In this document: positions 1 through 64,000 of the stretch, one piece after another
Layout: the number at the start of each line of letters is the position of its first letter
Position numbering within the stretch: position 1 is the stretch's first letter
DNA from: an uncultured Bacteroidota bacterium
GTDB lineage: Bacteria; Bacteroidota; Bacteroidia; Bacteroidales; P3
Assembly: GCA_902774845.1 (NCBI GenBank)
Contig: CACYJU010000005.1
Coordinates: forward strand, 22,050 to 86,049
Direction of reading: 5' to 3'
Length of the DNA: 64,000 nucleotides
Translations under genes and position numbers: made by a program
The notes under the pieces: model-generated
What the model was told of the DNA's origin: nothing
The model's input: only the letters and a program-made list of their open reading frames with translations
The model's database searches: none

Positions 1-986
1 ATATTTATAGTCCAAAAGAAGTCATGGAATTTGTTTCCAATATAGGAGAGGAATCCAGTTGGAGGGTGTGGCATAGCGTTCCTGCACCTGCACGCGAATT
101 TTTTGACAGAATATTCTGGAACAGTCATACGGAATCAAAAGAGATGCTTTTATATGCTGAACGGGAATACATAAACACCCACTTTGCCAATTATGATCCT
201 GCAAAACAAGATATGTGGGCGGAATACAATCGCCCATGGGATTTTGATCATATTGTTGCACAAATTCGTATCAAAGGAAAGCAAGGGGATTTCCGTGAAT
301 ATGATAAAGTCTGGCTGGATAGCATAGGAAACTTTGCAGCAATATCATATGAATCAAATCGCAGTAAGAGCGATGGGGAGGATTATAGTGAATATTATGC
401 TAATCGTACCTCATTAGATTATAATAGCGATGTGGAGAAATTAAAATATGATTTGACTTATGATGCCTTATCGAGTGTTGAATTTGCGAACATCACCTAT
501 ACCCGTTTCTGTAAAATATATGGCAAAGTGTTTGACTTGATTAGGGAAATTGTTTGTCAGACAACCCTTTCCGATACCCTTTGGGAAAGAAAAGTCTTGT
601 TTGAAGAAGTGAAAAAATTATACCCCAATGCCATATTTCATTTCGCGGCTTCAGATCAAAATGATCACAAATTACAACGCGATCAAGATTGGGCAAGGCA
701 GTGGGTTGGAGTCGGAATCGAGATGGGCAATTATATGGCATGCGTAGAGTGGGCAGCCACTAAGAAAGATGGAAAACCTTCTGGTGTGGAATGTGGCATA
801 AGGAAAGCCCTCGGTACATCTGTAACCCAAGAGAATAAAGACACTCTTGGTGGAGATGATTTGTTGAATGAAGATAATGACTGGTGGTACAAATGTGTTG
901 TGTATGATTCCTTTGAATTAGAAAGCATAAAAATACAGTTAGACAAATATTTACTGGAAATAGAACAAACTAACAAGGCCGTATAA
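1..986 (+). CDS. C-terminal part of a DUF1524 / GmrSD-like His-Me finger nuclease (5' end outside the window)
   Basis: The frame is open from base 3 to the first ATG at 24, so the gene probably starts upstream of the window. WDFDHIVAQ ... IGNFAAISYESNRSKSD fits the DUF1524 (D/E)HIxP ... GN..L....N.SK signature. Confidence 0.6.
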   Translation, partial: IYSPKEVMEFVSNIGEESSWRVWHSVPAPAREFFDRIFWNSHTESKEMLLYAEREYINTHFANYDPAKQDMWAEYNRPWDFDHIVAQIRIKGKQGDFREYDKVWLDSIGNFAAISYESNRSKSDGEDYSEYYANRTSLDYNSDVEKLKYDLTYDALSSVEFANITYTRFCKIYGKVFDLIREIVCQTTLSDTLWERKVLFEEVKKLYPNAIFHFAASDQNDHKLQRDQDWARQWVGVGIEMGNYMACVEWAATKKDGKPSGVECGIRKALGTSVTQENKDTLGGDDLLNEDNDWWYKCVVYDSFELESIKIQLDKYLLEIEQTNKAV

Positions 987-988
987 TC

Positions 989-1105
989 ATGCTCCAATAC
1001 ATAGCCGATAGAGACATTTATACTGAAGTTCTTTTGTGGTGTTGGTCCAGTTGTGCATGACTTGTAGAATATGAATAATAGTTGACTTAAAAAGCAGGAT
1101 TTGCA
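989..1105 (+). pseudogene. Degenerate 5' fragment of a PLD/HKD nuclease gene
   Basis: atgctccaatacatagccgatagagacatttatactgaagt aligns with the start of the intact PLD gene at 2597 (atgctccaatatatagctgatagagatcattatacagaagt). It translates to MLQYIADRDIYTEV and then hits a stop at 1058-1060. Weaker nucleotide similarity continues to about 1105. Confidence 0.7.
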
Positions 1106-1124
1106 ATTTCAAAAAAATGTATAT

Positions 1125-1742
1125 ATGACAATATTGGAAAAATTACAAGCTGATATGCAATACAATGAGCGACATCAGTTGTTTGCTCCATACGATGATG
1201 GAAATATGGGACAAAGGTATGCAGGCCGGTACGAGTTAATTGGAGAGGATGAAGAAGGTGAATATAAGCGTTGGTTTTTTGATAATGGACACAATTATAC
1301 TTTATGTAAAAATTTAAACATGCTATATGAATGTGAACCTTTTCCGGCAGAATATTTTATCCATAAACATATTGAAAAGGCCATATATGATATTGTAACA
1401 AATAATTCTAAAGAGGAACAGCCATTGATTTTCTGCTATGAAAATGAGGTTGGATCCAGCAAAAACCCCGTTGTGTTGATAAAAGTAATTATCAACAGGG
1501 AGTCCCGTAATGTTTGTGTGACCAATATTTTCGTTCAGATGGAGAAAAGGCACCAATGTTACGGTAAACAATTGATTAGTAAAATATATGCTATATGTAA
1601 AATGTTTGGTTATCGATTATTCTTGACAGAAATGGTTGAGTCATTCTACAATAGAATGGTTCGTCGAGGTGCAAGAATAATTGAGGTGGGGAATGTGGTT
1701 GAAATAACAGATGACACAAATCTAACACCGGTTAAAGGCTAA
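1125..1742 (+). CDS. Hypothetical protein, possibly with a GNAT-like C-terminal fold
   Basis: ORF in an AT-rich cassette. ATG at 1125, with an alternative TTG at 1101 inside the PLD fragment. The C-terminal KRHQCYGKQLISKIY ... RLFLTEM weakly resembles the GNAT Q/RxxGxG/A region. Confidence 0.45.
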   Translation: MTILEKLQADMQYNERHQLFAPYDDGNMGQRYAGRYELIGEDEEGEYKRWFFDNGHNYTLCKNLNMLYECEPFPAEYFIHKHIEKAIYDIVTNNSKEEQPLIFCYENEVGSSKNPVVLIKVIINRESRNVCVTNIFVQMEKRHQCYGKQLISKIYAICKMFGYRLFLTEMVESFYNRMVRRGARIIEVGNVVEITDDTNLTPVKG

Positions 1743-1835
1743 AAAGTTCATCACAAGTTTGATGCTTTTATCGACTTTCAATTATCTTGAAGGAGGAAGT
1801 TCTAAAACCATCTTGACTTTAAAAAATAAAAAAAC

Positions 1836-2612
1836 ATGGAAGAGAAAAACCTTAATTGGGAAGAGTTTAATAAAGATAATCCATGGCGCAAAGAGATTTT
1901 TAACATTGACACAAATAATCCGGCTGCAATGAAAGATCTAATAGATGAAATTTGTAGTGGAAAAAGAAAGTTCATTTATTCTAAGGATAAAGGACAGATC
2001 AATGAAAAGCGGTTTGAACTATCTTTGTTGCCAAAACCTTATCGTGGAAATCTAAAAGACCCCAAACTTGTCATCTTGAGCCTTAATCCAGGTTATAATG
2101 AACGGGTGAAAACCAAACTGTTTAAGATGCTTAAATATGAAAATCAAAAAAGATTCATTGAAATATCCAAGAAAAACGCTTTGTTGGAATCCCGATATAT
2201 AATATCCCCAGATGATGAAGTGGACGATGTTATGGATAATGGTTATTGGTCAGATCGCTTATCTGAATTAAAAAATGATGGTGCAGAAATATCTCGGATA
2301 GGATTGATACAATTCGTTCCTTACGCATCGGAACATTTTGGTTCATGGAATAAAAAGGAATTAGAAACTCAAAAGTTTACACGAGAAATCATCATGCGCC
2401 TCTTAACCAAGTCAAAGGACACACTTTTTCTTGTCATGCGCTCAAAGGACAAATGGAAAAAACTGATTCCAGAAATGGATAACAAGGAATACAAAGATAA
2501 GTTTCTCTATAATCAGAATCCTCGTTGCCAAAATCTGTCAAAAAACAATTTGAAGGGCAATTACGAGATAATTCTTGGTAAACTAAAGAAATACCCATGC
2601 TCCAATATATAG
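1836..2612 (+). CDS. Hypothetical protein with MUG/TDG-like (UDG superfamily) motif order
   Basis: PKLVILSLNPGYNE (compare Mug GINPG), IGLIQFVPYASEHFG, DTLFLVMRSKDKW and LYNQNPRCQNLS (compare Mug LPNPSG). The last 16 nt overlap the PLD gene start. The function is an inference from these motifs. Confidence 0.45.
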   Translation: MEEKNLNWEEFNKDNPWRKEIFNIDTNNPAAMKDLIDEICSGKRKFIYSKDKGQINEKRFELSLLPKPYRGNLKDPKLVILSLNPGYNERVKTKLFKMLKYENQKRFIEISKKNALLESRYIISPDDEVDDVMDNGYWSDRLSELKNDGAEISRIGLIQFVPYASEHFGSWNKKELETQKFTREIIMRLLTKSKDTLFLVMRSKDKWKKLIPEMDNKEYKDKFLYNQNPRCQNLSKNNLKGNYEIILGKLKKYPCSNI

Positions 2613-3112
2613 CTGATAGAGATCATTATACAGAAGTCCTCTCGCGCTGCGAGCAGGTTAAGCATGACCTTTGGATTGGGACTGCTGACTTGAAGGATTT
2701 GTATGTTAAGGGCGGTAGGGATGTGGTGCCTTTTCTTTCGGTGCTGGACAAACTGGTGAAACGGGGTGTGGAGGTGCGGTTGCTGCATGCTAAGGAGCCG
2801 GGGGAGAACTTCCGCGAGGACTTCGACAAGTATCCTGGACTCTGGTCTCGCATGGAGCGGAGACTCTGCCCAAGGGTGCATTTCAAGATTATGGTGTTCG
2901 ACTGCTCGGTGGCATATATCGGCTCGGCGAACCTCACGGGTGCCGGCATAGGCATGAAGGGCGAGGGTAACCGTAACTTCGAGGCTGGCATACTGACAGA
3001 CGACCCCATGCTGGTGGATGCCGCCGCCAACCATATCGACAGCGTCTGGCAAGGGGTACATTGCATGAAATGCCGCCGCAAAGACTTTTGCACCGATTGC
3101 GTGAAAGCATAA
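2597..3112 (+). CDS. Phospholipase D-family (single HKD) Nuc-like nuclease with a C-terminal Cys cluster
   Basis: Perfect HxKxxxxD-x6-GSxN motif: HFKIMVFDCSVAYIGSANLT. The C-terminus carries CMKCRRKDFCTDC. At 171 aa it is consistent with a dimeric single-HKD enzyme. Confidence 0.8.
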   Translation: MLQYIADRDHYTEVLSRCEQVKHDLWIGTADLKDLYVKGGRDVVPFLSVLDKLVKRGVEVRLLHAKEPGENFREDFDKYPGLWSRMERRLCPRVHFKIMVFDCSVAYIGSANLTGAGIGMKGEGNRNFEAGILTDDPMLVDAAANHIDSVWQGVHCMKCRRKDFCTDCVKA

Positions 3113-3122
3113 CACCTCTCGC

Positions 3123-3154
3123 TATCAACACATCAACCTATCAACTTATCAACA
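3123..3154. repeat. Four 8-bp tandem units (TATCAACA/CATCAACC/TATCAACT/TATCAACA)
   Basis: Read directly from the sequence. The array starts 11 nt after the PLD stop codon. Confidence 0.9.
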
Positions 3155-3191
3155 TTTAGACACTGTGTCACGATTTGACATACTGGGTTGG

Positions 3192-3199
3192 TATCTTTG
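3192..3199 (+). promoter_or_regulatory. Bacteroidetes -7 promoter box TAtcTTTG
   Basis: ggTATCTTTGcaag lies 27 nt upstream of the ATG at 3226. It is preceded by tgtgtcacgatttgaca, which resembles the repeated hairpin modules at 11955, 12789 and 14121. Confidence 0.6.
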
Positions 3200-3225
3200 C
3201 AAGCGGAACTTAAAACTCAAAAATC

Positions 3226-3795
3226 ATGTTTCACTCAGATTCCAAACCTTACGACCTTGAAGTGGGCGAGTATGCCGGACTGCTGGCCAACCGCGAATAT
3301 TGGGACAGCTACTCGTATGAGTGGAGCGGATTCCATACAATGGACCAAAAACTCATACATTTGGCGGGATTTGTAAATATGGGCGGCGACCTCTTGTGGG
3401 TCATAAAGCACTACGCCAAAGGCCGCTCTCGGGAATACAGGTTCTGCATACACAGCGCCATATCAAGGTATCTGTTTCGCATGATTTCGGAGGGACTGAC
3501 GAAAGAGGAGCGCGCCAAAGACGATTCGGGCGTGAGGATGATGTTCCTCGACAGGGAGGAGCTGGTGGAGCTGCTGACTGAGGAGCTGAAACGCAAGGTG
3601 ACATACGATCTGAAAACCATTCGCACCGCATGTGGCTGCGATGTGGTAAGGAAATGGTATGTGGAAAGCCCCAAGGTGTTTGATGACACCGTGCTGGCGA
3701 AAATAGAGCAGGCCCACAAACAGGCCCATCCCGACGAAACCGTAGAGGACAAACGTCGCTACTATGAACGCTGGCTCCACGAATGTATGTTTTGA
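3226..3795 (+). CDS. Hypothetical protein
   Basis: 189-aa ORF directly downstream of a -7 box. No motif recognised. Confidence 0.5.
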   Translation: MFHSDSKPYDLEVGEYAGLLANREYWDSYSYEWSGFHTMDQKLIHLAGFVNMGGDLLWVIKHYAKGRSREYRFCIHSAISRYLFRMISEGLTKEERAKDDSGVRMMFLDREELVELLTEELKRKVTYDLKTIRTACGCDVVRKWYVESPKVFDDTVLAKIEQAHKQAHPDETVEDKRRYYERWLHECMF

Positions 3796-3837
3796 TTGGA
3801 TTGTGTGAATGTGTTAATTTGTAAGTGTTAAAGATAA

Positions 3838-4338
3838 ATGCAGAACTTTGCAGCCATAGATTTTGAAACCGCCAACGGGTGCCGGTCGAGCGTGTGCAGC
3901 GTGGGTGTGGTGGTTGTGCGTGACGGTGTGATGACGGACAGTTTTTATAGCCTTATCCGACCTGAACCGAACTACTACGCTTGGTTCTGCCAGGAGGTGC
4001 ATGGCCTGTGCCACGAGGATACCGATGATGCCGAGGTGTTCCCGAAAGTGTGGGCGAAGGTGGCTCCGCTGATTGAAGGACTGCCGCTGGTGGCGCACAA
4101 CAAGATGTTCGACGAGGGATGCCTGAGGGCTGTGATGGAGGTCTATCAGATGGACTGGCCCGACTATGAGTTCCAATGCACTCTTCAGGCATCGAGGAGG
4201 ATGCTTCCTCACCTCGAGAACCATCAGCTACATACCGTCTCCGCTGCCTGCGGCTATATCTTAGAAAACCACCATCACGCCTTGGCCGACGCAGAGGCCT
4301 GTGCGGCGATAGCAATACGGTTGGGACTCTGCAAATAG
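3838..4338 (+). CDS. DnaQ-like 3'-5' exonuclease (DEDDh)
   Basis: Exo I AAIDFETAN, Exo II VAHNKMFDEG, Exo III HHALADAEA. Confidence 0.85.
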   Translation: MQNFAAIDFETANGCRSSVCSVGVVVVRDGVMTDSFYSLIRPEPNYYAWFCQEVHGLCHEDTDDAEVFPKVWAKVAPLIEGLPLVAHNKMFDEGCLRAVMEVYQMDWPDYEFQCTLQASRRMLPHLENHQLHTVSAACGYILENHHHALADAEACAAIAIRLGLCK

Positions 4339-4449
4339 AAAGATTTTGATTTGTGAATACCGAGACGGCGGGCATCCTTGCTCGCCGTTTTTTCTTTGAA
4401 AAATATGACACTTTTTATCACTATGACAAGATATGGCATAGTATGTTGT

Positions 4450-4457
4450 TATTTTTG
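4450..4457 (+). promoter_or_regulatory. -7 promoter box TAttTTTG
   Basis: gtTATTTTTGcaagcgg lies 35 nt upstream of the ATG at 4492. Confidence 0.55.
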
Positions 4458-4491
4458 CAAGCGGAAACAAAAAAAGAAAGGAGATAATAAT

Positions 4492-6240
4492 ATGAAAAAA
4501 GATGCTAAGAAAACGGATTCAAGCAAGGAGGAGTTCTTGCAAATGGTAGACGAAGCAATGGGAATTGCAAAGGAGGCAGGATTGGATCTGGTGCCGGCGG
4601 AAGAGGAAGAGCGGGACTTGCTTTCGGAGGTGGAACAGATTGTTGAGCTTGCCAGAGAGTCGAGATTGTCGCAAGAGTTCTATCGTGTTGCGGACAACCA
4701 TATAAGCTATATCGCTGACAAGCTGAATCTGACGAAGAACCAGAGTGTGCTGCTTGCGTTGTTTGTAGACAATAGCGACGACAGCAGTATAGAACTGAGC
4801 GACCTGTCGAGGTATTTGGGTTGCAGCACGACGCGAATGTTACGTCTGTCGACAGAGATAGACGGACTTGTGGAGCGTGATTATATAAGAAAAGGAAAGA
4901 CGAGGGGCGAAGTGAGATATCATGTGCCACAGGAGGTGCTGGAATCCTTGAAAAAGAACCAACCGATAACACGGCGATGTATAGAAAATCTGGACTTGAC
5001 GAAGTTTTTTGACGAGATATCGGAGATATTCGACATGGTGAACGATGACGAGTTGGACATCGAGTCGGCGGAGAGACGCATCGAAGAACTGATGGAAGCC
5101 AACAAGCATCTGTCGTTTGTGGAGAAGGTTAAGGGACAGTATTGCGTTGAAAGACGTGATTTAATCATTCTGTTGATATTCTGCCACCTGTTCATCACGA
5201 ATGCTGACGACCAGATAGGTTTTCACGACTTGGAGTTTATGTTCAGCAGATGGCAGATGCGCAGCATTCGGTCGGAGTTGACGGGGGAATATAGTTCGTT
5301 GCAGCGGGATAAACTGATAGAGTGGAGCAGCAACGGGGGCTTTGCAGACAGGGAGTATTTCAGGCTCACGATGAACGCCAAGCGGGAGCTGCTTGACGAG
5401 CTGAACCTGCCGTCGCTCTCGAAGAATAAGTTGAAGCGCGGAGTGATGAAAGCCAGCGACATCAACGCAAGGAACCTCTTTTATGACACGAAGGTGACGC
5501 ACAGTATAGACGAGCTGGCGAGCCTGCTGGAGGAGGATAACTACCGCGACATACATGCACGGCTGCAGGAGCAGGGTTTCCGCTGCGGTTTCGCCTGCCT
5601 TTTCTACGGTGCTCCCGGAACGGGCAAGACGGAGACGGTGTTGCAGCTGGCACGGCGCACGGGACGTGACATACTTCAGGTGAACATCGCCGAGCTGAAA
5701 AGCATGTGGGTGGGCGAGAGCGAGAAGAACGTGAAGGCGGTGTTCGACTCGTACCGCCAGCAGGTGAAGAGTTCAGCCATCACGCCGATATTGCTTTTCA
5801 ACGAGGCCGACGCCATAATCGGCAAACGACAGGAGGGCGCAGAGCAAGCGGTGGAGAAGATGGAAAACTCCATCCAGAACATCATCCTGCAGGAGATGGA
5901 GACCCTCGACGGCATACTGATAGCCACCACCAACCTGGTGCAGAACATGGACAAGGCGTTTGAGCGCAGGTTCCTGTACAAGATACGGTTTGACAAACCG
6001 ACGGTGGAGGCACGGACGGCGATATGGCATGAGCTGCTTCCGGCATTGGATATGGCAGACGCCACGAAGCTCGCCGAGCGTTACGACTTCAGCGGAGGAC
6101 AGATAGAGAACATCGCCCGCCACTACGCCATCGACGCCATACTGCATGGCCATACTGCACCTACGGCAGAGAACCTGACGGCACACTGCGACTCGGAGAG
6201 GATAAACCAGAAGAATGAGGGGAGGAAGATTGGGTTTTGA
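4492..6240 (+). CDS. AAA+ family ATPase with a long N-terminal (wHTH-like) region
   Basis: Walker A GAPGTGKTE, Walker B ILLFNEADAI, sensor-1 LIATTN, then RRF. The start is placed at the ATG downstream of the -7 box, because the track start at 4378 lies upstream of that promoter. Confidence 0.8.
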   Translation: MKKDAKKTDSSKEEFLQMVDEAMGIAKEAGLDLVPAEEEERDLLSEVEQIVELARESRLSQEFYRVADNHISYIADKLNLTKNQSVLLALFVDNSDDSSIELSDLSRYLGCSTTRMLRLSTEIDGLVERDYIRKGKTRGEVRYHVPQEVLESLKKNQPITRRCIENLDLTKFFDEISEIFDMVNDDELDIESAERRIEELMEANKHLSFVEKVKGQYCVERRDLIILLIFCHLFITNADDQIGFHDLEFMFSRWQMRSIRSELTGEYSSLQRDKLIEWSSNGGFADREYFRLTMNAKRELLDELNLPSLSKNKLKRGVMKASDINARNLFYDTKVTHSIDELASLLEEDNYRDIHARLQEQGFRCGFACLFYGAPGTGKTETVLQLARRTGRDILQVNIAELKSMWVGESEKNVKAVFDSYRQQVKSSAITPILLFNEADAIIGKRQEGAEQAVEKMENSIQNIILQEMETLDGILIATTNLVQNMDKAFERRFLYKIRFDKPTVEARTAIWHELLPALDMADATKLAERYDFSGGQIENIARHYAIDAILHGHTAPTAENLTAHCDSERINQKNEGRKIGF

Positions 6241-6241
6241 T

Positions 6242-6332
6242 GTAAGAAGTAAGATGTAAGAAGTAAGATGTAAGAAGTAAGAGGGAAGAAGTAAGAGGGA
6301 AGAAGTAAGAGGGAAGATGTAAGAAGTAGGAC
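6242..6332. repeat. Thirteen 7-bp tandem units (GTAAGAA/GTAAGAT/GTAAGAG/GGAAGAA)
   Basis: Read directly from the sequence. The array begins 2 nt after the ATPase stop codon. The same heptamer family recurs at 58736-58763. Confidence 0.95.
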
Positions 6333-6390
6333 GTGTCCAGGTTTAATGGGGTTGCTTTGGTTGAAAGTTAAGCAGTAAAAACAATATTTT

Positions 6391-7485
6391 ATGGAACAGA
6401 TTATTTCAAAAACAGGTCCCAGGAAGGTGTGGGACGGGGTGCCGGGATTCAGATCGTTCGATGAGCCCGTCAGCGTCAGGGAAGCGCTGGAAGCCATACA
6501 AGGAGATTTCCTTGTAGAGAAGCAGTCGTTGATGCGAATGCCTGACAGGGTTATGAGTTCGTTGCTCACGTACGGTCATGTGCCATCGGACGTGACGCTT
6601 TCGGATCTGTCGAGGATGATGGTGAAGAGCCATCAGGCTACGGTGAACATGCGAGACGACGAGACGTTGGGCGTGGTAGGTAAAGACTATGGAGTGGTGC
6701 AGAACGCGCAAGCGTTTGAGTTTATCGACTTTCTGTGCAATACCGATGTGGAGGGAGGTAAACCAATCATAGAGGCCTGTGGGCAGATAAACAACGGGGC
6801 TACGATCTATTTCTCGGCCAAGATGCCGACCAACTTCAGGATTAACGGTGATTCGGGCATAGAGGATTATGTGCTGTTCCACACCTCGCATGACGCTACA
6901 TGTGCGGTGACGGTTGCTTTGACACCTATAAGGATGATTTGTCAAAACTGCCTGAGCGGGGCGTTGAAATCGCGGAACAAGATGACCGTGCGGCATTCGA
7001 AGAATGTGATGGACCGCATAGACCTGACCCGCAGCAGCAACAGGGACATAGTCTTGCAGTTGCTGGGGCTTAGGGAGAGGTATACCAAGGAGTTTGTGCA
7101 ATCGTTGGACTACCTGCGGATGCAGCGAGTGAGCCATGAAGATGTGTTGGAGTTTGCCACCAGAGTGATACTTGACGAAGCGCGGCAGGTGGAGCAGGCA
7201 CGGCAGAACAGATGGAACGTGCAGACGGTGGACACCATAGCAGAGCAGACTAAGAGGAGGATATGGGATCTGGAGAACTCGATAGAGAGCGGAGTGGGGC
7301 AGGGCGAGAACCGCGGCACCAAGCTGTGGCTATACAACGGGCTGACGACCTACTACGCCAACGATGTGTTCTGGGGAACGTCGAAAGACCTGCCAGAGGT
7401 GCGAGCCACAAGGAAGTTCAAGTCGATAGTGAGGGGAGCCGCCAACGACAAGGTCCAGAAAGGGTTTGAACTGCTGATGGGATGA
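6391..7485 (+). CDS. DUF932-like protein (phage/plasmid-associated family)
   Basis: Length and the FHTSHDATCAVTVALTPIRMICQNCL segment match the NSHDGS...R.VC.N pattern I associate with DUF932. The assignment is from memory only. Confidence 0.55.
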   Translation: MEQIISKTGPRKVWDGVPGFRSFDEPVSVREALEAIQGDFLVEKQSLMRMPDRVMSSLLTYGHVPSDVTLSDLSRMMVKSHQATVNMRDDETLGVVGKDYGVVQNAQAFEFIDFLCNTDVEGGKPIIEACGQINNGATIYFSAKMPTNFRINGDSGIEDYVLFHTSHDATCAVTVALTPIRMICQNCLSGALKSRNKMTVRHSKNVMDRIDLTRSSNRDIVLQLLGLRERYTKEFVQSLDYLRMQRVSHEDVLEFATRVILDEARQVEQARQNRWNVQTVDTIAEQTKRRIWDLENSIESGVGQGENRGTKLWLYNGLTTYYANDVFWGTSKDLPEVRATRKFKSIVRGAANDKVQKGFELLMG

Positions 7486-7539
7486 GGTGTGGGTGTGTTA
7501 TGATCGTAAAAGTGGTATGATTGTTTATAGTGGTAGGCT

Positions 7540-8220
7540 ATGTATCAAGAGGTGTCAGATATTTTAAGGATTTCCAATGCCGACACTCTTCGCCAGATGC
7601 TTGCGCAATGTGAGGATGAGATTATGCGTATGGCGACGTATTGCGAAAATTGTTATTATTGGCCAAGAGATGTTGAGGACCGTGTTAAGGAAGAGTTGGG
7701 TACGCGTGCATGTATTCTTAACCACATGTTCGCCCTTCATTGTACCCCGGCCGAGGTGATGCGATTTGAAACTGTAAACGCTGCGTTGCTGCGTTTAGAA
7801 CGTATGCATAGGTCATGGCACGATAAGTTGCAAAAACAGTTTTCAGCCATTCATGGGCTTGACGGAGAACCATTCACCGTAAGGACGGTCATAAATGGTG
7901 GTATTGACGAGAATACACCTCTTTACGTCATGGACGAGGATGCCTATTATGGTTCACGCTGGAGAGAGATGATAGATGCGATCAGTGAAACCTCTGTGAT
8001 TGAAGCCATGTGTGATTCATGCGTGGAGATGGAGGACGGTGTCAGCTGGGCAGAGGGACCACTTTGCATTCCACAGTTGGAGCATGTGAAAGTCTGCTAT
8101 CTCTTCCACGCACTTTGCACACACTTGGATTACTCTATCCCAGACGTGCTGAGAATGCAAACTTATCGCTTTGACTACAGCATGGATTGTACGGACTTTG
8201 TGACGTTAGATACAGAATGA
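7540..8220 (+). CDS. Hypothetical Cys-rich protein
   Basis: 226-aa ORF. No motif recognised. Confidence 0.45.
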   Translation: MYQEVSDILRISNADTLRQMLAQCEDEIMRMATYCENCYYWPRDVEDRVKEELGTRACILNHMFALHCTPAEVMRFETVNAALLRLERMHRSWHDKLQKQFSAIHGLDGEPFTVRTVINGGIDENTPLYVMDEDAYYGSRWREMIDAISETSVIEAMCDSCVEMEDGVSWAEGPLCIPQLEHVKVCYLFHALCTHLDYSIPDVLRMQTYRFDYSMDCTDFVTLDTE

Positions 8221-8325
8221 TTAATTGGCAACCTCCTTTTTGGGTAGGCTTATGAAGATACTATGGTGCAGGCATTGCTTTGAAAAAAATGCGTATAATT
8301 GCAAAAAAATTAAGTTTATAGAATA

Positions 8326-8565
8326 TGGATACAAATCTTATCGAAAGGAGAAACGCTGAATATCAACCTCTCATAGAGTCGTTCAAAGAGAGAATTAAAG
8401 GACTTGAGCTTGAAGGGATAACGAGACCGCAATTTCGAAGCTGGCATTCTAACCGACGAACCCAATCTCGTTGACGCCGCCGCCGACCACCTCGACAACG
8501 TCTGGCAAGGCCGCCCCTGCAAGAGCTGCAAGAGGAAAGACTTTTGTGGGGATAGGATTAGGTGA
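8326..8565 (+). pseudogene. Chimeric remnant: 5' end of a UDG-like gene (10768 family) joined out of frame to the 3' end of a PLD gene
   Basis: MDTNLIERRNAEYQPLIESFKERIKGLELEGITRPQF parallels MRKNIIDRRNAEYSPLIDDFKDEVKDLNFKGITGPHF of the 10768 ORF. From about 8424, another frame reads RNFEAGILTDEPNLVDAAADHLDNVWQGRPCKSCKRKDFC, parallel to the PLD C-terminus NRNFEAGILTDDPMLVDAAANHIDSVWQGVHCMKCRRKDFC. Confidence 0.75.
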
Positions 8566-8602
8566 GACTATAACGTCACTTGCATCTATAGTGGAATATT
8601 AG

Positions 8603-8610
8603 TACCTTTG
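8603..8610 (+). promoter_or_regulatory. -7 promoter box TAccTTTG
   Basis: agTACCTTTGcaaac lies 33 nt upstream of the ATG at 8643. Confidence 0.55.
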
Positions 8611-8642
8611 CAAACATTTATAAACCTAAAATCAATACCACT

Positions 8643-9185
8643 ATGAAAAAATACGACATCAGCGAGCTTGAGGCCGAACTGGAAGGCCTGTCCCTTTTGG
8701 AAAAGAAGTCGCATCTTGAGAATGTGCAGAACGATATTGAATCAGAAATAGAGGAACTGGAAACGGCAAAAGACGAAGTGGAAGAACTGTTGAGTGATGT
8801 TGAGAACCAGATCAACGAAGGCTACAAGTCGGAGATAGCCACCGCACTCAAAGGTTTTTCGTCTGATGTGTGCAAGCTTCTTCCCGACAATACGCTCGAC
8901 ATTGAAGGTCTGAAGTTTGAGTTCTATAGGTTCTGCGAAGACGACGACACACTACATATCTCCATCAGTGGTAGAAAAACCATCGTCAATACCGGCGATT
9001 TCAATGCCGAGTTCAAGGCATTCCTGCAGCCGATACTACCCGATGCCAAATACAAGGACATGCAGATATGCATCCACATTGACGACAACAGCGAGGTTGC
9101 AGCTCTGGTCAAAGGAATAGCTGAGAAACTAATCACTGAAGCGCCAAAGATTGTTGAGATGGGTGGGAAGTATAAGTTTGTGTAG
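8643..9185 (+). CDS. Hypothetical protein with an acidic coiled-coil N-terminus
   Basis: 180-aa ORF downstream of a -7 box. The N-terminal 60 aa are rich in E, L and D heptads. Confidence 0.5.
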   Translation: MKKYDISELEAELEGLSLLEKKSHLENVQNDIESEIEELETAKDEVEELLSDVENQINEGYKSEIATALKGFSSDVCKLLPDNTLDIEGLKFEFYRFCEDDDTLHISISGRKTIVNTGDFNAEFKAFLQPILPDAKYKDMQICIHIDDNSEVAALVKGIAEKLITEAPKIVEMGGKYKFV

Positions 9186-9256
9186 GTATAACACCACAAA
9201 AATATGTCTATACAGGGTAATATTGGATGATAACTTATAACAAAACCTAATTAATC

Positions 9257-9973
9257 ATGGAACAATTAAGAGAAAATCTAAAACGTTTGTATCACGATTT
9301 CTTTGTTGACATGAAGATTGATCAACAAACAGGCATTGTCAATGGGACAAATCGAAGGTTCACTGGATACCCATACATCGGGGGCAACTATATAAACGCT
9401 CCTGTTAAAATATTGTTTATACCTTTAGATGTGGGTGTAGATGAAAGAGAAAATGAAAACACATACCATACATTTGAAAGTCGAAAAGACATTTTCCCAT
9501 CAGGCAAGCTTGATTTTAATCCACATATTGCGGGTTTATATGCAACTGCTCTTTATATTCTCAAGGAAAAAATGGGATTACAGGCTGCATGGGATGCTCT
9601 TTGGGGAAATAGAAAATATAATAATGTAAAAGCCATTAATCTGGCTTACGATTCTTTGCCCAAAGATCTTATGTCGTATGTGGCCTATGAAAATCGATTT
9701 CGTTTCGTCACAATTGGTAGAAAAGAAAGAAGTGGAGGCAACGATCGTGTTTGGATTAATCCAAAAAGAGAAGGTCAACTTTTAGTAACTGAAATTAATG
9801 CCTTCTCTCCAGATATTATTGTCTTTCAAGGAAAATATGGATTAGGCAATTGTCATATTGATGAACTAAAGGAGAAATATAAGGTTGTTATTGCATACCA
9901 TCCGTCATGTTGGCAGCATAGGGCTAATAGATTAGAATACATAGTGGATCACATTGGTCCACAATTGTTATAA
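9257..9973 (+). CDS. Hypothetical protein with UDG-superfamily-like motif order (paralog 1)
   Basis: Ordered motifs: VKILFIPLDVGVDE, SYVAYENRFRFV, SPDIIVFQGKYG, VVIAYHPSCWQH. They parallel UDG family-4 elements (hhhhGEAPG, N.VK, IV.LG, HPS). Confidence 0.5.
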   Translation: MEQLRENLKRLYHDFFVDMKIDQQTGIVNGTNRRFTGYPYIGGNYINAPVKILFIPLDVGVDERENENTYHTFESRKDIFPSGKLDFNPHIAGLYATALYILKEKMGLQAAWDALWGNRKYNNVKAINLAYDSLPKDLMSYVAYENRFRFVTIGRKERSGGNDRVWINPKREGQLLVTEINAFSPDIIVFQGKYGLGNCHIDELKEKYKVVIAYHPSCWQHRANRLEYIVDHIGPQLL

Positions 9974-10183
9974 GTGAAAGGCGTCTTTTGTATTTTGTGT
10001 TAGAAACCATGTAATCTAAACATTATTATGAAAACAATAAAAGAACTTTAAAAACTACAATCACAAGTCGTTAATGAAATCTATAACCATGCGAGGAAAC
10101 TAGGATTAAGTAATGATGACCTTGAACCAATAACGGACGGTGTTTGTTCCATTGAAGGCTACATAAATTCATCCCCTAAAATT

Positions 10184-10744
10184 ATGTGGATATTAAAGGA
10201 ACCTTATGATGATTTTGACGAAGATAAACCTAATGGAGGAGGATGGTCCATTACTGAACATTGTTTCGGGGGAAAAGATGATATATGGTCCCAGCGTACG
10301 TGGCAACCGATAATCTATGTCATGTATGGCTATCTACATAGCTTGATGTGGCAAGATATGGACTGGATAAGAGATAACAAGGATATGGCAGACGTTTTAA
10401 AAGACATAGCATATATCAATGTCAGTAAAATGCCTGGATATACTCGTTCAACATGGACCAACATCAGTCACTGTTATTCTTTGTGGAAACCCATTCTTGA
10501 CAAACAATTTGATATATATGACCCCAATGTTATTGTTTGTGCAGGGACACTGTCATTTTTTAAAGAGGACTTTGTTAAAAGCGGTATGTTACAGATTGAT
10601 TCGGTGCAAAGTGCGATAGATGTATATAGATTGGATAAGAAGATTATAATTGACGCATATCATCCGTTACAAACGAAAATAGACAGGAGCTCATATGTGG
10701 ATTCAATTATAAAAATGCTTAACAAGTATTTTCCGAAAAGTTAA
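10184..10744 (+). CDS. UDG-superfamily-like paralog 2, apparently N-terminally truncated by an in-frame TAA
   Basis: MWILKEPYDD, IAYINVSKMPGYT, YDPNVIVCAGTLSFF, IIIDAYHPLQ. The same frame reads MKTIKEL-TAA-KLQSQVVNEIYNHARKLGLSNDDLEPITDGVCSIEGYINSSPKI from the ATG at 10028. Confidence 0.5.
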   Translation: MWILKEPYDDFDEDKPNGGGWSITEHCFGGKDDIWSQRTWQPIIYVMYGYLHSLMWQDMDWIRDNKDMADVLKDIAYINVSKMPGYTRSTWTNISHCYSLWKPILDKQFDIYDPNVIVCAGTLSFFKEDFVKSGMLQIDSVQSAIDVYRLDKKIIIDAYHPLQTKIDRSSYVDSIIKMLNKYFPKS

Positions 10745-10767
10745 TGGAATCGAAATGTTAAAATGGT

Positions 10768-11919
10768 ATGAGAAAAAATATTATTGATAGAAGGAATGCT
10801 GAGTATTCTCCCCTGATTGATGATTTCAAAGATGAGGTAAAGGATTTGAATTTCAAAGGAATCACAGGTCCTCACTTCCCGAGTATTGGCGAATGCTATG
10901 AAGATGCAAAATATAAGTTTGCTTTTTGTGGTATGGAAACGTATGGATGGAACAAAATGCCGTATTTTATGGAACAAAAACCAGACTCATATTTGACTGA
11001 AAGTGATACCCTTCTTAATAATTATGAACATCTGACTTGGGCAGCAAACTGGCATGCAACATTTTGGGGATTTGTCTTCAAGTTTTTAGCCAAATTCTAT
11101 AAGATGGAATTTGAAAAACTAGTCAATGATAAGAACGACTTTAACGCCCGTTCTCTTCTAAAAAGTTTCGTATGGGCAAATTCAAATGCTATTGAACGGT
11201 ATGATGTAACAAGCAAATGGGAAGGTGCTGATCAAGCAGCATGGGAGTCTGTTAAAAGCGCCAGTAAAAGATTTGACGATATTAACCACATACTCAATTC
11301 ATGTGATCCAAAAGTTGTTTTTATCATTTATGGCGGAGCAAATGAAGAATATATGCTGAATGAAAAAACAATAAGTGATATTTATGGCATTGACCCTAAC
11401 CAAAGAAAAGGTTGGTTGCGATTGCGTCATAATAACCCTAAATATGACTATATTTATCTTCGCAGTACATCTACACACATTTTCCACTTGCCTCATCCTA
11501 CCTGGATGGGTTTATATAGCGGTATAGGAATAGACGCTTATGTGGATTCGTTGATTCAAGATATCGAAAACTATCATATTTGGGATAAATTACCAAATTC
11601 GAATGATGACTGGAACATGAATATGGTGGATGAAGTCGAACCTTCAACTATCGATTTCAAATATCGACTGATTGCTTCGGTCGCACATTCTTTGGTTCAG
11701 AATAATGTGGTAATGTGTGGCGGTGATATGGTTAGATTATTCAATATGAACGGAATTCATACGCAAAGAGGTTCTGACTATTCAAACAACATTAGTCAAG
11801 GATCATATAAGCCCATTTCCAGTGCTTGGGCATACTATTATAATAGGGGTGATTATCAGACGGCATACGAAATCGCACGAGCTTTTGTTAATCAAAATGG
11901 AGAATATGCCTACGAATAA
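10768..11919 (+). CDS. UDG-superfamily-like paralog 3 with a roughly 110-aa C-terminal extension
   Basis: KYKFAFCGMETYGWN, SFVWANSNAIERY, CDPKVVFIIYGGANE, THIFHLPHPTWMG. The N-terminus is homologous to the remnant at 8326. Confidence 0.5.
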   Translation: MRKNIIDRRNAEYSPLIDDFKDEVKDLNFKGITGPHFPSIGECYEDAKYKFAFCGMETYGWNKMPYFMEQKPDSYLTESDTLLNNYEHLTWAANWHATFWGFVFKFLAKFYKMEFEKLVNDKNDFNARSLLKSFVWANSNAIERYDVTSKWEGADQAAWESVKSASKRFDDINHILNSCDPKVVFIIYGGANEEYMLNEKTISDIYGIDPNQRKGWLRLRHNNPKYDYIYLRSTSTHIFHLPHPTWMGLYSGIGIDAYVDSLIQDIENYHIWDKLPNSNDDWNMNMVDEVEPSTIDFKYRLIASVAHSLVQNNVVMCGGDMVRLFNMNGIHTQRGSDYSNNISQGSYKPISSAWAYYYNRGDYQTAYEIARAFVNQNGEYAYE

Positions 11920-11954
11920 AAGGCTGTGATTATTTGAAAATCCAATCTTTTGAA

Positions 11955-12038
11955 GGAGTGTCACAATCTGGCACTCCTTTTGTTTTTCTTTGCATCTTGT
12001 AACAGGAAAGCAAAACTTATTTATTTACTTAAAACTTT
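11955..12038 (+). promoter_or_regulatory. Terminator-promoter-leader module, copy 1
   Basis: Hairpin GGAGTGTCAcaatcTGGCACTCC, a T-tract TTTTGTTTTT, a TTTG box (ttctttgcatc), and the leader cttaaaactttatgattatga. It is similar to the modules at 12789 and 14121. Confidence 0.65.
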
Positions 12039-12188
12039 ATGATTATGAGAAATGTATTGCTTACGGGATTGTATTGGTTCTCCAGATTGCTCGGCGGAGA
12101 TTCGCCCATCCGTCTCACTCCGAGAAAAGTACCTGTGGAAAATCATGCCCAGAACCGGAATATGACAAAGCGAAATGAAAAATTCTGA
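12039..12188 (+). pseudogene. N-terminal remnant of a paralog of the 14200 gene
   Basis: MIMRNVLLTGLYWFSRLLGGDSPIRLTPRKV parallels MIMKNVLIAGFEMFLKKLMGIPPIRLNPRAV, then diverges and stops after 49 codons. Confidence 0.6.
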
Positions 12189-12530
12189 AACGAACCAATG
12201 AAACATACAATTATGAATATCGAAAGCATAAAACCAGAATGAACCACAAGAAGAAAACTTTGATATTTTGTGCAATGGCTTGCTTTGTTGCACTATTGGT
12301 TGTGGTTATCTGTCTGAATGCCGAATCACGATGGGTACGGATTCCGTTTGTATGACAAACAATCCGTCACCCGCCTAAGCGATCTCCACACCTGCTGAAT
12401 TTTGCACCGAATTTGACTAAAAAATGACAAAAAAAACAGTAAAAAATCGATGATTTTGGGGCGAGAAAGGGGATGCAGCATGGAAGCCTATAAATTTACA
12501 CACCTATAAACCAACCTGTTATCCTTTCGG

Positions 12531-12606
12531 CCGTTACACCGTTGCACCGTTGCAGTTCGTTTTTCATATAGGGGGATTTTCACTTGGAACTGCAACGGTG
12601 CAACGG
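12531..12606. repeat. Perfect 20-bp inverted repeat built from CCGTTGCA 8-mers (three forward, two reverse)
   Basis: Left side is ccgttaca ccgttgca ccgttgca gttc (12531-12558). A 28-nt spacer follows. Right side is gaac tgcaacgg tgcaacgg (12587-12606). Confidence 0.9.
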
Positions 12607-12788
12607 CAAAAATGCCCTGATTCGTAATCATCTGATTACCAATGGATGTTAAATTCCGTGTGTTGTGGGAGTTGACTGGGAGTTAGTACGGAGTTGGTAC
12701 GGAGCTAAACGAATTTTGAATTCCTAATTTTGAATTATGAATATAGACGGGGACTTTTTCAAGTTGAAAGTTGATTTTTTTTGTGGGA

Positions 12789-12857
12789 GTGTCACGATGT
12801 GGCACACCTTTTGTTTTTCTTTGCAACTTGAAAAAACAAACAAAACGTTTATGCATT
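12789..12857 (+). promoter_or_regulatory. Terminator-promoter-leader module, copy 2
   Basis: GTGTCACgatGTGGCAC hairpin, ACCTTTTGTTTTT, ctttgcaacttgaaaaaacaaac. It lies directly upstream of the ATG at 12858. Confidence 0.65.
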
Positions 12858-14099
12858 ATGAGAAATAAGGGATTAATGCCGAAGCAAGTGGACACTTCGA
12901 TGATTAAGGACTGTATTGGAGTAAAAGAAGGGGTTGATGAGGATGAAATACGTAAAGGGGAATCGCATATACTGGAGACGCTAAATGCTTACGGAATAGG
13001 GGTTGAACGGATAACCGCAGAGCTGCGACTCAGCGTGATTTATTATGAGGTGTTCCCGTCGAAGGATTTTGGCTTTCTGGAATTGAAAAAACATTTGTAT
13101 GATTTTTCCGTTTCGCTTGGCTCGATATACGCACGAATATTAGTGCCTGTTCCTGGCAAGGTGGCGATAGGAATAGAGTTTCCCAGAACTAATCCGCAGT
13201 TGGTCTCGGCTAAAGAGGTCTTCGATAGCGAGGCTTTTAGGGGGAGTGATGCAATCTTGCCCGTTGTTTTCGGGAAAACAGATTTGAACCAATACTATGT
13301 GTCGGACCTTACGAGAATGCATCATATTCTGATTGCAGGAGCCACCGGGATGGGTAAAACCATGTGCCTGAAGTCGATGATAGTTGGCTTGTTGTACAAG
13401 AAACGGAGTCCTGAGTTAAAACTGGTATTAATCGACACCAAGAGAGTGGAATTCAATGTATTTACGTCCCTTGATACAACTTTCTTTGCCAAAGAAAAAA
13501 ACATTGATACCGACATTATTACTGGTACGATGCAATCAATAAGGATGATCAATGCTTTGAAAATGGAGATGGATAAAAGGTATGATCTTCTAAGAGAAAC
13601 AGGTACGAGTAATATTGAGGACTATAATGAAAAACAATTCCAAAATGGAAATGAAGAAGGATGTCACTGTTTGCCATATATCGTGGTTGTAATTGATGAA
13701 TTTGCGGACCTGATGCTTACGTCAAGAAAAGAATTGGAAGAACCCTTGGTAATGCTTGCTACATTAAGTCATAGGGTAGGTATCCATTTGATTATGTCAA
13801 CCCAACGTCCAACAACCAATATTGTGACTGGTTCGATATTGGTCAATTTCCCTATTCGGGTGGCATTTAAAATGGCAATACCATCGGAGTCAAGACGTGT
13901 TATAGGCAGAGATGATGCGGTTTGTCTGATTGGTAATGGAGATATGTTTATCTCCACGCCGTCTGACAATGAACCAATACGTTGTCAAGGGGCTTATGTG
14001 TCCGATTCCGATACTGCAAACATTGTGAGGTTCATTAATGGACAAAATGGATGTTTGGATGATGAATATTATCTGCCAATGATGGGTAAAGAGGAATGA
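12858..14099 (+). CDS. FtsK/SpoIIIE-family DNA translocase ATPase domain protein (no TM segments seen)
   Basis: Walker A IAGATGMGKT, Walker B VVVIDEFADLM, and MSTQRP. The start is set at MRNKGL after the promoter module, because the track start at 12771 runs through that module. Confidence 0.8.
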   Translation: MRNKGLMPKQVDTSMIKDCIGVKEGVDEDEIRKGESHILETLNAYGIGVERITAELRLSVIYYEVFPSKDFGFLELKKHLYDFSVSLGSIYARILVPVPGKVAIGIEFPRTNPQLVSAKEVFDSEAFRGSDAILPVVFGKTDLNQYYVSDLTRMHHILIAGATGMGKTMCLKSMIVGLLYKKRSPELKLVLIDTKRVEFNVFTSLDTTFFAKEKNIDTDIITGTMQSIRMINALKMEMDKRYDLLRETGTSNIEDYNEKQFQNGNEEGCHCLPYIVVVIDEFADLMLTSRKELEEPLVMLATLSHRVGIHLIMSTQRPTTNIVTGSILVNFPIRVAFKMAIPSESRRVIGRDDAVCLIGNGDMFISTPSDNEPIRCQGAYVSDSDTANIVRFINGQNGCLDDEYYLPMMGKEE

Positions 14100-14120
14100 G
14101 TCGTGTGTGTGTTTCGACAT

Positions 14121-14199
14121 GTGTCACGATGTGGCACACCGTTTTTGTTTCTTTGCAACTTGAAAGAACAAACAAACTTAATTATTCACTTAAAACTTA
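14121..14199 (+). promoter_or_regulatory. Terminator-promoter-leader module, copy 3
   Basis: GTGTCACgatGTGGCACAC, CGTTTTTGTTT, ctttgcaacttgaaagaacaaac, and the leader cttaaaacttaatgattatga. Confidence 0.65.
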
Positions 14200-15243
14200 A
14201 TGATTATGAAAAATGTATTGATTGCAGGATTTGAAATGTTTCTCAAGAAGTTGATGGGAATTCCACCGATAAGGCTCAATCCGAGGGCGGTGGTAGTGAC
14301 GGCATGCCTCGCTTTTATGGTTGCAACTCCAGTGGCGGCGCAGAAGACGGTGCGCTACGAGGGCGTGATGATAATGCCAGGAGATCTGGATCAGATGCGG
14401 CAGTTGATGTCGGTGTCTGTCGGTGACAGAGGGGATGGGTACTATGATTATTATGAGAACGCAGACGGTGACAGGGTGAAGCACGGGAAGTTCTTATTTA
14501 TACATAAGTACTCGGCATCGGTCTGGCAAGTACTGTATGGGCAGTATAAGGATGGCAAAAAGACAGGAGTGTGGGTGGTTAAGGACTCGATAGTGACAAA
14601 AGAGCGAATCAAGAAATATGCACTCTATGATGTCCGCGCTACCTATGAGAACGACTTGCTGAATGGGGCTTTTAAGTGCAAGAGATGCAAGTCAGGCAGC
14701 TTTTATATTCTGGAATGTAACTTCGTGAACGGACGTATGATTGGGGATGCAACATTCTCGTATGTTCCCAACGTGTCGTATGAGGTGAAGGCATCGACGT
14801 TGCAGGGCAAGATGGATGAGGCAGGACTGCCGACGGGAGTCTGGACGATGACTGACAAAATTGACGTGGAGGTGATACAGAAGAGGGTGTATGTGCAGGG
14901 AGCGTGCATCTATGTGGAGGAGAGGAACCAAGCTACGGGAGAACGGTATTCGTTATTTGGTGTATTCCCGGACATGAAAAAAGTGTCGGATGCGGATAAT
15001 GTAAAAGTGCTGGAAGAGAGTATTGAATATAATGGACAGGTGGCGAAAAAAGTAAAAGGGTTGAACCGGTCACCGGACGGGTGGTCAAATAGAATCTATC
15101 AGACGCAGGCGAACCAGGCTTCTATAGGAAAATATGAGATTGGGAAGCTGCTGGAGGATGTGCTTCCCAGTGGGTGGCGAGACGAGGAAGATGAACTGGG
15201 CAAGCAGATGAAGGATTGGGAGTGGCACTATGCGGTTGAGTAA
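14200..15243 (+). CDS. Secreted hypothetical protein, possibly MORN-variant/YwqK-like repeats
   Basis: N-terminal hydrophobic segment ending PVAAQ. Repeated G-x-W/G-K motifs: GKKTGVWVVKD, GLPTGVWTM, NGRMIGDATF. Confidence 0.4.
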   Translation: MIMKNVLIAGFEMFLKKLMGIPPIRLNPRAVVVTACLAFMVATPVAAQKTVRYEGVMIMPGDLDQMRQLMSVSVGDRGDGYYDYYENADGDRVKHGKFLFIHKYSASVWQVLYGQYKDGKKTGVWVVKDSIVTKERIKKYALYDVRATYENDLLNGAFKCKRCKSGSFYILECNFVNGRMIGDATFSYVPNVSYEVKASTLQGKMDEAGLPTGVWTMTDKIDVEVIQKRVYVQGACIYVEERNQATGERYSLFGVFPDMKKVSDADNVKVLEESIEYNGQVAKKVKGLNRSPDGWSNRIYQTQANQASIGKYEIGKLLEDVLPSGWRDEEDELGKQMKDWEWHYAVE

Positions 15244-15295
15244 TAGGAGCGTGCTTGCACAATGAAAATGTAAAATATTATTCATCTAGAACTTA

Positions 15296-15523
15296 ATGAT
15301 TATGAGTAAAGTATTCAGAATTACACCCAAGGCGGTGCGCAGGGTTAACGGAACGGTGCTGACACCGGAAATGACGGTTGTGGTCACGACCAAACAACAC
15401 ACATTAGACCCCTTCTATAATGGGGCTGAGGAGGTGCAGGAGGCGTACATGCGGATGTACGGATTCGACTACAAGAAGGCCGGCTGCTGCAAAAGCTACT
15501 TCACGTTTGAGAGGCTTGATTAA
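15296..15523 (+). CDS. Small hypothetical protein (75 aa)
   Basis: ORF preceded by the same leader (gaacttaatgattatga). I recall similar small proteins on Bacteroidales conjugative elements, but I cannot verify this here. Confidence 0.45.
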   Translation: MIMSKVFRITPKAVRRVNGTVLTPEMTVVVTTKQHTLDPFYNGAEEVQEAYMRMYGFDYKKAGCCKSYFTFERLD

Positions 15524-15598
15524 GGGGAATATGGATGAGTTAAACCACTCTGCACAGAAAGTGCAGAGTGGTTCTCTTGGAGAAAAAAGACCAAAGAC

Positions 15599-15862
15599 AT
15601 GGGAACGCTGTATAAATTAAGATGCCCGATATGTGGCCAAGAGTTTGAATGGCATGAGGGGCCTGGGATGCTTACGGAAGTGCTGCATTGCGACAAATGT
15701 GGCAAGGAGATGTGGACAAAGGAGCCGCTGATGGAGTTTGAGCACATACAATGTGCCTGCGGAGGAACCTTCGACAAGGAGGTGCCCTTCATCTGCCCCA
15801 AGTGTGGAAGGGAACTGGAGCATCCAAGGGATTGCGTGTTGGAAGTGAGATGTTGGGATTGA
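15599..15862 (+). CDS. Zinc-ribbon protein (multiple CxxC pairs)
   Basis: CPICG ... CDKCG ... CACGG ... CPKCG. Confidence 0.5.
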   Translation: MGTLYKLRCPICGQEFEWHEGPGMLTEVLHCDKCGKEMWTKEPLMEFEHIQCACGGTFDKEVPFICPKCGRELEHPRDCVLEVRCWD

Positions 15863-15881
15863 AGGAGAATTGAAAAATAGG

Positions 15882-15889
15882 TATCTTTG
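15882..15889 (+). promoter_or_regulatory. -7 promoter box TAtcTTTG
   Basis: ggTATCTTTGcagattagaactta. The next substantial ORF starts at 16053, which implies a long leader. Confidence 0.45.
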
Positions 15890-16052
15890 CAGATTAGAAC
15901 TTACCTTAAAGTATAATGCAAAGGACCACATAGATGAATCCTAGAAAAGACTTTTCCCCCCTTGAAAAAATGAGAAAATGGTAAATGTCCAAGCGCTATT
16001 ATGTCGTAATTGGACAATGCAATAGTATGAGGATTATGGCGTTATAGGTAAT

Positions 16053-17054
16053 ATGGAGAATATCAACGACAAGATAGTCATTTATCAGACGGAGGATGGG
16101 CAGACCGCTATTGATGTGCGGTTGGAACAGGAAACGGTTTGGCTGACAGCCAACCAAATGGCCTTCCTTTTTGACAGAGATGATAAAACAATTAGAAAGC
16201 ACATTGACAATGCAATAAAGGAGGAATTGTCCGATTCAGTGGTTGTCGCAAAATTTGCGACAACCACTCCGCATGGTGCCATTGAAGGCAAAACACAAAC
16301 ACGTTTGGTCAATTACTACAACCTCGATGTCATTATTTCTGTGGGTTATCGGGTTAAGTCTAAAAGAGGTGTGGATTTTAGACGTTGGGCAAACCGCGTG
16401 TTGAAGGATTATCTCGTCAAAGGATACGCCATTAACGAGAAACTGCGCAAGGAACAGATAGGTGAGCTGCGCCAGCTGGTGGGGATGCTGGGGCGTACAC
16501 TTCAGAGCCAACCGCTGCTTTCGAACGATGAGACCACTGCGCTGTTCGATGTGGTGACCGATTACACATACGCCCTCGACACTCTCGACAGCTACGACTA
16601 CCAGCGGTTGACCGTGAACGGTACCACTAACGAGGCTGCTTTTCATGCCACCTACGAAAACGCTGTGCAAGCCATAAACTCGCTGAAGGAACGCTTCGGC
16701 GAAAGTAGCTTGTTCGGAAACGAGAAAGATGATTCGTTCAAAAGTTCAATCGGGCAGATATACCAGACGTTCGACGGCGCAGAGCTTTATCCCAGCACCG
16801 AGGAAAAGGCAGCCATGCTACTATACCTCGTCACCAAGAACCATTCGTTCAGCGACGGCAACAAGCGTATCGCCGCCACTTTGTTCCTGTGGTTTTTGAA
16901 CAACAACCATATCCTTTATCGCGAGGACGGCAGCAAGCGCATTGCCGACAATACACTTGTCGCTCTCACGCTGATGATTGCGGAGAGTCGTCCGGAAGAG
17001 AAGGACGTCATGGTGAAAGTGGTGGTAAACTTAATAAACAAGAATAACTTATGA
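16053..17054 (+). CDS. RhuM-family N-terminal domain fused to a Fic/Doc domain (Doc-type motif)
   Basis: The N-terminus IVIYQTEDGQTAIDVRLEQETVWLTANQMAFLFDRDDKTIRKHI is typical of RhuM proteins. The C-terminal HSFSDGNKRIAA matches the Doc motif HxFx(D/N)(A/G)NKR. Confidence 0.8.
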   Translation: MENINDKIVIYQTEDGQTAIDVRLEQETVWLTANQMAFLFDRDDKTIRKHIDNAIKEELSDSVVVAKFATTTPHGAIEGKTQTRLVNYYNLDVIISVGYRVKSKRGVDFRRWANRVLKDYLVKGYAINEKLRKEQIGELRQLVGMLGRTLQSQPLLSNDETTALFDVVTDYTYALDTLDSYDYQRLTVNGTTNEAAFHATYENAVQAINSLKERFGESSLFGNEKDDSFKSSIGQIYQTFDGAELYPSTEEKAAMLLYLVTKNHSFSDGNKRIAATLFLWFLNNNHILYREDGSKRIADNTLVALTLMIAESRPEEKDVMVKVVVNLINKNNL

Positions 17055-17986
17055 ATCCATTGAAGAAATACATCTGGCTGGTGGATACTGTGATGAGGGC
17101 AGGGGAGAAGGGGGCTACTTTAAACCAGATCTCAAACGCCTACGCCTATGACGACGAGATAGGCGGCGGAGGGGAGTATAACCAGCGGTCGTTTCATAGA
17201 CACCGCAAGGAGGTGCAGGAACTGTTTGGCATCGAAATCGAGTGCTACAGTGACGGCAGTCAGTTCCGCTACCGTGTGGCCGACAGCGGCAAGGAGGGAT
17301 ATTTCCGTCGCTGGCTGCTTGACTCGATAGCCGTGAACCGCATTTTGTGGACTGCGACCATAGGGAGCGACCCGCAAAAAAGCGACAGCAAGGATGTAGC
17401 GCCATATATAGCCATCGAAGAAACGAGGTCGGAGCCGTTGCCGATAGTGCTGCAGGCGTTGAAACAGCAGCAGATGGTGCAGTTTGACTACCAGCCATAC
17501 TGGAGCAAAGAGGCTGTCCACTATTTCAACTTCCAGCCTCATGCGTTGAAGATGTTCGAGCGGAGGTGGTATCTCATAGGCCGCTATAAAGAAGAGATGC
17601 CGCATATCATACTGGCGTTGGACAGGGTCTCTGGAATGGAGCTGCAGGAAGAATCGTATGAGAGGGATCCGGATTTCGACGTGGAGGAGATGTTCCGCGA
17701 CAGCTACGGTATCATCCTTAAAGCCGACGAGGTTGCTGTGGAAGAGGTGTGGCTGAAGGTGGATCCTTATCAGGCGAACTATGTGCGGTCGTTGCCGCTG
17801 CATCACTCGCAGTTCGAGGTGAAGCAGACGGACGAGTTCTCTGTGTTTTGTATGAGGTTGCGTCCGACGTTGGATTTCATTCAGAAGCTGCTGTCGTTGG
17901 GAAGTACGGTGGAGGTGATGAAACCAGAATGGTTGAGAGATGAGATGCGGAAGGAAATAAAAAGTATGCTGGGAAAATACAAATGA
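17051..17986 (+). CDS. WYL-domain transcriptional regulator
   Basis: N-terminal wHTH-like KKYIWLVDTVMRAGEKGATLNQIS, and a literal FERRWYLIGRY. A 4-nt ATGA overlap with the upstream gene indicates an operon. Confidence 0.75.
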   Translation: MNPLKKYIWLVDTVMRAGEKGATLNQISNAYAYDDEIGGGGEYNQRSFHRHRKEVQELFGIEIECYSDGSQFRYRVADSGKEGYFRRWLLDSIAVNRILWTATIGSDPQKSDSKDVAPYIAIEETRSEPLPIVLQALKQQQMVQFDYQPYWSKEAVHYFNFQPHALKMFERRWYLIGRYKEEMPHIILALDRVSGMELQEESYERDPDFDVEEMFRDSYGIILKADEVAVEEVWLKVDPYQANYVRSLPLHHSQFEVKQTDEFSVFCMRLRPTLDFIQKLLSLGSTVEVMKPEWLRDEMRKEIKSMLGKYK

Positions 17987-18178
17987 AGTCACAAAAGAGA
18001 CAGACTAAAACACCTGCTTGATTGCGTTAAAGCGTGAGTGGTAATAAGATATGGAAATAGGTGGGAATTAAGAACTATCCTGCTCACACCTTAGCACATG
18101 CCTATATTAGCACTCTCACTTATGTAATGACCCTGTGAAATGTTAATTTTCGTGCAAGAACGAGAGCAGTGATAAATA

Positions 18179-18186
18179 TTATCTTT
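18179..18186 (+). promoter_or_regulatory. Orphan -7 promoter box TAtcTTTG
   Basis: aatatTATCTTTGccgag. No ORF longer than 17 codons follows on this strand before the terminator-like hairpin at 18546. Confidence 0.5.
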
Positions 18187-18384
18187 GCCGAGTCGTAGCC
18201 GAAAATGACACCACCCGTCGGTGGCAACTTGGGCGAAAGCGGCGTTAAAAAATCTTAATTTTGATATTTGGTAAGGTTGATGTCTTGACTTTACTATGAC
18301 TTAACTATGACTTTACCATAACGTAACGAAGGAAGAAGGAAAAATTATGATGGAGGATGTCCTGCACTGAAGGTGGTATGGGTG

Positions 18385-18528
18385 GTGTATACAAAGTGTA
18401 TAGAAGGTGTATACAAAGTGTATAGAGGGTGTATACAAAGTGTATAGAGGGTGTATACAAAGTGTATAGGGGACTGTACACAAACTGTATAGAGGACTGT
18501 ATACAAACTGTATACAAATTGTATGAAA
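18385..18528. repeat. Thirteen tandem 11-bp units (GTGTATACAAA alternating with GTGTATAGAGG, degenerating to ACTGTATACAA)
   Basis: Read directly from the sequence. The period is 11 bp (22-bp super-unit), and each unit contains a TGTATA core. Confidence 0.95.
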
Positions 18529-18545
18529 AATAATATGAATCAGTA

Positions 18546-18587
18546 ATTTATGATTAGATTTGGGTGTTTATCATAAATGCTTTTTTT
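18546..18587 (+). terminator. Weak AT-rich hairpin plus T-run
   Basis: ATTTATGAT (18546-54) pairs with ATCATAAAT (18570-78), followed by gcttttttt. Confidence 0.4.
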
Positions 18588-18634
18588 CTCACGATAAATA
18601 ACCTTCCAGTACCTTTGTAGCCGAAATCAATCGT

Positions 18635-19546
18635 TCAACTGTCTTCATACATGGAAGCCATATTCAGCAGAGTCGATTTGATTTGAGTTCTTAGAGATTT
18701 TGGTTTAAGGATTTCGACTTTGTTGTCGTAGGTGAGCAGTTCATGTATGAAATCCGGTGTGGGACGAAGAAAAAGGCGGAAAATACTATAGTCGTCGGTA
18801 GTGGTGATTTCTTCCTGACTATCGTGCAAAGGCAGCGATCGCAGATATTTGGCCGAGACGTTGTTAACCTTGAGTTCTATGATTTGCGGGGGAATCTTGG
18901 CATCAAGGAAAACACCGAAGAAACTGCCAAAGAAGTCGGTCGGGTTGAAGTTGTCTGGTAGTCCAAATGTGTCAGCTTGGAGCTTCAAGTCTGACATGCG
19001 GTCGAGGGCATATATCTTGCACTTGTCGAGAGTCTTTCCGCCGTAGAGGTACCAGCGTCGTTTGTACATCTTTAGACATACTGGCATGAAGTCATTGTAA
19101 TACAGCTCATCTTGTTTTTGGAAACGAGTGTATAGGAAGCTTATTTTGTGGTTCTGCTGTATGGCTTGAAGGCATAGTGTGAGGTTTGGCTCCGACGACG
19201 GAACCTCTTCGAGGATAATGCGGTCGCGGATTTTGTCGTTCTCCGAAAGCAGGTTGTTGAGCGAGATCGACTCAAGCAGCCATTTGCGGAATGGCGAGGT
19301 GTGGCGTATTGAGTCGTTATCGGCGATATAGTATCGATAATTGTCGCTGTGGCAAAGAATTTCTATATCAAATATTTCGGCAATATCGTGACGGTGGTTG
19401 TGGAAAGTCCGGATGTTGTATTGTCCGCCACCCGAGATAAAGTCAGATTTTGTATATTTGTTGCTGATTTCTTCAAACGTAAGTCCATATTCTCCAGCAT
19501 GTGAAAGTGTGTCAATCAGCCATATATATTTGTTTAGGATATTCAT
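18635..19546 (-). CDS. WYL-domain transcriptional regulator (paralog of 17051-17986)
   Basis: MNILNKYIWLIDTLSHAGEYGLTFEEIS parallels the 17051 protein, and YKRRWYLYGGK is present. The start is set at 19546, downstream of a minus-strand TAttTTTG box (plus-strand caaaaata at 19568-19575). Confidence 0.75.
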   Translation of the reverse strand: MNILNKYIWLIDTLSHAGEYGLTFEEISNKYTKSDFISGGGQYNIRTFHNHRHDIAEIFDIEILCHSDNYRYYIADNDSIRHTSPFRKWLLESISLNNLLSENDKIRDRIILEEVPSSEPNLTLCLQAIQQNHKISFLYTRFQKQDELYYNDFMPVCLKMYKRRWYLYGGKTLDKCKIYALDRMSDLKLQADTFGLPDNFNPTDFFGSFFGVFLDAKIPPQIIELKVNNVSAKYLRSLPLHDSQEEITTTDDYSIFRLFLRPTPDFIHELLTYDNKVEILKPKSLRTQIKSTLLNMASMYEDS

Positions 19547-19618
19547 GATAAGGAGTTTTCTTCTTTTGCAAAAATAATATTTTTCTGTGGTATGAAACAG
19601 ATTTGCACACCTCAGGTG

Positions 19619-19626
19619 TATCTTTG
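19619..19626 (+). promoter_or_regulatory. -7 promoter box TAtcTTTG for the zinc-ribbon/nuclease operon
   Basis: gtgTATCTTTGcaaaaaa lies 29 nt upstream of the ATG at 19655. It is divergent from the WYL gene promoter. Confidence 0.6.
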
Positions 19627-19654
19627 CAAAAAATTCAAAACGATTAACAAACAA

Positions 19655-19861
19655 ATGGAAAGATGCAAATGGTGTGGCCGTCCGATTCAAGGAATCGGCG
19701 TGTCCGACGGATTCATAAGCTTCAGCGGACGTTACTGCTCAGAGAAATGCAAAGAAGAACATCGTCAAAGCAAAGCCGCAAAAGGCAAATCCGGCAAATC
19801 AAGCCTAATCTGGTGGATAATAGCCGCAATAGCGCTAGCAATCCTCTTTATGGCAAAATGA
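19655..19861 (+). CDS. Small zinc-ribbon protein with a C-terminal TM helix (68 aa)
   Basis: MERCKWCGRPIQ ... YCSEKCKEEH, then SLIWWIIAAIALAILFMA. Confidence 0.55.
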   Translation: MERCKWCGRPIQGIGVSDGFISFSGRYCSEKCKEEHRQSKAAKGKSGKSSLIWWIIAAIALAILFMAK

Positions 19862-19888
19862 ATTAATAATCAATAAAATACAAGTATT

Positions 19889-20611
19889 ATGGCACAAATT
19901 GGACGTGGTTACGGTAGCGAGTTTCAGTTGTTGAGATTTATTGGACGACACAGAAATATGCTCGAAAAACTTATTTCCGAACAAATAGGTGTAACGGGAA
20001 CTTTCAATTGGCAGGATTTTGAATACGCTAATCCCGAGTCAAGCATCGCGTGTGACTCCGAACTCAAAGGATTGTCGTTTCTTAAGGGTCATCCCAAGTA
20101 TGATGAGGTATATTCTGAATATCTCAAATATAACATAAATCGATGTGACTCATGGCAGAGTTGGGACGCGGTATTTACCCTAAATGGTGTGATTTATCTC
20201 GTTGAAGCAAAGGCGTACGCAAAAGAGATAGGCCCTAAAGATAAGATGCATGGTGACAATTCCAAGGAAGCAATCAGGAAATTTATGGAGGACATGCTGC
20301 CCGATCTCCCGGTTTCGGAAAAGTGGATGCGACGTTACTATCAGTTAACTAACCGTCTTGCCACAACTGCGTTACTGCAAAAACATGGGGTAGAAGCTAA
20401 AACACTCTGCATTTACTTCGTGAATGGCTATAGGAAAAGAATCGAGGTTTCGCGTAAACTAATAGAGGTGGATAACAAGAATACATCCAAAGAAGAGTTT
20501 CAGCAAGCCATAAAAACAGAGCTATTCGAGTTGGATGTTAAAGAATCACAGGTATCAAACCTTTTAGCCCCACCGGTTTTTATAGACGCTGAACGCGACT
20601 ATTCAAAATAG
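19889..20611 (+). CDS. PD-(D/E)xK nuclease-like protein A
   Basis: WDAVFTLNGVIYLVEAKAY gives D-x12-E-x-K. AT-rich gene. Confidence 0.5.
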   Translation: MAQIGRGYGSEFQLLRFIGRHRNMLEKLISEQIGVTGTFNWQDFEYANPESSIACDSELKGLSFLKGHPKYDEVYSEYLKYNINRCDSWQSWDAVFTLNGVIYLVEAKAYAKEIGPKDKMHGDNSKEAIRKFMEDMLPDLPVSEKWMRRYYQLTNRLATTALLQKHGVEAKTLCIYFVNGYRKRIEVSRKLIEVDNKNTSKEEFQQAIKTELFELDVKESQVSNLLAPPVFIDAERDYSK

Positions 20612-20648
20612 CATTAATAAAATTATTAACCATCAAAATACAAGTGTT

Positions 20649-21371
20649 ATGGAAATATTCGCAAAAAATGAAAAAATTCAAAGTCTTGAGAATTGGAAAA
20701 ATAACATCTCCATCAGTCAGTGGAAAGAGGGTCGTAGTGCATATTCGCTTGCGAAGTATTTTATTAGTCATAAGAAAGATGCAGAAGACCTTATACAGTC
20801 GATGTTAGAATTTGTGTCGGAAAGGGAAAATAAAGAATTAAGCATTAAAGATGTTGTCGCAGAGATTGAACATGCTTCTAAATTCGATGACTATAGGAGG
20901 GATAGAATGCAGGATTTAGCCATTTACAATAATAAGGGGGGCTACTTTCCTTTTTTTATGGGCATTGAAGCTAAAGTTGATGAACCGTTTGGTGATACGA
21001 TTAAGGTTGCAAAGAAAAAAATAAAATCACCCAGAGTAGTTGACTTGATATCCAAGTATGTCCCTGGAAAAAATAGTGATGGTTATCGATATCAACTTCT
21101 GCATTACCTGGCAGGTTCCGTTTGCGAGAATTCGGATTTGATATTGATGCCTATTTTGGTGTTCAAAACGCATTTATACAGTAATATGCGTGGAAAAAAA
21201 AACAAAGAAGAATACGATAAATTCTTTGGCGAGTTAATGGATTTTAACAGAATTGAAAGCGAAGAAGATTGGAATGTTTATTATGTAGAGTTGGGTGTCA
21301 AGCATGTTTACACCTTTTACATTGAAATAAACTACGAAGATATGGATGGTAATAACAAACTTATCAAATGA
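20649..21371 (+). CDS. PD-(D/E)xK nuclease-like protein B
   Basis: QDLAIYNNKGGYFPFFMGIEAKVDE gives D-x17-E-x-K, with an upstream helix Glu (AEIEHASKFD). Confidence 0.5.
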   Translation: MEIFAKNEKIQSLENWKNNISISQWKEGRSAYSLAKYFISHKKDAEDLIQSMLEFVSERENKELSIKDVVAEIEHASKFDDYRRDRMQDLAIYNNKGGYFPFFMGIEAKVDEPFGDTIKVAKKKIKSPRVVDLISKYVPGKNSDGYRYQLLHYLAGSVCENSDLILMPILVFKTHLYSNMRGKKNKEEYDKFFGELMDFNRIESEEDWNVYYVELGVKHVYTFYIEINYEDMDGNNKLIK

Positions 21372-22273
21372 TGAACAGGGATTTTTATTACGCAGAAAGA
21401 AAACGGCAGATAGAGTATATGCGTAAATACGAATTTGCCGAAACGAATTGTATATTGTGCAGTCGCGATTGTATCAACAATCTTTACTCAAAGATTCAAG
21501 AGGATGCCATAGAATATTTTAAACGGTACGATATTGCTTGGTGGCAATGTAAAGGCGAGAACAATATCCCATCTGGACATATAGTTTCTTCTCAAATTCA
21601 TTGCCTCAACCATCTGTTTGATATCCGCACAGATAAGGATGCGGTGAAACTTATCTCAGAAAAGGCAACAAGTATGCAGTTCGACGAGATATTGCCATCT
21701 CTCATTGACAACAAAGAAAAAAATTCATATATCACGTTTGAGTTTGCATTGGATAACGATAAGCTGCTTTGTGAAAATGATAAGGGAAGGAAAAGGGGTA
21801 CGTTATGTACTTCTATTGACGTGATGATTATGGCTCGAAAGGGAGATAGAAAATGGCTGATTCCAATCGAGTGGAAATATACAGAAACTTATAAAAGGGA
21901 AGATAAGACAAATGAAACACGCGAGTCAAGGTATTCAAAATTAATAGAAACCTCGAAAAGACTCAGAATGCCAGAAGATGGCATCCCTCATTCCGTCTAT
22001 TTCATAGAGCCAAACTACGAGCTGATGCGTCAAACTCTCTTGTGCGAGCAGCTGGTGGCAAACGGCTATGCTGACGATTTCTTCCATATAAATGTGATTC
22101 CAGCTGGCAACACAGAGTTGAGAGACGCGGTAGAAAAGGAGTTTATTCCTATGCTTAAAGACGATTCGAAATTCAAAATTATCGATCCGCAGGACTTGCT
22201 TTCTCCGCTTGAGGAAAAGAATATGCACCCGGAACTGATAGAGTACCTCAAAAAAAGGTATTGGTATAGATGA
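21368..22273 (+). CDS. PD-(D/E)xK nuclease-like protein C (restriction-endonuclease-like)
   Basis: SIDVMIMARKGDRKWLIPIEWKYTE gives D-x16-E-x-K, plus an N-terminal GHIVSSQIHCLNHLF segment. A 4-nt ATGA overlap links it to the preceding gene. Confidence 0.5.
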   Translation: MMNRDFYYAERKRQIEYMRKYEFAETNCILCSRDCINNLYSKIQEDAIEYFKRYDIAWWQCKGENNIPSGHIVSSQIHCLNHLFDIRTDKDAVKLISEKATSMQFDEILPSLIDNKEKNSYITFEFALDNDKLLCENDKGRKRGTLCTSIDVMIMARKGDRKWLIPIEWKYTETYKREDKTNETRESRYSKLIETSKRLRMPEDGIPHSVYFIEPNYELMRQTLLCEQLVANGYADDFFHINVIPAGNTELRDAVEKEFIPMLKDDSKFKIIDPQDLLSPLEEKNMHPELIEYLKKRYWYR

Positions 22274-22351
22274 ACTCTGTACCTCAGTCAGCGCTAATGT
22301 GCGTTTGAGAAAGTTGAATTGTAGGTTATTTCGACATTAGGTTAGGAATTT

Positions 22352-23545
22352 ATGACAGAACAGGATTATAGAAATTATTTGATAGGACGGACATTTGAAG
22401 AGCCTGCAGGGTGGATGAATGACTTGGTTGCGTCAACTGATTGGCGGCATCGGTGGTTCGCAGCAAGGATGCGCTGCGGTTTGAATCGACTTGCGTCCGA
22501 CTCCTCTGCCGATGTGCGGGTGGAGGTCGCTTGGCAGAAATTCAGATTGGACGAATTGTCCAAAGACCCCGACCCTCGAGTCAGCTGGGCCGCAAAGCGG
22601 TGCGAGGCGATGAGCTGGGAGGAGGTGTATGATAGATACACAACCTTCGAGATGGATTATGAGGGGTTGCTCGAGTTGTTGAATAACGTCCATATCGGTG
22701 GACTTGTGAGTTCCGACGAGCGCAATCGTGCGTTCAGACGTCTGTTCGACGAAGGTTGGCCGCTCGATGGGGGTAACATGCGGATATGGATAGAAAAAAC
22801 CTGCTGCCCCGAACTGGTTTGTGCGACTCTGAAACGGGAAAAATGCAACTTGGAGAGAACGCTGATCCTGACTTCTCATAACAGAAACGGTCGGGAAATA
22901 AGGGGTGTGGTTGCGGAGCAACTCGGTTTAGAACGGAGTGAGATCACATCCTCAACCCCTGAAGATCTCAGCGTTATGCTGCTACGCAAATATGCCGACA
23001 AGGTCGGATTGAACCCGTTGTTCACCATAGTGGAGGACTCTGCCGACGATGATGAAGTGTGCAGAAAAGACCTTATCGACAGTGCGTTCGCATTGATGCT
23101 TGATCATCGTGATGCGATGGGAGATGCAAATTCTTTGTTCGACTGGATCATCGATGAGGAGGGAAACGCCTTTTGGACGAGTGGCGTAAGGGTATGCGAT
23201 ATGCTGTATTACTACAAAATCACCGACGAAACAAAGCGGCGATGGCTGATAAAAAGCAACTGCTGGATGTCGCAATGGCGTGATCGTATCGACGAAATCT
23301 ACCGTTGCGGTGATGAGTCGGAACAGGAACGCTTGGAGCGCGACCTTCTCGCCTACCGTAATCCGAGAAAAGCCGCCAACGCATTCAAAAACAGATGGTG
23401 GATAACGGATGCCTTGGATGCGATTGTCGCATGGGAACCTGAATTGGCCGATGCTCCGAAAAGCCAGCAGTTCGAAATCGTAAAATATGCGGTGGAACAA
23501 ATGAGAAAGAACGAACTTGACAACATGTTTGATATCGAACTATGA
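22352..23545 (+). CDS. Hypothetical protein with HEAT/PBS-lyase-like repeats at the N-terminus
   Basis: Repeats STDWRHRWFAA, DSSADVRVEVAW and DPDPRVSWAAK. The GC content returns to the core level here. Confidence 0.4.
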   Translation: MTEQDYRNYLIGRTFEEPAGWMNDLVASTDWRHRWFAARMRCGLNRLASDSSADVRVEVAWQKFRLDELSKDPDPRVSWAAKRCEAMSWEEVYDRYTTFEMDYEGLLELLNNVHIGGLVSSDERNRAFRRLFDEGWPLDGGNMRIWIEKTCCPELVCATLKREKCNLERTLILTSHNRNGREIRGVVAEQLGLERSEITSSTPEDLSVMLLRKYADKVGLNPLFTIVEDSADDDEVCRKDLIDSAFALMLDHRDAMGDANSLFDWIIDEEGNAFWTSGVRVCDMLYYYKITDETKRRWLIKSNCWMSQWRDRIDEIYRCGDESEQERLERDLLAYRNPRKAANAFKNRWWITDALDAIVAWEPELADAPKSQQFEIVKYAVEQMRKNELDNMFDIEL

Positions 23546-24147
23546 AGATTATTCACATATCTGACACTCACGGCAAACACCGCGACCTCGCCCCTCTGCC
23601 CGACGGCGACGTGCTGGTACACAGCGGCGACTGCTCCTTTGCGGGCAGCGACAACGAGGCACTTGATTTCCTCAACTGGTTCTGCGGCCAACCGCACAAG
23701 CACAAAGTCTTCGTTGCAGGAAACCATGATGTTGCGATGTGGGACGCAAAAATCGAAGGCCTTCCCGATAACGTGCATGTTCTCTCGGACAGCAACATCA
23801 GCATCGATGGCAAACTCTTCTACGGTGCTCCAATGCAGATGGGAGTTAAGAACGGCAAGCTTAAGGTCGTCGAGCAATACGATCTGATTCCCCGAGGCGT
23901 TGACGTTCTGATAACTCATCGACCGCCAATGGGCATTCTTGATCTCGACAGCGCTGGGCGTCATTTCGGTAGCACAAAACTATTCGAGCGAGTTTCTGAA
24001 CTGAAGCCCCAGCTGCATCTTTTCGGTCACGTCCACAGCGCGTATGGAACAACGTTGTGGAAAGACATCACCTTCGTCAACGGAAGCGTGGTTGACGACC
24101 ACTATTCCCTAATGACAAATCAACCAGTGCAAGTGATAGAAATCTAA
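23542..24147 (+). CDS. Metallophosphoesterase (calcineurin-like)
   Basis: IHISDTHGKH, HSGDCSF, AGNHD, ITHRPP, GHVH. A 4-nt overlap links it to the upstream gene. Confidence 0.8.
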   Translation: MKIIHISDTHGKHRDLAPLPDGDVLVHSGDCSFAGSDNEALDFLNWFCGQPHKHKVFVAGNHDVAMWDAKIEGLPDNVHVLSDSNISIDGKLFYGAPMQMGVKNGKLKVVEQYDLIPRGVDVLITHRPPMGILDLDSAGRHFGSTKLFERVSELKPQLHLFGHVHSAYGTTLWKDITFVNGSVVDDHYSLMTNQPVQVIEI

Positions 24148-24249
24148 TGTGTTACAATTGCTGACAAGTTGTGAATAACTTCATGTCTCACAATTGGGAT
24201 TTTTAATCTATCTTTACACTCTCAAAACATCATCAAAAAGTAGCACACT

Positions 24250-27200
24250 ATGCCGTATTTCACCCATTTACACGTTCACTCGCACTACTCGATTCTGGAC
24301 GGCATGTCCAAAATACCTGACCTTATCAAAAAATGCAAGGCTAACGGGATGTATGCTATGGCTCTCACGGACCACGGCAACATGTTTGGCATCAAGGACT
24401 TGGTGGATACTGTGAATAAGGAGAACGGTAAGGTTAAAGACAAGATAAAAGAACAGGAGGCTATCCTGCAGAACGACGGGGCCAGCACTGAAGAGAAGCA
24501 GGAGGCGGAGGCGAAGATGGAGTTGCTGAAAGAGCAGATATTCAAACCGATACTGGGGATTGAGACCTACTGTGCCCGCCGCACTCTCTACGACCACGAC
24601 AAGAACGTGACGGAGGTGAACGCCGAGAACGGAAAGGTGCGTATTGTGGACCGCAGCGGATGGCACCTGATCCTGCTGGCGAAGAACAAGCAGGGCTACA
24701 AGAACCTCTGCAAGCTGAGCTCGATAGCCTATATGGACGGCTTCTACGGCACTCCGAGGGTGGACCACAACGTGCTGGAACAATACCACGAGGGCATCAT
24801 CTGTTGCTCGGCCTGTCTGGGTGGCGAGGTGCCGCAGAAGATACTGGCGGGTGACCTGGAAGGGGCTGAACAGAGTGTGCTGTGGTTCAAGAACCTCTAC
24901 GGCGACGACTACTATATCGAGCTGCAACGCCACAAGACCGACAAGCAGGGTGCTGCCACCGACACCTACGAGAAGCAGGTGAGGGTGAACGAGGTGCTTA
25001 TTGGGCTGGCGAGGAAACACAACATCAAGATCGTGGCTACCAATGACGTGCACTTCGTGGAGGAGTCGCACGGCGACGCTCACGACCACCTGATTTGCAT
25101 CAGCACACAGTCGGACTTCAACGACCCGAACCGCATGCGATACACCAAGCAGGAGTGGCTGAAGAGCCCTGATGAGATGGCTGCCATCTTCGACGACCTG
25201 CCGGAGGCGCTGGAGAACACGCGTGAGGTGGTGGACAAGGTGGAGGTCTATAGTATCGACTCTGACCCGCTGATGCCCATGTTCGACATACCTGAGAGTT
25301 TCGGAACGGAGTTGCAGTGGCGTGAACGCTTCACGGAGGAGGACCTCTTCAACGAGTTCACCCAGAACGAGAAGCACGAGGTGGTGATGTCGCAGGAGGC
25401 GGCGGAGAAGAAGATAAAGAAGCTGGGCGGCTACGAGAAGCTGTACCGCATCAAGTTTGAGGCCGACTACCTGGAGAAGCTGGTGTGGGACGGCGCTCAC
25501 ATGCGCTACGGCGAAAACCTGACGGACGAGCAGAAGGAGCGCATCATCTTCGAGCTGCACACCATCAAGACGATGGGATTTCCGGGATACTTCCTCATAG
25601 TGAGCGACTACATACGTGCCGCCCGCGAGGAGCTGGGTGTGAGCGTGGGACCGGGACGTGGCAGCGCCGCCGGTAGCGTGGTGGCCTACTGTCTGAAGAT
25701 CACCGACGTTGACCCGCTGAAATACGACCTCCTGTTTGAGCGTTTCCTCAACCCCGACCGTATCTCGCTGCCCGATATCGACGTGGACTTCGACGACGCG
25801 GGTCGTGGTAAGGTGCTGGATTGGATTACGGAGAAATACGGCAAAGAGAAGGTGGCTCATATCATCACCTACGGCAAGATGGCCACCAAGTCGGTGATAG
25901 CCGACGTGGGACGTGTGGAGGGTGTGTCGCTGGACACGGTGAACCGCATCAAAAGCTATATCCCCGACAAATTCCCCGACGGCATGAAGGACGCAAGCGG
26001 CAAGGTGCTGGAGAAGGCTCCCAAGGTGAACCTGGAAAACTGCTACAAGTATGTGCCGGAGCTGAAAGCCATTATGGAAGGCACCTCCAACCCGATGGAC
26101 AACGAGTTGAAGTCGATGCTGGAGTATGCCGAAGAGCTGGAAGACACCAACCGCCAGATAGGCATCCACGCCTGTGGCGTGATCATAGGTGCAGATGACC
26201 TGACGAAGTTCGCTCCGATATGCACCATCAAGGACAAAGACACTGGGCAGGATGTGGTGGTGACTCAATATGACGGTCATGTGGTGGAGAACGTGGGTCT
26301 TATCAAGATGGACTTCCTCGGGCTCAAGAACCTGACCATCATCAAGGACGCCCTCGCCAACATCAAACGGCGCCACGGGATTGATATAGACATCGACCAC
26401 ATTCCTATCGACGACGAGAAGACCTATAAGCTCTTCAGTGAGGGCAACACCGTAGGCACGTTCCAATTTGAGTCGCCCGGAATGCAGAAATACCTGCGTG
26501 AGCTGGAGCCTCATGTCTTTGAGGACCTTATCGCTATGAACGCTCTCTACCGTCCGGGCCCGATGGACTATATCCCCGACTTCATCGAGCGCAAGCAGGG
26601 CCGCAAGCCTATCACCTATGACATACCCTGCATGGAGAAGTACCTGAAGGACACCTACGGCATCACGGTCTATCAGGAGCAGGTCATGCTACTGAGTCGC
26701 CAGCTGGCGGGTTTCACGAGGGGTCAGAGCGACACCCTGCGCAAGGCGATGGGTAAGAAGCAGATTGACAAGATGAACGAGCTGGAACAGCTCTTCTACG
26801 AGGGGGGTGAGAAGAACGGTCATCCGCACGAAGTGCTGCATAAGATCTGGGAGGACTGGAAGAAATTCGCCGCCTACGCCTTCAATAAATCGCACGCCAC
26901 CTGCTACTCGTGGGTGGCCTACCAGACGGCTTACCTGAAAGCCAACTACCCGGCTGAATATATGGCTGCGGTGCTGACCAGCGGTCAGGACGATATAACC
27001 CGCACCACTCAGATAATCGAGGACTGCCGCAAGCATGGGATAGACGTGCTGCTGCCGTCGGTGAACGAGTCGGAGAAGAACTTCGCCGTGAACAGCAACG
27101 GACAGATAAGGTTCGGCCTGCAGGCCATCTCAGGTATGGGTGAGGCCGCCGCGGAGGTGATCATAAAAGAGAGAGAAGAGAACGGTCCTTATGTCGACAT

Positions 27201-28149
27201 CTTCGACTTCCTGGCACGCGTTGACCTGCACACCATAAACAGGAAGAACGTGGAGGTGCTTGTGAAAGCTGGTGCTTTCGACGGACTGGGTACGATGCAC
27301 AGGGCTCAGTATTTCCACAGGGAGATAGACAACGAGAACTGTCCGACGTATCTGGAAAAACTGGTGCGCTGGGCGGTGAGGAACCAAGAGAACGCCGACT
27401 CGTCGCAGATGTCGATATTCGACATGTCGGACGAGATAAAGGAAGAGCAGCATCCCGACGCACCTCAGTGTGAGCCGTGGAGCACCATAGAGCAGTGCCG
27501 CAACGAGAAAGAGGTGATCGGCTTCTACCTCAGCGCCCACCCGCTCGACGAGTTCATGTACGAGATGAAGAACTTCGTCAACACCCAGGTCTCGGCTCTG
27601 AATGAATACGAAAAGATAAAGCTGACGAAGATAACCTTCGGCGGCATGGTGGCTGACATCAAAACCGGCATCTCGCAAAAGAACGGCAACCCCTACGGGA
27701 GGATGACGATAGAGGACTACTCTGGCACCTACGAGATAGCGCTCTGGGGTAAGGACTACCAGCGCCTGAAACTCTATTTCGAGAAGGGTCTGTTCGTCTA
27801 CTGCACAGCTTCGGTGAAGAGTTACAAGCGGAAGAACGATGACGGGACCTTCACAGAGTCGCCCCCGAAACTGAACATAGAGGACATCATGCTGCTGGGC
27901 GACACGATGGCTCGCTTCGCCAGAGGTCTGAACATCGCGATACCGCTGAGCTGCGTGAATAAGGAATTCTGCTCCAAGATGTCGAAAATACTTGCCGACA
28001 GCAAGGGTTCGATACCGCTCAAGGTGTTCGTGACGCATAACGACATGTCGCTTACGATGATGCCGAGAGGTCAGAAGGTCGACGCGAAGAAATTCCTAAA
28101 AGCCATAAGCGGCATGGATTGCATATATAACGTCAAAATAAACCAGTGA
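24250..28149 (+). CDS. dnaE: DNA polymerase III alpha subunit
   Basis: PHP domain HLHVHSHYSILDG ... LTDHGNMFG, polymerase core GPGRGSAAGS ... PDIDVDF, 1299 aa. Confidence 0.97.
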   Translation: MPYFTHLHVHSHYSILDGMSKIPDLIKKCKANGMYAMALTDHGNMFGIKDLVDTVNKENGKVKDKIKEQEAILQNDGASTEEKQEAEAKMELLKEQIFKPILGIETYCARRTLYDHDKNVTEVNAENGKVRIVDRSGWHLILLAKNKQGYKNLCKLSSIAYMDGFYGTPRVDHNVLEQYHEGIICCSACLGGEVPQKILAGDLEGAEQSVLWFKNLYGDDYYIELQRHKTDKQGAATDTYEKQVRVNEVLIGLARKHNIKIVATNDVHFVEESHGDAHDHLICISTQSDFNDPNRMRYTKQEWLKSPDEMAAIFDDLPEALENTREVVDKVEVYSIDSDPLMPMFDIPESFGTELQWRERFTEEDLFNEFTQNEKHEVVMSQEAAEKKIKKLGGYEKLYRIKFEADYLEKLVWDGAHMRYGENLTDEQKERIIFELHTIKTMGFPGYFLIVSDYIRAAREELGVSVGPGRGSAAGSVVAYCLKITDVDPLKYDLLFERFLNPDRISLPDIDVDFDDAGRGKVLDWITEKYGKEKVAHIITYGKMATKSVIADVGRVEGVSLDTVNRIKSYIPDKFPDGMKDASGKVLEKAPKVNLENCYKYVPELKAIMEGTSNPMDNELKSMLEYAEELEDTNRQIGIHACGVIIGADDLTKFAPICTIKDKDTGQDVVVTQYDGHVVENVGLIKMDFLGLKNLTIIKDALANIKRRHGIDIDIDHIPIDDEKTYKLFSEGNTVGTFQFESPGMQKYLRELEPHVFEDLIAMNALYRPGPMDYIPDFIERKQGRKPITYDIPCMEKYLKDTYGITVYQEQVMLLSRQLAGFTRGQSDTLRKAMGKKQIDKMNELEQLFYEGGEKNGHPHEVLHKIWEDWKKFAAYAFNKSHATCYSWVAYQTAYLKANYPAEYMAAVLTSGQDDITRTTQIIEDCRKHGIDVLLPSVNESEKNFAVNSNGQIRFGLQAISGMGEAAAEVIIKEREENGPYVDIFDFLARVDLHTINRKNVEVLVKAGAFDGLGTMHRAQYFHREIDNENCPTYLEKLVRWAVRNQENADSSQMSIFDMSDEIKEEQHPDAPQCEPWSTIEQCRNEKEVIGFYLSAHPLDEFMYEMKNFVNTQVSALNEYEKIKLTKITFGGMVADIKTGISQKNGNPYGRMTIEDYSGTYEIALWGKDYQRLKLYFEKGLFVYCTASVKSYKRKNDDGTFTESPPKLNIEDIMLLGDTMARFARGLNIAIPLSCVNKEFCSKMSKILADSKGSIPLKVFVTHNDMSLTMMPRGQKVDAKKFLKAISGMDCIYNVKINQ

Positions 28150-29081
28150 TGACCATTGCACTACAGACCCCTGTGACCATCCCGGCGACAAAGCTGAGAA
28201 TCGACCATAAGTGTCGACTGATGCTTATGGGCAGCTGCTTCAGCGACGCCATAGGCGCACGTATGGAGGAATGTGGGTTTGACGTGCTGTCCAATCCGTT
28301 CGGCACGTTGTATAATCCGCTGTCGATAGAACAGTGCCTGAACCGCAGTATGGAACCTAAGCCGCTGGATGCCGACGATGTGGTGTTCCACAACGGCCTG
28401 TGGCACTCGTGGCTCCATCATGGCAAATACTCCAATTCGGATCGCAACGCTCTCCTTGCCAACTGTCTGGACTCGATGCATAAGGTGCATAACCATATCC
28501 AGCGGCCTTCGGTTTTGCTGTTCACCTTTGGCACCGCATACGTCTTCAAGCACGACGGGAGGGTGGTGAGCAACTGCCACAAGCTGCCTTCGTCGCTCTT
28601 TGAACGTACAAGGCTGACTGTCGACGAGATCGTTGCCGTGTGGAGGCCGCTGTTGCGGAGGTTTGCTGACGAGGGACATCGGGTGGTGATGACCGTCAGC
28701 CCCATAAGACATTTGGCTGACGGTGCCCACGGGAATCAGATAAGCAAGTCTACGCTGCTGCTGGCTGTGGAACGCTTGTGCGAGGATGGGTTGGCAGAAT
28801 ACTTCCCGGCTTATGAAATTCTCCTCGACGAACTGCGCGACTACCGTTTCTATGCTGACGATATGACACACCCGTCGGAGTTGGCGGAAGAAATTGTGTG
28901 GCAACGGTTCCAGGAGACCTATATGTCGAAAGAGACCATAGATCGTTGTCTGAAATATCAGAAGCTCGACAGGATGAAAAAACATCGTGCTATGCATGGC
29001 GACTCAGCGGAATATGAGAAATATGAGAAGAAACTGGCAGAACTGGAGTCCGAACTTGGCAATCAAGCACTAACACACTAA
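28146..29081 (+). CDS. GSCFA-family protein
   Basis: N-terminal LMLMGSCFSDAIG, the family's name-giving motif. A 4-nt overlap links it to dnaE. Confidence 0.75.
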   Translation: MMTIALQTPVTIPATKLRIDHKCRLMLMGSCFSDAIGARMEECGFDVLSNPFGTLYNPLSIEQCLNRSMEPKPLDADDVVFHNGLWHSWLHHGKYSNSDRNALLANCLDSMHKVHNHIQRPSVLLFTFGTAYVFKHDGRVVSNCHKLPSSLFERTRLTVDEIVAVWRPLLRRFADEGHRVVMTVSPIRHLADGAHGNQISKSTLLLAVERLCEDGLAEYFPAYEILLDELRDYRFYADDMTHPSELAEEIVWQRFQETYMSKETIDRCLKYQKLDRMKKHRAMHGDSAEYEKYEKKLAELESELGNQALTH

Positions 29082-29107
29082 CACATTAACACAATAACGC
29101 ATTCAAA
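29068..29107. repeat. Five 8-bp tandem units (CACTAACA x2, CATTAACA, CAATAACG, CATTCAAA)
   Basis: Read directly from the sequence. The GSCFA stop codon TAA (29079-81) lies inside unit 2. Confidence 0.9.
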
Positions 29108-29122
29108 CATATCTAATAAATC

Positions 29123-30112
29123 ATGAAAAACATAGCAATAGTAATGGGTGGCTACTCAGGTGAGCACGACATCTCAATCAACAGCGGCACTCAGGTATAC
29201 AACACTCTCGGAAAGGAAAAATACAACGTGGTGCGTGTGGTTATCGAGCGCGACGGCTGGTATGGCCTCGACGACAACGACAACCGCCTGCCGCTGGACA
29301 AGAACGACTTCAGCGTGATGATGAACGGGGAAAAAATCTCCTTCGACCTCGCTTTCATACTCATACATGGCAATCCAGGTGAGAACGGCGTGCTGCAGGG
29401 CTATTTCGACATGCTGGGCATACGCTATACCACCTGCGGTTTCTACACCTCGTCGCTGACTTTCCACAAGGGATACTGCAACGCGCTGGTGCGGAGCTTG
29501 GATGTGGTGAATGTGGCCAAGTCGGTGCTGCTCTACAAAGGGCAGGATGTCGATGCAAAAGCGATAATCGGTCAGCTGGGATTGCCCGTGTTTGTGAAGC
29601 CTGCCACGGGCGGAAGCAGCGTGGCTACGACGAAGGTGAAGAGCGAAGAGGCGTTGCTGCCTGCCATAAAGGAGGCTTTCACTGAAGCCGACGAGGTGAT
29701 GGTGGAGCAGTTCGTCAAAGGGCGTGAGTTCGACTGCGGTGTCTTCCGTTCGACGGACCGCAAGTATGTCTTTCCGATAACCGAGATTGTGCCTAAGGGT
29801 GATCATGAGTTCTTCGACTACGACGCGAAATACAATGGATTCTCCAACGAGATAACGCCAGCCGAAGTGGAGGAAGATGTTGCGGCGCTGATTCAGCAGA
29901 CCTCGGACAAGCTCTATGATATGATTAACTGCAGCGGCATTGTACGTTTCGACTACATCTACGACACCGAGCGGAAGATGCTCTATTTCCTCGAGGTGAA
30001 CACCATACCGGGTCAGAGTGCCGAAAGCATCGTGCCGAAACAGGCCCGTGCAATGGGCATCAGCACGAAAGAACTGTACGAGATGGCAATAGAGACTGCG
30101 CTGGCGAACTAA
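29123..30112 (+). CDS. ddl: D-alanine--D-alanine ligase
   Basis: IAIVMGGYSGEHDISINSG, an ATP-grasp core, and FLEVNTIPG. Confidence 0.93.
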   Translation: MKNIAIVMGGYSGEHDISINSGTQVYNTLGKEKYNVVRVVIERDGWYGLDDNDNRLPLDKNDFSVMMNGEKISFDLAFILIHGNPGENGVLQGYFDMLGIRYTTCGFYTSSLTFHKGYCNALVRSLDVVNVAKSVLLYKGQDVDAKAIIGQLGLPVFVKPATGGSSVATTKVKSEEALLPAIKEAFTEADEVMVEQFVKGREFDCGVFRSTDRKYVFPITEIVPKGDHEFFDYDAKYNGFSNEITPAEVEEDVAALIQQTSDKLYDMINCSGIVRFDYIYDTERKMLYFLEVNTIPGQSAESIVPKQARAMGISTKELYEMAIETALAN

Positions 30113-30157
30113 AATCAAGCTGTCAAACGTAGTTTTGTAAGTTTATAATTCACAAAT

Positions 30158-30931
30158 ATGTTATTTGAAAACTCGATAGTAGGACCTATACATAGTCGGA
30201 GGCTCGGCTCCTCGTTGGGGGTGAATCTGCTGCCTCTCAAACATAAATACTGCTCGTACGACTGCATCTATTGCGAATGTGGATGGAACAAGGAGTCGGA
30301 AGCACAGGAGAAGGTATTCGCTACACCGCAGGAACTGAGAGAGCTGTTGCAACGACGCTTGGAACAGCTGAAGAAAGACAATGCACAGGTGGACTCGTTC
30401 ACCTTTGCGGGCAATGGCGAGCCGACACTCTATCCTCAGTTTCCAGAGATGGTGGATATGGTCATCGAGATGCGTGACCGCTACTACCCCGATGCCGTCA
30501 CCACCTTGCTCACCAACGCCACACAGTTGAAGCACAAGGCAATATTCGATGCGGTACAGAGGCTCGACAATCCGGTGCTGAAGCTCGATGCGGGTACGGA
30601 ACGTATGCGTCAGCTCATCAACAAGAACAACGATATGGGCTGCACTTGGGACGAGTTGCTCTCAAACCTTATCGCCTTTGGAAAGAAGGGGATAATCCAG
30701 ACGTTGCTTTTCGACGGACGCAGCGACGGGGTGACTGTGAGCAACATCATCCCTGAGGAGTTTAACCCCTATCTGGAACACCTGAAAAAGATAAGGCCAA
30801 GGTATGTGATGTTGTATGCTTTGGACCGTGCGACACCAGAAAAAGACTTGCGGAAACTCAATGTGGAAGAACTGGAAAGGTATGCACAAATGATTAGAAG
30901 AGAGGGAATTGAGGTGAAGGTGTATGGCTGA
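30158..30931 (+). CDS. Radical SAM protein
   Basis: CSYDCIYCECG is a CxxxCxxC cluster near the N-terminus. Confidence 0.75.
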   Translation: MLFENSIVGPIHSRRLGSSLGVNLLPLKHKYCSYDCIYCECGWNKESEAQEKVFATPQELRELLQRRLEQLKKDNAQVDSFTFAGNGEPTLYPQFPEMVDMVIEMRDRYYPDAVTTLLTNATQLKHKAIFDAVQRLDNPVLKLDAGTERMRQLINKNNDMGCTWDELLSNLIAFGKKGIIQTLLFDGRSDGVTVSNIIPEEFNPYLEHLKKIRPRYVMLYALDRATPEKDLRKLNVEELERYAQMIRREGIEVKVYG

Positions 30932-30967
30932 GAAATAAAAAATATTTGCTAATTGACAGAAAAGATG

Positions 30968-30975
30968 TATCTTTG
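30968..30975 (+). promoter_or_regulatory. -7 promoter box TAtcTTTG for tRNA-Cys
   Basis: gTATCTTTGcatcg lies 21 nt upstream of the tRNA 5' end. Confidence 0.6.
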
Positions 30976-30995
30976 CATCGTGGTTTGATAAAAAA

Positions 30996-31066
30996 GGTCG
31001 TTTGGCCGAGGGGCTAGGCACAGGTCTGCAAAACCTGCTACTCCGGTTCAAATCCGGAAGCGACCT
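30996..31066 (+). tRNA. tRNA-Cys (GCA)
   Basis: Acceptor GGTCGTT/AGCGACC, anticodon arm CAGGT-CTGCAAA-ACCTG, T arm TCCGG-TTCAAAT-CCGGA. Folded by hand. Confidence 0.85.
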
Positions 31067-31073
31067 CAAAAAG

Positions 31074-31101
31074 AAAAAGGACTTCAACTGAAGTCCTTTT
31101 T
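31074..31101. terminator. Bidirectional Rho-independent terminator
   Basis: aaaaaggactt-caactg-aagtccttttt lies between tRNA-Cys (+) and uvrB (-). Confidence 0.75.
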
Positions 31102-31156
31102 CTTTTCTTGGAATTAGAAGCTGTTTAAATTTGATTGATGAAATAGAAACAGATTT

Positions 31157-33292
31157 TCACTTTCCCCTTGCGTCGTTCAGCACTTCCTGCATCGCTTTTA
31201 TCTCATCTCGATAGCGTGCCGCCGCCATAAAGTCCATCTCCTTCGCGGCGAGCTGCATCTTGCGTTGTGCCTCGCGGATGTCTTTGCGCAGTTGTTCTTT
31301 GCTGCGAGGGTCAATCTTGACTGCCTGCTGTCCGCTATCCGCAGCCTGCTTCCCATACTCCTGTCCATCTTCTGCTACCTTCGTTGTGGGTACCGCTGGT
31401 GTGTTCAGGGCATACGGCGACGCCGCTATATTGGGCACGTTGGGTGGCTCGGGGGCTTTGTATTCGTCTCGCTCTTCAGCGGCTCTCTCTATCACCGAGG
31501 TGCTGCCCATTATCGCCTCCGTGCTTTTCACTATCTGGCGTGGCACGATATGGTGTTCGAGGTTATAGCGTATCTGTTTTTCGCGATGACGGTTGGTTTC
31601 GTCTATGGCTCGTTGCATACTTCCGGTTATCGTGTCGCCATAGAGGATGGCCTTGCTGTGCACGTTACGTGCTGCACGGCCTATGGTCTGAATCAACGCT
31701 CGGTCGCTGCGTAGGAATCCCTCCTTGTCGGCATCGAGTATCGCCACCAGCGACACTTCGGGCAGGTCGAGTCCTTCTCTCAGGAGGTTGACTCCCACCA
31801 GTACGTCGAACACACCCATACGCAGATCTCTCATTATCTCCACACGTTCAAGTGTGTCCACGTCGGAGTGGATGTATTTGGTGCGTATGCCGAGGTTTAT
31901 CAGGTATGACGATAGCTCCTCTGCCATACGCTTGGTCAGGGTGGTGACGAGCACACGCTCTTTCTTATATACGGTCTTCTCTATCTCGTCAAGCAGGTCG
32001 TCGACTTGGTTTATAGCCGGTCGTACCTCCACCACGGGGTCGAGCAGTCCTGTGGGTCGTATCACCTGCTCCACGACCACACCTTCGGCCTCCGCCAGCT
32101 CGTATTCGGCTGGGGTCGCACTGATGTATATCGTTTGGTGGGTAAGGTTGTAGAACTCGTCGTAGGTGAGAGGACGGTTGTCTAATGCCGACGGTAGGCG
32201 GAACCCATACTCGACCAGAGAGGTCTTGCGGCTTCTGTCGCCTCCATACATGGCTCGAATCTGAGGTATGGTGACATGACTCTCGTCGACCACCAGCAGG
32301 AAGTCGTCTGGGAAATAGTCAATCAGACAGAATGGACGGCTGCCTTCGCGTCGTCCGTCGAAATATCGCGAGTAGTTCTCGATGCCGCTGCAGTAGCCCA
32401 GTTCGGCAATCATCTCGATGTCGTAGTTGACCCTCTCTTCAAGGCGGGCGGCTTCGAGGTTGCGTCCTTGCTCTTTGAACCAATCACGGCGCTCGAACAT
32501 GTCTGTCTGTATCTGATGCAGCACCTCGGACATGCTGTCTTTCGAGGTTATGAAGTTGCTGGCAGGGTAGATGTAAGCATCTTTAAGTCTTTCGATACGG
32601 TTGCCGCTAACGGGGTCAAAACTCTCGATGCTCTCTATCTCATCATCCCAGAAGCAGACGCGATAACAGAAGTCGGCAAACGACGGAAAGATGTCTACGG
32701 TGTCGCCCTTCACACGGAACCGTCCGTTGACGAACTCTATCTCATTGCGCACATATTGGGCATCAAGCAGCGAGGCGAGCAGGTGGTCTCGCACCAGCTT
32801 GTCGCCTACTTTGATATGTATGGTGCTCTCTTTGAAGCTTTCGGGATTTCCTATGCCGTAGATGCAGCTCACCGAGCAGACCACTATCACGTCCCTGCGT
32901 CCACTCAGCAACGCTGATGAGGCGCGCAGACGGAGTTTGTCCAGCTCGTCGTTTATGGCGAGGTCTTTTTCTATGTAGGTGTTTGTCGAGGGTATATAGG
33001 CTTCGGGTTGATAGTAGTCGTAGTAGCTCACGAAATACTCCACCGCATTGTTTGGGAAGAATTGTTTGAACTCTCCGTAGAGCTGCGCCGCAAGTGTCTT
33101 GTTGTGGCTCATCACCAGTGTCGGACGGTTCAGCTTCGCAATAACGTTAGCTACGGTGAACGTCTTGCCCGAACCGGTGACGCCGAGCAGTACCTGAGCC
33201 CGCTGGCCAGCGTTGATGCCGTCTACCAGTTGCTGTATGGCTTCTGGTTGGTCGCCCATAGGCGCAAAGTCCGATCTCAGTTCAAAGTCCAC
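31157..33292 (-). CDS. uvrB: Excinuclease ABC subunit B
   Basis: GVTGSGKTFT, YYDYYQPEAY, helicase motifs, and the C-terminal UVR domain MDFMAAARYRDEIKAM. A low-complexity linker precedes the UVR domain. Confidence 0.96.
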   Translation of the reverse strand: MDFELRSDFAPMGDQPEAIQQLVDGINAGQRAQVLLGVTGSGKTFTVANVIAKLNRPTLVMSHNKTLAAQLYGEFKQFFPNNAVEYFVSYYDYYQPEAYIPSTNTYIEKDLAINDELDKLRLRASSALLSGRRDVIVVCSVSCIYGIGNPESFKESTIHIKVGDKLVRDHLLASLLDAQYVRNEIEFVNGRFRVKGDTVDIFPSFADFCYRVCFWDDEIESIESFDPVSGNRIERLKDAYIYPASNFITSKDSMSEVLHQIQTDMFERRDWFKEQGRNLEAARLEERVNYDIEMIAELGYCSGIENYSRYFDGRREGSRPFCLIDYFPDDFLLVVDESHVTIPQIRAMYGGDRSRKTSLVEYGFRLPSALDNRPLTYDEFYNLTHQTIYISATPAEYELAEAEGVVVEQVIRPTGLLDPVVEVRPAINQVDDLLDEIEKTVYKKERVLVTTLTKRMAEELSSYLINLGIRTKYIHSDVDTLERVEIMRDLRMGVFDVLVGVNLLREGLDLPEVSLVAILDADKEGFLRSDRALIQTIGRAARNVHSKAILYGDTITGSMQRAIDETNRHREKQIRYNLEHHIVPRQIVKSTEAIMGSTSVIERAAEERDEYKAPEPPNVPNIAASPYALNTPAVPTTKVAEDGQEYGKQAADSGQQAVKIDPRSKEQLRKDIREAQRKMQLAAKEMDFMAAARYRDEIKAMQEVLNDARGK

Positions 33293-33306
33293 GGTTTATT
33301 AAGGTG

Positions 33307-34824
33307 TTAATCGTTTGATGCTAAATGATCCACTGCGTTGATTCCGTCCATGGCCGACGAGACTATTCCGCCGGCGTAACCTGCCCCTTCGCCACAGGGA
33401 TAGAGTCCTCGCAGTTGCGGGTGCTGGAAGTCGGCGCCACGTGGTATCCTGACTGGCGATGAGGTGCGGCTTTCTACCGCCAGCAGTGAGGCATCGGTGG
33501 TATAGAATCCATGCATCTTGCGGTCGAAGTCTTTGAACGCCTGCTGCAGGCTTTTGACCACAAAGGCTGGCATCAGCTCGTGTAATGGGGCCGACATGCT
33601 CTCTCCCATATAGTTGTTCTTACCAAGTCTTGATGTTACTCGTCCTTCGCAGAAGTCTGTGAGACGCTGTGCCGGCGCGACTGCGTCCTTTCCGGTCGCT
33701 GCAAACATATTCTTTTCTACATCCTCTTGGAATCGTAGCAAGGCCAGCTCTCCGTATTGTGCGTATTCCGGCACGTCGTTCATAGAGACGGTAACCGCTA
33801 TTCCGCTGTTGGCAAAGGGCGAGTTGCGTTTCGAGTTGCTCATGCCGTTCACCACCTGATGCCCTTCGGCGGTGGTGGCTGGCACGATGATGCCACCCGG
33901 ACACATGCAGAACGAGAACACTCCGTGTCCCTCCACCTGTGTTGTGAGGCTGTACGCCGCAGGCGGTAGGAGAGGGGAGTAGTGTTTTGTGTGATACTGT
34001 ATCGAGTTTATCAGTTCCTGTGGGTGTTCCACCCTTACGCCCAGGGCAAATGGTTTGGCTTCGAGCTGCCATCCTCGCTCATGGAACAGGTGATAGATGT
34101 CGCGTGCCGAATGGCCGGTGGCGAGTATCACGGCTTTGCCCTCATAGCGGTTGCCGTGCTGGTCAACTACGCCGGTGATTTGCTGACTGGCGCCTACTGC
34201 CTGCTGCCTGCTAACCAAATCCGTCACGCGGCAGTCGAAATGGTATTCGCCCCCGTGTTCCACTATGGTCTCTCGCATACGTGCTATGATGGGGCTCAGC
34301 TTATCTGTGCCTATATGGGCGTGGGCGTCGATGAGGATCTTCTCGTCGGCACCGTGTTCGATGAATTTCTTTAAGACGAGGCTGATGTCGCCGCGTTTGG
34401 TGCTGCGGGTGTAGAGTTTGCCGTCGCTGTAGGTGCCTGCGCCGCCCTCTCCGAAACACCAGTTGCTGTCGGGGTTCACCTGATGTTCCTTGGTCAGCTT
34501 GGCTATGTCGTATTTGCGGTCCGTAACCGCCTTGCCGCGTTCAATTATTATGGGTTTCAAGCCCAACTCCAACGCACGCAATGCGGCGAACAGACCTGCT
34601 GGTCCGGCTCCGACGATGACTACGGGCTCTGCGTTGCGACAGTCTTTATAGTCGGAGCGGTAGTCTGGCTGCGGTACCGTCTCGCCTGTGTCATAGACCT
34701 CCATCACCGTGTGGTATCTCACCCCACGGCGCGAGTCGAGGCTGCGCTTCACAATACGCACGCGCTCGTCCAGTTCCGCCTCGCGGTACTGTTCAGGTGT
34801 CAGGTCAACATTCAGCAGTTTCAT
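33307..34824 (-). CDS. NAD(P)/FAD-dependent oxidoreductase (COG2509-like)
   Basis: Rossmann motif VVIVGAGPAGLFAA, and the C-terminal YPCGEGAGYAGGI. Confidence 0.7.
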   Translation of the reverse strand: MKLLNVDLTPEQYREAELDERVRIVKRSLDSRRGVRYHTVMEVYDTGETVPQPDYRSDYKDCRNAEPVVIVGAGPAGLFAALRALELGLKPIIIERGKAVTDRKYDIAKLTKEHQVNPDSNWCFGEGGAGTYSDGKLYTRSTKRGDISLVLKKFIEHGADEKILIDAHAHIGTDKLSPIIARMRETIVEHGGEYHFDCRVTDLVSRQQAVGASQQITGVVDQHGNRYEGKAVILATGHSARDIYHLFHERGWQLEAKPFALGVRVEHPQELINSIQYHTKHYSPLLPPAAYSLTTQVEGHGVFSFCMCPGGIIVPATTAEGHQVVNGMSNSKRNSPFANSGIAVTVSMNDVPEYAQYGELALLRFQEDVEKNMFAATGKDAVAPAQRLTDFCEGRVTSRLGKNNYMGESMSAPLHELMPAFVVKSLQQAFKDFDRKMHGFYTTDASLLAVESRTSSPVRIPRGADFQHPQLRGLYPCGEGAGYAGGIVSSAMDGINAVDHLASND

Positions 34825-34952
34825 CGTCGTTAGCGTTAGCCGTAGTAAGTTGTATAACGGAAAAATTGGCTATTTATTGACAGATTTGTTGATTTTATGT
34901 ACTTTTGCACCTAATATAAAACCTACTAAACTCAAATAGCAGACAGTAATCC

Positions 34953-35008
34953 CACTAATACATTCAAGCAATCAAGCAATAACGCATTCAAGCATTTAAA
35001 CGTATTAA
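34953..35008. repeat. Seven 8-bp tandem units (CACTAATA, CATTCAAG, CAATCAAG, CAATAACG ...)
   Basis: Read directly from the sequence. It lies in the divergent intergenic region. Confidence 0.9.
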
Positions 35009-35017
35009 CATATCATC

Positions 35018-35866
35018 ATGAGACAACTGAAACTTACTGCGGCGCTTTTGGCCGTGACGATTGTGGCTGCCGGATGTGGCGGCTCGAAGAACGAGACTCC
35101 TCAGAAGGAGACTCCCAAGACATTGGTGCTCTACTATTCTTTGACCAATAACACCAAGCAGGTGGCGGAGGAGATAGCATCTCTCATGGGCGCTGACATA
35201 GAGCGTATCGAGGCTGTCGAGCCTTATGACACTGCCTTCCAACCCACGATAGAGCGTTGCATGAAAGAACGTGAGCAGGGTGTTTTGCCACAGATTCAGC
35301 CTTTGAATGCTGATTTGTCGCAATACGATGTCATCTTCATCGGCTATCCTGTCTGGTTCGGCACCTACGCTCCGCCGGTGATCACCTTCCTCACCAACAA
35401 CGACCTGAGCGGAAAGAAGATCGTCCCTTTCTGCACCTTCGGCAGTGGTGGACTTGAGTCGAGTATGAGAGACCTCGAGGCGGCTCAGCCCAATGCGGAG
35501 ATACTGCCTGGCTACGGTGTGCGTGCTGCACGTCTGGAGGCTATGCCTAAAGAGGTGGAGCAGTTCCTTGTCGCTGGCGGCTTCATCGAGGGCGAATACA
35601 CCGCACCTGAACCGTTCGGCGAGATACATGAGGTAAGCGAAGAAGAGACCGCCGTCTTCAACACTGCCGTAGACGGCTATCCGATGCTCAACGCAGAGGC
35701 CAAGACCGTAGCATCTCGTCCCATCGCCGACGGAACAGAATATCTCTTCATCGCCGTTGACAAACCCCGCAAAGCCAAACCCAAGATGTCACCAGGAAAT
35801 GAAGTCCAAGTCTACGTGACCGTCATAAACGGCCAGTCACCGGTCTTCACCAGAGTGGTGCGATAA
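35018..35866 (+). CDS. Flavodoxin-like lipoprotein
   Basis: Lipobox LAVTIVAAGCGG, and a flavodoxin-like LVLYYSLTNNTKQVAEEIA. Confidence 0.6.
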   Translation: MRQLKLTAALLAVTIVAAGCGGSKNETPQKETPKTLVLYYSLTNNTKQVAEEIASLMGADIERIEAVEPYDTAFQPTIERCMKEREQGVLPQIQPLNADLSQYDVIFIGYPVWFGTYAPPVITFLTNNDLSGKKIVPFCTFGSGGLESSMRDLEAAQPNAEILPGYGVRAARLEAMPKEVEQFLVAGGFIEGEYTAPEPFGEIHEVSEEETAVFNTAVDGYPMLNAEAKTVASRPIADGTEYLFIAVDKPRKAKPKMSPGNEVQVYVTVINGQSPVFTRVVR

Positions 35867-35871
35867 AAAGC

Positions 35872-36579
35872 CTAGCCTTCAAACGTGAAGCTGAACATCA
35901 GGGTTCTTGTTTTGAGGTAGTCGGCGGAACGGCTGTAGATATCGTCGTCTTCAACCCAGAGGTTGATGATGCCGAATCCGGCTTTGACGTCGATGGCGAA
36001 CTTCACATATTTGAGGAAGAAGTCTAATCCAAACCCTATGGTATAGTGCACTTCGTGCGGGTTGAGTCGCACGATGGCTTCGTCGTTGTTGTTCTTGTTC
36101 TTACGCAAGGAGGCGAAGTCGAAGCCGTAGGTGATGCCTCCCGTCACGTATGGACGGAAATTACGCCAACGCATGGCTCGGTAGCGGAACTCAAGTGGTA
36201 TCTCGCCATAGACGCTTTCGACGTTGCGGCGTATGTCGAGGTGTGGATGGGCGTCGAAGAAGGCGCTCTCCCACGAGTAGCTGAGCTCTCGGTTGATGAT
36301 GGTCACGCCTGGCAACAGGCGCAGGTTGAAGTACTTCCAGATGCGCAGGTCGCCTATGACGGCAATATGGAAGCCGGCGTTGTAGTAGGAGGTGACACCC
36401 TGCATCGAATCCCTCAAAGCGCTGTTCTCCGAGAACTTCAGGTCGAACTTCGACTGTGTGTAGCCTACCTGTATGCCGTAGTGCAGCAGTCGTCCGTCGA
36501 ACGAACTGAGGTTCGAAATCTGACTGTGAGCCGTAAGGCCGAAACAGCAGCAGAGGATTATGATCAGTAGCCTTTTCAA
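35872..36579 (-). CDS. Outer-membrane beta-barrel protein (PorT-like)
   Basis: Signal peptide KRLLIIILCCCFGLTAHSQ, alternating beta-strand pattern, terminal F-x-F-E-G. It has a TTG start immediately after an in-frame stop. Confidence 0.5.
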   Translation of the reverse strand: MKRLLIIILCCCFGLTAHSQISNLSSFDGRLLHYGIQVGYTQSKFDLKFSENSALRDSMQGVTSYYNAGFHIAVIGDLRIWKYFNLRLLPGVTIINRELSYSWESAFFDAHPHLDIRRNVESVYGEIPLEFRYRAMRWRNFRPYVTGGITYGFDFASLRKNKNNNDEAIVRLNPHEVHYTIGFGLDFFLKYVKFAIDVKAGFGIINLWVEDDDIYSRSADYLKTRTLMFSFTFEG

Positions 36580-36580
36580 T

Positions 36581-36684
36581 TATTCAAGCATTCAGGCAAT
36601 CAAGCATTCAAGCAATCAAGCAATCAGACATTCAGGCAATCAAGCATTCAAGCAATCAAGCAATCAGGCAATCAGGCAATCAAG
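36581..36684. repeat. Thirteen 8-bp tandem units (plus strand CAAGCATT/CAAGCAAT/CAGGCAAT, which is TTGAATGC/TTGATTGC/CTGATTGC on the minus strand)
   Basis: Read directly from the sequence. The ansA stop codon (36680-82) is the first TGA of the array on the gene strand. Confidence 0.95.
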
Positions 36685-37705
36685 CGTTCTCAACCTGTTC
36701 CATCTCGCCGCGGAGCGGGGTTTCGAGCATCCGCTTGACGATGTCTGGGTTGTCGCCGTAGTTGCCTAGGATGTGCATCATCTTGGTGACGGCGGCTTCG
36801 ATGGTGATGTCGTGTCCGCTGATGACGCCTATGCGCTCCATGTCGCAGCTGGCGGCATACTGGCGCAGCTTGACCGAGCCTGCCTTGCATTGGGTGACGT
36901 CGATAAGTACGATGCCGCGGTGGATGGCATCTTGTAGCGAGTTGATGAACCAATCCTCGGTGAGGGCGTTGCCAGAACCGTAGGCCTCGATGATGGCACC
37001 TTTGAGGCCTGGTGTGTGGAGGATGCTGTCAACCAGCTCTTTGGTTATTCCGGGAAAGAGCTTCAATACGGCTATATGCTCGTCGAACTGCTTCCATACC
37101 TTCAGCTCTCCTTCCGGTTGCGGCATGAAGAGGTGTTTCTTGTAGGTGAGCGTGATGCCTGCTTTGGCGAGTGAGGGGTAGTTGTACGATTTGAAGGCGT
37201 CGAAGTTCTCGGCGCTTACCTTCGTGCTGCGGTTGCCGCGGTAGAGGCGGTTCTCGAAGAAGACGCATACTTCGGGGATGACCACCTCCTTGCAGGCGGC
37301 TATTTCTAAGGCGCATACGATGTTCTCACGTCCGTCGCTGCGCAGCATGCCGAGTGGCAGCTGGCTGCCGGTGAGCACCACCGGCTTGCCAAGGTTCTCG
37401 AGCATAAAGCTCAGAGCCGAGGCGGTGTAGGCCATGGTGTCGGTGCCGTGGAGTACGACGAAGCCGTCATATTTATCGTATTCACGCTTGATTATCTCCG
37501 CGATGTCGACCCACACGCGGGGGGTCATGTTGGAGGAGTCTATGATATTGTCCAGCTGGCAGGAGTCGATGGTGTAGTCGCAGAGCTCGAGCTGCGGTAC
37601 CGCCTCGAAGATGCCCTTCAGGGCGAAAGGATGGAGCGATCCGTCCTTGCCTTGCACCATTCCGATGGTGCCGCCGGTATAGATTATCAGAACTTTGTTT
37701 TGCAT
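36680..37705 (-). CDS. ansA: Type I L-asparaginase
   Basis: LIIYTGGTIGM and VLHGTDTMAYTAS active-site motifs. Confidence 0.9.
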   Translation of the reverse strand: MQNKVLIIYTGGTIGMVQGKDGSLHPFALKGIFEAVPQLELCDYTIDSCQLDNIIDSSNMTPRVWVDIAEIIKREYDKYDGFVVLHGTDTMAYTASALSFMLENLGKPVVLTGSQLPLGMLRSDGRENIVCALEIAACKEVVIPEVCVFFENRLYRGNRSTKVSAENFDAFKSYNYPSLAKAGITLTYKKHLFMPQPEGELKVWKQFDEHIAVLKLFPGITKELVDSILHTPGLKGAIIEAYGSGNALTEDWFINSLQDAIHRGIVLIDVTQCKAGSVKLRQYAASCDMERIGVISGHDITIEAAVTKMMHILGNYGDNPDIVKRMLETPLRGEMEQVENA

Positions 37706-37918
37706 CGGTTACGTATTGAACACCATAAAGTAACGCCTTTAGTCGCCTTTTATTTTAGATGAATTCTTTATAAATGTTAAAATGATCTGGCGACTAGTGT
37801 TGGAAATCCGCATGGAGAAATTTCTGATTTATGGTGCCGCAGGTGCTATAAAGGCTGAACAATGAAATGTATATATGGCTCGTTTACTGGGGTGGTTCGA
37901 TGTTTCGATTTTTATTCG

Positions 37919-37926
37919 TATCTTTG
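37919..37926 (+). promoter_or_regulatory. -7 promoter box TAtcTTTG
   Basis: cgTATCTTTGcagtc lies 29 nt upstream of the ATG at 37955. Confidence 0.55.
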
Positions 37927-37954
37927 CAGTCGCTTACGAGAGTTACGTTATTAT

Positions 37955-38224
37955 ATGGAGAGTAAAGTAATGGAAACTGCACACAGAACAAGCCCGCAGA
38001 TGCGCGACACATTGATTGCATTGCGTAGCAGAGCAACCGAACTTGCCGCCAAGTCGGAAGACGAGTTCCTTTTGGCTGATATAGTCGCAATGCTTAGTGG
38101 TATTAAGTTGCCGTGTACTTACACAAAAGAGGAGTTCTCGACCATATTAAAAGAGGCAGACGAGGATTACAAGACTGGTCGATTTGTCGTACAAGATGAA
38201 CTTCGCGAAAAATATGACATATAA
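37955..38224 (+). CDS. Small hypothetical protein (89 aa)
   Basis: ORF following a -7 box. The track start at 37862 lies upstream of that box. Confidence 0.45.
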   Translation: MESKVMETAHRTSPQMRDTLIALRSRATELAAKSEDEFLLADIVAMLSGIKLPCTYTKEEFSTILKEADEDYKTGRFVVQDELREKYDI

Positions 38225-38262
38225 AATCCACAGGTTACAATAAATCAAAAATCTATATCACA

Positions 38263-41184
38263 ATGAAACAACGTTTGTCATTAGTCCTGATGCTGTTCGT
38301 CCTCTTTGCCGGGACGGTGTCAGCACAGAAGTATTCGTACAAAACCTATCCTAACGACCCGCTGGGTGTACGCGAGTATACCCTTGACAACGGTCTGAAG
38401 GTGTTTATGAGCGTGTATAAGGACGCTCCGAAGGTGCAGACCTATATCGCCGTACGTGCTGGCTCTCGCAACGACCCGCACGAGACCACCGGTTTGGCTC
38501 ACTACCTGGAACACATGATGTTCAAGGGCACCCAGAAACTCGGTACCACCGACTGGGAGAAAGAGAAGGTTCTCATCCAGAAGATTGAAGACCTCTTTGA
38601 GGCATATCGTATGTTTGACGACGCCACCACCCGTGCCGCTATCTACCACAAGATCGACAGCCTGAGCTACGAGGCTTCGAAGCTGGCTGTCGCCAACGAG
38701 TACGACAAGGCCATGACCGCCATCGGCTCGACAGGCACCAACGCTTTCACCTCGAACGACTACACGATGTATGTGGAGAACATACCGAGCAACCAGATTG
38801 AGACCTGGTGCGAGGTGCAGGCCGACCGCTTCCAGAACCTGGTGCTGCGTCTCTTCCATACCGAGCTGGAGACCATCTACGAGGAGAAGAACATGAGCCT
38901 CACCAAGGACAACCGCAAGGCTAACGAGGCTATGTTCGCTGCCCTCTTCCCGCACCACCCCTACGGCACCCAGACCACCCTCGGCGAGCAGGCTCACCTG
39001 AAGAACCCGTCGATGCGCAACATACGCAACTTCGTCGCCACCTACTATGTGCCGAACAACATCTGCATCAGCATGGCCGGTGACTTCGACCCCGACGAGG
39101 CAATAAAGATTATCGACAAATACTGGGGCAACATGAAGCCCGGCAATGTGCCTGAGCTGAAGTTCGAGCGTGAGCAGCCCATCACCTCTGTCATCACCAA
39201 GACCGTCACGGGTCTGGATGCTGAGAACACCATCCGTGCCTACCGTCTGGACAGCGGCAACGGCAGCCACGACGCTATGCTGGCTGACCTGCTGGAGAGC
39301 GTGCTGAACAACGGCAAATGCGGTCTTATAGACCTGAACGTGAACCAGCAGCAGCGCTGCATGGGTGCCTACGCTGGCACTTATACTCTCAACGACTACG
39401 GTGCATTCATGTTCGGCGGCCAGCCCATGCAGGGTCAGACCCTCGAGCAGGTGCAGGCTCTCTTCGACGAGCAGATCGCTCTCGTGAAACAGGGCAAGTT
39501 CGACGACTGGATGCTGGAAGCTGCCATCAACAATATGAAGCTCGCCATCATGAAACGCGCCGAGAGCAACAACAGCCGCGCCAGCCAGATGGCCTACGCC
39601 TTCGTGGAGCACCGCAACTGGGGCGATGTCTGCAACGAACTGAACGAGCTCTCCAAGATAACCAAGAAAGAACTGGTTGACTTCGCCAACCGCCTGTTCA
39701 AGGACAACAACTATGTTATCGTGAACAAGCTGCAGGGCGAGCCCGAGCCTATACTGAAGGTCTCCAAGCCTCCTATCACTCCGATTGAGGTGGGTCGCGA
39801 CAACGAGAGCGCTTTCTTGAAAGAGATAAAAGCTCGTCAGGTGACTCCTATAGAGCCTGTGTTTGTCGACTTTTCGAAAGACCTGACCAAACGTAAGCTC
39901 TCCAACGGCACCGAGATGCTCTATGTGCAGAATAAGGAAAACAAGACCTTCAACCTCATCTATCGTTTCGACTTCGGCGAGAGAGCTGGCCAGTTAGGAA
40001 AGACCCTCGACCTGGCTGCCGACGTGCTCGACTACCTCGGCACCTCGAAACATACTCCTGAGCAGCTGCAGGAGGAGTTCTATAAGCTTGCCTGCAACTA
40101 CAGTGTGAGCGTGGGATCTGAGAATATCAACGTCAGCATCAGCGGCTTGAGCGAGAATATGGAAGCTGCTATGAGACTCGTTGAGGAGGTGCTCTCTGAC
40201 GCTCAGCCCAACGACCAGGCTCTGCAGATGCTCGTGGCTCGTATACTCAAAGGCCGTGAGAACGCAAAACACAACCAGCAGAGCTGTTTCCGCGCTCTGG
40301 GCAACTATGGTATCTACGGCGAGGATTCGCCGAGCCTCGATATGCTCAGCGCCGATCAGCTGAAAGCTATGAAATGCAGCCAGCTCACCGACGCCCTGCA
40401 TTCGCTCTGCGGCTATCAGCACCGCGTGCTCTTCTATGGTCCTGAACCTGACGACGTCATCGCCAAGACTATCGCAGGCATACACAAGACTCCTGCCAAG
40501 CTGCAGAAGGCTCCTGCCAACAAGAAAATCACCCCGAAGGCTGTGTCTGAGAATACCGTCTATTTCGTTGACTACAACGCTAACCAGACCTACATGCGCG
40601 AGCACTTCCGCGGTGAGAAGTTCAACACCAAGAACGAGGCTGTGATGGACATCTTCAACGAGTACTTCGGTGGCTCTATGAACGCCATCGTCTTCCAGGA
40701 GATGCGAGAGAAACGCTCGCTGGCTTACAGTGCTCAGAGCTACTACATCACCCCGAGCGACAAGGACGGCTATTTCACCAACGCTGCCATCATCGCCACT
40801 CAGAACGACAAGCTCATCGATGCCATGAACGCTTTCAACGAGCTGTTCGACCAGATGCCTGTGGCCGAGGCTAACTTCGCTATGGCTAAGGATGCTGAGA
40901 TTAGCGGCATACGCACCTCGCGCACCACCAAGATGGGCATCATCAACAGCTACCTCTACTATGAGAAGATGGGCTTCGACCCCAAGAAACCGCGCGCCAA
41001 GATACTCTTCGAGGCCTACCCGAAGGTGACCATGCAGAACGTCATCGACTTCAACAAGAAGTACATCAAGGGCCAGAAGAAGGTCTATATGTGCCTCGGT
41101 AAGGAAGCTGAGATGGACTTCAACGCTCTCGGCAAGTTCGGCAAGGTGAAGAAACTGAAGCTGGAAGACATCTTCGGATACTAA
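38263..41184 (+). CDS. M16-family (insulinase-like) zinc peptidase, secreted
   Basis: Signal peptide, and the inverted zinc motif HYLEHMMFKG (HxxEH). 973 aa with two M16 modules. Confidence 0.9.
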   Translation: MKQRLSLVLMLFVLFAGTVSAQKYSYKTYPNDPLGVREYTLDNGLKVFMSVYKDAPKVQTYIAVRAGSRNDPHETTGLAHYLEHMMFKGTQKLGTTDWEKEKVLIQKIEDLFEAYRMFDDATTRAAIYHKIDSLSYEASKLAVANEYDKAMTAIGSTGTNAFTSNDYTMYVENIPSNQIETWCEVQADRFQNLVLRLFHTELETIYEEKNMSLTKDNRKANEAMFAALFPHHPYGTQTTLGEQAHLKNPSMRNIRNFVATYYVPNNICISMAGDFDPDEAIKIIDKYWGNMKPGNVPELKFEREQPITSVITKTVTGLDAENTIRAYRLDSGNGSHDAMLADLLESVLNNGKCGLIDLNVNQQQRCMGAYAGTYTLNDYGAFMFGGQPMQGQTLEQVQALFDEQIALVKQGKFDDWMLEAAINNMKLAIMKRAESNNSRASQMAYAFVEHRNWGDVCNELNELSKITKKELVDFANRLFKDNNYVIVNKLQGEPEPILKVSKPPITPIEVGRDNESAFLKEIKARQVTPIEPVFVDFSKDLTKRKLSNGTEMLYVQNKENKTFNLIYRFDFGERAGQLGKTLDLAADVLDYLGTSKHTPEQLQEEFYKLACNYSVSVGSENINVSISGLSENMEAAMRLVEEVLSDAQPNDQALQMLVARILKGRENAKHNQQSCFRALGNYGIYGEDSPSLDMLSADQLKAMKCSQLTDALHSLCGYQHRVLFYGPEPDDVIAKTIAGIHKTPAKLQKAPANKKITPKAVSENTVYFVDYNANQTYMREHFRGEKFNTKNEAVMDIFNEYFGGSMNAIVFQEMREKRSLAYSAQSYYITPSDKDGYFTNAAIIATQNDKLIDAMNAFNELFDQMPVAEANFAMAKDAEISGIRTSRTTKMGIINSYLYYEKMGFDPKKPRAKILFEAYPKVTMQNVIDFNKKYIKGQKKVYMCLGKEAEMDFNALGKFGKVKKLKLEDIFGY

Positions 41185-41196
41185 ACTACCAAGGGA

Positions 41197-44139
41197 TTGA
41201 ATCTTATCAAGCTCAAAAAGACAGAACGCAACGGCAGCATCATTGCTGCCGTTGCTATTATTGCGCTTTCTCTTCTGCTCGGATTGCGTACCATTAACGA
41301 CTATCCGGCTCACATACATGCTTGGGCTCAGGGCGACTGGTACGCCATTTCGTTAGGCTTCCAGAACAACGGCTTCGACCTTTTCCACCCTGAGACAAAT
41401 ATTTACAACAAGCAGTTTCCTGGTTGGTGGAAGGTCGACTATGGCAATACCGTCACCTCTGTCGATTTTCCGATACACGGTTATATCATTGCTCTGCTGA
41501 TGAAGTTCTTCGGCACGTCGGCTCCGTGGGTCTATCGTGGCTGGACTCTGCTCTGCAGCGTCTTGGGTCTCTGGTTCCTCTTCCTTCTGGGACGACGGCT
41601 CACTTCGAGGACGGTGAAGTCTCTGCTGGTGGTTATGCTGGCGGCCACATCGCCTCTCTTCGTCTACTACTTCAACAACTACCTCGTCTCGGCACCTGCG
41701 CTGGAGTTGGTGTCGGCCGGTCTCTGGGCATACGTGAAATACTACCAGACCGACAAAGGCAGAAGCTGGAACCTATCTATAGCGTTCCTTACGCTCGCCA
41801 CCATGATGCGCACATCACATGCGGTGGTCCTCATAGCGGTCTTTTCGTTTGAATTGCTGCGGGTGTTCCGTAAAGAGAGTCCTTTCCTTAAACGTCTGCC
41901 TGCGGTGGTGGTGTCGCTGCTTCTTATCATCGGATATATGTTGTGGAATGCCCATCTGCGGAGTCTCAACGGTTCGCTGTTCCTTAACGAATTGGAGCTG
42001 CCTCGTGGGTGGGATGATGTGGTCAATGTACACAACAATGTGCGTGAGCGTTGGATGTACCGCTATTTCAGCAAGCTGCAGCAGATCATTATGGCATGCA
42101 TTGCAGGTTTGGCGTTGATTGGCATACTATTGAGGAGAAGAGGTCGGATGAGGATACAGCCAGAAAAACTGAACATCGGATTTCTGCTGCTTATCTGGTT
42201 TGTAGGTGAAGTGGCTTTCTGTGTGGCTATGATGCGTCAGTTCGTCGACCACGACTATTATTTTCTCGACAGCCTCTTCCTGCCTGTCCTGTTTCTGATG
42301 TTTCTCGCCTTGCGGCAGCTGCCGCAACTGCGCAGACTGCTGGCTCCGGTCGGTTGGGTTGCGCTGATTCTGCTCGCTGGTACGATGTACAACAACGCAA
42401 AGCATGAGCTGATAAAGTCTAAGGCTGAAAAAGACCGCAGTGTGGAGTGCTTCGCCAACTATGATGAGTCGGACGTCTGGCTCGACGAACAGGGGGTTCA
42501 GCGCGATGCTCGAATACTCTCGCTCTTCTCCTATCCTCAAAACACTCCTTTCATACAGATGGGCCGCAAGGGGTACAGCATGATGTGGTTGGATGATGAT
42601 ATTGTCCAGCAGGCTGTAAGCTTCCCGTACGACTATATCGTGGTCGAAGACTGCAAGGTGCGGGAGCTGTTTGACATCAAGGTATGCGGCTTTATGAAAT
42701 ATATGCGACGTATCTCTGGCAACGGACGTGTCTCGCTGGCTGTCATGGAAGATACTGTGGTCAACCGCACCGTCGACGACTTCTTCTATGAGCCTGACTA
42801 TGTACAACTTTACAACGGACACTTCGCTGTCAACCGCTCGGAGTGGTTCCCTCTGATGCTTAACTATCGTGCCGAGTTCCGTGAGAAGGATGGCCGTCTG
42901 CGTGTCGTCCCTATGAAATACTATGGTGGCGACGATATCACATCTCATTTCGACACTATCGCCTCCTGGGGCTTCAACGCTGTGAGGGTCTGCCTCGATG
43001 TGATGGATGAAACTCTTGACACCGCAGAGGCTTATGCCGCCACCCGTCGTATGGTCCAGCAGGCTGCCGATGCAGGACTGCGGGTCATGCTGCTAATAAA
43101 ACCTCCATTGGATGACTATTGGCGCTCTTACACCATTGGGCTGCTGAAACGGCTTGCCGACTTGCCCGCTCTCTGGGCTTACGACTTTTTGAACGAGCCG
43201 CTCTATTTCGACCCTGTTGTCGACCGACCAAAGGAGGATGCGATTAAGATAGTACGGGAATGGCGTGACATGGTACGCCGTTATGCTCCGCACCAGCTTT
43301 TCACTGTGGCCACAGCTGAGCCTATAGAGGTGTTTGAATGGGACCCTTCGATGCTGCCTGTCGATTTCATAGAGATGCATACTTACCATCCGCTGCGTGT
43401 GCAATCGGAGATGTGGTGGTACAGTCACTACTGTGGCAAGCCCTGGATGGTGGGTGAGACTGGTCTTCCTGCCGACGGCGACAGAGTAAGCTATGTCGAG
43501 CAGGAACGGTTTATGAAAGAGACCTATATCTATGCACGGGCAAACGGTGCTATAGGTTACGGCTGGTGGGAGTTTCAGGATTGCCTTTCGGGAGTCAACT
43601 TCGAGGCTCAGTATACAGGGCTGCGTGACGTAAAGGGACACCGCAAGCCGGCTGCCAGTTTGGCTGCGTCGCTTCGTTCCCTCTCTTTCGGTCAGGATGA
43701 ATGTATCATGCCAGTAAACTATTACAATATGCTCGCCTACCGCAATCTCGCCATCACGGGTGCGGTGGTGGATGAACATGGACACCCTGTCGAGGGGGCT
43801 GTGATACGAGGGTGGAACGACGACTGGAGCGTGGGGGTGAACACTTACTCTGACGGTAAGGGTCGGTTCCGCCTGGTGTCCAACGACATTTGTACCCATT
43901 TTGAGGTATCGGCTTCTGGATGCAGCAGGGTGAAGTTCGACAACTCAAACCTCTTCCCGACAAACCTCTCGCTTCCTGACCGTCATAGGGAGTATCAGTC
44001 GATACCGCTTACAGGATGGGACCTATGGTATTATAGTGAACCGATAAATGAAGGCTGTATGCCGTCGAATAAAAAAGACTTCGCGGCGGAGAAAGCGCTA
44101 TCACGAAGTCTTGGAAACGTCAAGTTAAAACGGCTGTAA
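41197..44139 (+). CDS. Polytopic membrane domain (GT39/ArnT-like) fused to a GH5 glycoside hydrolase and a CarboxypepD_reg-like domain
   Basis: About 400 aa with at least 9 hydrophobic segments. GH5 acid/base YDFLNEP and nucleophile PWMVGETG. Then GAVVDEHGHPVEGAVIRG...SDGKGRFRL. TTG start. Confidence 0.65.
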   Translation: MNLIKLKKTERNGSIIAAVAIIALSLLLGLRTINDYPAHIHAWAQGDWYAISLGFQNNGFDLFHPETNIYNKQFPGWWKVDYGNTVTSVDFPIHGYIIALLMKFFGTSAPWVYRGWTLLCSVLGLWFLFLLGRRLTSRTVKSLLVVMLAATSPLFVYYFNNYLVSAPALELVSAGLWAYVKYYQTDKGRSWNLSIAFLTLATMMRTSHAVVLIAVFSFELLRVFRKESPFLKRLPAVVVSLLLIIGYMLWNAHLRSLNGSLFLNELELPRGWDDVVNVHNNVRERWMYRYFSKLQQIIMACIAGLALIGILLRRRGRMRIQPEKLNIGFLLLIWFVGEVAFCVAMMRQFVDHDYYFLDSLFLPVLFLMFLALRQLPQLRRLLAPVGWVALILLAGTMYNNAKHELIKSKAEKDRSVECFANYDESDVWLDEQGVQRDARILSLFSYPQNTPFIQMGRKGYSMMWLDDDIVQQAVSFPYDYIVVEDCKVRELFDIKVCGFMKYMRRISGNGRVSLAVMEDTVVNRTVDDFFYEPDYVQLYNGHFAVNRSEWFPLMLNYRAEFREKDGRLRVVPMKYYGGDDITSHFDTIASWGFNAVRVCLDVMDETLDTAEAYAATRRMVQQAADAGLRVMLLIKPPLDDYWRSYTIGLLKRLADLPALWAYDFLNEPLYFDPVVDRPKEDAIKIVREWRDMVRRYAPHQLFTVATAEPIEVFEWDPSMLPVDFIEMHTYHPLRVQSEMWWYSHYCGKPWMVGETGLPADGDRVSYVEQERFMKETYIYARANGAIGYGWWEFQDCLSGVNFEAQYTGLRDVKGHRKPAASLAASLRSLSFGQDECIMPVNYYNMLAYRNLAITGAVVDEHGHPVEGAVIRGWNDDWSVGVNTYSDGKGRFRLVSNDICTHFEVSASGCSRVKFDNSNLFPTNLSLPDRHREYQSIPLTGWDLWYYSEPINEGCMPSNKKDFAAEKALSRSLGNVKLKRL

Positions 44140-44142
44140 GAG

Positions 44143-44625
44143 CTAATATATTTCTTTAATCGTCTGCGTCAATCCGTTGATGGTTATCGTGTCGCCTGGT
44201 TTCTTGCCTTTCAGGGCTATGTATACAGGTGTTTGGGCGGAGATGGCGTAGTAGTCTTCTTTCTTGCCGTCTGTCTCCACCTGGAATTTTCCTAAGCCTA
44301 TGCTCATGAAGAAGCGCTGGCGGTCGGTGATGACGATAGCGCCGTGGTCGGCGGTGTCTGAAGGCTGCATTTTCAGCAGGTCACCCAGCACCCGCAGGCC
44401 GGCGTTGGCGTTAGCAAGCTGTTTGGCATACATGTCGCGCGAGTGCATCATCTTGGTGCGGTACGAGTCGTAACGGTCCACGTTGGCGCCGTAGTCGTTG
44501 CTTTGCTGCTGTGCCGAGTCCATCTCCTGCTTTGCCACAAAAGCAATCTGCTCCTGATGTTTGATGCAGGAGCAGATCACTTGTTGCCTATGCTCTTCCC
44601 TAGTCATACTAGTTTCCCTAGTCAT
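44143..44625 (-). CDS. GreA/GreB-family protein (C-terminal FKBP-like domain)
   Basis: ISAQTPVYIALKGKKPGDTITINGLTQTIKEIY matches the GreA C-terminal SP.G.AL.GKK.GD pattern. Confidence 0.55.
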   Translation of the reverse strand: MTRETSMTREEHRQQVICSCIKHQEQIAFVAKQEMDSAQQQSNDYGANVDRYDSYRTKMMHSRDMYAKQLANANAGLRVLGDLLKMQPSDTADHGAIVITDRQRFFMSIGLGKFQVETDGKKEDYYAISAQTPVYIALKGKKPGDTITINGLTQTIKEIY

Positions 44626-44631
44626 ACTAGT
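44596..44631. repeat. Perfect 18-bp tandem duplication (ttccctagtcatactagt x2)
   Basis: Read directly from the sequence. It duplicates the start-codon region, giving MTRETS-MTRE. Confidence 0.95.
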
Positions 44632-45848
44632 TATCTGGTTCTACCAGGATAGACTTTCAGGGCCTCTTCGAGGCATTTGATTGCAGCCTTGAGGTCTTCG
44701 ATGCAGATGCAGTAGGTGATACGAGCCTGATGACGTCCGCGCTCGGGGTTCTCATAGAATCCGGTGGCGGGAGCCAGCATCACGGTGGCACCGTTATAGT
44801 TGAAGTCTGTCAGCAGCCACTGGCAGAACTTGTCGCTGTCGTCAATGGGCAGGTCTATCACTGTGTAGAACGCACCTTTCGGCATCGGGCAGAAGCAGCC
44901 TGGTATCTTGTTGATGCCGTCCACGATGACGTTGCGGCGTGCCACATACTCCGACTGCACTTTGTCGAAATACTCCTGCGGGGTGTCTACGGCAGCCTCG
45001 CCAAATATCTGTCCAAAGCTCGGGGGCGAAAGACGGGCTTGTGCCAGACGCATTGCTATGGCGTAGACCTCGCTGTTGCGAGTCACCATGCAGCCCACGC
45101 GGGCGCCGCAGGCACTGTAGCGTTTCGACACCGAGTCGAACAGGATGGTGTTGCGCTCCAGACCTTCCAGCTGCATCACGCTGAAATGGGAGTGTCCGTC
45201 ATAGCAGAACTCGCGGTACACCTCGTCGGCAAACAGGTAAAGGTCATATTTCTTCACCAAGCCGGCCACTTTCAGCAGCTCGTCTTTGGTGTAGAGGTAA
45301 CCCGTCGGGTTGTTGGGGTTGCAGATCATGATAGCCTTCGTGCGAGGGGTGATGACCTTCTCAAAATCCTCAATCGGAGGCAGTGCGAAACCAGAGCGGA
45401 TGTCGCTCGGGATGGTGACGATCTTTGCGTCGCACAGCTTGGCGAAGGTGTTGTAGTTGGTGTAGTAAGGCTCGGGGATGATGATTTCGTCGCCGGGGTT
45501 GAGACAGACGGTGAAGGCCATCTGCAGGGCCTCGCTGCCGCCGGTGGTGACGATAATCTGGTTGGGGGTCACGTCGATGCCGTGCTTGTGGTAGTAGTTG
45601 CACAGGGCTCTGCGGTAGGAGGGGATACCTGCCGAATGGCTGTACTCCAGGACTCCCTTCCACTGTGGCAGCTCGCGGGCGGTGTCGGCCAGTGCTGCCA
45701 GCGCACCTTTCGGGGTCTCGATGTCGGGCTGGCCGATATTCAGGTGATAGACGTGTATTCCGCGGCTCTTCGCCTCGTCGGCGAAAGGAACCAGCTTGCG
45801 GATTGCCGACTGCGGCAGTTCGTAACCTTTGTTGGATATTTGTGGCAT
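44631..45848 (-). CDS. PLP-dependent (class I/II) aminotransferase
   Basis: PLP-lysine motif SVSKRYSACGARVG, plus NPNNPTG. Confidence 0.88.
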   Translation of the reverse strand: MPQISNKGYELPQSAIRKLVPFADEAKSRGIHVYHLNIGQPDIETPKGALAALADTARELPQWKGVLEYSHSAGIPSYRRALCNYYHKHGIDVTPNQIIVTTGGSEALQMAFTVCLNPGDEIIIPEPYYTNYNTFAKLCDAKIVTIPSDIRSGFALPPIEDFEKVITPRTKAIMICNPNNPTGYLYTKDELLKVAGLVKKYDLYLFADEVYREFCYDGHSHFSVMQLEGLERNTILFDSVSKRYSACGARVGCMVTRNSEVYAIAMRLAQARLSPPSFGQIFGEAAVDTPQEYFDKVQSEYVARRNVIVDGINKIPGCFCPMPKGAFYTVIDLPIDDSDKFCQWLLTDFNYNGATVMLAPATGFYENPERGRHQARITYCICIEDLKAAIKCLEEALKVYPGRTR

Positions 45849-45902
45849 AATATTAATTATTGATTTTGAATTTGATTCGGGTTATCCTTTGAAGAGAAAA
45901 GT

Positions 45903-45942
45903 GACAGTGCGGCATCGGATTTCGGTCCAATTCCGCACTGTC
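45903..45942 (-). terminator. Rho-independent terminator of the DUF1573 gene
   Basis: Perfect 10-bp inverted repeat GACAGTGCGG ... CCGCACTGTC, followed on the minus strand by acttttctcttc. Confidence 0.65.
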
Positions 45943-45987
45943 GTCTATTTAAATGTCAGAATGCCTAACGCACTCACGCATTGTTTC

Positions 45988-46413
45988 TTATTTCTTTTCT
46001 TCTACGGGGTTTGACGGGGCTTCAACGGTGCCTTTGATCTTCAGCACCAGGCGCGGGTTGTCTACTGCGTTCGAGGTGACGGTGATGGTCTTGTTGAATC
46101 CGCCCACGTTGTTGGTGTTGTATTTCACCTGGATGGTCTGTGATTTGCCGGGCATGACGGGCTCTTTTGGCCAGATGGGTACGGTGCAGCCGCAGGAGGC
46201 TTTCACGTTCGAGAGGATAAGGGGCTCGTTGCCGGTGTTGGTGAACTTGAACTCGCAGGCGCCGTCGCCACCCTTCTGTATCGTACCGTAGTTGTGTTCC
46301 ATCTCGGTGAACGAAATCTTCGCACCCGACACGTTCTCGGGTTGTGCATCCTGTGCTTTGGCCACGCCGAAAGTCAGTACGGCGACAAGGCTCAATAAAA
46401 ACAGTTTCTTCAT
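45988..46413 (-). CDS. DUF1573 domain protein, secreted
   Basis: Signal peptide, then FKFTNTGNEPLILSNVKASCGCTVP. Confidence 0.8.
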   Translation of the reverse strand: MKKLFLLSLVAVLTFGVAKAQDAQPENVSGAKISFTEMEHNYGTIQKGGDGACEFKFTNTGNEPLILSNVKASCGCTVPIWPKEPVMPGKSQTIQVKYNTNNVGGFNKTITVTSNAVDNPRLVLKIKGTVEAPSNPVEEKK

Positions 46414-46642
46414 GGTTATGATTTTACTTTTAGTGATTTACTTGTGTTATGTTTTTATAAAACGATTCTTCTTTAATTTTGTTGCATCCGAGGTGCAAAA
46501 TTACATTTTTTTTAGTTTTTGTGTCTTTGGGGATTTCTTTCCCTCGACTATTCTTTTGTAACGCAGAGGTCGATTTTATTGCAAAAATCTCTCAAAAGAC
46601 AATCTTTTTCATCATTACTTTTCACATTTTCATTTTTATTTG

Positions 46643-46650
46643 TACTTTTG
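46643..46650 (+). promoter_or_regulatory. -7 promoter box TActTTTG for tRNA-Gln
   Basis: tgTACTTTTGcagcc lies 37 nt upstream of the tRNA. Confidence 0.5.
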
Positions 46651-46686
46651 CAGCCGTTTTCAGAACCGAAAGAAGTTCTAAAATGC

Positions 46687-46757
46687 TGTCCCATGGTGTA
46701 ATGGTAGCACATCAGATTTTGGTTCTGCTTGCCCAAGTTCGAATCTTGGTGGGACAA
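46687..46757 (+). tRNA. tRNA-Gln (UUG)
   Basis: Acceptor TGTCCCA/TGGGACA, D arm GTGT-AATGGTA-GCAC, anticodon loop TTTTGGT, T arm CCAAG-TTCGAAT-CTTGG. Folded by hand. Confidence 0.85.
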
Positions 46758-46760
46758 CGA

Positions 46761-46791
46761 AGAGCATCCGATTGAGGATGCTCTTTTTTTG
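46761..46791 (+). terminator. Rho-independent terminator
   Basis: AGAGCATCC-gattga-GGATGCTCT followed by TTTTTTT. Confidence 0.8.
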
Positions 46792-46992
46792 TGGCTTCTT
46801 TTGAACACGGATCTCTCGACTCACGAAGTGACGGTGAGCTCCGCTGAATCGAATAAAATGTAGCGAACAATTTTCACGGATTCTTTGATTCTGGTCGCTT
46901 CGCTCAAAATCTTTCGAAAATCTATCTTAAAATCCATAGAAAACCATTGACGTAATCGGATGAGCCGTTAACCATTTACTCCGAAGGAGGCA

Positions 46993-47030
46993 ACCATTAA
47001 CCACTAACCGTTAACCACTAACCATTAACC
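46993..47030. repeat. Five to six 7-bp tandem units (AACCATT/AACCACT/AACCGTT)
   Basis: Read directly from the sequence. Confidence 0.9.
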
Positions 47031-47096
47031 AAAAAAGTCACCACCTCGAAGGTGCCCTACGGTTGGTTTGGTAGCAGAAAAAGTGTAATTGTTGTT

Positions 47097-47861
47097 TCAT
47101 ATTGTACTACTTGTGCTACCACAAACTCCAAATACACCGGATTTGTCCTCCCAGATTTTTTCCCCCTTGTTGTTGAAATACACCACATGACCGTTAAGAC
47201 GAGAGGTCACGAATTGTAATTCGTAATCAACAGCAGCAGCTTCAAAATATTCAGTGAAAGGTGTCTCGTAAATAACAGGTGCCAAAGTATTGCCATAGAT
47301 GTCCACCAAGCCATACTTCTCATTAAGTTTCGTATCTTTAAGTTCAACCATAAATACATCATCAAAGATGGATTTCAATTCATCATATTGAGGGTAAATG
47401 GCAATTCCTTTTTTGTTAGCCAAGCCCTTTTCCCAACCTTGGTGAAGAACGAACCCGCTGCCACACTTCTCAATAAAATCAAATTGAGGCTCTACAATAA
47501 TAGTGTCTCCAAAAATGAGTCCATATTTAAAAACATCCCAATCCTTTTTTTCACTAATAAGCCAAATTCCATCACCCAATTCGCGTAGTCGTCTATATGA
47601 ATGCGGCGTTTTATTGACAAAAACTTTCCAGTATTCGTCCGTAACTTGCTCGAACGGATAATTGCATGGGATTACTGTTTCCCCAATTTTGTTTATAAAT
47701 CCATATTTTCCGTCAATCATAACACATGCAATTCCATCGGAGAATAAGTACGCTTCGTCATACTGTGGAGGTATCACAACCTCGCCCTTAAGGTTAATGT
47801 AGCCCCATTTTTCTCCCATGGGTACGGAAAGTAACTCGTTGTCATTGTATTCTTCTTTCAT
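47097..47861 (-). CDS. WG-repeat (KWG) protein
   Basis: EKWGYINLKGEVVIPPQYDEA, GKYGFINKIGETVIP, EKYGLVDIYGNTLAP. Confidence 0.75.
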   Translation of the reverse strand: MKEEYNDNELLSVPMGEKWGYINLKGEVVIPPQYDEAYLFSDGIACVMIDGKYGFINKIGETVIPCNYPFEQVTDEYWKVFVNKTPHSYRRLRELGDGIWLISEKKDWDVFKYGLIFGDTIIVEPQFDFIEKCGSGFVLHQGWEKGLANKKGIAIYPQYDELKSIFDDVFMVELKDTKLNEKYGLVDIYGNTLAPVIYETPFTEYFEAAAVDYELQFVTSRLNGHVVYFNNKGEKIWEDKSGVFGVCGSTSSTI

Positions 47862-47862
47862 G

Positions 47863-48555
47863 TTATTGGATGTTTAAGTATTCGCATAATTGGGTTATTT
47901 CGTCTCGGTGTATTCTCTCCTCGGATTTCAAACGGCTCTGCATTGAGCATACAAAAAGATGCGACCCCTCAAGTTTGGTTTTGCTGTCATCACCGTAGTT
48001 AATTCTTCTGTTATCATTCAACAATCCATTGATGCGATAAAGTGTTCCCTTTTCTCCAAGTCGTCTCGGCAGTTCAACTCGTTCCAAATCATAGCCCATC
48101 CACGGTGCATCCGGTTTTGTCCCATAATAGAACGCCGATGATTTGTTGGCATGGATTATCAGTTGGGGCTTCAGCCGTTCTAATTCACGCTGAGTTACCC
48201 TGAGTATTTCTGCTTTTAGCTTTAATGGAACGTACTTTTCAAATTCGTGTTTCTGTTTCGTTACCCGTAGGGGGAAGAGGTCAATGTAGCCAGCATCGTA
48301 AAACGCAAGATTTCTTTTCCACAGGTTCCAGTATCTGCCAGAGCAATCATGAAAAGGGATTGGTTCAGCCTTTTCTTTCCCATCGAACGACGGATTGACA
48401 CCTGAAAGCAAAATTCCGCCACCTTTATTGCCGATACAAAGCCAAAAGCCTCGCTTCAAAATATCTTCAAGTTCAGGATACCGTTTTTTCCAAGATTCTC
48501 CTTGATCGTTTTTCCAGCGGTCTATTGCCGCATTATATTCTTTTTCTAATCTCAT
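47863..48555 (-). CDS. Hypothetical protein with MUG/TDG-like motif order (same family as 1836-2612)
   Basis: GGGILLSGVNPSFDGKE, YWNLW, AGYIDLFPLRVTKQ, KPQLIIHANKSSAF. It sits in an AT-rich islet with a 1-nt spacer to the WG-repeat gene. Confidence 0.4.
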   Translation of the reverse strand: MRLEKEYNAAIDRWKNDQGESWKKRYPELEDILKRGFWLCIGNKGGGILLSGVNPSFDGKEKAEPIPFHDCSGRYWNLWKRNLAFYDAGYIDLFPLRVTKQKHEFEKYVPLKLKAEILRVTQRELERLKPQLIIHANKSSAFYYGTKPDAPWMGYDLERVELPRRLGEKGTLYRINGLLNDNRRINYGDDSKTKLEGSHLFVCSMQSRLKSEERIHRDEITQLCEYLNIQ

Positions 48556-48751
48556 ATTGTTGCATTTTTGTTGTTAAACTATGTCGAAATGCAAAAGACA
48601 GAAAAAATTTTGAACCGACCAAATCTACGAACAACTTTTTTCAGAAATAATGCCGTTTTAACAAAGAACCGTCAAAATTCAGAGATGCTTAGGAAATCTT
48701 TTAACATTTCAACCTTTTAAGCGAAGCAAACCTTTTTTAGCTTCATCCACC

Positions 48752-48791
48752 CACTCAAGCACTCAAGCACTCAAGCATTCACGCACTCCCC
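48752..48791. repeat. Five 8-bp tandem units (CACTCAAG x3, CATTCACG, CACTCCCC)
   Basis: Read directly from the sequence. The stop codon of the minus-strand gene (48771-73) lies inside unit 3. Confidence 0.9.
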
Positions 48792-49508
48792 CACAATCCC
48801 ATGTATCCGGCAATCCTTCTTGCCCAGCCCTTCTAACAGCTTGTAGTAGTTGCCTTCCTTTTTCTTCTTTGTCACCTCTCCGCTCACCTCGCCTTCTGGC
48901 CCTTTCCATTCCGCTCCGTTGCAGAGCGTCACGTTGAACGCTATGATTTCATACTTCCTCACTTCTCCTTTCCTGTCCACAGGCAGCACCACATCCCGCA
49001 TCTCTCCGTCCGACACAAACACCTCTGTCTTCATACATCTCATCACTCCCTTCTCGTCAAACCCTACAATCTGGTAAACCACCACCTCTCCCGTAGCTGC
49101 TCCTATCTTGTGTTCCGTCTCGTTGAACACCATCCTTAGCTCTGTCGACACATGCCTGCCGCTCTTCTCGTTTAACACCCTCTCAAACAAATTCATGTCC
49201 ACTCCCTTTAGCTTCCCTCCCACAACAGTTTGGCTCATCATCGCCGACGAGCATATTATCGTCCTCACCTTGAATGCGTCGTTCTCCACCTTCATTAGGT
49301 TCGCCTTCAGCACGGGCAGCCACAAGCCCGTAAACTGCGTGGCCTGAGTGAATCTCTCTCTAGTCCTCTTTTGCTTTTTCGTGTTAGGGTTCCTCATCTT
49401 GCTTATCGCACTTGTGATCACCTGCCTCCCTCTCACCACTCTGTATTGGTGGCCGCCTACCTGCCCGTGCCACAGCGTCGTCACCGGATTATGTTCTACG
49501 TATGCCAT
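48771..49508 (-). CDS. Hypothetical protein with a basic N-terminal region
   Basis: The start is set at MAYVEHNP (49508), downstream of a minus-strand TAtcTTTG box (plus-strand caaagata at 49535-42). No motif assigned. Confidence 0.45.
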   Translation of the reverse strand: MAYVEHNPVTTLWHGQVGGHQYRVVRGRQVITSAISKMRNPNTKKQKRTRERFTQATQFTGLWLPVLKANLMKVENDAFKVRTIICSSAMMSQTVVGGKLKGVDMNLFERVLNEKSGRHVSTELRMVFNETEHKIGAATGEVVVYQIVGFDEKGVMRCMKTEVFVSDGEMRDVVLPVDRKGEVRKYEIIAFNVTLCNGAEWKGPEGEVSGEVTKKKKEGNYYKLLEGLGKKDCRIHGIVGECVNA

Positions 49509-49710
49509 AACTCTTATTTTATGATTACCTCCGCAAAGATACAGATTTTCCATCAATCTACCAGATGAAAATCATTCACAATCTCCCAAACTCCTATCTC
49601 TCAATCACTTCGACACCAGTTGTCCTCCTCTTGCCAAGCCTCTATGAAGCCTTCAGCCCCCATCCGTTACCTCCTTTTGACCCCTTTCTGATAGTATATT
49701 CTACCAAGAA

Positions 49711-49746
49711 CCTCCCTAATACCTCCCTAATAGCTCCCTAATACCT
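49711..49746. repeat. Three 11-bp tandem units (CCTCCCTAATA x2, GCTCCCTAATA)
   Basis: Read directly from the sequence. Confidence 0.85.
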
Positions 49747-49947
49747 ACCATATATAATGGTGATTATAAGCACTTTGCTTAGTGTTGGCAAGCAGTTGTC
49801 TTAGATTTTCTTTCGCACTGTTAATGAGTTGTTTACCTCCTTGCTATGTAAGTAATATGCCTCCTCTCGCTCTACATCCGCAAGTTATGAGTTGGGTGGT
49901 GTTGAAAAATGATTGTCGGTGATGGGGTTGGGCTTTCGGGATATTCG

Positions 49948-49955
49948 TATTTTTG
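49948..49955 (+). promoter_or_regulatory. -7 promoter box TAttTTTG
   Basis: cgTATTTTTGcacttt lies 21 nt upstream of the ftsE ATG. Confidence 0.55.
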
Positions 49956-49975
49956 CACTTTGAAAAAATAGTACT

Positions 49976-50653
49976 ATGGAAGAAGAGATAATCCACCTGA
50001 AGGATGTGCTGATAAGCTACGACGAGGAGGCACCTATACTGTCGCATGTGAACCTTTCGCTGAAGAAGGGCGAGTTTGCCTACCTGATTGGCAAGAGCGG
50101 TGCCGGCAAGACGTCGCTCCTGCGGTCGCTCTATGCGCAGCAGTCGATAGAGGGGCTGGAGGCCAATGTGTGCGGCTTCGACCTGCTGAAGATGAAGCGT
50201 CGCCGTCTGCCGCTCCTGCGGAGGAAGATTGGCATCGTGTTCCAGGATTTCAACCTGCTGAACGACCGCAACGTGTATGACAACCTCTACTTCGTGCTGC
50301 GTGCCACTGGATGGAAGAAACGCAAGATGATTGACCAGCGTATCATGGAGACGCTGGAGTCGGTGGGGTTGGGCGGCAAGGCCTCGTCGCGCACCTACCA
50401 GCTGTCCGAAGGTGAGCAGCAGAGGGTGGGCATAGCGCGTGCGCTGATAAACAACCCCGAGCTGATTCTCGCCGACGAGCCGACGGGCAACCTCGACCCC
50501 ATCACGTCGTCGGAGATCATGCAGCTGCTCACGGACATAAACAAGAACTCGGGCATCCCCATGCTCATCTCCACCCACGACTTCATGATGATCGACAAGT
50601 TCCAGGCGAGGGTGATATGCTGCGAGAACGGGACGGTGGTCGATCCGGAGTGA
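49976..50653 (+). CDS. ftsE: Cell-division ABC ATP-binding protein FtsE
   Basis: Walker A GKSGAGKTS, signature LSEGEQQRV, Walker B LILADEPTGNLDP. About 225 aa. Confidence 0.8.
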   Translation: MEEEIIHLKDVLISYDEEAPILSHVNLSLKKGEFAYLIGKSGAGKTSLLRSLYAQQSIEGLEANVCGFDLLKMKRRRLPLLRRKIGIVFQDFNLLNDRNVYDNLYFVLRATGWKKRKMIDQRIMETLESVGLGGKASSRTYQLSEGEQQRVGIARALINNPELILADEPTGNLDPITSSEIMQLLTDINKNSGIPMLISTHDFMMIDKFQARVICCENGTVVDPE

Positions 50654-50657
50654 GGGG

Positions 50658-50705
50658 GTGATTGCTTGAATGCTTGATTGCGTTATTGCTTGAATGCTTG
50701 AGTTG
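50658..50705. repeat. Six 8-bp tandem units (GTGATTGC, TTGAATGC, TTGATTGC, GTTATTGC ...)
   Basis: Read directly from the sequence. The array starts 5 nt after the ftsE stop. Confidence 0.9.
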
Positions 50706-50765
50706 GTTGGACAATAAAAAACGATTAATCACGTTTGTAGATTTGTTCTTTTTAAACTTTCGACT

Positions 50766-51704
50766 ATGAAAAAGCTACTCTTAATAATCCTCGCAGTATT
50801 GCTTGCGGCACCGGTGGTGTCGGCTCAGAACAAGGATAAGAAGGGCAAGAAAGAGGTGTCGCCCATAATAGAAGGACGCCAGAAGGTGAGAGAAACCGAC
50901 TACGACTCGGTGTGGAAATTCACCACCTTCGACAACAAGAAGAAATACTACTGCAACTTCGACTACAGGACGATAGTCGATATCGTGGCGCAGAAAAACG
51001 CCGAGAAACTGCAGGTCTGGGGCGCGTTCCAGCCGGTGATGAACTACCTGCAGACGGTGCCGCGTGCCCCGCTGAAGATGTGCGCTGTCTTCGCCATCAA
51101 CCCCAACATCACCGACGAGAACCACCGCAACGCACTGGTGGAGGCCGCCCGCGAGGACGCGCAGTCGGCTTACGTCATCTTCACCGACTGGGCTCAGGAG
51201 AAAGAGATGAAGAACAAGTTCTCTTTCAACGTGGCACAGGTGGACTACCGCTACTGGAAAGGCAACGCCTACTTCCTGCAGGAACCTCCGACCGACGACA
51301 TCATCGTGCTGGGCTATGTCCTCTATTTCGGCACTAAGAAAATAAACCTCTTCCCCAACGCTACCGAAGGGGCTCAGACTTTCAACGACATCAAGTTCTT
51401 CCCCAACGACGCCACCATCATGGATTCGTACATACCGCTCATCGACCAGCTGGCAAACTACCTCAAGGAGAACGACAGCTTCGAGGTGCTGCTCACCGGA
51501 TATACCGACAACCAGGGCACTAACGCCTACTGCACGGGTTTGGCTCGTCAGCGTGCCACCGAGGTGAAAAAGCAGCTGCTCAAACGTGGCATCGCCGACT
51601 ACAAGATAGAGATAGACCCCAAGGGTGCCGCCGACCCCATAGGCGACAACAGCACCTACGAGGGCCGTATAGCCAACAACCGCGTGTCGATAAAGATTCA
51701 GTAG
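50766..51704 (+). CDS. OmpA-family protein
   Basis: Signal peptide, and the C-terminal OmpA-like LTGYTDNQGTNAYCTGLARQRATEVKKQL ... NRVSI. Confidence 0.8.
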   Translation: MKKLLLIILAVLLAAPVVSAQNKDKKGKKEVSPIIEGRQKVRETDYDSVWKFTTFDNKKKYYCNFDYRTIVDIVAQKNAEKLQVWGAFQPVMNYLQTVPRAPLKMCAVFAINPNITDENHRNALVEAAREDAQSAYVIFTDWAQEKEMKNKFSFNVAQVDYRYWKGNAYFLQEPPTDDIIVLGYVLYFGTKKINLFPNATEGAQTFNDIKFFPNDATIMDSYIPLIDQLANYLKENDSFEVLLTGYTDNQGTNAYCTGLARQRATEVKKQLLKRGIADYKIEIDPKGAADPIGDNSTYEGRIANNRVSIKIQ

Positions 51705-51711
51705 TTGGAGA

Positions 51712-51756
51712 CTTGTCTAACCTGTCCGACCTGTCCGACTAGTCCGACTAGTCAGA
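51712..51756. repeat. Five 9-bp tandem units (CTTGTCTAA, CCTGTCCGA x2, CTAGTCCGA, CTAGTCAGA)
   Basis: Read directly from the sequence. Confidence 0.9.
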
Positions 51757-51838
51757 CAAAAAACAATCAACCACCATCACAAATAAAGAGACATACAGAC
51801 AGTTATGCGAGACAGAGGGCGAGAAGATCCCTCTGTTT

Positions 51839-52738
51839 TTGCAATATTGGTGGATGGAGACCGTCTGTGAGGGCAAGGAGTGGGATGTGGCGCTGGCTCG
51901 CGACGAGGGCGGTCGCCTCCTGGCCGCTCTCCCTTATCTCATAAGACGGCGTATGGGCATGCGCTATGTGCTGGAACCTCTGCTCACCCAGTTCTCCGGT
52001 CCTTACTTCTGCTTCCCGTCGGATATGTCGGAGCGCCGCCGTACTGACTACGCCCACCGCGCCGCCGACAAACTGATTGACAGCCTCGCCGAGCTGAAGC
52101 TCGACTACTTCCTCCAGCGGTTCTCGCCCGAGGTGACCGACTGGCTCCCGTTCTACTGGCGCGGCTTCAAGCAGACCACCCGCTACACCTACCGCCTCGA
52201 CGACATAAGCGACCCCGACCGTGTGTTCGAGAACTTCGACCGCACCAAAGAACGGCAACGCCGGATAAGGCAGATCGCCGACCTCTATAGTGTCGACACC
52301 CAGCTTGACGCCGCTACCTTCGTGCGCTTCCACGCTAACTACTGGCGCTCTCGCGGAGAGAAAGATCTCCTGCCCGAAAGCTTCATGCGACGTGTGATAG
52401 AGACGGCCTCCTCGCGTGGAGAGGGAATGACCCTCGCCCTGCGTGACTGCAAGGGTGAGCTGGCAGTCGCCTGGTTCGCTGTCTACGACCGGAACTGCGC
52501 CCACGCGCTCCTCTCGGCGAAGGCTCCGTCGGTGAAGTCGGCCGACGTGAGCGCCCTGCTCGTGTGGCATCTCATAAAAAGCCTCTCGGCTCACACCAAG
52601 GCATTCGACTTCGAGGGCAGCATGGAACCTTCGCTGGAGTATTTCTACCGCTCCTTCGGAGCCCGTCAGGTGCCGCTGATGGAGGTGACGCGTGTGGGTA
52701 ACCCGCTCTTCCCGTTACTCTTAAAGCTGCGCCGATGA
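51839..52738 (+). CDS. FemAB-like / GNAT-superfamily protein (start uncertain)
   Basis: The overall pattern (WD...LP...R, ...F..FH..Y...G) resembles FemAB/Acetyltransf_6 proteins. Possible starts are TTG at 51839 or ATG at 51854. Confidence 0.4.
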   Translation: MQYWWMETVCEGKEWDVALARDEGGRLLAALPYLIRRRMGMRYVLEPLLTQFSGPYFCFPSDMSERRRTDYAHRAADKLIDSLAELKLDYFLQRFSPEVTDWLPFYWRGFKQTTRYTYRLDDISDPDRVFENFDRTKERQRRIRQIADLYSVDTQLDAATFVRFHANYWRSRGEKDLLPESFMRRVIETASSRGEGMTLALRDCKGELAVAWFAVYDRNCAHALLSAKAPSVKSADVSALLVWHLIKSLSAHTKAFDFEGSMEPSLEYFYRSFGARQVPLMEVTRVGNPLFPLLLKLRR

Positions 52739-53208
52739 ACATAAAGCTCATAGTTGTAGGCAAGACCAACGTGGCATACGTGCAGCAGGGGCTCGACGAC
52801 TATATGGCACGCTTGAAACACTACATCCCCTTTGAGATGGTGGTGATACCGTCGCTGAAGAACGCCGCCACGCTGAGTGCCGACGAGCTGAAAGAGAGGG
52901 AGGGTCAGCTGATACTGAAACAGACGGAGAAGGCCGACATGACCGTGCTGCTCGACGAGCACGGCAAAGAGCACACGTCGGTGGGGTTCTCGGAATATCT
53001 GCAGCGACAGTTGAACTCAGGCATACGCACGCTGGCCTTCGTCATAGGCGGGGCCTACGGCTTCTCGCCGGAGGTGTACAAAGCCGCCAACGGCAAGATC
53101 TCGCTCTCGCAGATGACCTTCAACCACCAGATGGTGCGCCTCTTCTTCACAGAACAGCTCTACCGCGCCTTCACCATCCTCAACCACGAGAAATACCATA
53201 ATGAGTAG
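52735..53208 (+). CDS. rlmH: 23S rRNA (pseudouridine1915-N3)-methyltransferase
   Basis: 157 aa, SPOUT C-terminus FVIGGAYGFSPEV ... LSQMTFNHQMVRLFFTEQLYRAF. Confidence 0.88.
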   Translation: MNIKLIVVGKTNVAYVQQGLDDYMARLKHYIPFEMVVIPSLKNAATLSADELKEREGQLILKQTEKADMTVLLDEHGKEHTSVGFSEYLQRQLNSGIRTLAFVIGGAYGFSPEVYKAANGKISLSQMTFNHQMVRLFFTEQLYRAFTILNHEKYHNE

Positions 53209-53281
53209 GCGTCGAAATTCATAAAACTTTTTTGAGGGGAAGTACAATAATAAAACCAATAGTGAGTTTATATAAGAGATT

Positions 53282-53354
53282 GCGACAGTAGCTCAGTTGG
53301 TAGAGCGGCGGCTTCCCAAGCCGCAGGTCGCGGGTTCGAGCCCCGTCTGTCGCT
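53282..53354 (+). tRNA. tRNA-Gly (CCC)
   Basis: Acceptor GCGACAG/CTGTCGC, D arm GCTC-AGTTGGTA-GAGC, anticodon arm GCGGC-TTCCCAA-GCCGC, T arm GCGGG-TTCGAGC-CCCGT. Confidence 0.9.
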
Positions 53355-53357
53355 CAA

Positions 53358-54449
53358 GTGAAACCTCTCTTCCTTTTCCTTCTTTCGTTATTCTGCCTGC
53401 AGGCTTCAGCCCAAAGGCTGGATGTCATATCCCAAAAACGACTTTTTGCGCCTGGTGACGAGGGTTGCTTTTGGAGGATACCTGCTGTGCTCTGTCTCGA
53501 CGACGGCACCCTTATCGCCACCTGCGATAGAAGGAAGGCAGACGAGGGAGACCTGCCTCACGATATCGATGTGGTGATGATACGCAGCTGCGACAACGGA
53601 GCTACCTGGAGCAAGCCTGTGACCATCGCTGAAGGCAAGGGTTTAGGCAAAGGGTATGGAGACGCTGCGTTGGTGCAGTGTGCCGACGGCGAGGTGGTAT
53701 GTACCTTCGCTGGAGCGGCAGGCTTCTGGGAGTCGACAGAAGAGAACCCTATAAGGACCTACGTGTGTCGCAGTGCCGACAGAGGCATCACCTGGAGCGA
53801 GCCGGAGGATATCACCTCCACGCTGTGGGGCAGCCAGGCAGTACAGTCGCAGGCACGTGGCTATCGAGGCTCGTTCAACGCCTCGGGCAACGGACTCTGT
53901 CTGACGAAAGGCAGGCATAAAGGACGCATCATGTTCGTCGCTGCCATGAGGCGTAACGTCGTGTGGGCTGCTGACAACTTCGTGGTCTACTCAGACGACA
54001 ACGGTCATACATGGCAGGTCTCGGAACGAGCATTCGAGGGTGGTGACGAGGCGAAGGTGATAGAGCTGCCCGGCGGCAGGGTGCTGATGAGCATACGTCA
54101 GAATGGCGCCAGGGGATATGCTCTCTCCGACGATGGGGGAGAGACGTGGTACGGCCAGGGTCATTGGGATGAGATGAGAACCAACGCCTGCAACGGCGAG
54201 ATGTTGAAGGTAAAGAAAGGGAAGAAGGACATCCTGTTACATTCACTTCCCAACTCGATGCAGCGAGAGGATGTCACGCTGTTCGTAAGCCGGGATGGCG
54301 GCGCAACCTGGCCAGAGAGCCATCTGATCATGCCAGGCCCGTCGGCTTATAGCTCCATGACGCAGCTCAAAGACGGCTCCATAGGCATGTTCGTAGAGAA
54401 ACTTTTAGAAGGAAAGACGGAACTTTGGTGGGCGGTGATTAGTGAATAG
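53358..54449 (+). CDS. BNR-repeat exo-alpha-sialidase-like (GH33-like) protein, secreted
   Basis: Five Asp-boxes: SCDNGATW, SADRGITW, SDDNGHTW, SDDGGETW, SRDGGATW. Signal peptide KPLFLFLLSLFCLQASAQ. The GTG start is 4 nt after the tRNA. Confidence 0.8.
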   Translation: MKPLFLFLLSLFCLQASAQRLDVISQKRLFAPGDEGCFWRIPAVLCLDDGTLIATCDRRKADEGDLPHDIDVVMIRSCDNGATWSKPVTIAEGKGLGKGYGDAALVQCADGEVVCTFAGAAGFWESTEENPIRTYVCRSADRGITWSEPEDITSTLWGSQAVQSQARGYRGSFNASGNGLCLTKGRHKGRIMFVAAMRRNVVWAADNFVVYSDDNGHTWQVSERAFEGGDEAKVIELPGGRVLMSIRQNGARGYALSDDGGETWYGQGHWDEMRTNACNGEMLKVKKGKKDILLHSLPNSMQREDVTLFVSRDGGATWPESHLIMPGPSAYSSMTQLKDGSIGMFVEKLLEGKTELWWAVISE

Positions 54450-54469
54450 TGAATAGACAATAGAATTTA
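54435..54469. repeat. Five 7-bp tandem units (GTGATTA, GTGAATA x2, GACAATA, GAATTTA)
   Basis: Read directly from the sequence. It contains the sialidase-like stop codon TAG (54447-49). Confidence 0.85.
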
Positions 54470-54475
54470 TTAGCT

Positions 54476-55954
54476 CTATTTAAGTAATTGCCCAGTCCGG
54501 GCACGGACCCAGGTGGCTATTATTTCTAAGGCCTCCTGAGAAAAGGTTTCTTCTATCAGCATGTATTCAGAGGGGAGGCCTTTGTCGCAATGCTGGAAGA
54601 GGTGGTTGAGGCCGTCAAGTTGTCTGACTGTGAGCAGGTCCGGCTTGACTGACTTTGTGATTGCGGCGAGGTTCTCGATGGCAGAGACCTGCAGGTCTTT
54701 CGAGCCGTTGAGAGCCAGCACTGGGCACTTCACTTTCTTAAGGTATGGGGTTGGGTCGAGCTGTACAAAACGACGCATCCAAGGTATCTTCATCTGGGCG
54801 GCCATCTGTGAGGCTTCGAAGGCGGAGAGGCTGATTTTCTTGCGGTCGGCTTTGGAGAGCCATTGGGAATAGTGGCTGGCGAGGGCTTTGTAGAGGGAGT
54901 CCAGTTCGCTTTCTCTGTATTTCCCGACAGCGTCGAAGCACTCTTTAAGGAAAGCGTCGCGGATGGAGACCAGCGAGCTGTCGACGCCGCCGGCAAGGAA
55001 GAGGTCGCGGTTCTGCTGACGCAATATTGAAGCACCGTCAACACCAGGTCCGGCGAGCATCACTATGAAGGCCACGTGGCGGTTGCGCGTGGCGATGATG
55101 GGAGCTATCGAGCCCCCTTCGCTGTGACCGATGATGCCCACCCGCTTGCGGTCGATGCCAGGCTGCTTGCGCAGCCAGTTGAAAAGCCACTCAGCGTCGT
55201 CGGCGAGGAGGTCGGTGGTCACGTTGGCCACGTCGCCAGTGCTTTCACCTGTGCCGCGGTCGTCGTAGCGCAGCGAGGCGATGCCGCACCTTGCCAGATA
55301 GTCGGCGAGGACCAAGAAAGGCTTATGTCCCATCAGCTCCTCGTCGCGGTTCTGCATGCCCGAGCCAGAGATGAGGAGGACGCAGGGAACGTGTGAATTT
55401 TGGAGGGTGGAGCTATCAGGGATGGTCAAGGTTACGCCGATGTTGACCTGCTCACCGCGGCTGTCCTTGTGTTTGAGTACCATCCGTTTTTCGCTGTAGG
55501 GGAAAGGTTGCTTCGGCTCCTGAGGACGGACGGGGGTATAAAGACCCAGCGACGGCTTGAGGGAGATGTCGGTGTTGAGCAGACCTTGGTGGAAACGGCC
55601 AGAGAAGGAGGAGTCGGAGGCAGCGTAGCGGAGGGTCATCTTCACTCCGAGAGACTTTATCTGCAGGCGCAGGGTGTCGTTAGAGAAACTCCAGGAGGAG
55701 GGATGCATAGGCTCGGTGCTCTGCATGGGACTGTACAATACCGGCGACAAGGCACCTGTGGAGTCTTGGTCGAAGGAGAGGTTGAGTGGCAGCGAGGCCT
55801 CTTCGATCATGCCCAGCCACCATTGTCCGCCAAAGTGCGACGGCAGCTGAGCCTGCGACGTCACCGCGAGGGCGCAGGCGAGGATGAGGGGCAGGAGCTT
55901 GTGGGTGAGTTGAAAATTGAAAGTTGAAAATTGAGAATTTGTGTGTGTTTTCAT
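54476..55954 (-). CDS. Secreted alpha/beta-hydrolase
   Basis: Nucleophile elbow IIGHSEGGS, plus a signal peptide. Confidence 0.75.
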   Translation of the reverse strand: MKTHTNSQFSTFNFQLTHKLLPLILACALAVTSQAQLPSHFGGQWWLGMIEEASLPLNLSFDQDSTGALSPVLYSPMQSTEPMHPSSWSFSNDTLRLQIKSLGVKMTLRYAASDSSFSGRFHQGLLNTDISLKPSLGLYTPVRPQEPKQPFPYSEKRMVLKHKDSRGEQVNIGVTLTIPDSSTLQNSHVPCVLLISGSGMQNRDEELMGHKPFLVLADYLARCGIASLRYDDRGTGESTGDVANVTTDLLADDAEWLFNWLRKQPGIDRKRVGIIGHSEGGSIAPIIATRNRHVAFIVMLAGPGVDGASILRQQNRDLFLAGGVDSSLVSIRDAFLKECFDAVGKYRESELDSLYKALASHYSQWLSKADRKKISLSAFEASQMAAQMKIPWMRRFVQLDPTPYLKKVKCPVLALNGSKDLQVSAIENLAAITKSVKPDLLTVRQLDGLNHLFQHCDKGLPSEYMLIEETFSQEALEIIATWVRARTGQLLK

Positions 55955-56871
55955 GCTTCGTCCTCTTGTATTTGACTCAATATGCCGAGGTAGTTGGTGT
56001 AGCGTTCATCCGAGATGGAGCCGTCGTCCACCGCCTCTTTCACTGCGCAGCCTGGCTCGTGGGTGTGGGTGCAGGTGTTGAAGCGGCAGCCGTGGAGGCG
56101 AGAGCGGATCTCAGGGAAGAAGTGGCCCAGCTCCTCAGGCTTGATGTCCACCATGCCGAACTCCTTGATGCCAGGCGTGTCTATGAGGAAAGCGTCAGAC
56201 GAAGGCAGAGGGAAGATCTCAGCGAAGGTGGTGGTGTGCTTCCCTTTCTCGCTCCACTCGGAAACCTCGCCCATACGCAGGTTGAGCGACGGCTCTATGG
56301 CGTTGAGGAGGGCCGACTTGCCCACGCCGCTGTGTCCGCTGAAGAGGACTGTCTTGCCGTGGATGCTCTTTTTCAGTTGCCCGATGCCTGTGCCTTCCAA
56401 AGCCGAGGTGACGAGCACAGGATAACCTATCTTCTCGTAGAGGTTTTTTAGAGAAGATAGCATGTCCATCAGTTCGATGTCATAGAGGTCTGCTTTGTTG
56501 AAGATGATGCAGGCAGGTATATGGTAGGCCTCTGCGGTGACGAGCAGGCGGTCGATGAAGCCGGTCGAAGTGCGAGGCAGCGCCAGCGTCGCGACTATGC
56601 AAAGCTGGTCGATATTCGAGGCTATGACGTGAGTCTGCTTGGAGAGCTTGGTGGCTTTGCGCACTATGTAGTTGCGGCGGTCGAGCACGTTGTTTATCAT
56701 GCCCGTGCCGTCGTCCTGAAGCAGGAATTCCACCTGGTCGCCCACGGCCACGGGGTTGGTCTGTTTGTTACCTCGCAGACGGTAGTTGCCTCGCAGACGG
56801 CAGTCGAACGAAGACCCGTTGGAGAGCACCTTATACCAACTACCCGTGGTGCGTGTTACCAAGCCCTGCAT
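55951..56871 (-). CDS. rsgA: Ribosome small-subunit-dependent GTPase A
   Basis: Circularly permuted GTPase: NKADL ... GHSGVGKSALLN, and zinc knuckle CRFNTCTHTHEPGCAV. Confidence 0.9.
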   Translation of the reverse strand: MQGLVTRTTGSWYKVLSNGSSFDCRLRGNYRLRGNKQTNPVAVGDQVEFLLQDDGTGMINNVLDRRNYIVRKATKLSKQTHVIASNIDQLCIVATLALPRTSTGFIDRLLVTAEAYHIPACIIFNKADLYDIELMDMLSSLKNLYEKIGYPVLVTSALEGTGIGQLKKSIHGKTVLFSGHSGVGKSALLNAIEPSLNLRMGEVSEWSEKGKHTTTFAEIFPLPSSDAFLIDTPGIKEFGMVDIKPEELGHFFPEIRSRLHGCRFNTCTHTHEPGCAVKEAVDDGSISDERYTNYLGILSQIQEDEA

Positions 56872-56872
56872 T

Positions 56873-58336
56873 TTATCCTACTTTCACGGGGTCGGTGGTG
56901 AACTGGATGCCGAGGCGTTTGAAGATCTTCCTGTCCACCTCGCTGAGCATCTTTGTGGCGTGCACCTGGCACCCTTCGAGCTGAGGCAGGCAGTCGAGAG
57001 CCTTGCGGCAGTTAGGGTCGGAGAGGCTGAGGATGGAGAGGGTGACGAGCACCTCGTCGCTGTGGAGGCGCGGCGCTTTGCTGTGCAGCATGTCGACCTT
57101 GGTTTTCTGTATTGGGGCGATGGTCTGCTGAGGAATGAGCTGTAGCGAGTGGTCTATGCCAGCGAGGTGTTTCAGGGCGTTGATGAGGAGTGCGGCGCTT
57201 GCTGAGAGGAGGTCGCTCGAGTGGGCAGTTAATATGGTGTTGTCGTCTAGCTGAATTGCAGTCGAGGGTGCCTTTTCCTGTTCCTCGCGTTTGTGAGCTG
57301 CTACGGTGGTCGGGCGGTCATCGGTGGAGAGTTTCAGCTGCTTCATCAGCAGTTTTATCTTGTTTATCTCGTCCTCTGTGGCTCGTCCGTCAGCGAAGTT
57401 ACAGAGGGTGTTGTAGTAACGGCGTATTATCTCGTCCTTCGACGCCTGACTGCAGACATCGTCGTCGGAGATGCAGAAGCCTGCCATGTTGACCCCCATG
57501 TCGGTGGGCGACTTGTAGGGGTTCTCACCATAGATGCTCTCGAAGATGGCGTTGAGGACAGGGAATATCTCTATGTCGCGGTTGTAGTTGACTGCGGTCT
57601 TGCCGTAGGCCTCAAGGTGGAACGGGTCGATCATGTTGACGTCGTTGAGGTCGGCAGTGGCTGCTTCGTAGGCGACGTTGACGGGGTGTTTCAGTGGGAT
57701 GCTCCAGATGGGGAAGGTCTCGAATTTGGCGTATCCGGCCTTCACACCGTGCTTGTTTTCCAGGTAGAGCTGGCTGAGACATACTGCCATCTTGCCGCTT
57801 CCGGGGCCAGGAGCCGTCACCACCACCAGAGGGTGGGAGGTCTCGATATACTCGTTGCGTCCGAATCCCTCGTCTGAGCAGATGAAATCGACATCGGTAG
57901 GATAGTTTTTTATAAGGTGTAGGTAAGCCACCTTGATGCCCATGCGCTCCAGACGCTCGCGGTAGGCTACGGCGCCGCTCTGTCCGTTGAAATGAGTTAT
58001 GGCCACAGCACCTACCTGCAAGCCACGGCTCTGGAACTCGTCGCGCAGACGTAGCACGTCGGCGTCGTAGGTGATGCCCAGGTCTGCGCGAACCTTGTTT
58101 TTCTCGATATCCTCGGCGTTGATGGCGATGATGATTTCGAGTTGGTTGCTGAGCTGCATGAGCATGCGCAGCTTGCTGTCGGGCTGAAAACCCGGGAGGA
58201 CACGACTGGCGTGGTAGTCGTCGAAAAGTTTACCGCCAAATTCAAGATAGAGTTTGTTCCCGTACTGCGAGATGCGCTCACGGATGTGCTCTGACTGTAT
58301 CCGAAGATACTTGTCGTTGTCGAAACCTTGTTTCAT
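56873..58336 (-). CDS. DUF1846 (UPF0371) family protein
   Basis: The N-terminus GFDNDKYLRIQSEHIRERI ... LYLEFGGKLFDDYHASRVLPGF is characteristic of this family. Confidence 0.8.
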   Translation of the reverse strand: MKQGFDNDKYLRIQSEHIRERISQYGNKLYLEFGGKLFDDYHASRVLPGFQPDSKLRMLMQLSNQLEIIIAINAEDIEKNKVRADLGITYDADVLRLRDEFQSRGLQVGAVAITHFNGQSGAVAYRERLERMGIKVAYLHLIKNYPTDVDFICSDEGFGRNEYIETSHPLVVVTAPGPGSGKMAVCLSQLYLENKHGVKAGYAKFETFPIWSIPLKHPVNVAYEAATADLNDVNMIDPFHLEAYGKTAVNYNRDIEIFPVLNAIFESIYGENPYKSPTDMGVNMAGFCISDDDVCSQASKDEIIRRYYNTLCNFADGRATEDEINKIKLLMKQLKLSTDDRPTTVAAHKREEQEKAPSTAIQLDDNTILTAHSSDLLSASAALLINALKHLAGIDHSLQLIPQQTIAPIQKTKVDMLHSKAPRLHSDEVLVTLSILSLSDPNCRKALDCLPQLEGCQVHATKMLSEVDRKIFKRLGIQFTTDPVKVG

Positions 58337-58581
58337 GATGTTGCTTATTTGAATGATTATTAAAAATATATGGTGGTTTAATCAGTCAATTAAGCGAGCA
58401 AAGATAGGATAAAAAAATGAAAGGTGCAAATTTGGGGTTGCGGAAAAGGTTAAAAGAAGATTCCAAATGTTGGAATATGAAATATTTTCGGAAACGACAG
58501 GCGGTCTTATAAGATAATCCTAAATAAATACCCCGTTAACTGAATTCAGTTGCAAGTCATAGAAGTGACGACTAGAATCGG

Positions 58582-58919
58582 CAACCACATAGAGAGATGA
58601 TAGAGAAACCATATAGAGATGATAGAGAAACCATAAAGAAGACATAAAGAAACCATAAAGAAACCATAAGCAAACCATAAAGAAACCATAAAGAAACCAT
58701 AAGCAAACCATAAGCAAACCATAAAGAAACCATAGAGGGAAGATGTAAGATGTAAGAATGAATTGCCTGAATGTGTGAATGCTTGAATTTGTGAATGTGT
58801 TAGTGGGGCTGGCGCGGGTGTAATGATGTATTGGTGTTAATGCGTTAGTGGGGGGAAGAGGGATTCGCGGATCTACGGATTAATGGATCTACAGAAGATG
58901 TTAGATGTTAGATGTGTGC
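58582..58919. repeat. Composite block of at least four different short-period tandem arrays
   Basis: Fourteen 11-mers (AGAAACCATAA family, 58582-58735). 7-mers ATGTAAG (58736-63). 8-mers TGxxTGAA (58764-58811). Then GGATCTAC and GATGTTA repeats up to 58919. Confidence 0.9.
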
Positions 58920-58995
58920 TCGTGGGTTTGGGAGAATGTTTTTTGTGGGAATATGCTAATATAGGGGGATTTTTGTCTGTTTTTGCGAAATTGTG

Positions 58996-59003
58996 TATCT
59001 TTG
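58996..59003 (+). promoter_or_regulatory. -7 promoter box TAtcTTTG upstream of rpoN
   Basis: gtgTATCTTTGcagac. Confidence 0.55.
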
Positions 59004-59058
59004 CAGACTAAAACAAAGGTACGTAACGTTCTTTATAGGTGCGTAAAACAACCATATA

Positions 59059-60453
59059 ATGATTGGTCAACGGCAGATAATGAAGCAACAGCAGAAGCTG
59101 ACACCGCAACAGGTGATGGTGCTGAGACTGCTTCACATGCCTATGCACGAGCTGATGAAAGCCATAAAAGAGGAGGTGGAGAAGAACCCTCTGCTCGAGG
59201 CAGAGTCGATGCAGATGGAGTCGCTGTCGGACTTTGTGGACAGAGACCGAGGGGAGGTGGATGACGACGACTTCGACACCCGCGCCTATTCGGCTGGGAA
59301 CGGCGAGCGCGAGGAGAGGGAATGGCAGGTGGCGAGCGAGCCGACCTTTGCCGAGACCCTACATTCGCAGCTGGACATGAAGCAGCTGAGTGAGACGGAA
59401 TCCGTGATAGGACATGAGCTGATAGGAAGCCTGGATGACAGCGGATACCTGACGAGGGACCTCGGAATCGTGGCGAACGACATAGCACTGTATAAGGGGC
59501 TGGATGTGGAGCCGAAGGAGGTGGAGAGGGTGCTGAAGATAGTACAATCGATGGATCCGGCAGGCATAGGGGCGAGGAGTCTTCAGGAGTGCCTCTCGCT
59601 GCAGCTGCACAGGATAGAGAGTCCGAACGCAAGCGAACGGCTGGCTACGGAGATAGTGGACCGATGGTTCGCTGCCTTCACACAGCATAAGTATGACCTG
59701 ATAGAGAAGAAGACGGGTGCGGAAGAGGGGGCTCTGAGAGAGGCGCTGACGGTGATACAGAGGCTCAACCCGAAGCCAGGGGAGTCGTCGGACAGCATGG
59801 GCGGCAAGGCGGCTGCGGTGATGGCGGACATGACGGTATACGTGCAGGACGGCAACGTGACATTCCAGATAAACGACAAGTATATACCCAAGCTGAGGGT
59901 GGACAGCAGCTATCTGAGCATGCTGGACACGATAGAGGCAGGGGGAGCCAAGACGAAAGAGTCGGAGCAGACGGCAGAATTCATAAAGAGCAACGCCGAA
60001 GAGGCTACGTCGTTCATCGAGGCGCTGGATCTGCGGCACAGCACGATGGTGAAGGTGATGAAAGAGATAGTGAAACGTCAGAAACGCTATTTCCGGAGCG
60101 GGTCGATGGGAGACCTGGAGCCGATGTTGCAGAAAGAAGTGGCAGAGGCTACTGGACTGGACGAGTCGACGGTGTCGAGGATGGTGAACAGCAAATATGT
60201 GAAGACGCCCTACGGTATGATGCAGCTGAAGGAGCTGTTCAGCAACGCGATAAAGACAGACGAGGGCGAGGAGGTCTCGTCGCGTGCGGTGAAGGAGGCT
60301 CTGAAAGAGGCTGTGGAGAACGAAGACAAGAAGAAACCGCTGTCGGACGAGGAGCTTTCGGCATTGCTGAAGACGAAAGGGTTTCCTACAGCCCGCAGGA
60401 CGGTGGCAAAATACAGAGAGGCGATGGGAATACCGACGGCACGACTGAGAAGA
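59059..60453 (+). CDS. rpoN: RNA polymerase sigma-54 factor (no stop codon of its own; the frame continues into the next gene)
   Basis: N-terminal QQKLTPQQVMVLRLL, and the RpoN box ARRTVAKYREAMGIP near the end. The ORF remains open to 61326. Confidence 0.85.
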
Positions 60454-61326
60454 ATGATAATAGGCGTGGTGCTGTTCTGCATGACCACCCTCGCAACAAG
60501 CTTGAACGCCCAGAGTGCGGGCGACCAGAAACCGGCAGAGCCGAACAAAGAACGCTCACAGATGCCTGCGGTGTTGTGGTATGGCAACAATATGTCGGAT
60601 GCTAAGGTGAGGCTGAAAGAAATGCCGCTGGACTCGCTGCCAGATGAGATAAACATAAGGCTCCTGAGAAAAGGTGAGCAGTTTGTATTTCCCGTGAAAT
60701 GCCAGAAGTCGTCACCTTACGGATGGCGGTGGGAGAGACCGCACCGCGGAGTGGATATAGCATTGAAGACGGGCGAGCCTATACACTGTGTGTTTGACGG
60801 CGTGGTGAGGATAGCAAAGCCGATGGGAGGATATGGAAACCTGGTGGTGGTGAGACATTATAACGGACTGGAGACGGTCTATGGACACCTTTCGAAGATA
60901 AACGTGAAGCCACGCCAGGAGCTGAAAGCGGGCGACGTGCTGGGATTGGGTGGCAGCACGGGCCATTCGACAGGTCCGCACCTGCATTTCGAAGTGAGGT
61001 TCCAATATGAGACGTTTGACCCGGAGTGGCTGTTGGATTTCTCGAACTACTCGCTGAGGACACAGCGGCTGCATCTGGACAAGTCGTACTTCGGTATCAA
61101 GAAGCCGAGAGGACGCAAGGGTGAGAGCATCGCCTATAAGGCAGACAAGAGTTTTATTAAAGAGCCGGAGAGACGGGGCCCCAAGGAGATGTACTACGTG
61201 ATAAAGAGCGGCGACAGCCTGGTGGAGATAGCCCACAGGTACAGCACTACGGTGGAGAAGATAAGGATGCTGAACGACGGACTGCCCAAGAAACCTAAGC
61301 CGGGAACGAAGATAAGGGTGAGGTGA
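60454..61326 (+). CDS. M23-family metallopeptidase with a C-terminal LysM domain
   Basis: Signal-peptide-like MIIGVVLFCMTTLATSLNAQ, HRGVDIALKTGEPI (HxxxD), GHSTGPHLHFEV (HxH), and LysM YYVIKSGDSLVEIAHRYSTTVEKIRMLN. Confidence 0.8.
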   Translation: MIIGVVLFCMTTLATSLNAQSAGDQKPAEPNKERSQMPAVLWYGNNMSDAKVRLKEMPLDSLPDEINIRLLRKGEQFVFPVKCQKSSPYGWRWERPHRGVDIALKTGEPIHCVFDGVVRIAKPMGGYGNLVVVRHYNGLETVYGHLSKINVKPRQELKAGDVLGLGGSTGHSTGPHLHFEVRFQYETFDPEWLLDFSNYSLRTQRLHLDKSYFGIKKPRGRKGESIAYKADKSFIKEPERRGPKEMYYVIKSGDSLVEIAHRYSTTVEKIRMLNDGLPKKPKPGTKIRVR

Positions 61327-61327
61327 T

Positions 61328-61415
61328 GAGATTGCTTGAATGCTTGAATGTGTGAATTCGTGAATGTGTTAATGCGTGAATTTGTGAATTTGTGAATGCC
61401 TAAGTGTGTTAGTGC
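61328..61415. repeat. Eleven 8-bp tandem units (TTGAATGC/GTGAATGT/GTGAATTT family)
   Basis: Read directly from the sequence. The array starts 2 nt after the stop at 61326. Confidence 0.95.
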
Positions 61416-61438
61416 TTTAGCTTGTTAATTTGTAAACC

Positions 61439-61927
61439 ATGGAAAATAAGAAAACGAACCTTTCGGATTATGACCCCAACAGGATTCCTGACGGGGGACA
61501 GTATAGGATAGCCATAGTGGCGGCAGAATGGAACGCAGAGATAACTGACGCGATGCTGAACGGAGCATACGAGACGCTGCTGAAACACGGTGTGACGGAA
61601 GACAATATAACAGTAAGGAGAGTGCCCGGCACGTTCGAGCTGACATCGGCGGCAGATATACTGCTTACGAAACGCTGCGACCTGGATGCGGTTATATGCA
61701 TAGGATGTGTGATACAGGGAGAGACGAGGCATTTCGACTTTATCTGCGAGTCAGTGGCCAACGGACTGGCGAACGTGTCAGTGAAACACACGCGGCCTGT
61801 GATATTCAGCGTGCTTACGACGAACAACATTGAGCAGGCACGGGAGCGAGCTGGCGGAAAGCATGGGAACAAAGGAGTGGAAGGAGCCGTGACCGCGTTG
61901 AAGATGTGTGAGTTTATGAATGCGTGA
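61439..61927 (+). CDS. ribH: 6,7-dimethyl-8-ribityllumazine synthase
   Basis: RIAIVAAEWNAEIT, VPGTFEL, HFDFICESVANG. Confidence 0.92.
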   Translation: MENKKTNLSDYDPNRIPDGGQYRIAIVAAEWNAEITDAMLNGAYETLLKHGVTEDNITVRRVPGTFELTSAADILLTKRCDLDAVICIGCVIQGETRHFDFICESVANGLANVSVKHTRPVIFSVLTTNNIEQARERAGGKHGNKGVEGAVTALKMCEFMNA

Positions 61928-61975
61928 ATGCGTGAGTGATTGAATGCGTGGGTGCATGAGTGAAAGATTGAATAT
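61912..61975. repeat. Eight 8-bp tandem units (ATGCGTGA/GTGATTGA/GTGCATGA family)
   Basis: Read directly from the sequence. The ribH stop TGA (61925-27) lies in unit 2. Confidence 0.9.
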
Positions 61976-61999
61976 TGGAAATTTAAACTGGAAGCTGAT

Positions 62000-62947
62000 T
62001 TGAAACCTAGAGTTGTTTTTATGGGGACACCCGATTTCGCGGTGTTGTCGCTGGAGGCGATAGTCAAGGCTGGGTATGAGGTGGCAGCGGTGGTGACGGT
62101 TCCTGACCGCAAGGTGGGCAGAGGCCAGAAGGTGGCCTTCTCGCCGGTGAAGAACTATGCGTTGGAACATAACCTCCCGCTGTTGCAGCCAGAAAAGCTG
62201 CGGGATGAGGATTTCATAGGACGGCTGAGGGAGATAGGTGCAGACCTTTTTGTCGTGGTAGCGTTCAGGATGTTGCCACAGGTGGTGTGGAGCATGCCGA
62301 AGATGGGGACATTCAACCTGCACGCCTCCTTGTTGCCACAATACCGAGGAGCGGCACCCATAAACTGGGCAATAATAAATGGAGAGAAAGAGACGGGTGT
62401 GACCACCTTCTTGCTGAACGAGAGAATCGACGAAGGGGGCTTGCTGATGCAGAGGAGTACGCCGATAAGTGAGAACGAGACAGCGGAGACGCTGCATGAC
62501 AGGCTGGCAGAGATGGGTGCGGAGATGGTGGTGGAGACCATCAAAGGATTGGAAGATGGGAGCTTGAAGGCACGCCCGCAAGTTGAATGCGACAACCTGA
62601 AGCCGGCACCTAAGATATTTAAGGAAGACTGTGTGATAGACTGGAGCAGAGGAGGAGAGGATATAGAAAGGTTCGTGAGAGGGTTGAGTCCATATCCGTC
62701 GGCGATGACGGTGATGAGTGACGAAGGAGGGGGAGTCCACTCATTTAAGATATATGAAGTGAGCTATGAGAAAGCCGTGGGATACGTTGAAGGAGCGGTT
62801 GAAAGTGATGGAAAAACATGTTTAAAGGTAGGTTGCAAAGACGGATGCATCAGTATTTTGAGCCTTCAGATAGAGGGAAAACGCAGAAATTCGATAGAAG
62901 AATTCTTGAGAGGTAGCCGTGTAAATAGCTGGAAAATAGTAAAATAG
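62000..62947 (+). CDS. fmt: Methionyl-tRNA formyltransferase
   Basis: VVFMGTPDFAV, and NLHASLLPQYRGAAPINWAIINGE. The TTG start preserves the conserved N-terminal strand. Confidence 0.92.
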   Translation: MKPRVVFMGTPDFAVLSLEAIVKAGYEVAAVVTVPDRKVGRGQKVAFSPVKNYALEHNLPLLQPEKLRDEDFIGRLREIGADLFVVVAFRMLPQVVWSMPKMGTFNLHASLLPQYRGAAPINWAIINGEKETGVTTFLLNERIDEGGLLMQRSTPISENETAETLHDRLAEMGAEMVVETIKGLEDGSLKARPQVECDNLKPAPKIFKEDCVIDWSRGGEDIERFVRGLSPYPSAMTVMSDEGGGVHSFKIYEVSYEKAVGYVEGAVESDGKTCLKVGCKDGCISILSLQIEGKRRNSIEEFLRGSRVNSWKIVK

Positions 62948-63013
62948 AGAAGATTGTTAATTTCGTGTGAAAATATTTTATTTTTTTTCTTGCATGATAA
63001 TCAAACATTTTCA

Positions 63014-63021
63014 TATATTTG
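63014..63021 (+). promoter_or_regulatory. -7 promoter box TAtaTTTG upstream of hup
   Basis: tcaTATATTTGcaagcg. Confidence 0.55.
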
Positions 63022-63068
63022 CAAGCGAAAAAGAATACAATTATTAACCATTTAAAAAACAAAATCAA

Positions 63069-63332
63069 ATGAACAAAACTGAACTCATCAGCGCAATCGC
63101 AGCAAAAGGTGGTCTGACAAAGACCGATGCTAAAAAAGCTTTGGACGCTTTCGTAGAGGTTACCAAAGGTGGTCTGAAAAAAGGTGACAAAATCGCTATC
63201 CTTGGTTTCGGTACCTTCAGCGTAGCTCAGCGTAAAGCTCGCACCGGTATCAACCCCGCTACCGGCAAGAGCATGAAGATCAAAGCTAAGAAAGTTGCTA
63301 AATTCAAACCCGGTAAGGGCCTCGCTCTCTAA
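63069..63332 (+). CDS. hup: HU-family DNA-binding protein
   Basis: MNKTELISAIA ... GFGTFSVAQRKARTGINPATG. Confidence 0.93.
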   Translation: MNKTELISAIAAKGGLTKTDAKKALDAFVEVTKGGLKKGDKIAILGFGTFSVAQRKARTGINPATGKSMKIKAKKVAKFKPGKGLAL

Positions 63333-63353
63333 GCTAAATCTTAATCAAAAAAG

Positions 63354-63383
63354 AAAAGCCTGTTGGTTATCCAGCAGGCTTTT
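63354..63383. terminator. Bidirectional terminator between convergent hup and DUF4159 genes
   Basis: AAAAGCCTGTTGG-ttat-CCAGCAGGCTTTT. Confidence 0.7.
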
Positions 63384-63384
63384 C

Positions 63385-64000
63385 TTAGTTTTTGTTGAAT
63401 ACAAATTGTAGTATGTTGGCACCCATCTGAAGGGCTTTGAGGTGGGATGCCGGACTGTCGTTGTGGACATCGATATCCTCCCAGCCGTCGCCCAGGTCGC
63501 ACTCCCAGGTGAAGAGGCAAACCATCCGACCTTCATGGAAGATGGCGAAGGCTTTGGGCGGCATGTTGTCATGCTCGTGTATCTTAGGCAGTCCGTGAGG
63601 GAAGTCGTATTTCTGATGGAAGATAGGGTGGGAGTATGGCAGCTCGACCCATTTCTCTTCGGGGAACACTTTCTGCATCTGAGCCATGGCGAACTCCTTG
63701 AGGCCGTAGTTGTCGTCGATATGCAGGAATCCGCCGCTGACAAGATAGGTGCGGAGGTTGTCTATGTCTTGAGGAGAGAAGACGATATTGCCGTGTCCGG
63801 TGATATGGACGAAAGGGTAGTTGAGTATGTCGGCGCTGCCTACATCGATGGTGGCATACTGAGGGTTGAGGTTCATGTTGAGTTGAGAGTTGCAGAACCC
63901 TATGAGGTTTGTGAGGGAAGTGGGGTTGGCATACCAGTCGCCGCCACCATTATATTTAAGAAGCGCAATCTGAGTCTGGGCGTGAGCGGAGCAGGAGCAG
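63385..64000 (-). CDS. DUF4159-like protein (5' end beyond the window edge)
   Basis: The frame stays open upstream of the M at 63876: ...IALLKYNGGGDWYANPTSLTNLIGFCNSQLNMNLNPQ. GGGDWY and HITGHGNIVFS fit my recollection of DUF4159. Confidence 0.6.
   Translation of the reverse strand, partial: CSCSAHAQTQIALLKYNGGGDWYANPTSLTNLIGFCNSQLNMNLNPQYATIDVGSADILNYPFVHITGHGNIVFSPQDIDNLRTYLVSGGFLHIDDNYGLKEFAMAQMQKVFPEEKWVELPYSHPIFHQKYDFPHGLPKIHEHDNMPPKAFAIFHEGRMVCLFTWECDLGDGWEDIDVHNDSPASHLKALQMGANILQFVFNKN

Follow-up and report, generated by a model that had tools for sequence, protein, structure and literature searches.

Just 5' of the DNA polymerase gene dnaE of an uncultured gut or rumen Bacteroidales bacterium there is an operon that looks like an uncharacterised anti-phage defence locus, and its three nuclease-like genes behave as independent, swappable modules and not as parts of one fixed new system. 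The operon lies within a stretch of 64,000 nucleotides, called here the window. On balance we lean towards seeing it as an inducible stack of interchangeable nuclease effectors under WYL repression, followed by an orphan gene and a phosphoesterase, at a defence hotspot 5' of dnaE. The word defence is used here by guilt by association, because no known defence model matches the first four genes of the operon. The context that speaks for it is the low GC of the nuclease-like genes, the mobile-element genes found 5' of the operon (DUF932, FtsK/SpoIIIE), the PADLOC candidates on its flanks, PDC-S23 (RhuM-Fic with a second WYL) and PDC-S10, and the neighbours found in relatives, which include HipA, type I RM and other defence-type genes.

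Layout of the operon

The features are listed in Table 1, and every sequence feature of the original description is there. The original prediction had ended the block with ORF5, at 22273. However, the operon probably reaches 24147 and gains U397 and the phosphoesterase, since the arrangement that recurs is a WYL gene with at least one such nuclease and, optionally, a small calcineurin-like phosphoesterase. The four-gene block is tightly spaced, with gaps of 27 and 37 nt and then the ATGA overlap already pointed out between its last two genes, which we read directly at 21368-21371; U397 and the phosphoesterase gene overlap by ATGA as well, and terminator signals did not exceed chance. The AT-richness described for the block is borne out by a GC of 0.34-0.42 in the three nuclease-like genes vs 0.50-0.55 in U397, the phosphoesterase and dnaE. 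Equally, the Pfam scan found no methyltransferase, helicase or ATPase between 16053 and 24147, in agreement with the original reading that none accompanies these genes.

Table 1. Features of the WYL-associated operon upstream of dnaE (window coordinates).
Feature	Coordinates	Strand	Basis
WYL regulator (WYL + WCX; 303 aa), divergent from operon	18635..19546	-	Pfam, PADLOC
Divergent promoter region, common to WYL gene and operon	19547..19654	.	sequence reading
Mini-protein, 68 aa, 4-Cys treble clef with C-terminal hydrophobic tail anchor	19655..19861	+	Pfam VATC, hydropathy
ORF3, 240 aa, PD-(D/E)xK-like, family without model	19889..20611	+	homologue alignment, AlphaFold
ORF4, DUF6946, 240 aa, PD-(D/E)xK-like	20649..21371	+	Pfam, alignment, AlphaFold
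ORF5, REase-ARP restriction-endonuclease-fold protein, 301 aa	21368..22273	+	Pfam, alignment
U397, 397-aa orphan, optional operon member	22352..23545	+	ORF calling, relatives' loci
Small calcineurin-like metallophosphoesterase, 201 aa, recurrent last gene of these WYL operons	23542..24147	+	Pfam, PADLOC

The mini-protein had been described as a four-cysteine protein with a hydrophobic C-terminus, and so it is: the cysteines are C4, C7, C28 and C32, residues 51-67 form the hydrophobic tail (Kyte-Doolittle mean 2.69), and Pfam assigns a VATC treble clef (33.9 bits, cut-off 26.6, E 2.9e-8). Among the loci examined it is restricted to close relatives of the window locus (7 matches), and the copy in the related contig L014 keeps the four cysteines and the tail. 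U397 is found in L014 and in another related contig, L095, and is the only gene of the window locus missing from a third, L010; just two full-length relatives of it turned up among 1.84 billion cluster representatives. Its N-terminal region (residues 20-80) resembles repeat proteins, and residues 170-233 include a stretch like motif Ia of UvrD/PcrA, a sub-threshold and unconfirmed match. The phosphoesterase matches Pfam Metallophos (2.1e-11), has all its motifs intact (DxH, GD, GNHD, H, GHVH) and has homologues 3' of relatives of ORF3, DUF6946 or REase-ARP in many other loci. It is a clear member of PDC-S10 (1.2e-72), as the upstream RhuM-Fic gene is of PDC-S23 (2.5e-140). Both are single-gene PADLOC candidates without known mechanism, and the definition of PDC-S10 apparently lacks the linkage to WYL and nuclease genes that recurs in the loci examined.

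The regulator and its divergent promoter

The regulator gene does run divergently from the operon, as had been proposed, with its start corrected to the ATG at 19546 and not farther upstream. The protein matches Pfam WYL (1.9e-9) and WCX (1.2e-7) and the PADLOC WYL model (1.1e-26), and Pfam detects no N-terminal HTH in it. It is 79-98% identical to its counterparts in L010, L095 and L014, and 33-41% identical over its full length to the WYL proteins that adjoin relatives of ORF3, DUF6946 and REase-ARP elsewhere. The two TAnnTTTG boxes of the original prediction could be read as Bacteroidetes-type -7 elements, TATCTTTG at 19619-19626 on the plus strand and TATTTTTG at 19576-19569 on the minus strand, each within a TTTGCAAAAA repeat; a 10-nt direct repeat and a 13-nt inverted repeat are found in the same intergenic region. 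Both boxes are kept in four related contigs, and the promoter region is conserved to ~19643 in L095, L014 and L010, where the genes downstream differ. The boxes are named here as putative promoters, and the intergenic region as a candidate WYL operator, from their sequence. The WYL proteins BrxR and CapW regulate defence operons (BREX and CBASS), for which the expected logic is a repression that is relieved upon infection. Like them, this ~300-aa WYL+WCX regulator adjoins a defence-type operon, here a divergent one, but the genes that it would control are unrelated to BREX or CBASS.

Three nuclease-like genes

The D...ExK signatures originally attributed to ORF3, ORF4 and ORF5 are all present, but as a bare motif they are no more frequent than chance: of the 43 genes in the window that are 200 aa or longer, 21 have D-x(12-17)-E-x-K, and 42-62% of shuffled versions of these three sequences carry it. 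What rescues the observation is that the quoted residues are invariant in homologues and placed on adjacent beta strands in the models. This is the case for D93/E106/K108 in 48 homologues of ORF3 (E11 and Q152 are invariant too) and for D89/E107/K109 in 51 DUF6946 homologues of ORF4 (with E74 and Q149), both with AlphaFold models (pLDDT 92 and 91, respectively) that place the D/E/K in, or at, successive beta strands of an alpha-beta-beta-beta-alpha-beta core. In ORF5, D151/E168/K170 are invariant in 48 REase-ARP homologues.

As to the PD-(D/E)xK fold itself, the fold match of ORF3, whose motif and topology fit, is weak and ORF4 has none. By its sequence ORF5 is clearly a restriction-endonuclease-fold protein, a full-length member of Pfam REase-ARP (3.3e-42, 145 bits, cut-off 27) that also matches PDDEXK_13 (5.9e-15). 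ORF4 matches Pfam DUF6946 (7.9e-18); nine of its 51 DUF6946 homologues also match PDDEXK_4 (best E 2.1e-6) and one member matches HamA, and the fold search with the ORF4 model gave no significant match. ORF3 has 180 homologues and no family match in Pfam, NCBIfam, PHROG or PADLOC. Its similarity to McrC/NERD is weak: the top three PDB fold matches of its model were McrC (best E 1.5e-3, prob 0.82, low TM-scores), and 6 of 48 family members gave sub-threshold NERD matches. No phage homologues of the three proteins were found.

Exchange between strains and co-occurrence across species

Near-identical strains exchange the segment of mini-protein, ORF3 and DUF6946 exactly at gene boundaries. Homology between the window and L095 ends at 19656 and returns at 21371, and in L095 the same promoter drives a fusion of REase-ARP with another family, X, without mini-protein, ORF3 or DUF6946. 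In L014 the mini-protein is kept and X stands in place of ORF3 and DUF6946. Three contigs (L009-L011) have the same four genes in the same order at ~89% DNA identity to the window, but all of them represent one locus in close relatives and do not count as independent support. As DUF6946 and REase-ARP are kept together in all three, and overlap by ATGA in the window, these two at least may work together and not independently.

The genes of the relatives' loci come from crude ORF calls, on contigs many of which are short, so that the co-occurrence fractions given here are approximate. Among 51 well-flanked ORF3 loci of different species, REase-ARP was never found within 3 kb and DUF6946 only twice; reciprocally, neither ORF3 nor DUF6946 was near REase-ARP in any of 25 well-flanked loci. 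By gene neighbourhood, each nuclease family is tied independently to one ~300-aa WYL family. A WYL gene lies within 3 kb of ORF3 in 15 of the 51 loci (directly adjacent in 10; L001 reads WYL-ORF3-phosphoesterase) and within 3 kb of REase-ARP in 12 of the 25 (e.g., WYL-X-REase-ARP-phosphoesterase in L017). For DUF6946 it is directly upstream in L175 and L188 and upstream in L186; L177 and L182 have it divergent, and in these two the phosphoesterase comes next.

Alternative explanations and known systems

Spelled out in full, the original idea of a three-nuclease cassette with a membrane zinc-ribbon partner would make the mini-protein and the three nucleases subunits or steps of a single obligate defence system, undescribed so far, and the membrane-anchored zinc ribbon its sensor or anchor. 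The tight spacing without an above-chance terminator, the common gene order in L009-L011 and the absence of any PADLOC match for the four genes are what one would expect from it. However, the order is shared by a single locus at 89% identity, the genes lack co-conservation across species (0/51, 2/51 and 0/25 as above), and L095 and L014 have other combinations behind the same promoter. The lack of co-conservation largely refutes this explanation already, and we hold it to be very unlikely. Rather unlikely, too, is that REase-ARP belongs to a nuclease of two subunits, in which its exchangeable REase-fold partner is usually X, separate or fused, and here DUF6946, with ORF3 and the mini-protein as unrelated passengers. 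X carries an E..Q / D / E-x-K signature of its own. Of the 56 REase-ARP loci that extend far enough upstream, 36 have X immediately 5' of REase-ARP, in many cases overlapping it by 4 nt, and in 16 the two form one ORF; DUF6946 fills that position in the window, with its ATGA overlap, and is within ~4 kb of REase-ARP also in L175 and L178. But X and DUF6946 have no detectable similarity, DUF6946 without REase-ARP is commoner (L012, L177, L182, L186, L188), and 178 nt separate the two in L009-L011. The remaining option takes immunity away altogether: WYL regulators also govern DNA-damage responses in other phyla (PafBC, DriD), so that the inducer and biological role could be repair, and a WYL-controlled damage or repair regulon next to dnaE, or a module that maintains the adjacent mobile element with its DUF932 and FtsK/SpoIIIE genes, can be imagined. 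The swapping of cassettes and variable gene presence in near-identical strains, the low GC, the PADLOC candidates on the flanks and the defence-type neighbourhoods of relatives make this highly improbable.

Like type IV restriction nucleases and small or stand-alone PD-(D/E)xK effectors of defence (McrC, NERD, HamA, Shedu), these proteins have a predicted restriction-endonuclease-fold core with D...ExK and no cognate methyltransferase; the best fold matches of ORF3 are McrC, and DUF6946 members match PDDEXK_4 and, once, HamA. However, no PADLOC model for any such system matches, the resemblance goes no further than fold or motif, and they have no McrB-type GTPase or HamB-type helicase partner. 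The fixed flanks (the WYL platform on one side, REase-ARP to dnaE on the other) with cargo that varies between close strains are reminiscent of the P2/P4 defence hotspots, although here the site is chromosomal, by an essential gene and not in a phage or satellite, and the exchanged unit is inside an operon, under one promoter.

The claim that the cassette is undescribed stands as far as PADLOC-DB is concerned, which has no match for the mini-protein, ORF3, ORF4 or ORF5, but REase-ARP already figures in Pfam as a named family, and its name and context fit conflict systems predicted in silico. These are the WYL/Nudix-regulated ARG-phosphatase systems of Iyer, Burroughs, Anantharaman and Aravind (2022; Viruses 14:1977; PMC9503650 section 3.8), a computational prediction only, predicted to counter viral ADP-ribosylation and described from actinobacteria, planctomycetes and proteobacteria, not Bacteroidales. 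Our operon is related to them, yet no member of them. It shares the one-component WYL regulator, the REase-ARP family, a phosphatase (calcineurin-like, a listed alternative there, with HAD in relatives of the window) and a conserved core with variable modules gained and lost between close genomes. It differs by its tail-anchored zinc-ribbon protein and two further, different PD-(D/E)xK-like genes, by having no chaperone, Macro or NADAR gene, and by lacking ARG (ADP-ribosylglycohydrolase), as do all related Bacteroidales loci examined. We think it unlikely that the operon is a reduced, ARG-less relative of these systems, or more generally a nucleic-acid end-processing or RNA-repair module with the phosphatase as core, in which the REase-fold proteins do not simply kill but have as targets nucleic acid that is ADP-ribosylated or damaged, or RNA. 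A full-length REase-ARP next to WYL and a calcineurin-like phosphoesterase does recall the fast-evolving, variable REase effectors and the calcineurin-like or HAD phosphatases of section 3.8, and in ~23 loci of relatives X-REase-ARP has a HAD_SAK_2 'RNA repair' phosphatase in front of it. Yet the defining ARG is missing among the 18 scanned neighbours in the window, in every Pfam-annotated related locus and in the families with at least two members among 147 non-redundant REase-ARP neighbours, and the 'ARP' of the Pfam name only presumably refers to PMC9503650.

A possible mode of action

If the operon is, as we lean towards, an inducible stack of effectors, the WYL regulator and divergent promoter would be a conserved expression platform in an insertion hotspot directly 5' of dnaE, driving a variable set of independently mobile PD-(D/E)xK effector genes (ORF3, DUF6946, REase-ARP), then the optional orphan U397 and finally the calcineurin-like phosphoesterase. 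By analogy with BrxR and CapW, the regulator would bind the TTTGCAAAAA-containing intergenic region and repress both promoters, until a nucleic-acid or nucleotide ligand from phage infection or DNA damage relieved the repression. The nucleases, with their D/E/K intact, would then be made and would cut nucleic acid of the invader, of the host or of both. As there is no methylase to protect self, control would be by expression and not by modification. More speculatively, the phosphoesterase would trim ends or destroy the inducing nucleotide, resetting the system.

Exchange of genes behind a WYL regulator

The original prediction took the mini-protein (a 68-aa tail-anchored protein with four Cys) and the three nuclease-like genes downstream, ORF3, ORF4 (a DUF6946 protein) and ORF5 (a REase-ARP protein), as one system, and this part of it did not survive the comparison with related loci. 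We sampled 77 ORF3 loci that represent different GTDB species; most belong to Bacteroidales, and some to Treponema, Anaerolineales, Alphaproteobacteria, Alicyclobacillus and other groups. Neighbours were counted in the 51 loci flanked on either side by 1.5 kb or more. A WYL gene was found within 3 kb of ORF3 in 15 of these 51 loci (directly adjacent in 10), the small calcineurin-like phosphoesterase in 4, DUF6946 in 2 and REase-ARP in none, the typical arrangement being WYL-ORF3-phosphoesterase (as in L001). For REase-ARP 80 metagenome loci were fetched, and the 25 well-flanked ones used for co-occurrence contained WYL in 12 cases, phosphoesterase in 4, and ORF3 or DUF6946 in none (0/25 for each). 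The contexts of DUF6946 also differ: it follows a WYL gene directly (L175, L188) or after a gene for a 547-aa protein (L186), lies downstream of a divergent WYL gene and just before a phosphoesterase (L177, L182), closes the order ORF3-WYL-DUF6946 (L046), or occurs with no recognised WYL, phosphoesterase or second nuclease gene nearby (L012). The WYL proteins beside relatives of ORF3, DUF6946 and REase-ARP belong to one family, with 33-41% identity over about 300 aa.

Close relatives carrying the same locus illustrate how the genes are exchanged (see the table for the homologous tracts). In L095, 883 bp stand in place of the mini-protein, ORF3 and DUF6946, and encode family X, an unnamed protein that is the usual partner 5' of REase-ARP, fused in frame to REase-ARP; the fusion starts directly after the same promoter as the window operon. 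L014 retains the mini-protein and has X instead of ORF3 and DUF6946, while L009-L011 retain all four genes, lack U397 (a 397-aa orphan encoded after ORF5) and have an additional REase-ARP gene between two WYL genes. Every breakpoint relative to the window coincides with a gene boundary, and all these relatives keep the promoter region. The locus is on this evidence a hotspot, in which a single WYL/promoter platform is followed by exchangeable cargo.

Coordinates of the features in the window and in related loci
Feature	Position	Strand	Remarks
RhuM-Fic gene and second WYL module	16053-17986		PADLOC candidate PDC-S23, 2.5e-140
Second WYL gene	17051..17986		311 aa, WYL and WCX; 4-nt overlap with RhuM-Fic gene
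WYL gene	18635..19546	minus	Pfam WYL 1.9e-9, WCX 1.2e-7; in-frame ATG at 19546 fits promoter
TAnnTTTG-type box TATTTTTG	19576-19569	minus	intergenic region
TAnnTTTG-type box TATCTTTG	19619-19626	plus	intergenic region
Mini-protein	19655..19861	plus	68 aa, CxxC…CxxxC, 17-residue hydrophobic C-terminus
ORF3	19889..20611	plus	GC 0.415; 27-nt spacer after mini-protein
ORF4 (DUF6946)	20649..21371	plus	GC 0.343; 37-nt spacer after ORF3
ORF5 (REase-ARP)	21368..22273	plus	GC 0.392; ATGA overlap with ORF4
U397	22352..23545	plus	397 aa, starts 78 nt after ORF5; GC 0.50
Phosphoesterase	23542..24147	plus	201 aa, calcineurin-like; ATGA overlap with U397
dnaE	start 24250		downstream of phosphoesterase
L095	homologous 18609-19656 and 21371-26000		83-90% DNA identity to window
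L014	homologous 18609-19663, 19647-19897 and 21569-25993		80-87% DNA identity to window
L009-L011	homologous 16056/16314-18468 (not L011), 18609-21229, 21343-22354 and 23519-26000		89-95% DNA identity
DnaE-like small ORFs	L004 5039-5986; L021 6997-7554; L025 2787-3296; L027 7464-7973; L046 5261-5749; L047 10007-10564; L102 7807-8292; L154 2031-2525
Sigma-70 region 2 proteins	L049, L051, L054, L057; L175 5841-6287		the first four just downstream of ORF3

The nuclease-like families

The prediction of three PD-(D/E)xK-like genes had been based on a D-x(12-17)-E-x-K signature in each of them. The bare pattern is uninformative: it occurs in half of the long genes of the window and in 42-62% of shuffles of the ORF3-ORF5 proteins. 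The particular residues that had been quoted fared better, being invariant in ca. 50 homologues of each protein; the AlphaFold models of ORF3 and ORF4 (pLDDT 92 and 91) place them in, or next to, successive strands of an α-β-β-β-α-β core. The label is firm for ORF5, which matches Pfam REase-ARP (PF22558) over profile positions 6-270 of 270 (3.3e-42, 145.4 bits vs. a cut-off of 27), with PDDEXK_13 as a further Pfam match and the catalytic residues D151, E168 and K170 invariant in 48 homologues. It is reasonable for ORF4, a match to Pfam DUF6946 (PF22187; 7.9e-18, 65.1 bits vs. a cut-off of 27). All 51 aligned homologues of ORF4 match this model and 9 of the 51 also match PDDEXK_4 (best E 2.1e-6), and in the predicted structure invariant acidic residues and a Lys lie on consecutive strands of the α-β-β-β-α-β core. 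Foldseek searches of DUF6946 against PDB and BFVD (viral models) gave nothing significant, the best REase-type matches having E of about 0.2. This family, which has no known function, was built from “dark” AlphaFold clusters, and otherwise the literature searched has one entry for it, in a toxin-antitoxin table.

The label is plausible for ORF3, for which Pfam, NCBIfam, PHROGs and PADLOC all lack a matching model. Its invariant residues are E11, D93, E106 and K108; D93 is modelled just before strand 94-98 and E106/K108 within strand 101-108. The three best fold matches in PDB are all to the McrC nuclease (E 1.5e-3 to 3.2e-3, probability 0.82 for the best of them, low TM-scores), and some homologues have sub-threshold matches to NERD, arenavirus cap-snatching (ArenaCapSnatch) and MutH. 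At the sequence level PDB has no relatives of DUF6946 or REase-ARP and only implausible weak matches to ORF3. The three families are not recent paralogues, since the profile-profile probability is 0.2% or less for all three pairs. A phage origin was also discarded, as tblastn of the three proteins against 50,697 phage records gave no matches; a plasmid search with ORF3 and ORF5 gave one distant match each, annotated as hypothetical.

The mini-protein, ORF3, ORF4 and ORF5 match no PADLOC-DB v2 family at E≤0.1, with Shedu, Hachiman, Gabija and others among the models, in keeping with the original prediction, which was equally right in seeing no ATPase beside the nucleases. In McrBC-type type IV restriction there is a McrB-like GTPase/AAA+ partner, whereas the genes from 16053 to 24147 contain no ATPase or GTPase domain.

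The regulator, the promoter and the extent of the operon

The divergent arrangement of a WYL gene and the operon is borne out (WYL plus WCX domains), and so are the two back-to-back boxes of the intergenic region, TATTTTTG and TATCTTTG, each embedded in a TTTGCAAAAA repeat. WYL regulators of the BrxR/CapW type have an HTH-WYL-WCX architecture and are encoded beside a defence operon; the protein here has WYL and WCX and the adjacent operon, and Pfam detects no HTH in it. The Cys-containing protein with a hydrophobic C-terminus is also present as described. It matches the VATC treble clef of Pfam (PF18716; 33.9 bits, cut-off 26.6), and because there is no Vms1/eRF1-like release-factor gene in its neighbourhood what it shares with VATC is the zinc-binding fold only.

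The ATGA overlap of the last two nuclease genes and the AT-richness of the block are both real, with GC of 0.343-0.415 in ORF3-ORF5 vs. 0.50-0.55 in U397, the phosphoesterase and dnaE. The operon probably continues past ORF5, through U397 and the phosphoesterase; they are not separated by a TAnnTTTG box on the plus strand or by a terminator signal stronger than chance, and in the region as a whole searches for terminators, tRNAs and other RNA genes gave nothing above chance. The phosphoesterase has intact metal-binding motifs and, over profile positions 10-213 of 223, matches the PADLOC candidate PDC-S10 (E 1.2e-72). An exhaustive search of 1.84 billion cluster representatives gave two full-length relatives of U397, which is therefore nearly an orphan, and residues about 20-80 at its N-terminus resemble multi-repeat proteins. 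Residues 170-233 gave consistent sub-threshold matches to UvrD/PcrA motif Ia, with no Walker A in the flanking sequence; an origin as a UvrD/PcrA-derived fragment is not supported, the same 1.84 billion representatives having returned no helicases. The GC of U397 is host-like, unlike that of the nuclease genes.

Partners of REase-ARP and alternative readings

In the best-supported reading of the locus, nuclease effectors that act autonomously, together with a phosphoesterase, form an inducible stack that the WYL protein would repress. Self-protection would then operate through expression control, since there is no methylase. Homology, conservation and modularity of the genes are matters of observation, whereas we infer that the operon is repressed and induced, that the nucleases are active, what the phosphoesterase does and that the locus serves in defence at all. 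For part of the locus the main live alternative is that REase-ARP needs a second REase-fold partner, DUF6946 standing in here for X. Family X (about 270-310 aa) is the dominant neighbour of REase-ARP, present in 36 of the 56 loci with enough upstream sequence (for example L095 about 6118-7000, L017 5192-6004, L109 and L115), directly 5' of it and usually with a 4-nt overlap, and in 16 loci the two form one fused ORF. It has a signature of its own (E..Q / D / E-x-K), and a HAD_SAK_2 phosphatase is found upstream of it in about 23 loci. On the other side, no similarity of X to ORF3, DUF6946 or REase-ARP was found, and against Pfam X gave nothing significant, with Hjc and AHJR-like matches only below threshold.

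Apart from the stack of effectors and the paired nuclease, the ADP-ribosylglycohydrolase (ARG)-centred systems have to be considered. Iyer et al., 2022 (PMC9503650, section 3.8) predict systems whose parts include a WYL or Nudix regulator, chaperones, and phosphatases of rhodanese-type, calcineurin-like, HD or HAD types. “REase associating with ARP”, as Pfam names the family, matches that section, and ARP presumably refers to that paper. The window shares with these systems a WYL regulator with WYL and WCX domains, a REase and a phosphatase, calcineurin-like here and HAD_SAK_2 in relatives. However, a scan of 18 proteins of the window (4378 to 24147) gave no ARG domain, and ARG was likewise missing from the Pfam-annotated related loci and from the recurrent families of 147 REase-ARP neighbours. 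Since the defining gene is absent, the locus resembles the ARG-centred systems in outline and is not a member of them. In the literature we found no mention of REase-ARP, PF22558 or PDDEXK_13, and no description of WYL-nuclease-phosphoesterase modules in Bacteroidales.

We consider it improbable that a still wider combination holds as a whole, in which the WYL/promoter unit would be a plug-in expression platform inserting directly upstream of essential genes, with recombination at the borders of genes exchanging its cargo, REase-ARP would work only as a two-part nuclease with a swappable second REase-fold part (X, separate or fused, or DUF6946), and the small conserved ORFs of sister cassettes, as free-standing versions of DnaE thumb or finger domains or of sigma-70 region 2, would be decoys or baits reporting phage attack on the host replisome or RNA polymerase and not integration debris.

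The probable insertion site and its surroundings

In L030, L124, L095, L014, L010 and the window (24250), modules with ORF3 or REase-ARP occupy the site directly before dnaE, and this site looks like a conserved insertion hotspot because it is occupied even where DnaE is only 45-50% identical to that of the window. In L188 the second gene after a WYL-DUF6946 pair encodes a full rpoD-like sigma factor. In L010 the 5' end of dnaE (window 24209-24299) is duplicated at 2468-2558, over 92 bp and with 87% identity. Within ORF3/REase-ARP cassettes of unrelated contigs there are intact small ORFs (160-315 aa) that resemble internal parts of the alpha subunit of DNA polymerase III; they correspond either to residues about 430-530 of the window DnaE (26-31% identity) or to residues about 744-881 (39-40%), and Pfam gives DNA_pol3_alpha (4.7e-7) and DNA_pol3_finger (4.6e-26). 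Along similar lines, proteins of about 100-150 aa with only sigma-70 region 2 come after WYL-ORF3 or WYL-DUF6946 pairs, and Sigma70_r2 is fused to some REase-ARP proteins (P0299 and P0307 are among these cases).

The second WYL protein, encoded next to the RhuM-Fic gene, shares 40% identity with the divergent one. The two WYL genes are convergent and lie 648 bp apart, and the gap, which is free of genes, contains a tandem array (18384-18524) of about 6 copies of the 22-nt unit GGTGTATACAAAGTGTATAGAG, composed of two 11-mers with GTATAC palindromes, and in L009/L010 the additional REase-ARP gene comes after the position of this array. A 14-nt string, AAAATACAAGT(A/G)TT, directly precedes the ATG of ORF3 (19874-19888) and of DUF6946 (20634-20648), and the related ATACAAAGTGT occurs in the 22-nt repeat. 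The string was rejected as a shared cassette-junction motif and is not a general recombination site, because no gene of the other 174 loci was found to be preceded by it. Further upstream (4378-15243) the genes include an AAA ATPase, DUF932 and a translocase of the FtsK/SpoIIIE type, along with several AT-rich ORFs that have no annotation (the GC is 0.34-0.44 over 10-14 kb of the window), which suggests that an integrated mobile element abuts the defence genes.

Significance

The original prediction was thus accurate as an observation and only partly so as an interpretation. The locus does not amount to a categorically new system of three nucleases; nuclease modules under WYL control in defence hotspots are of an already known kind, to which one unannotated nuclease-like family is added. 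The finding alone settles no long-standing question. REase-ARP, in the sample examined, occurs largely outside the ARG-centred context and usually beside or fused to an unnamed partner. Strains with the same promoter and flanks and different cargo constitute a natural experiment, so that module independence, WYL control and the possible pairing of subunits are directly testable. Bacteroidales dominate gut and rumen communities. If these modules do protect from phages, a widespread class of immunity genes centred on this order would be added, with a simple architecture of a WYL regulator, at least one interchangeable PD-(D/E)xK nuclease and often a small phosphoesterase.
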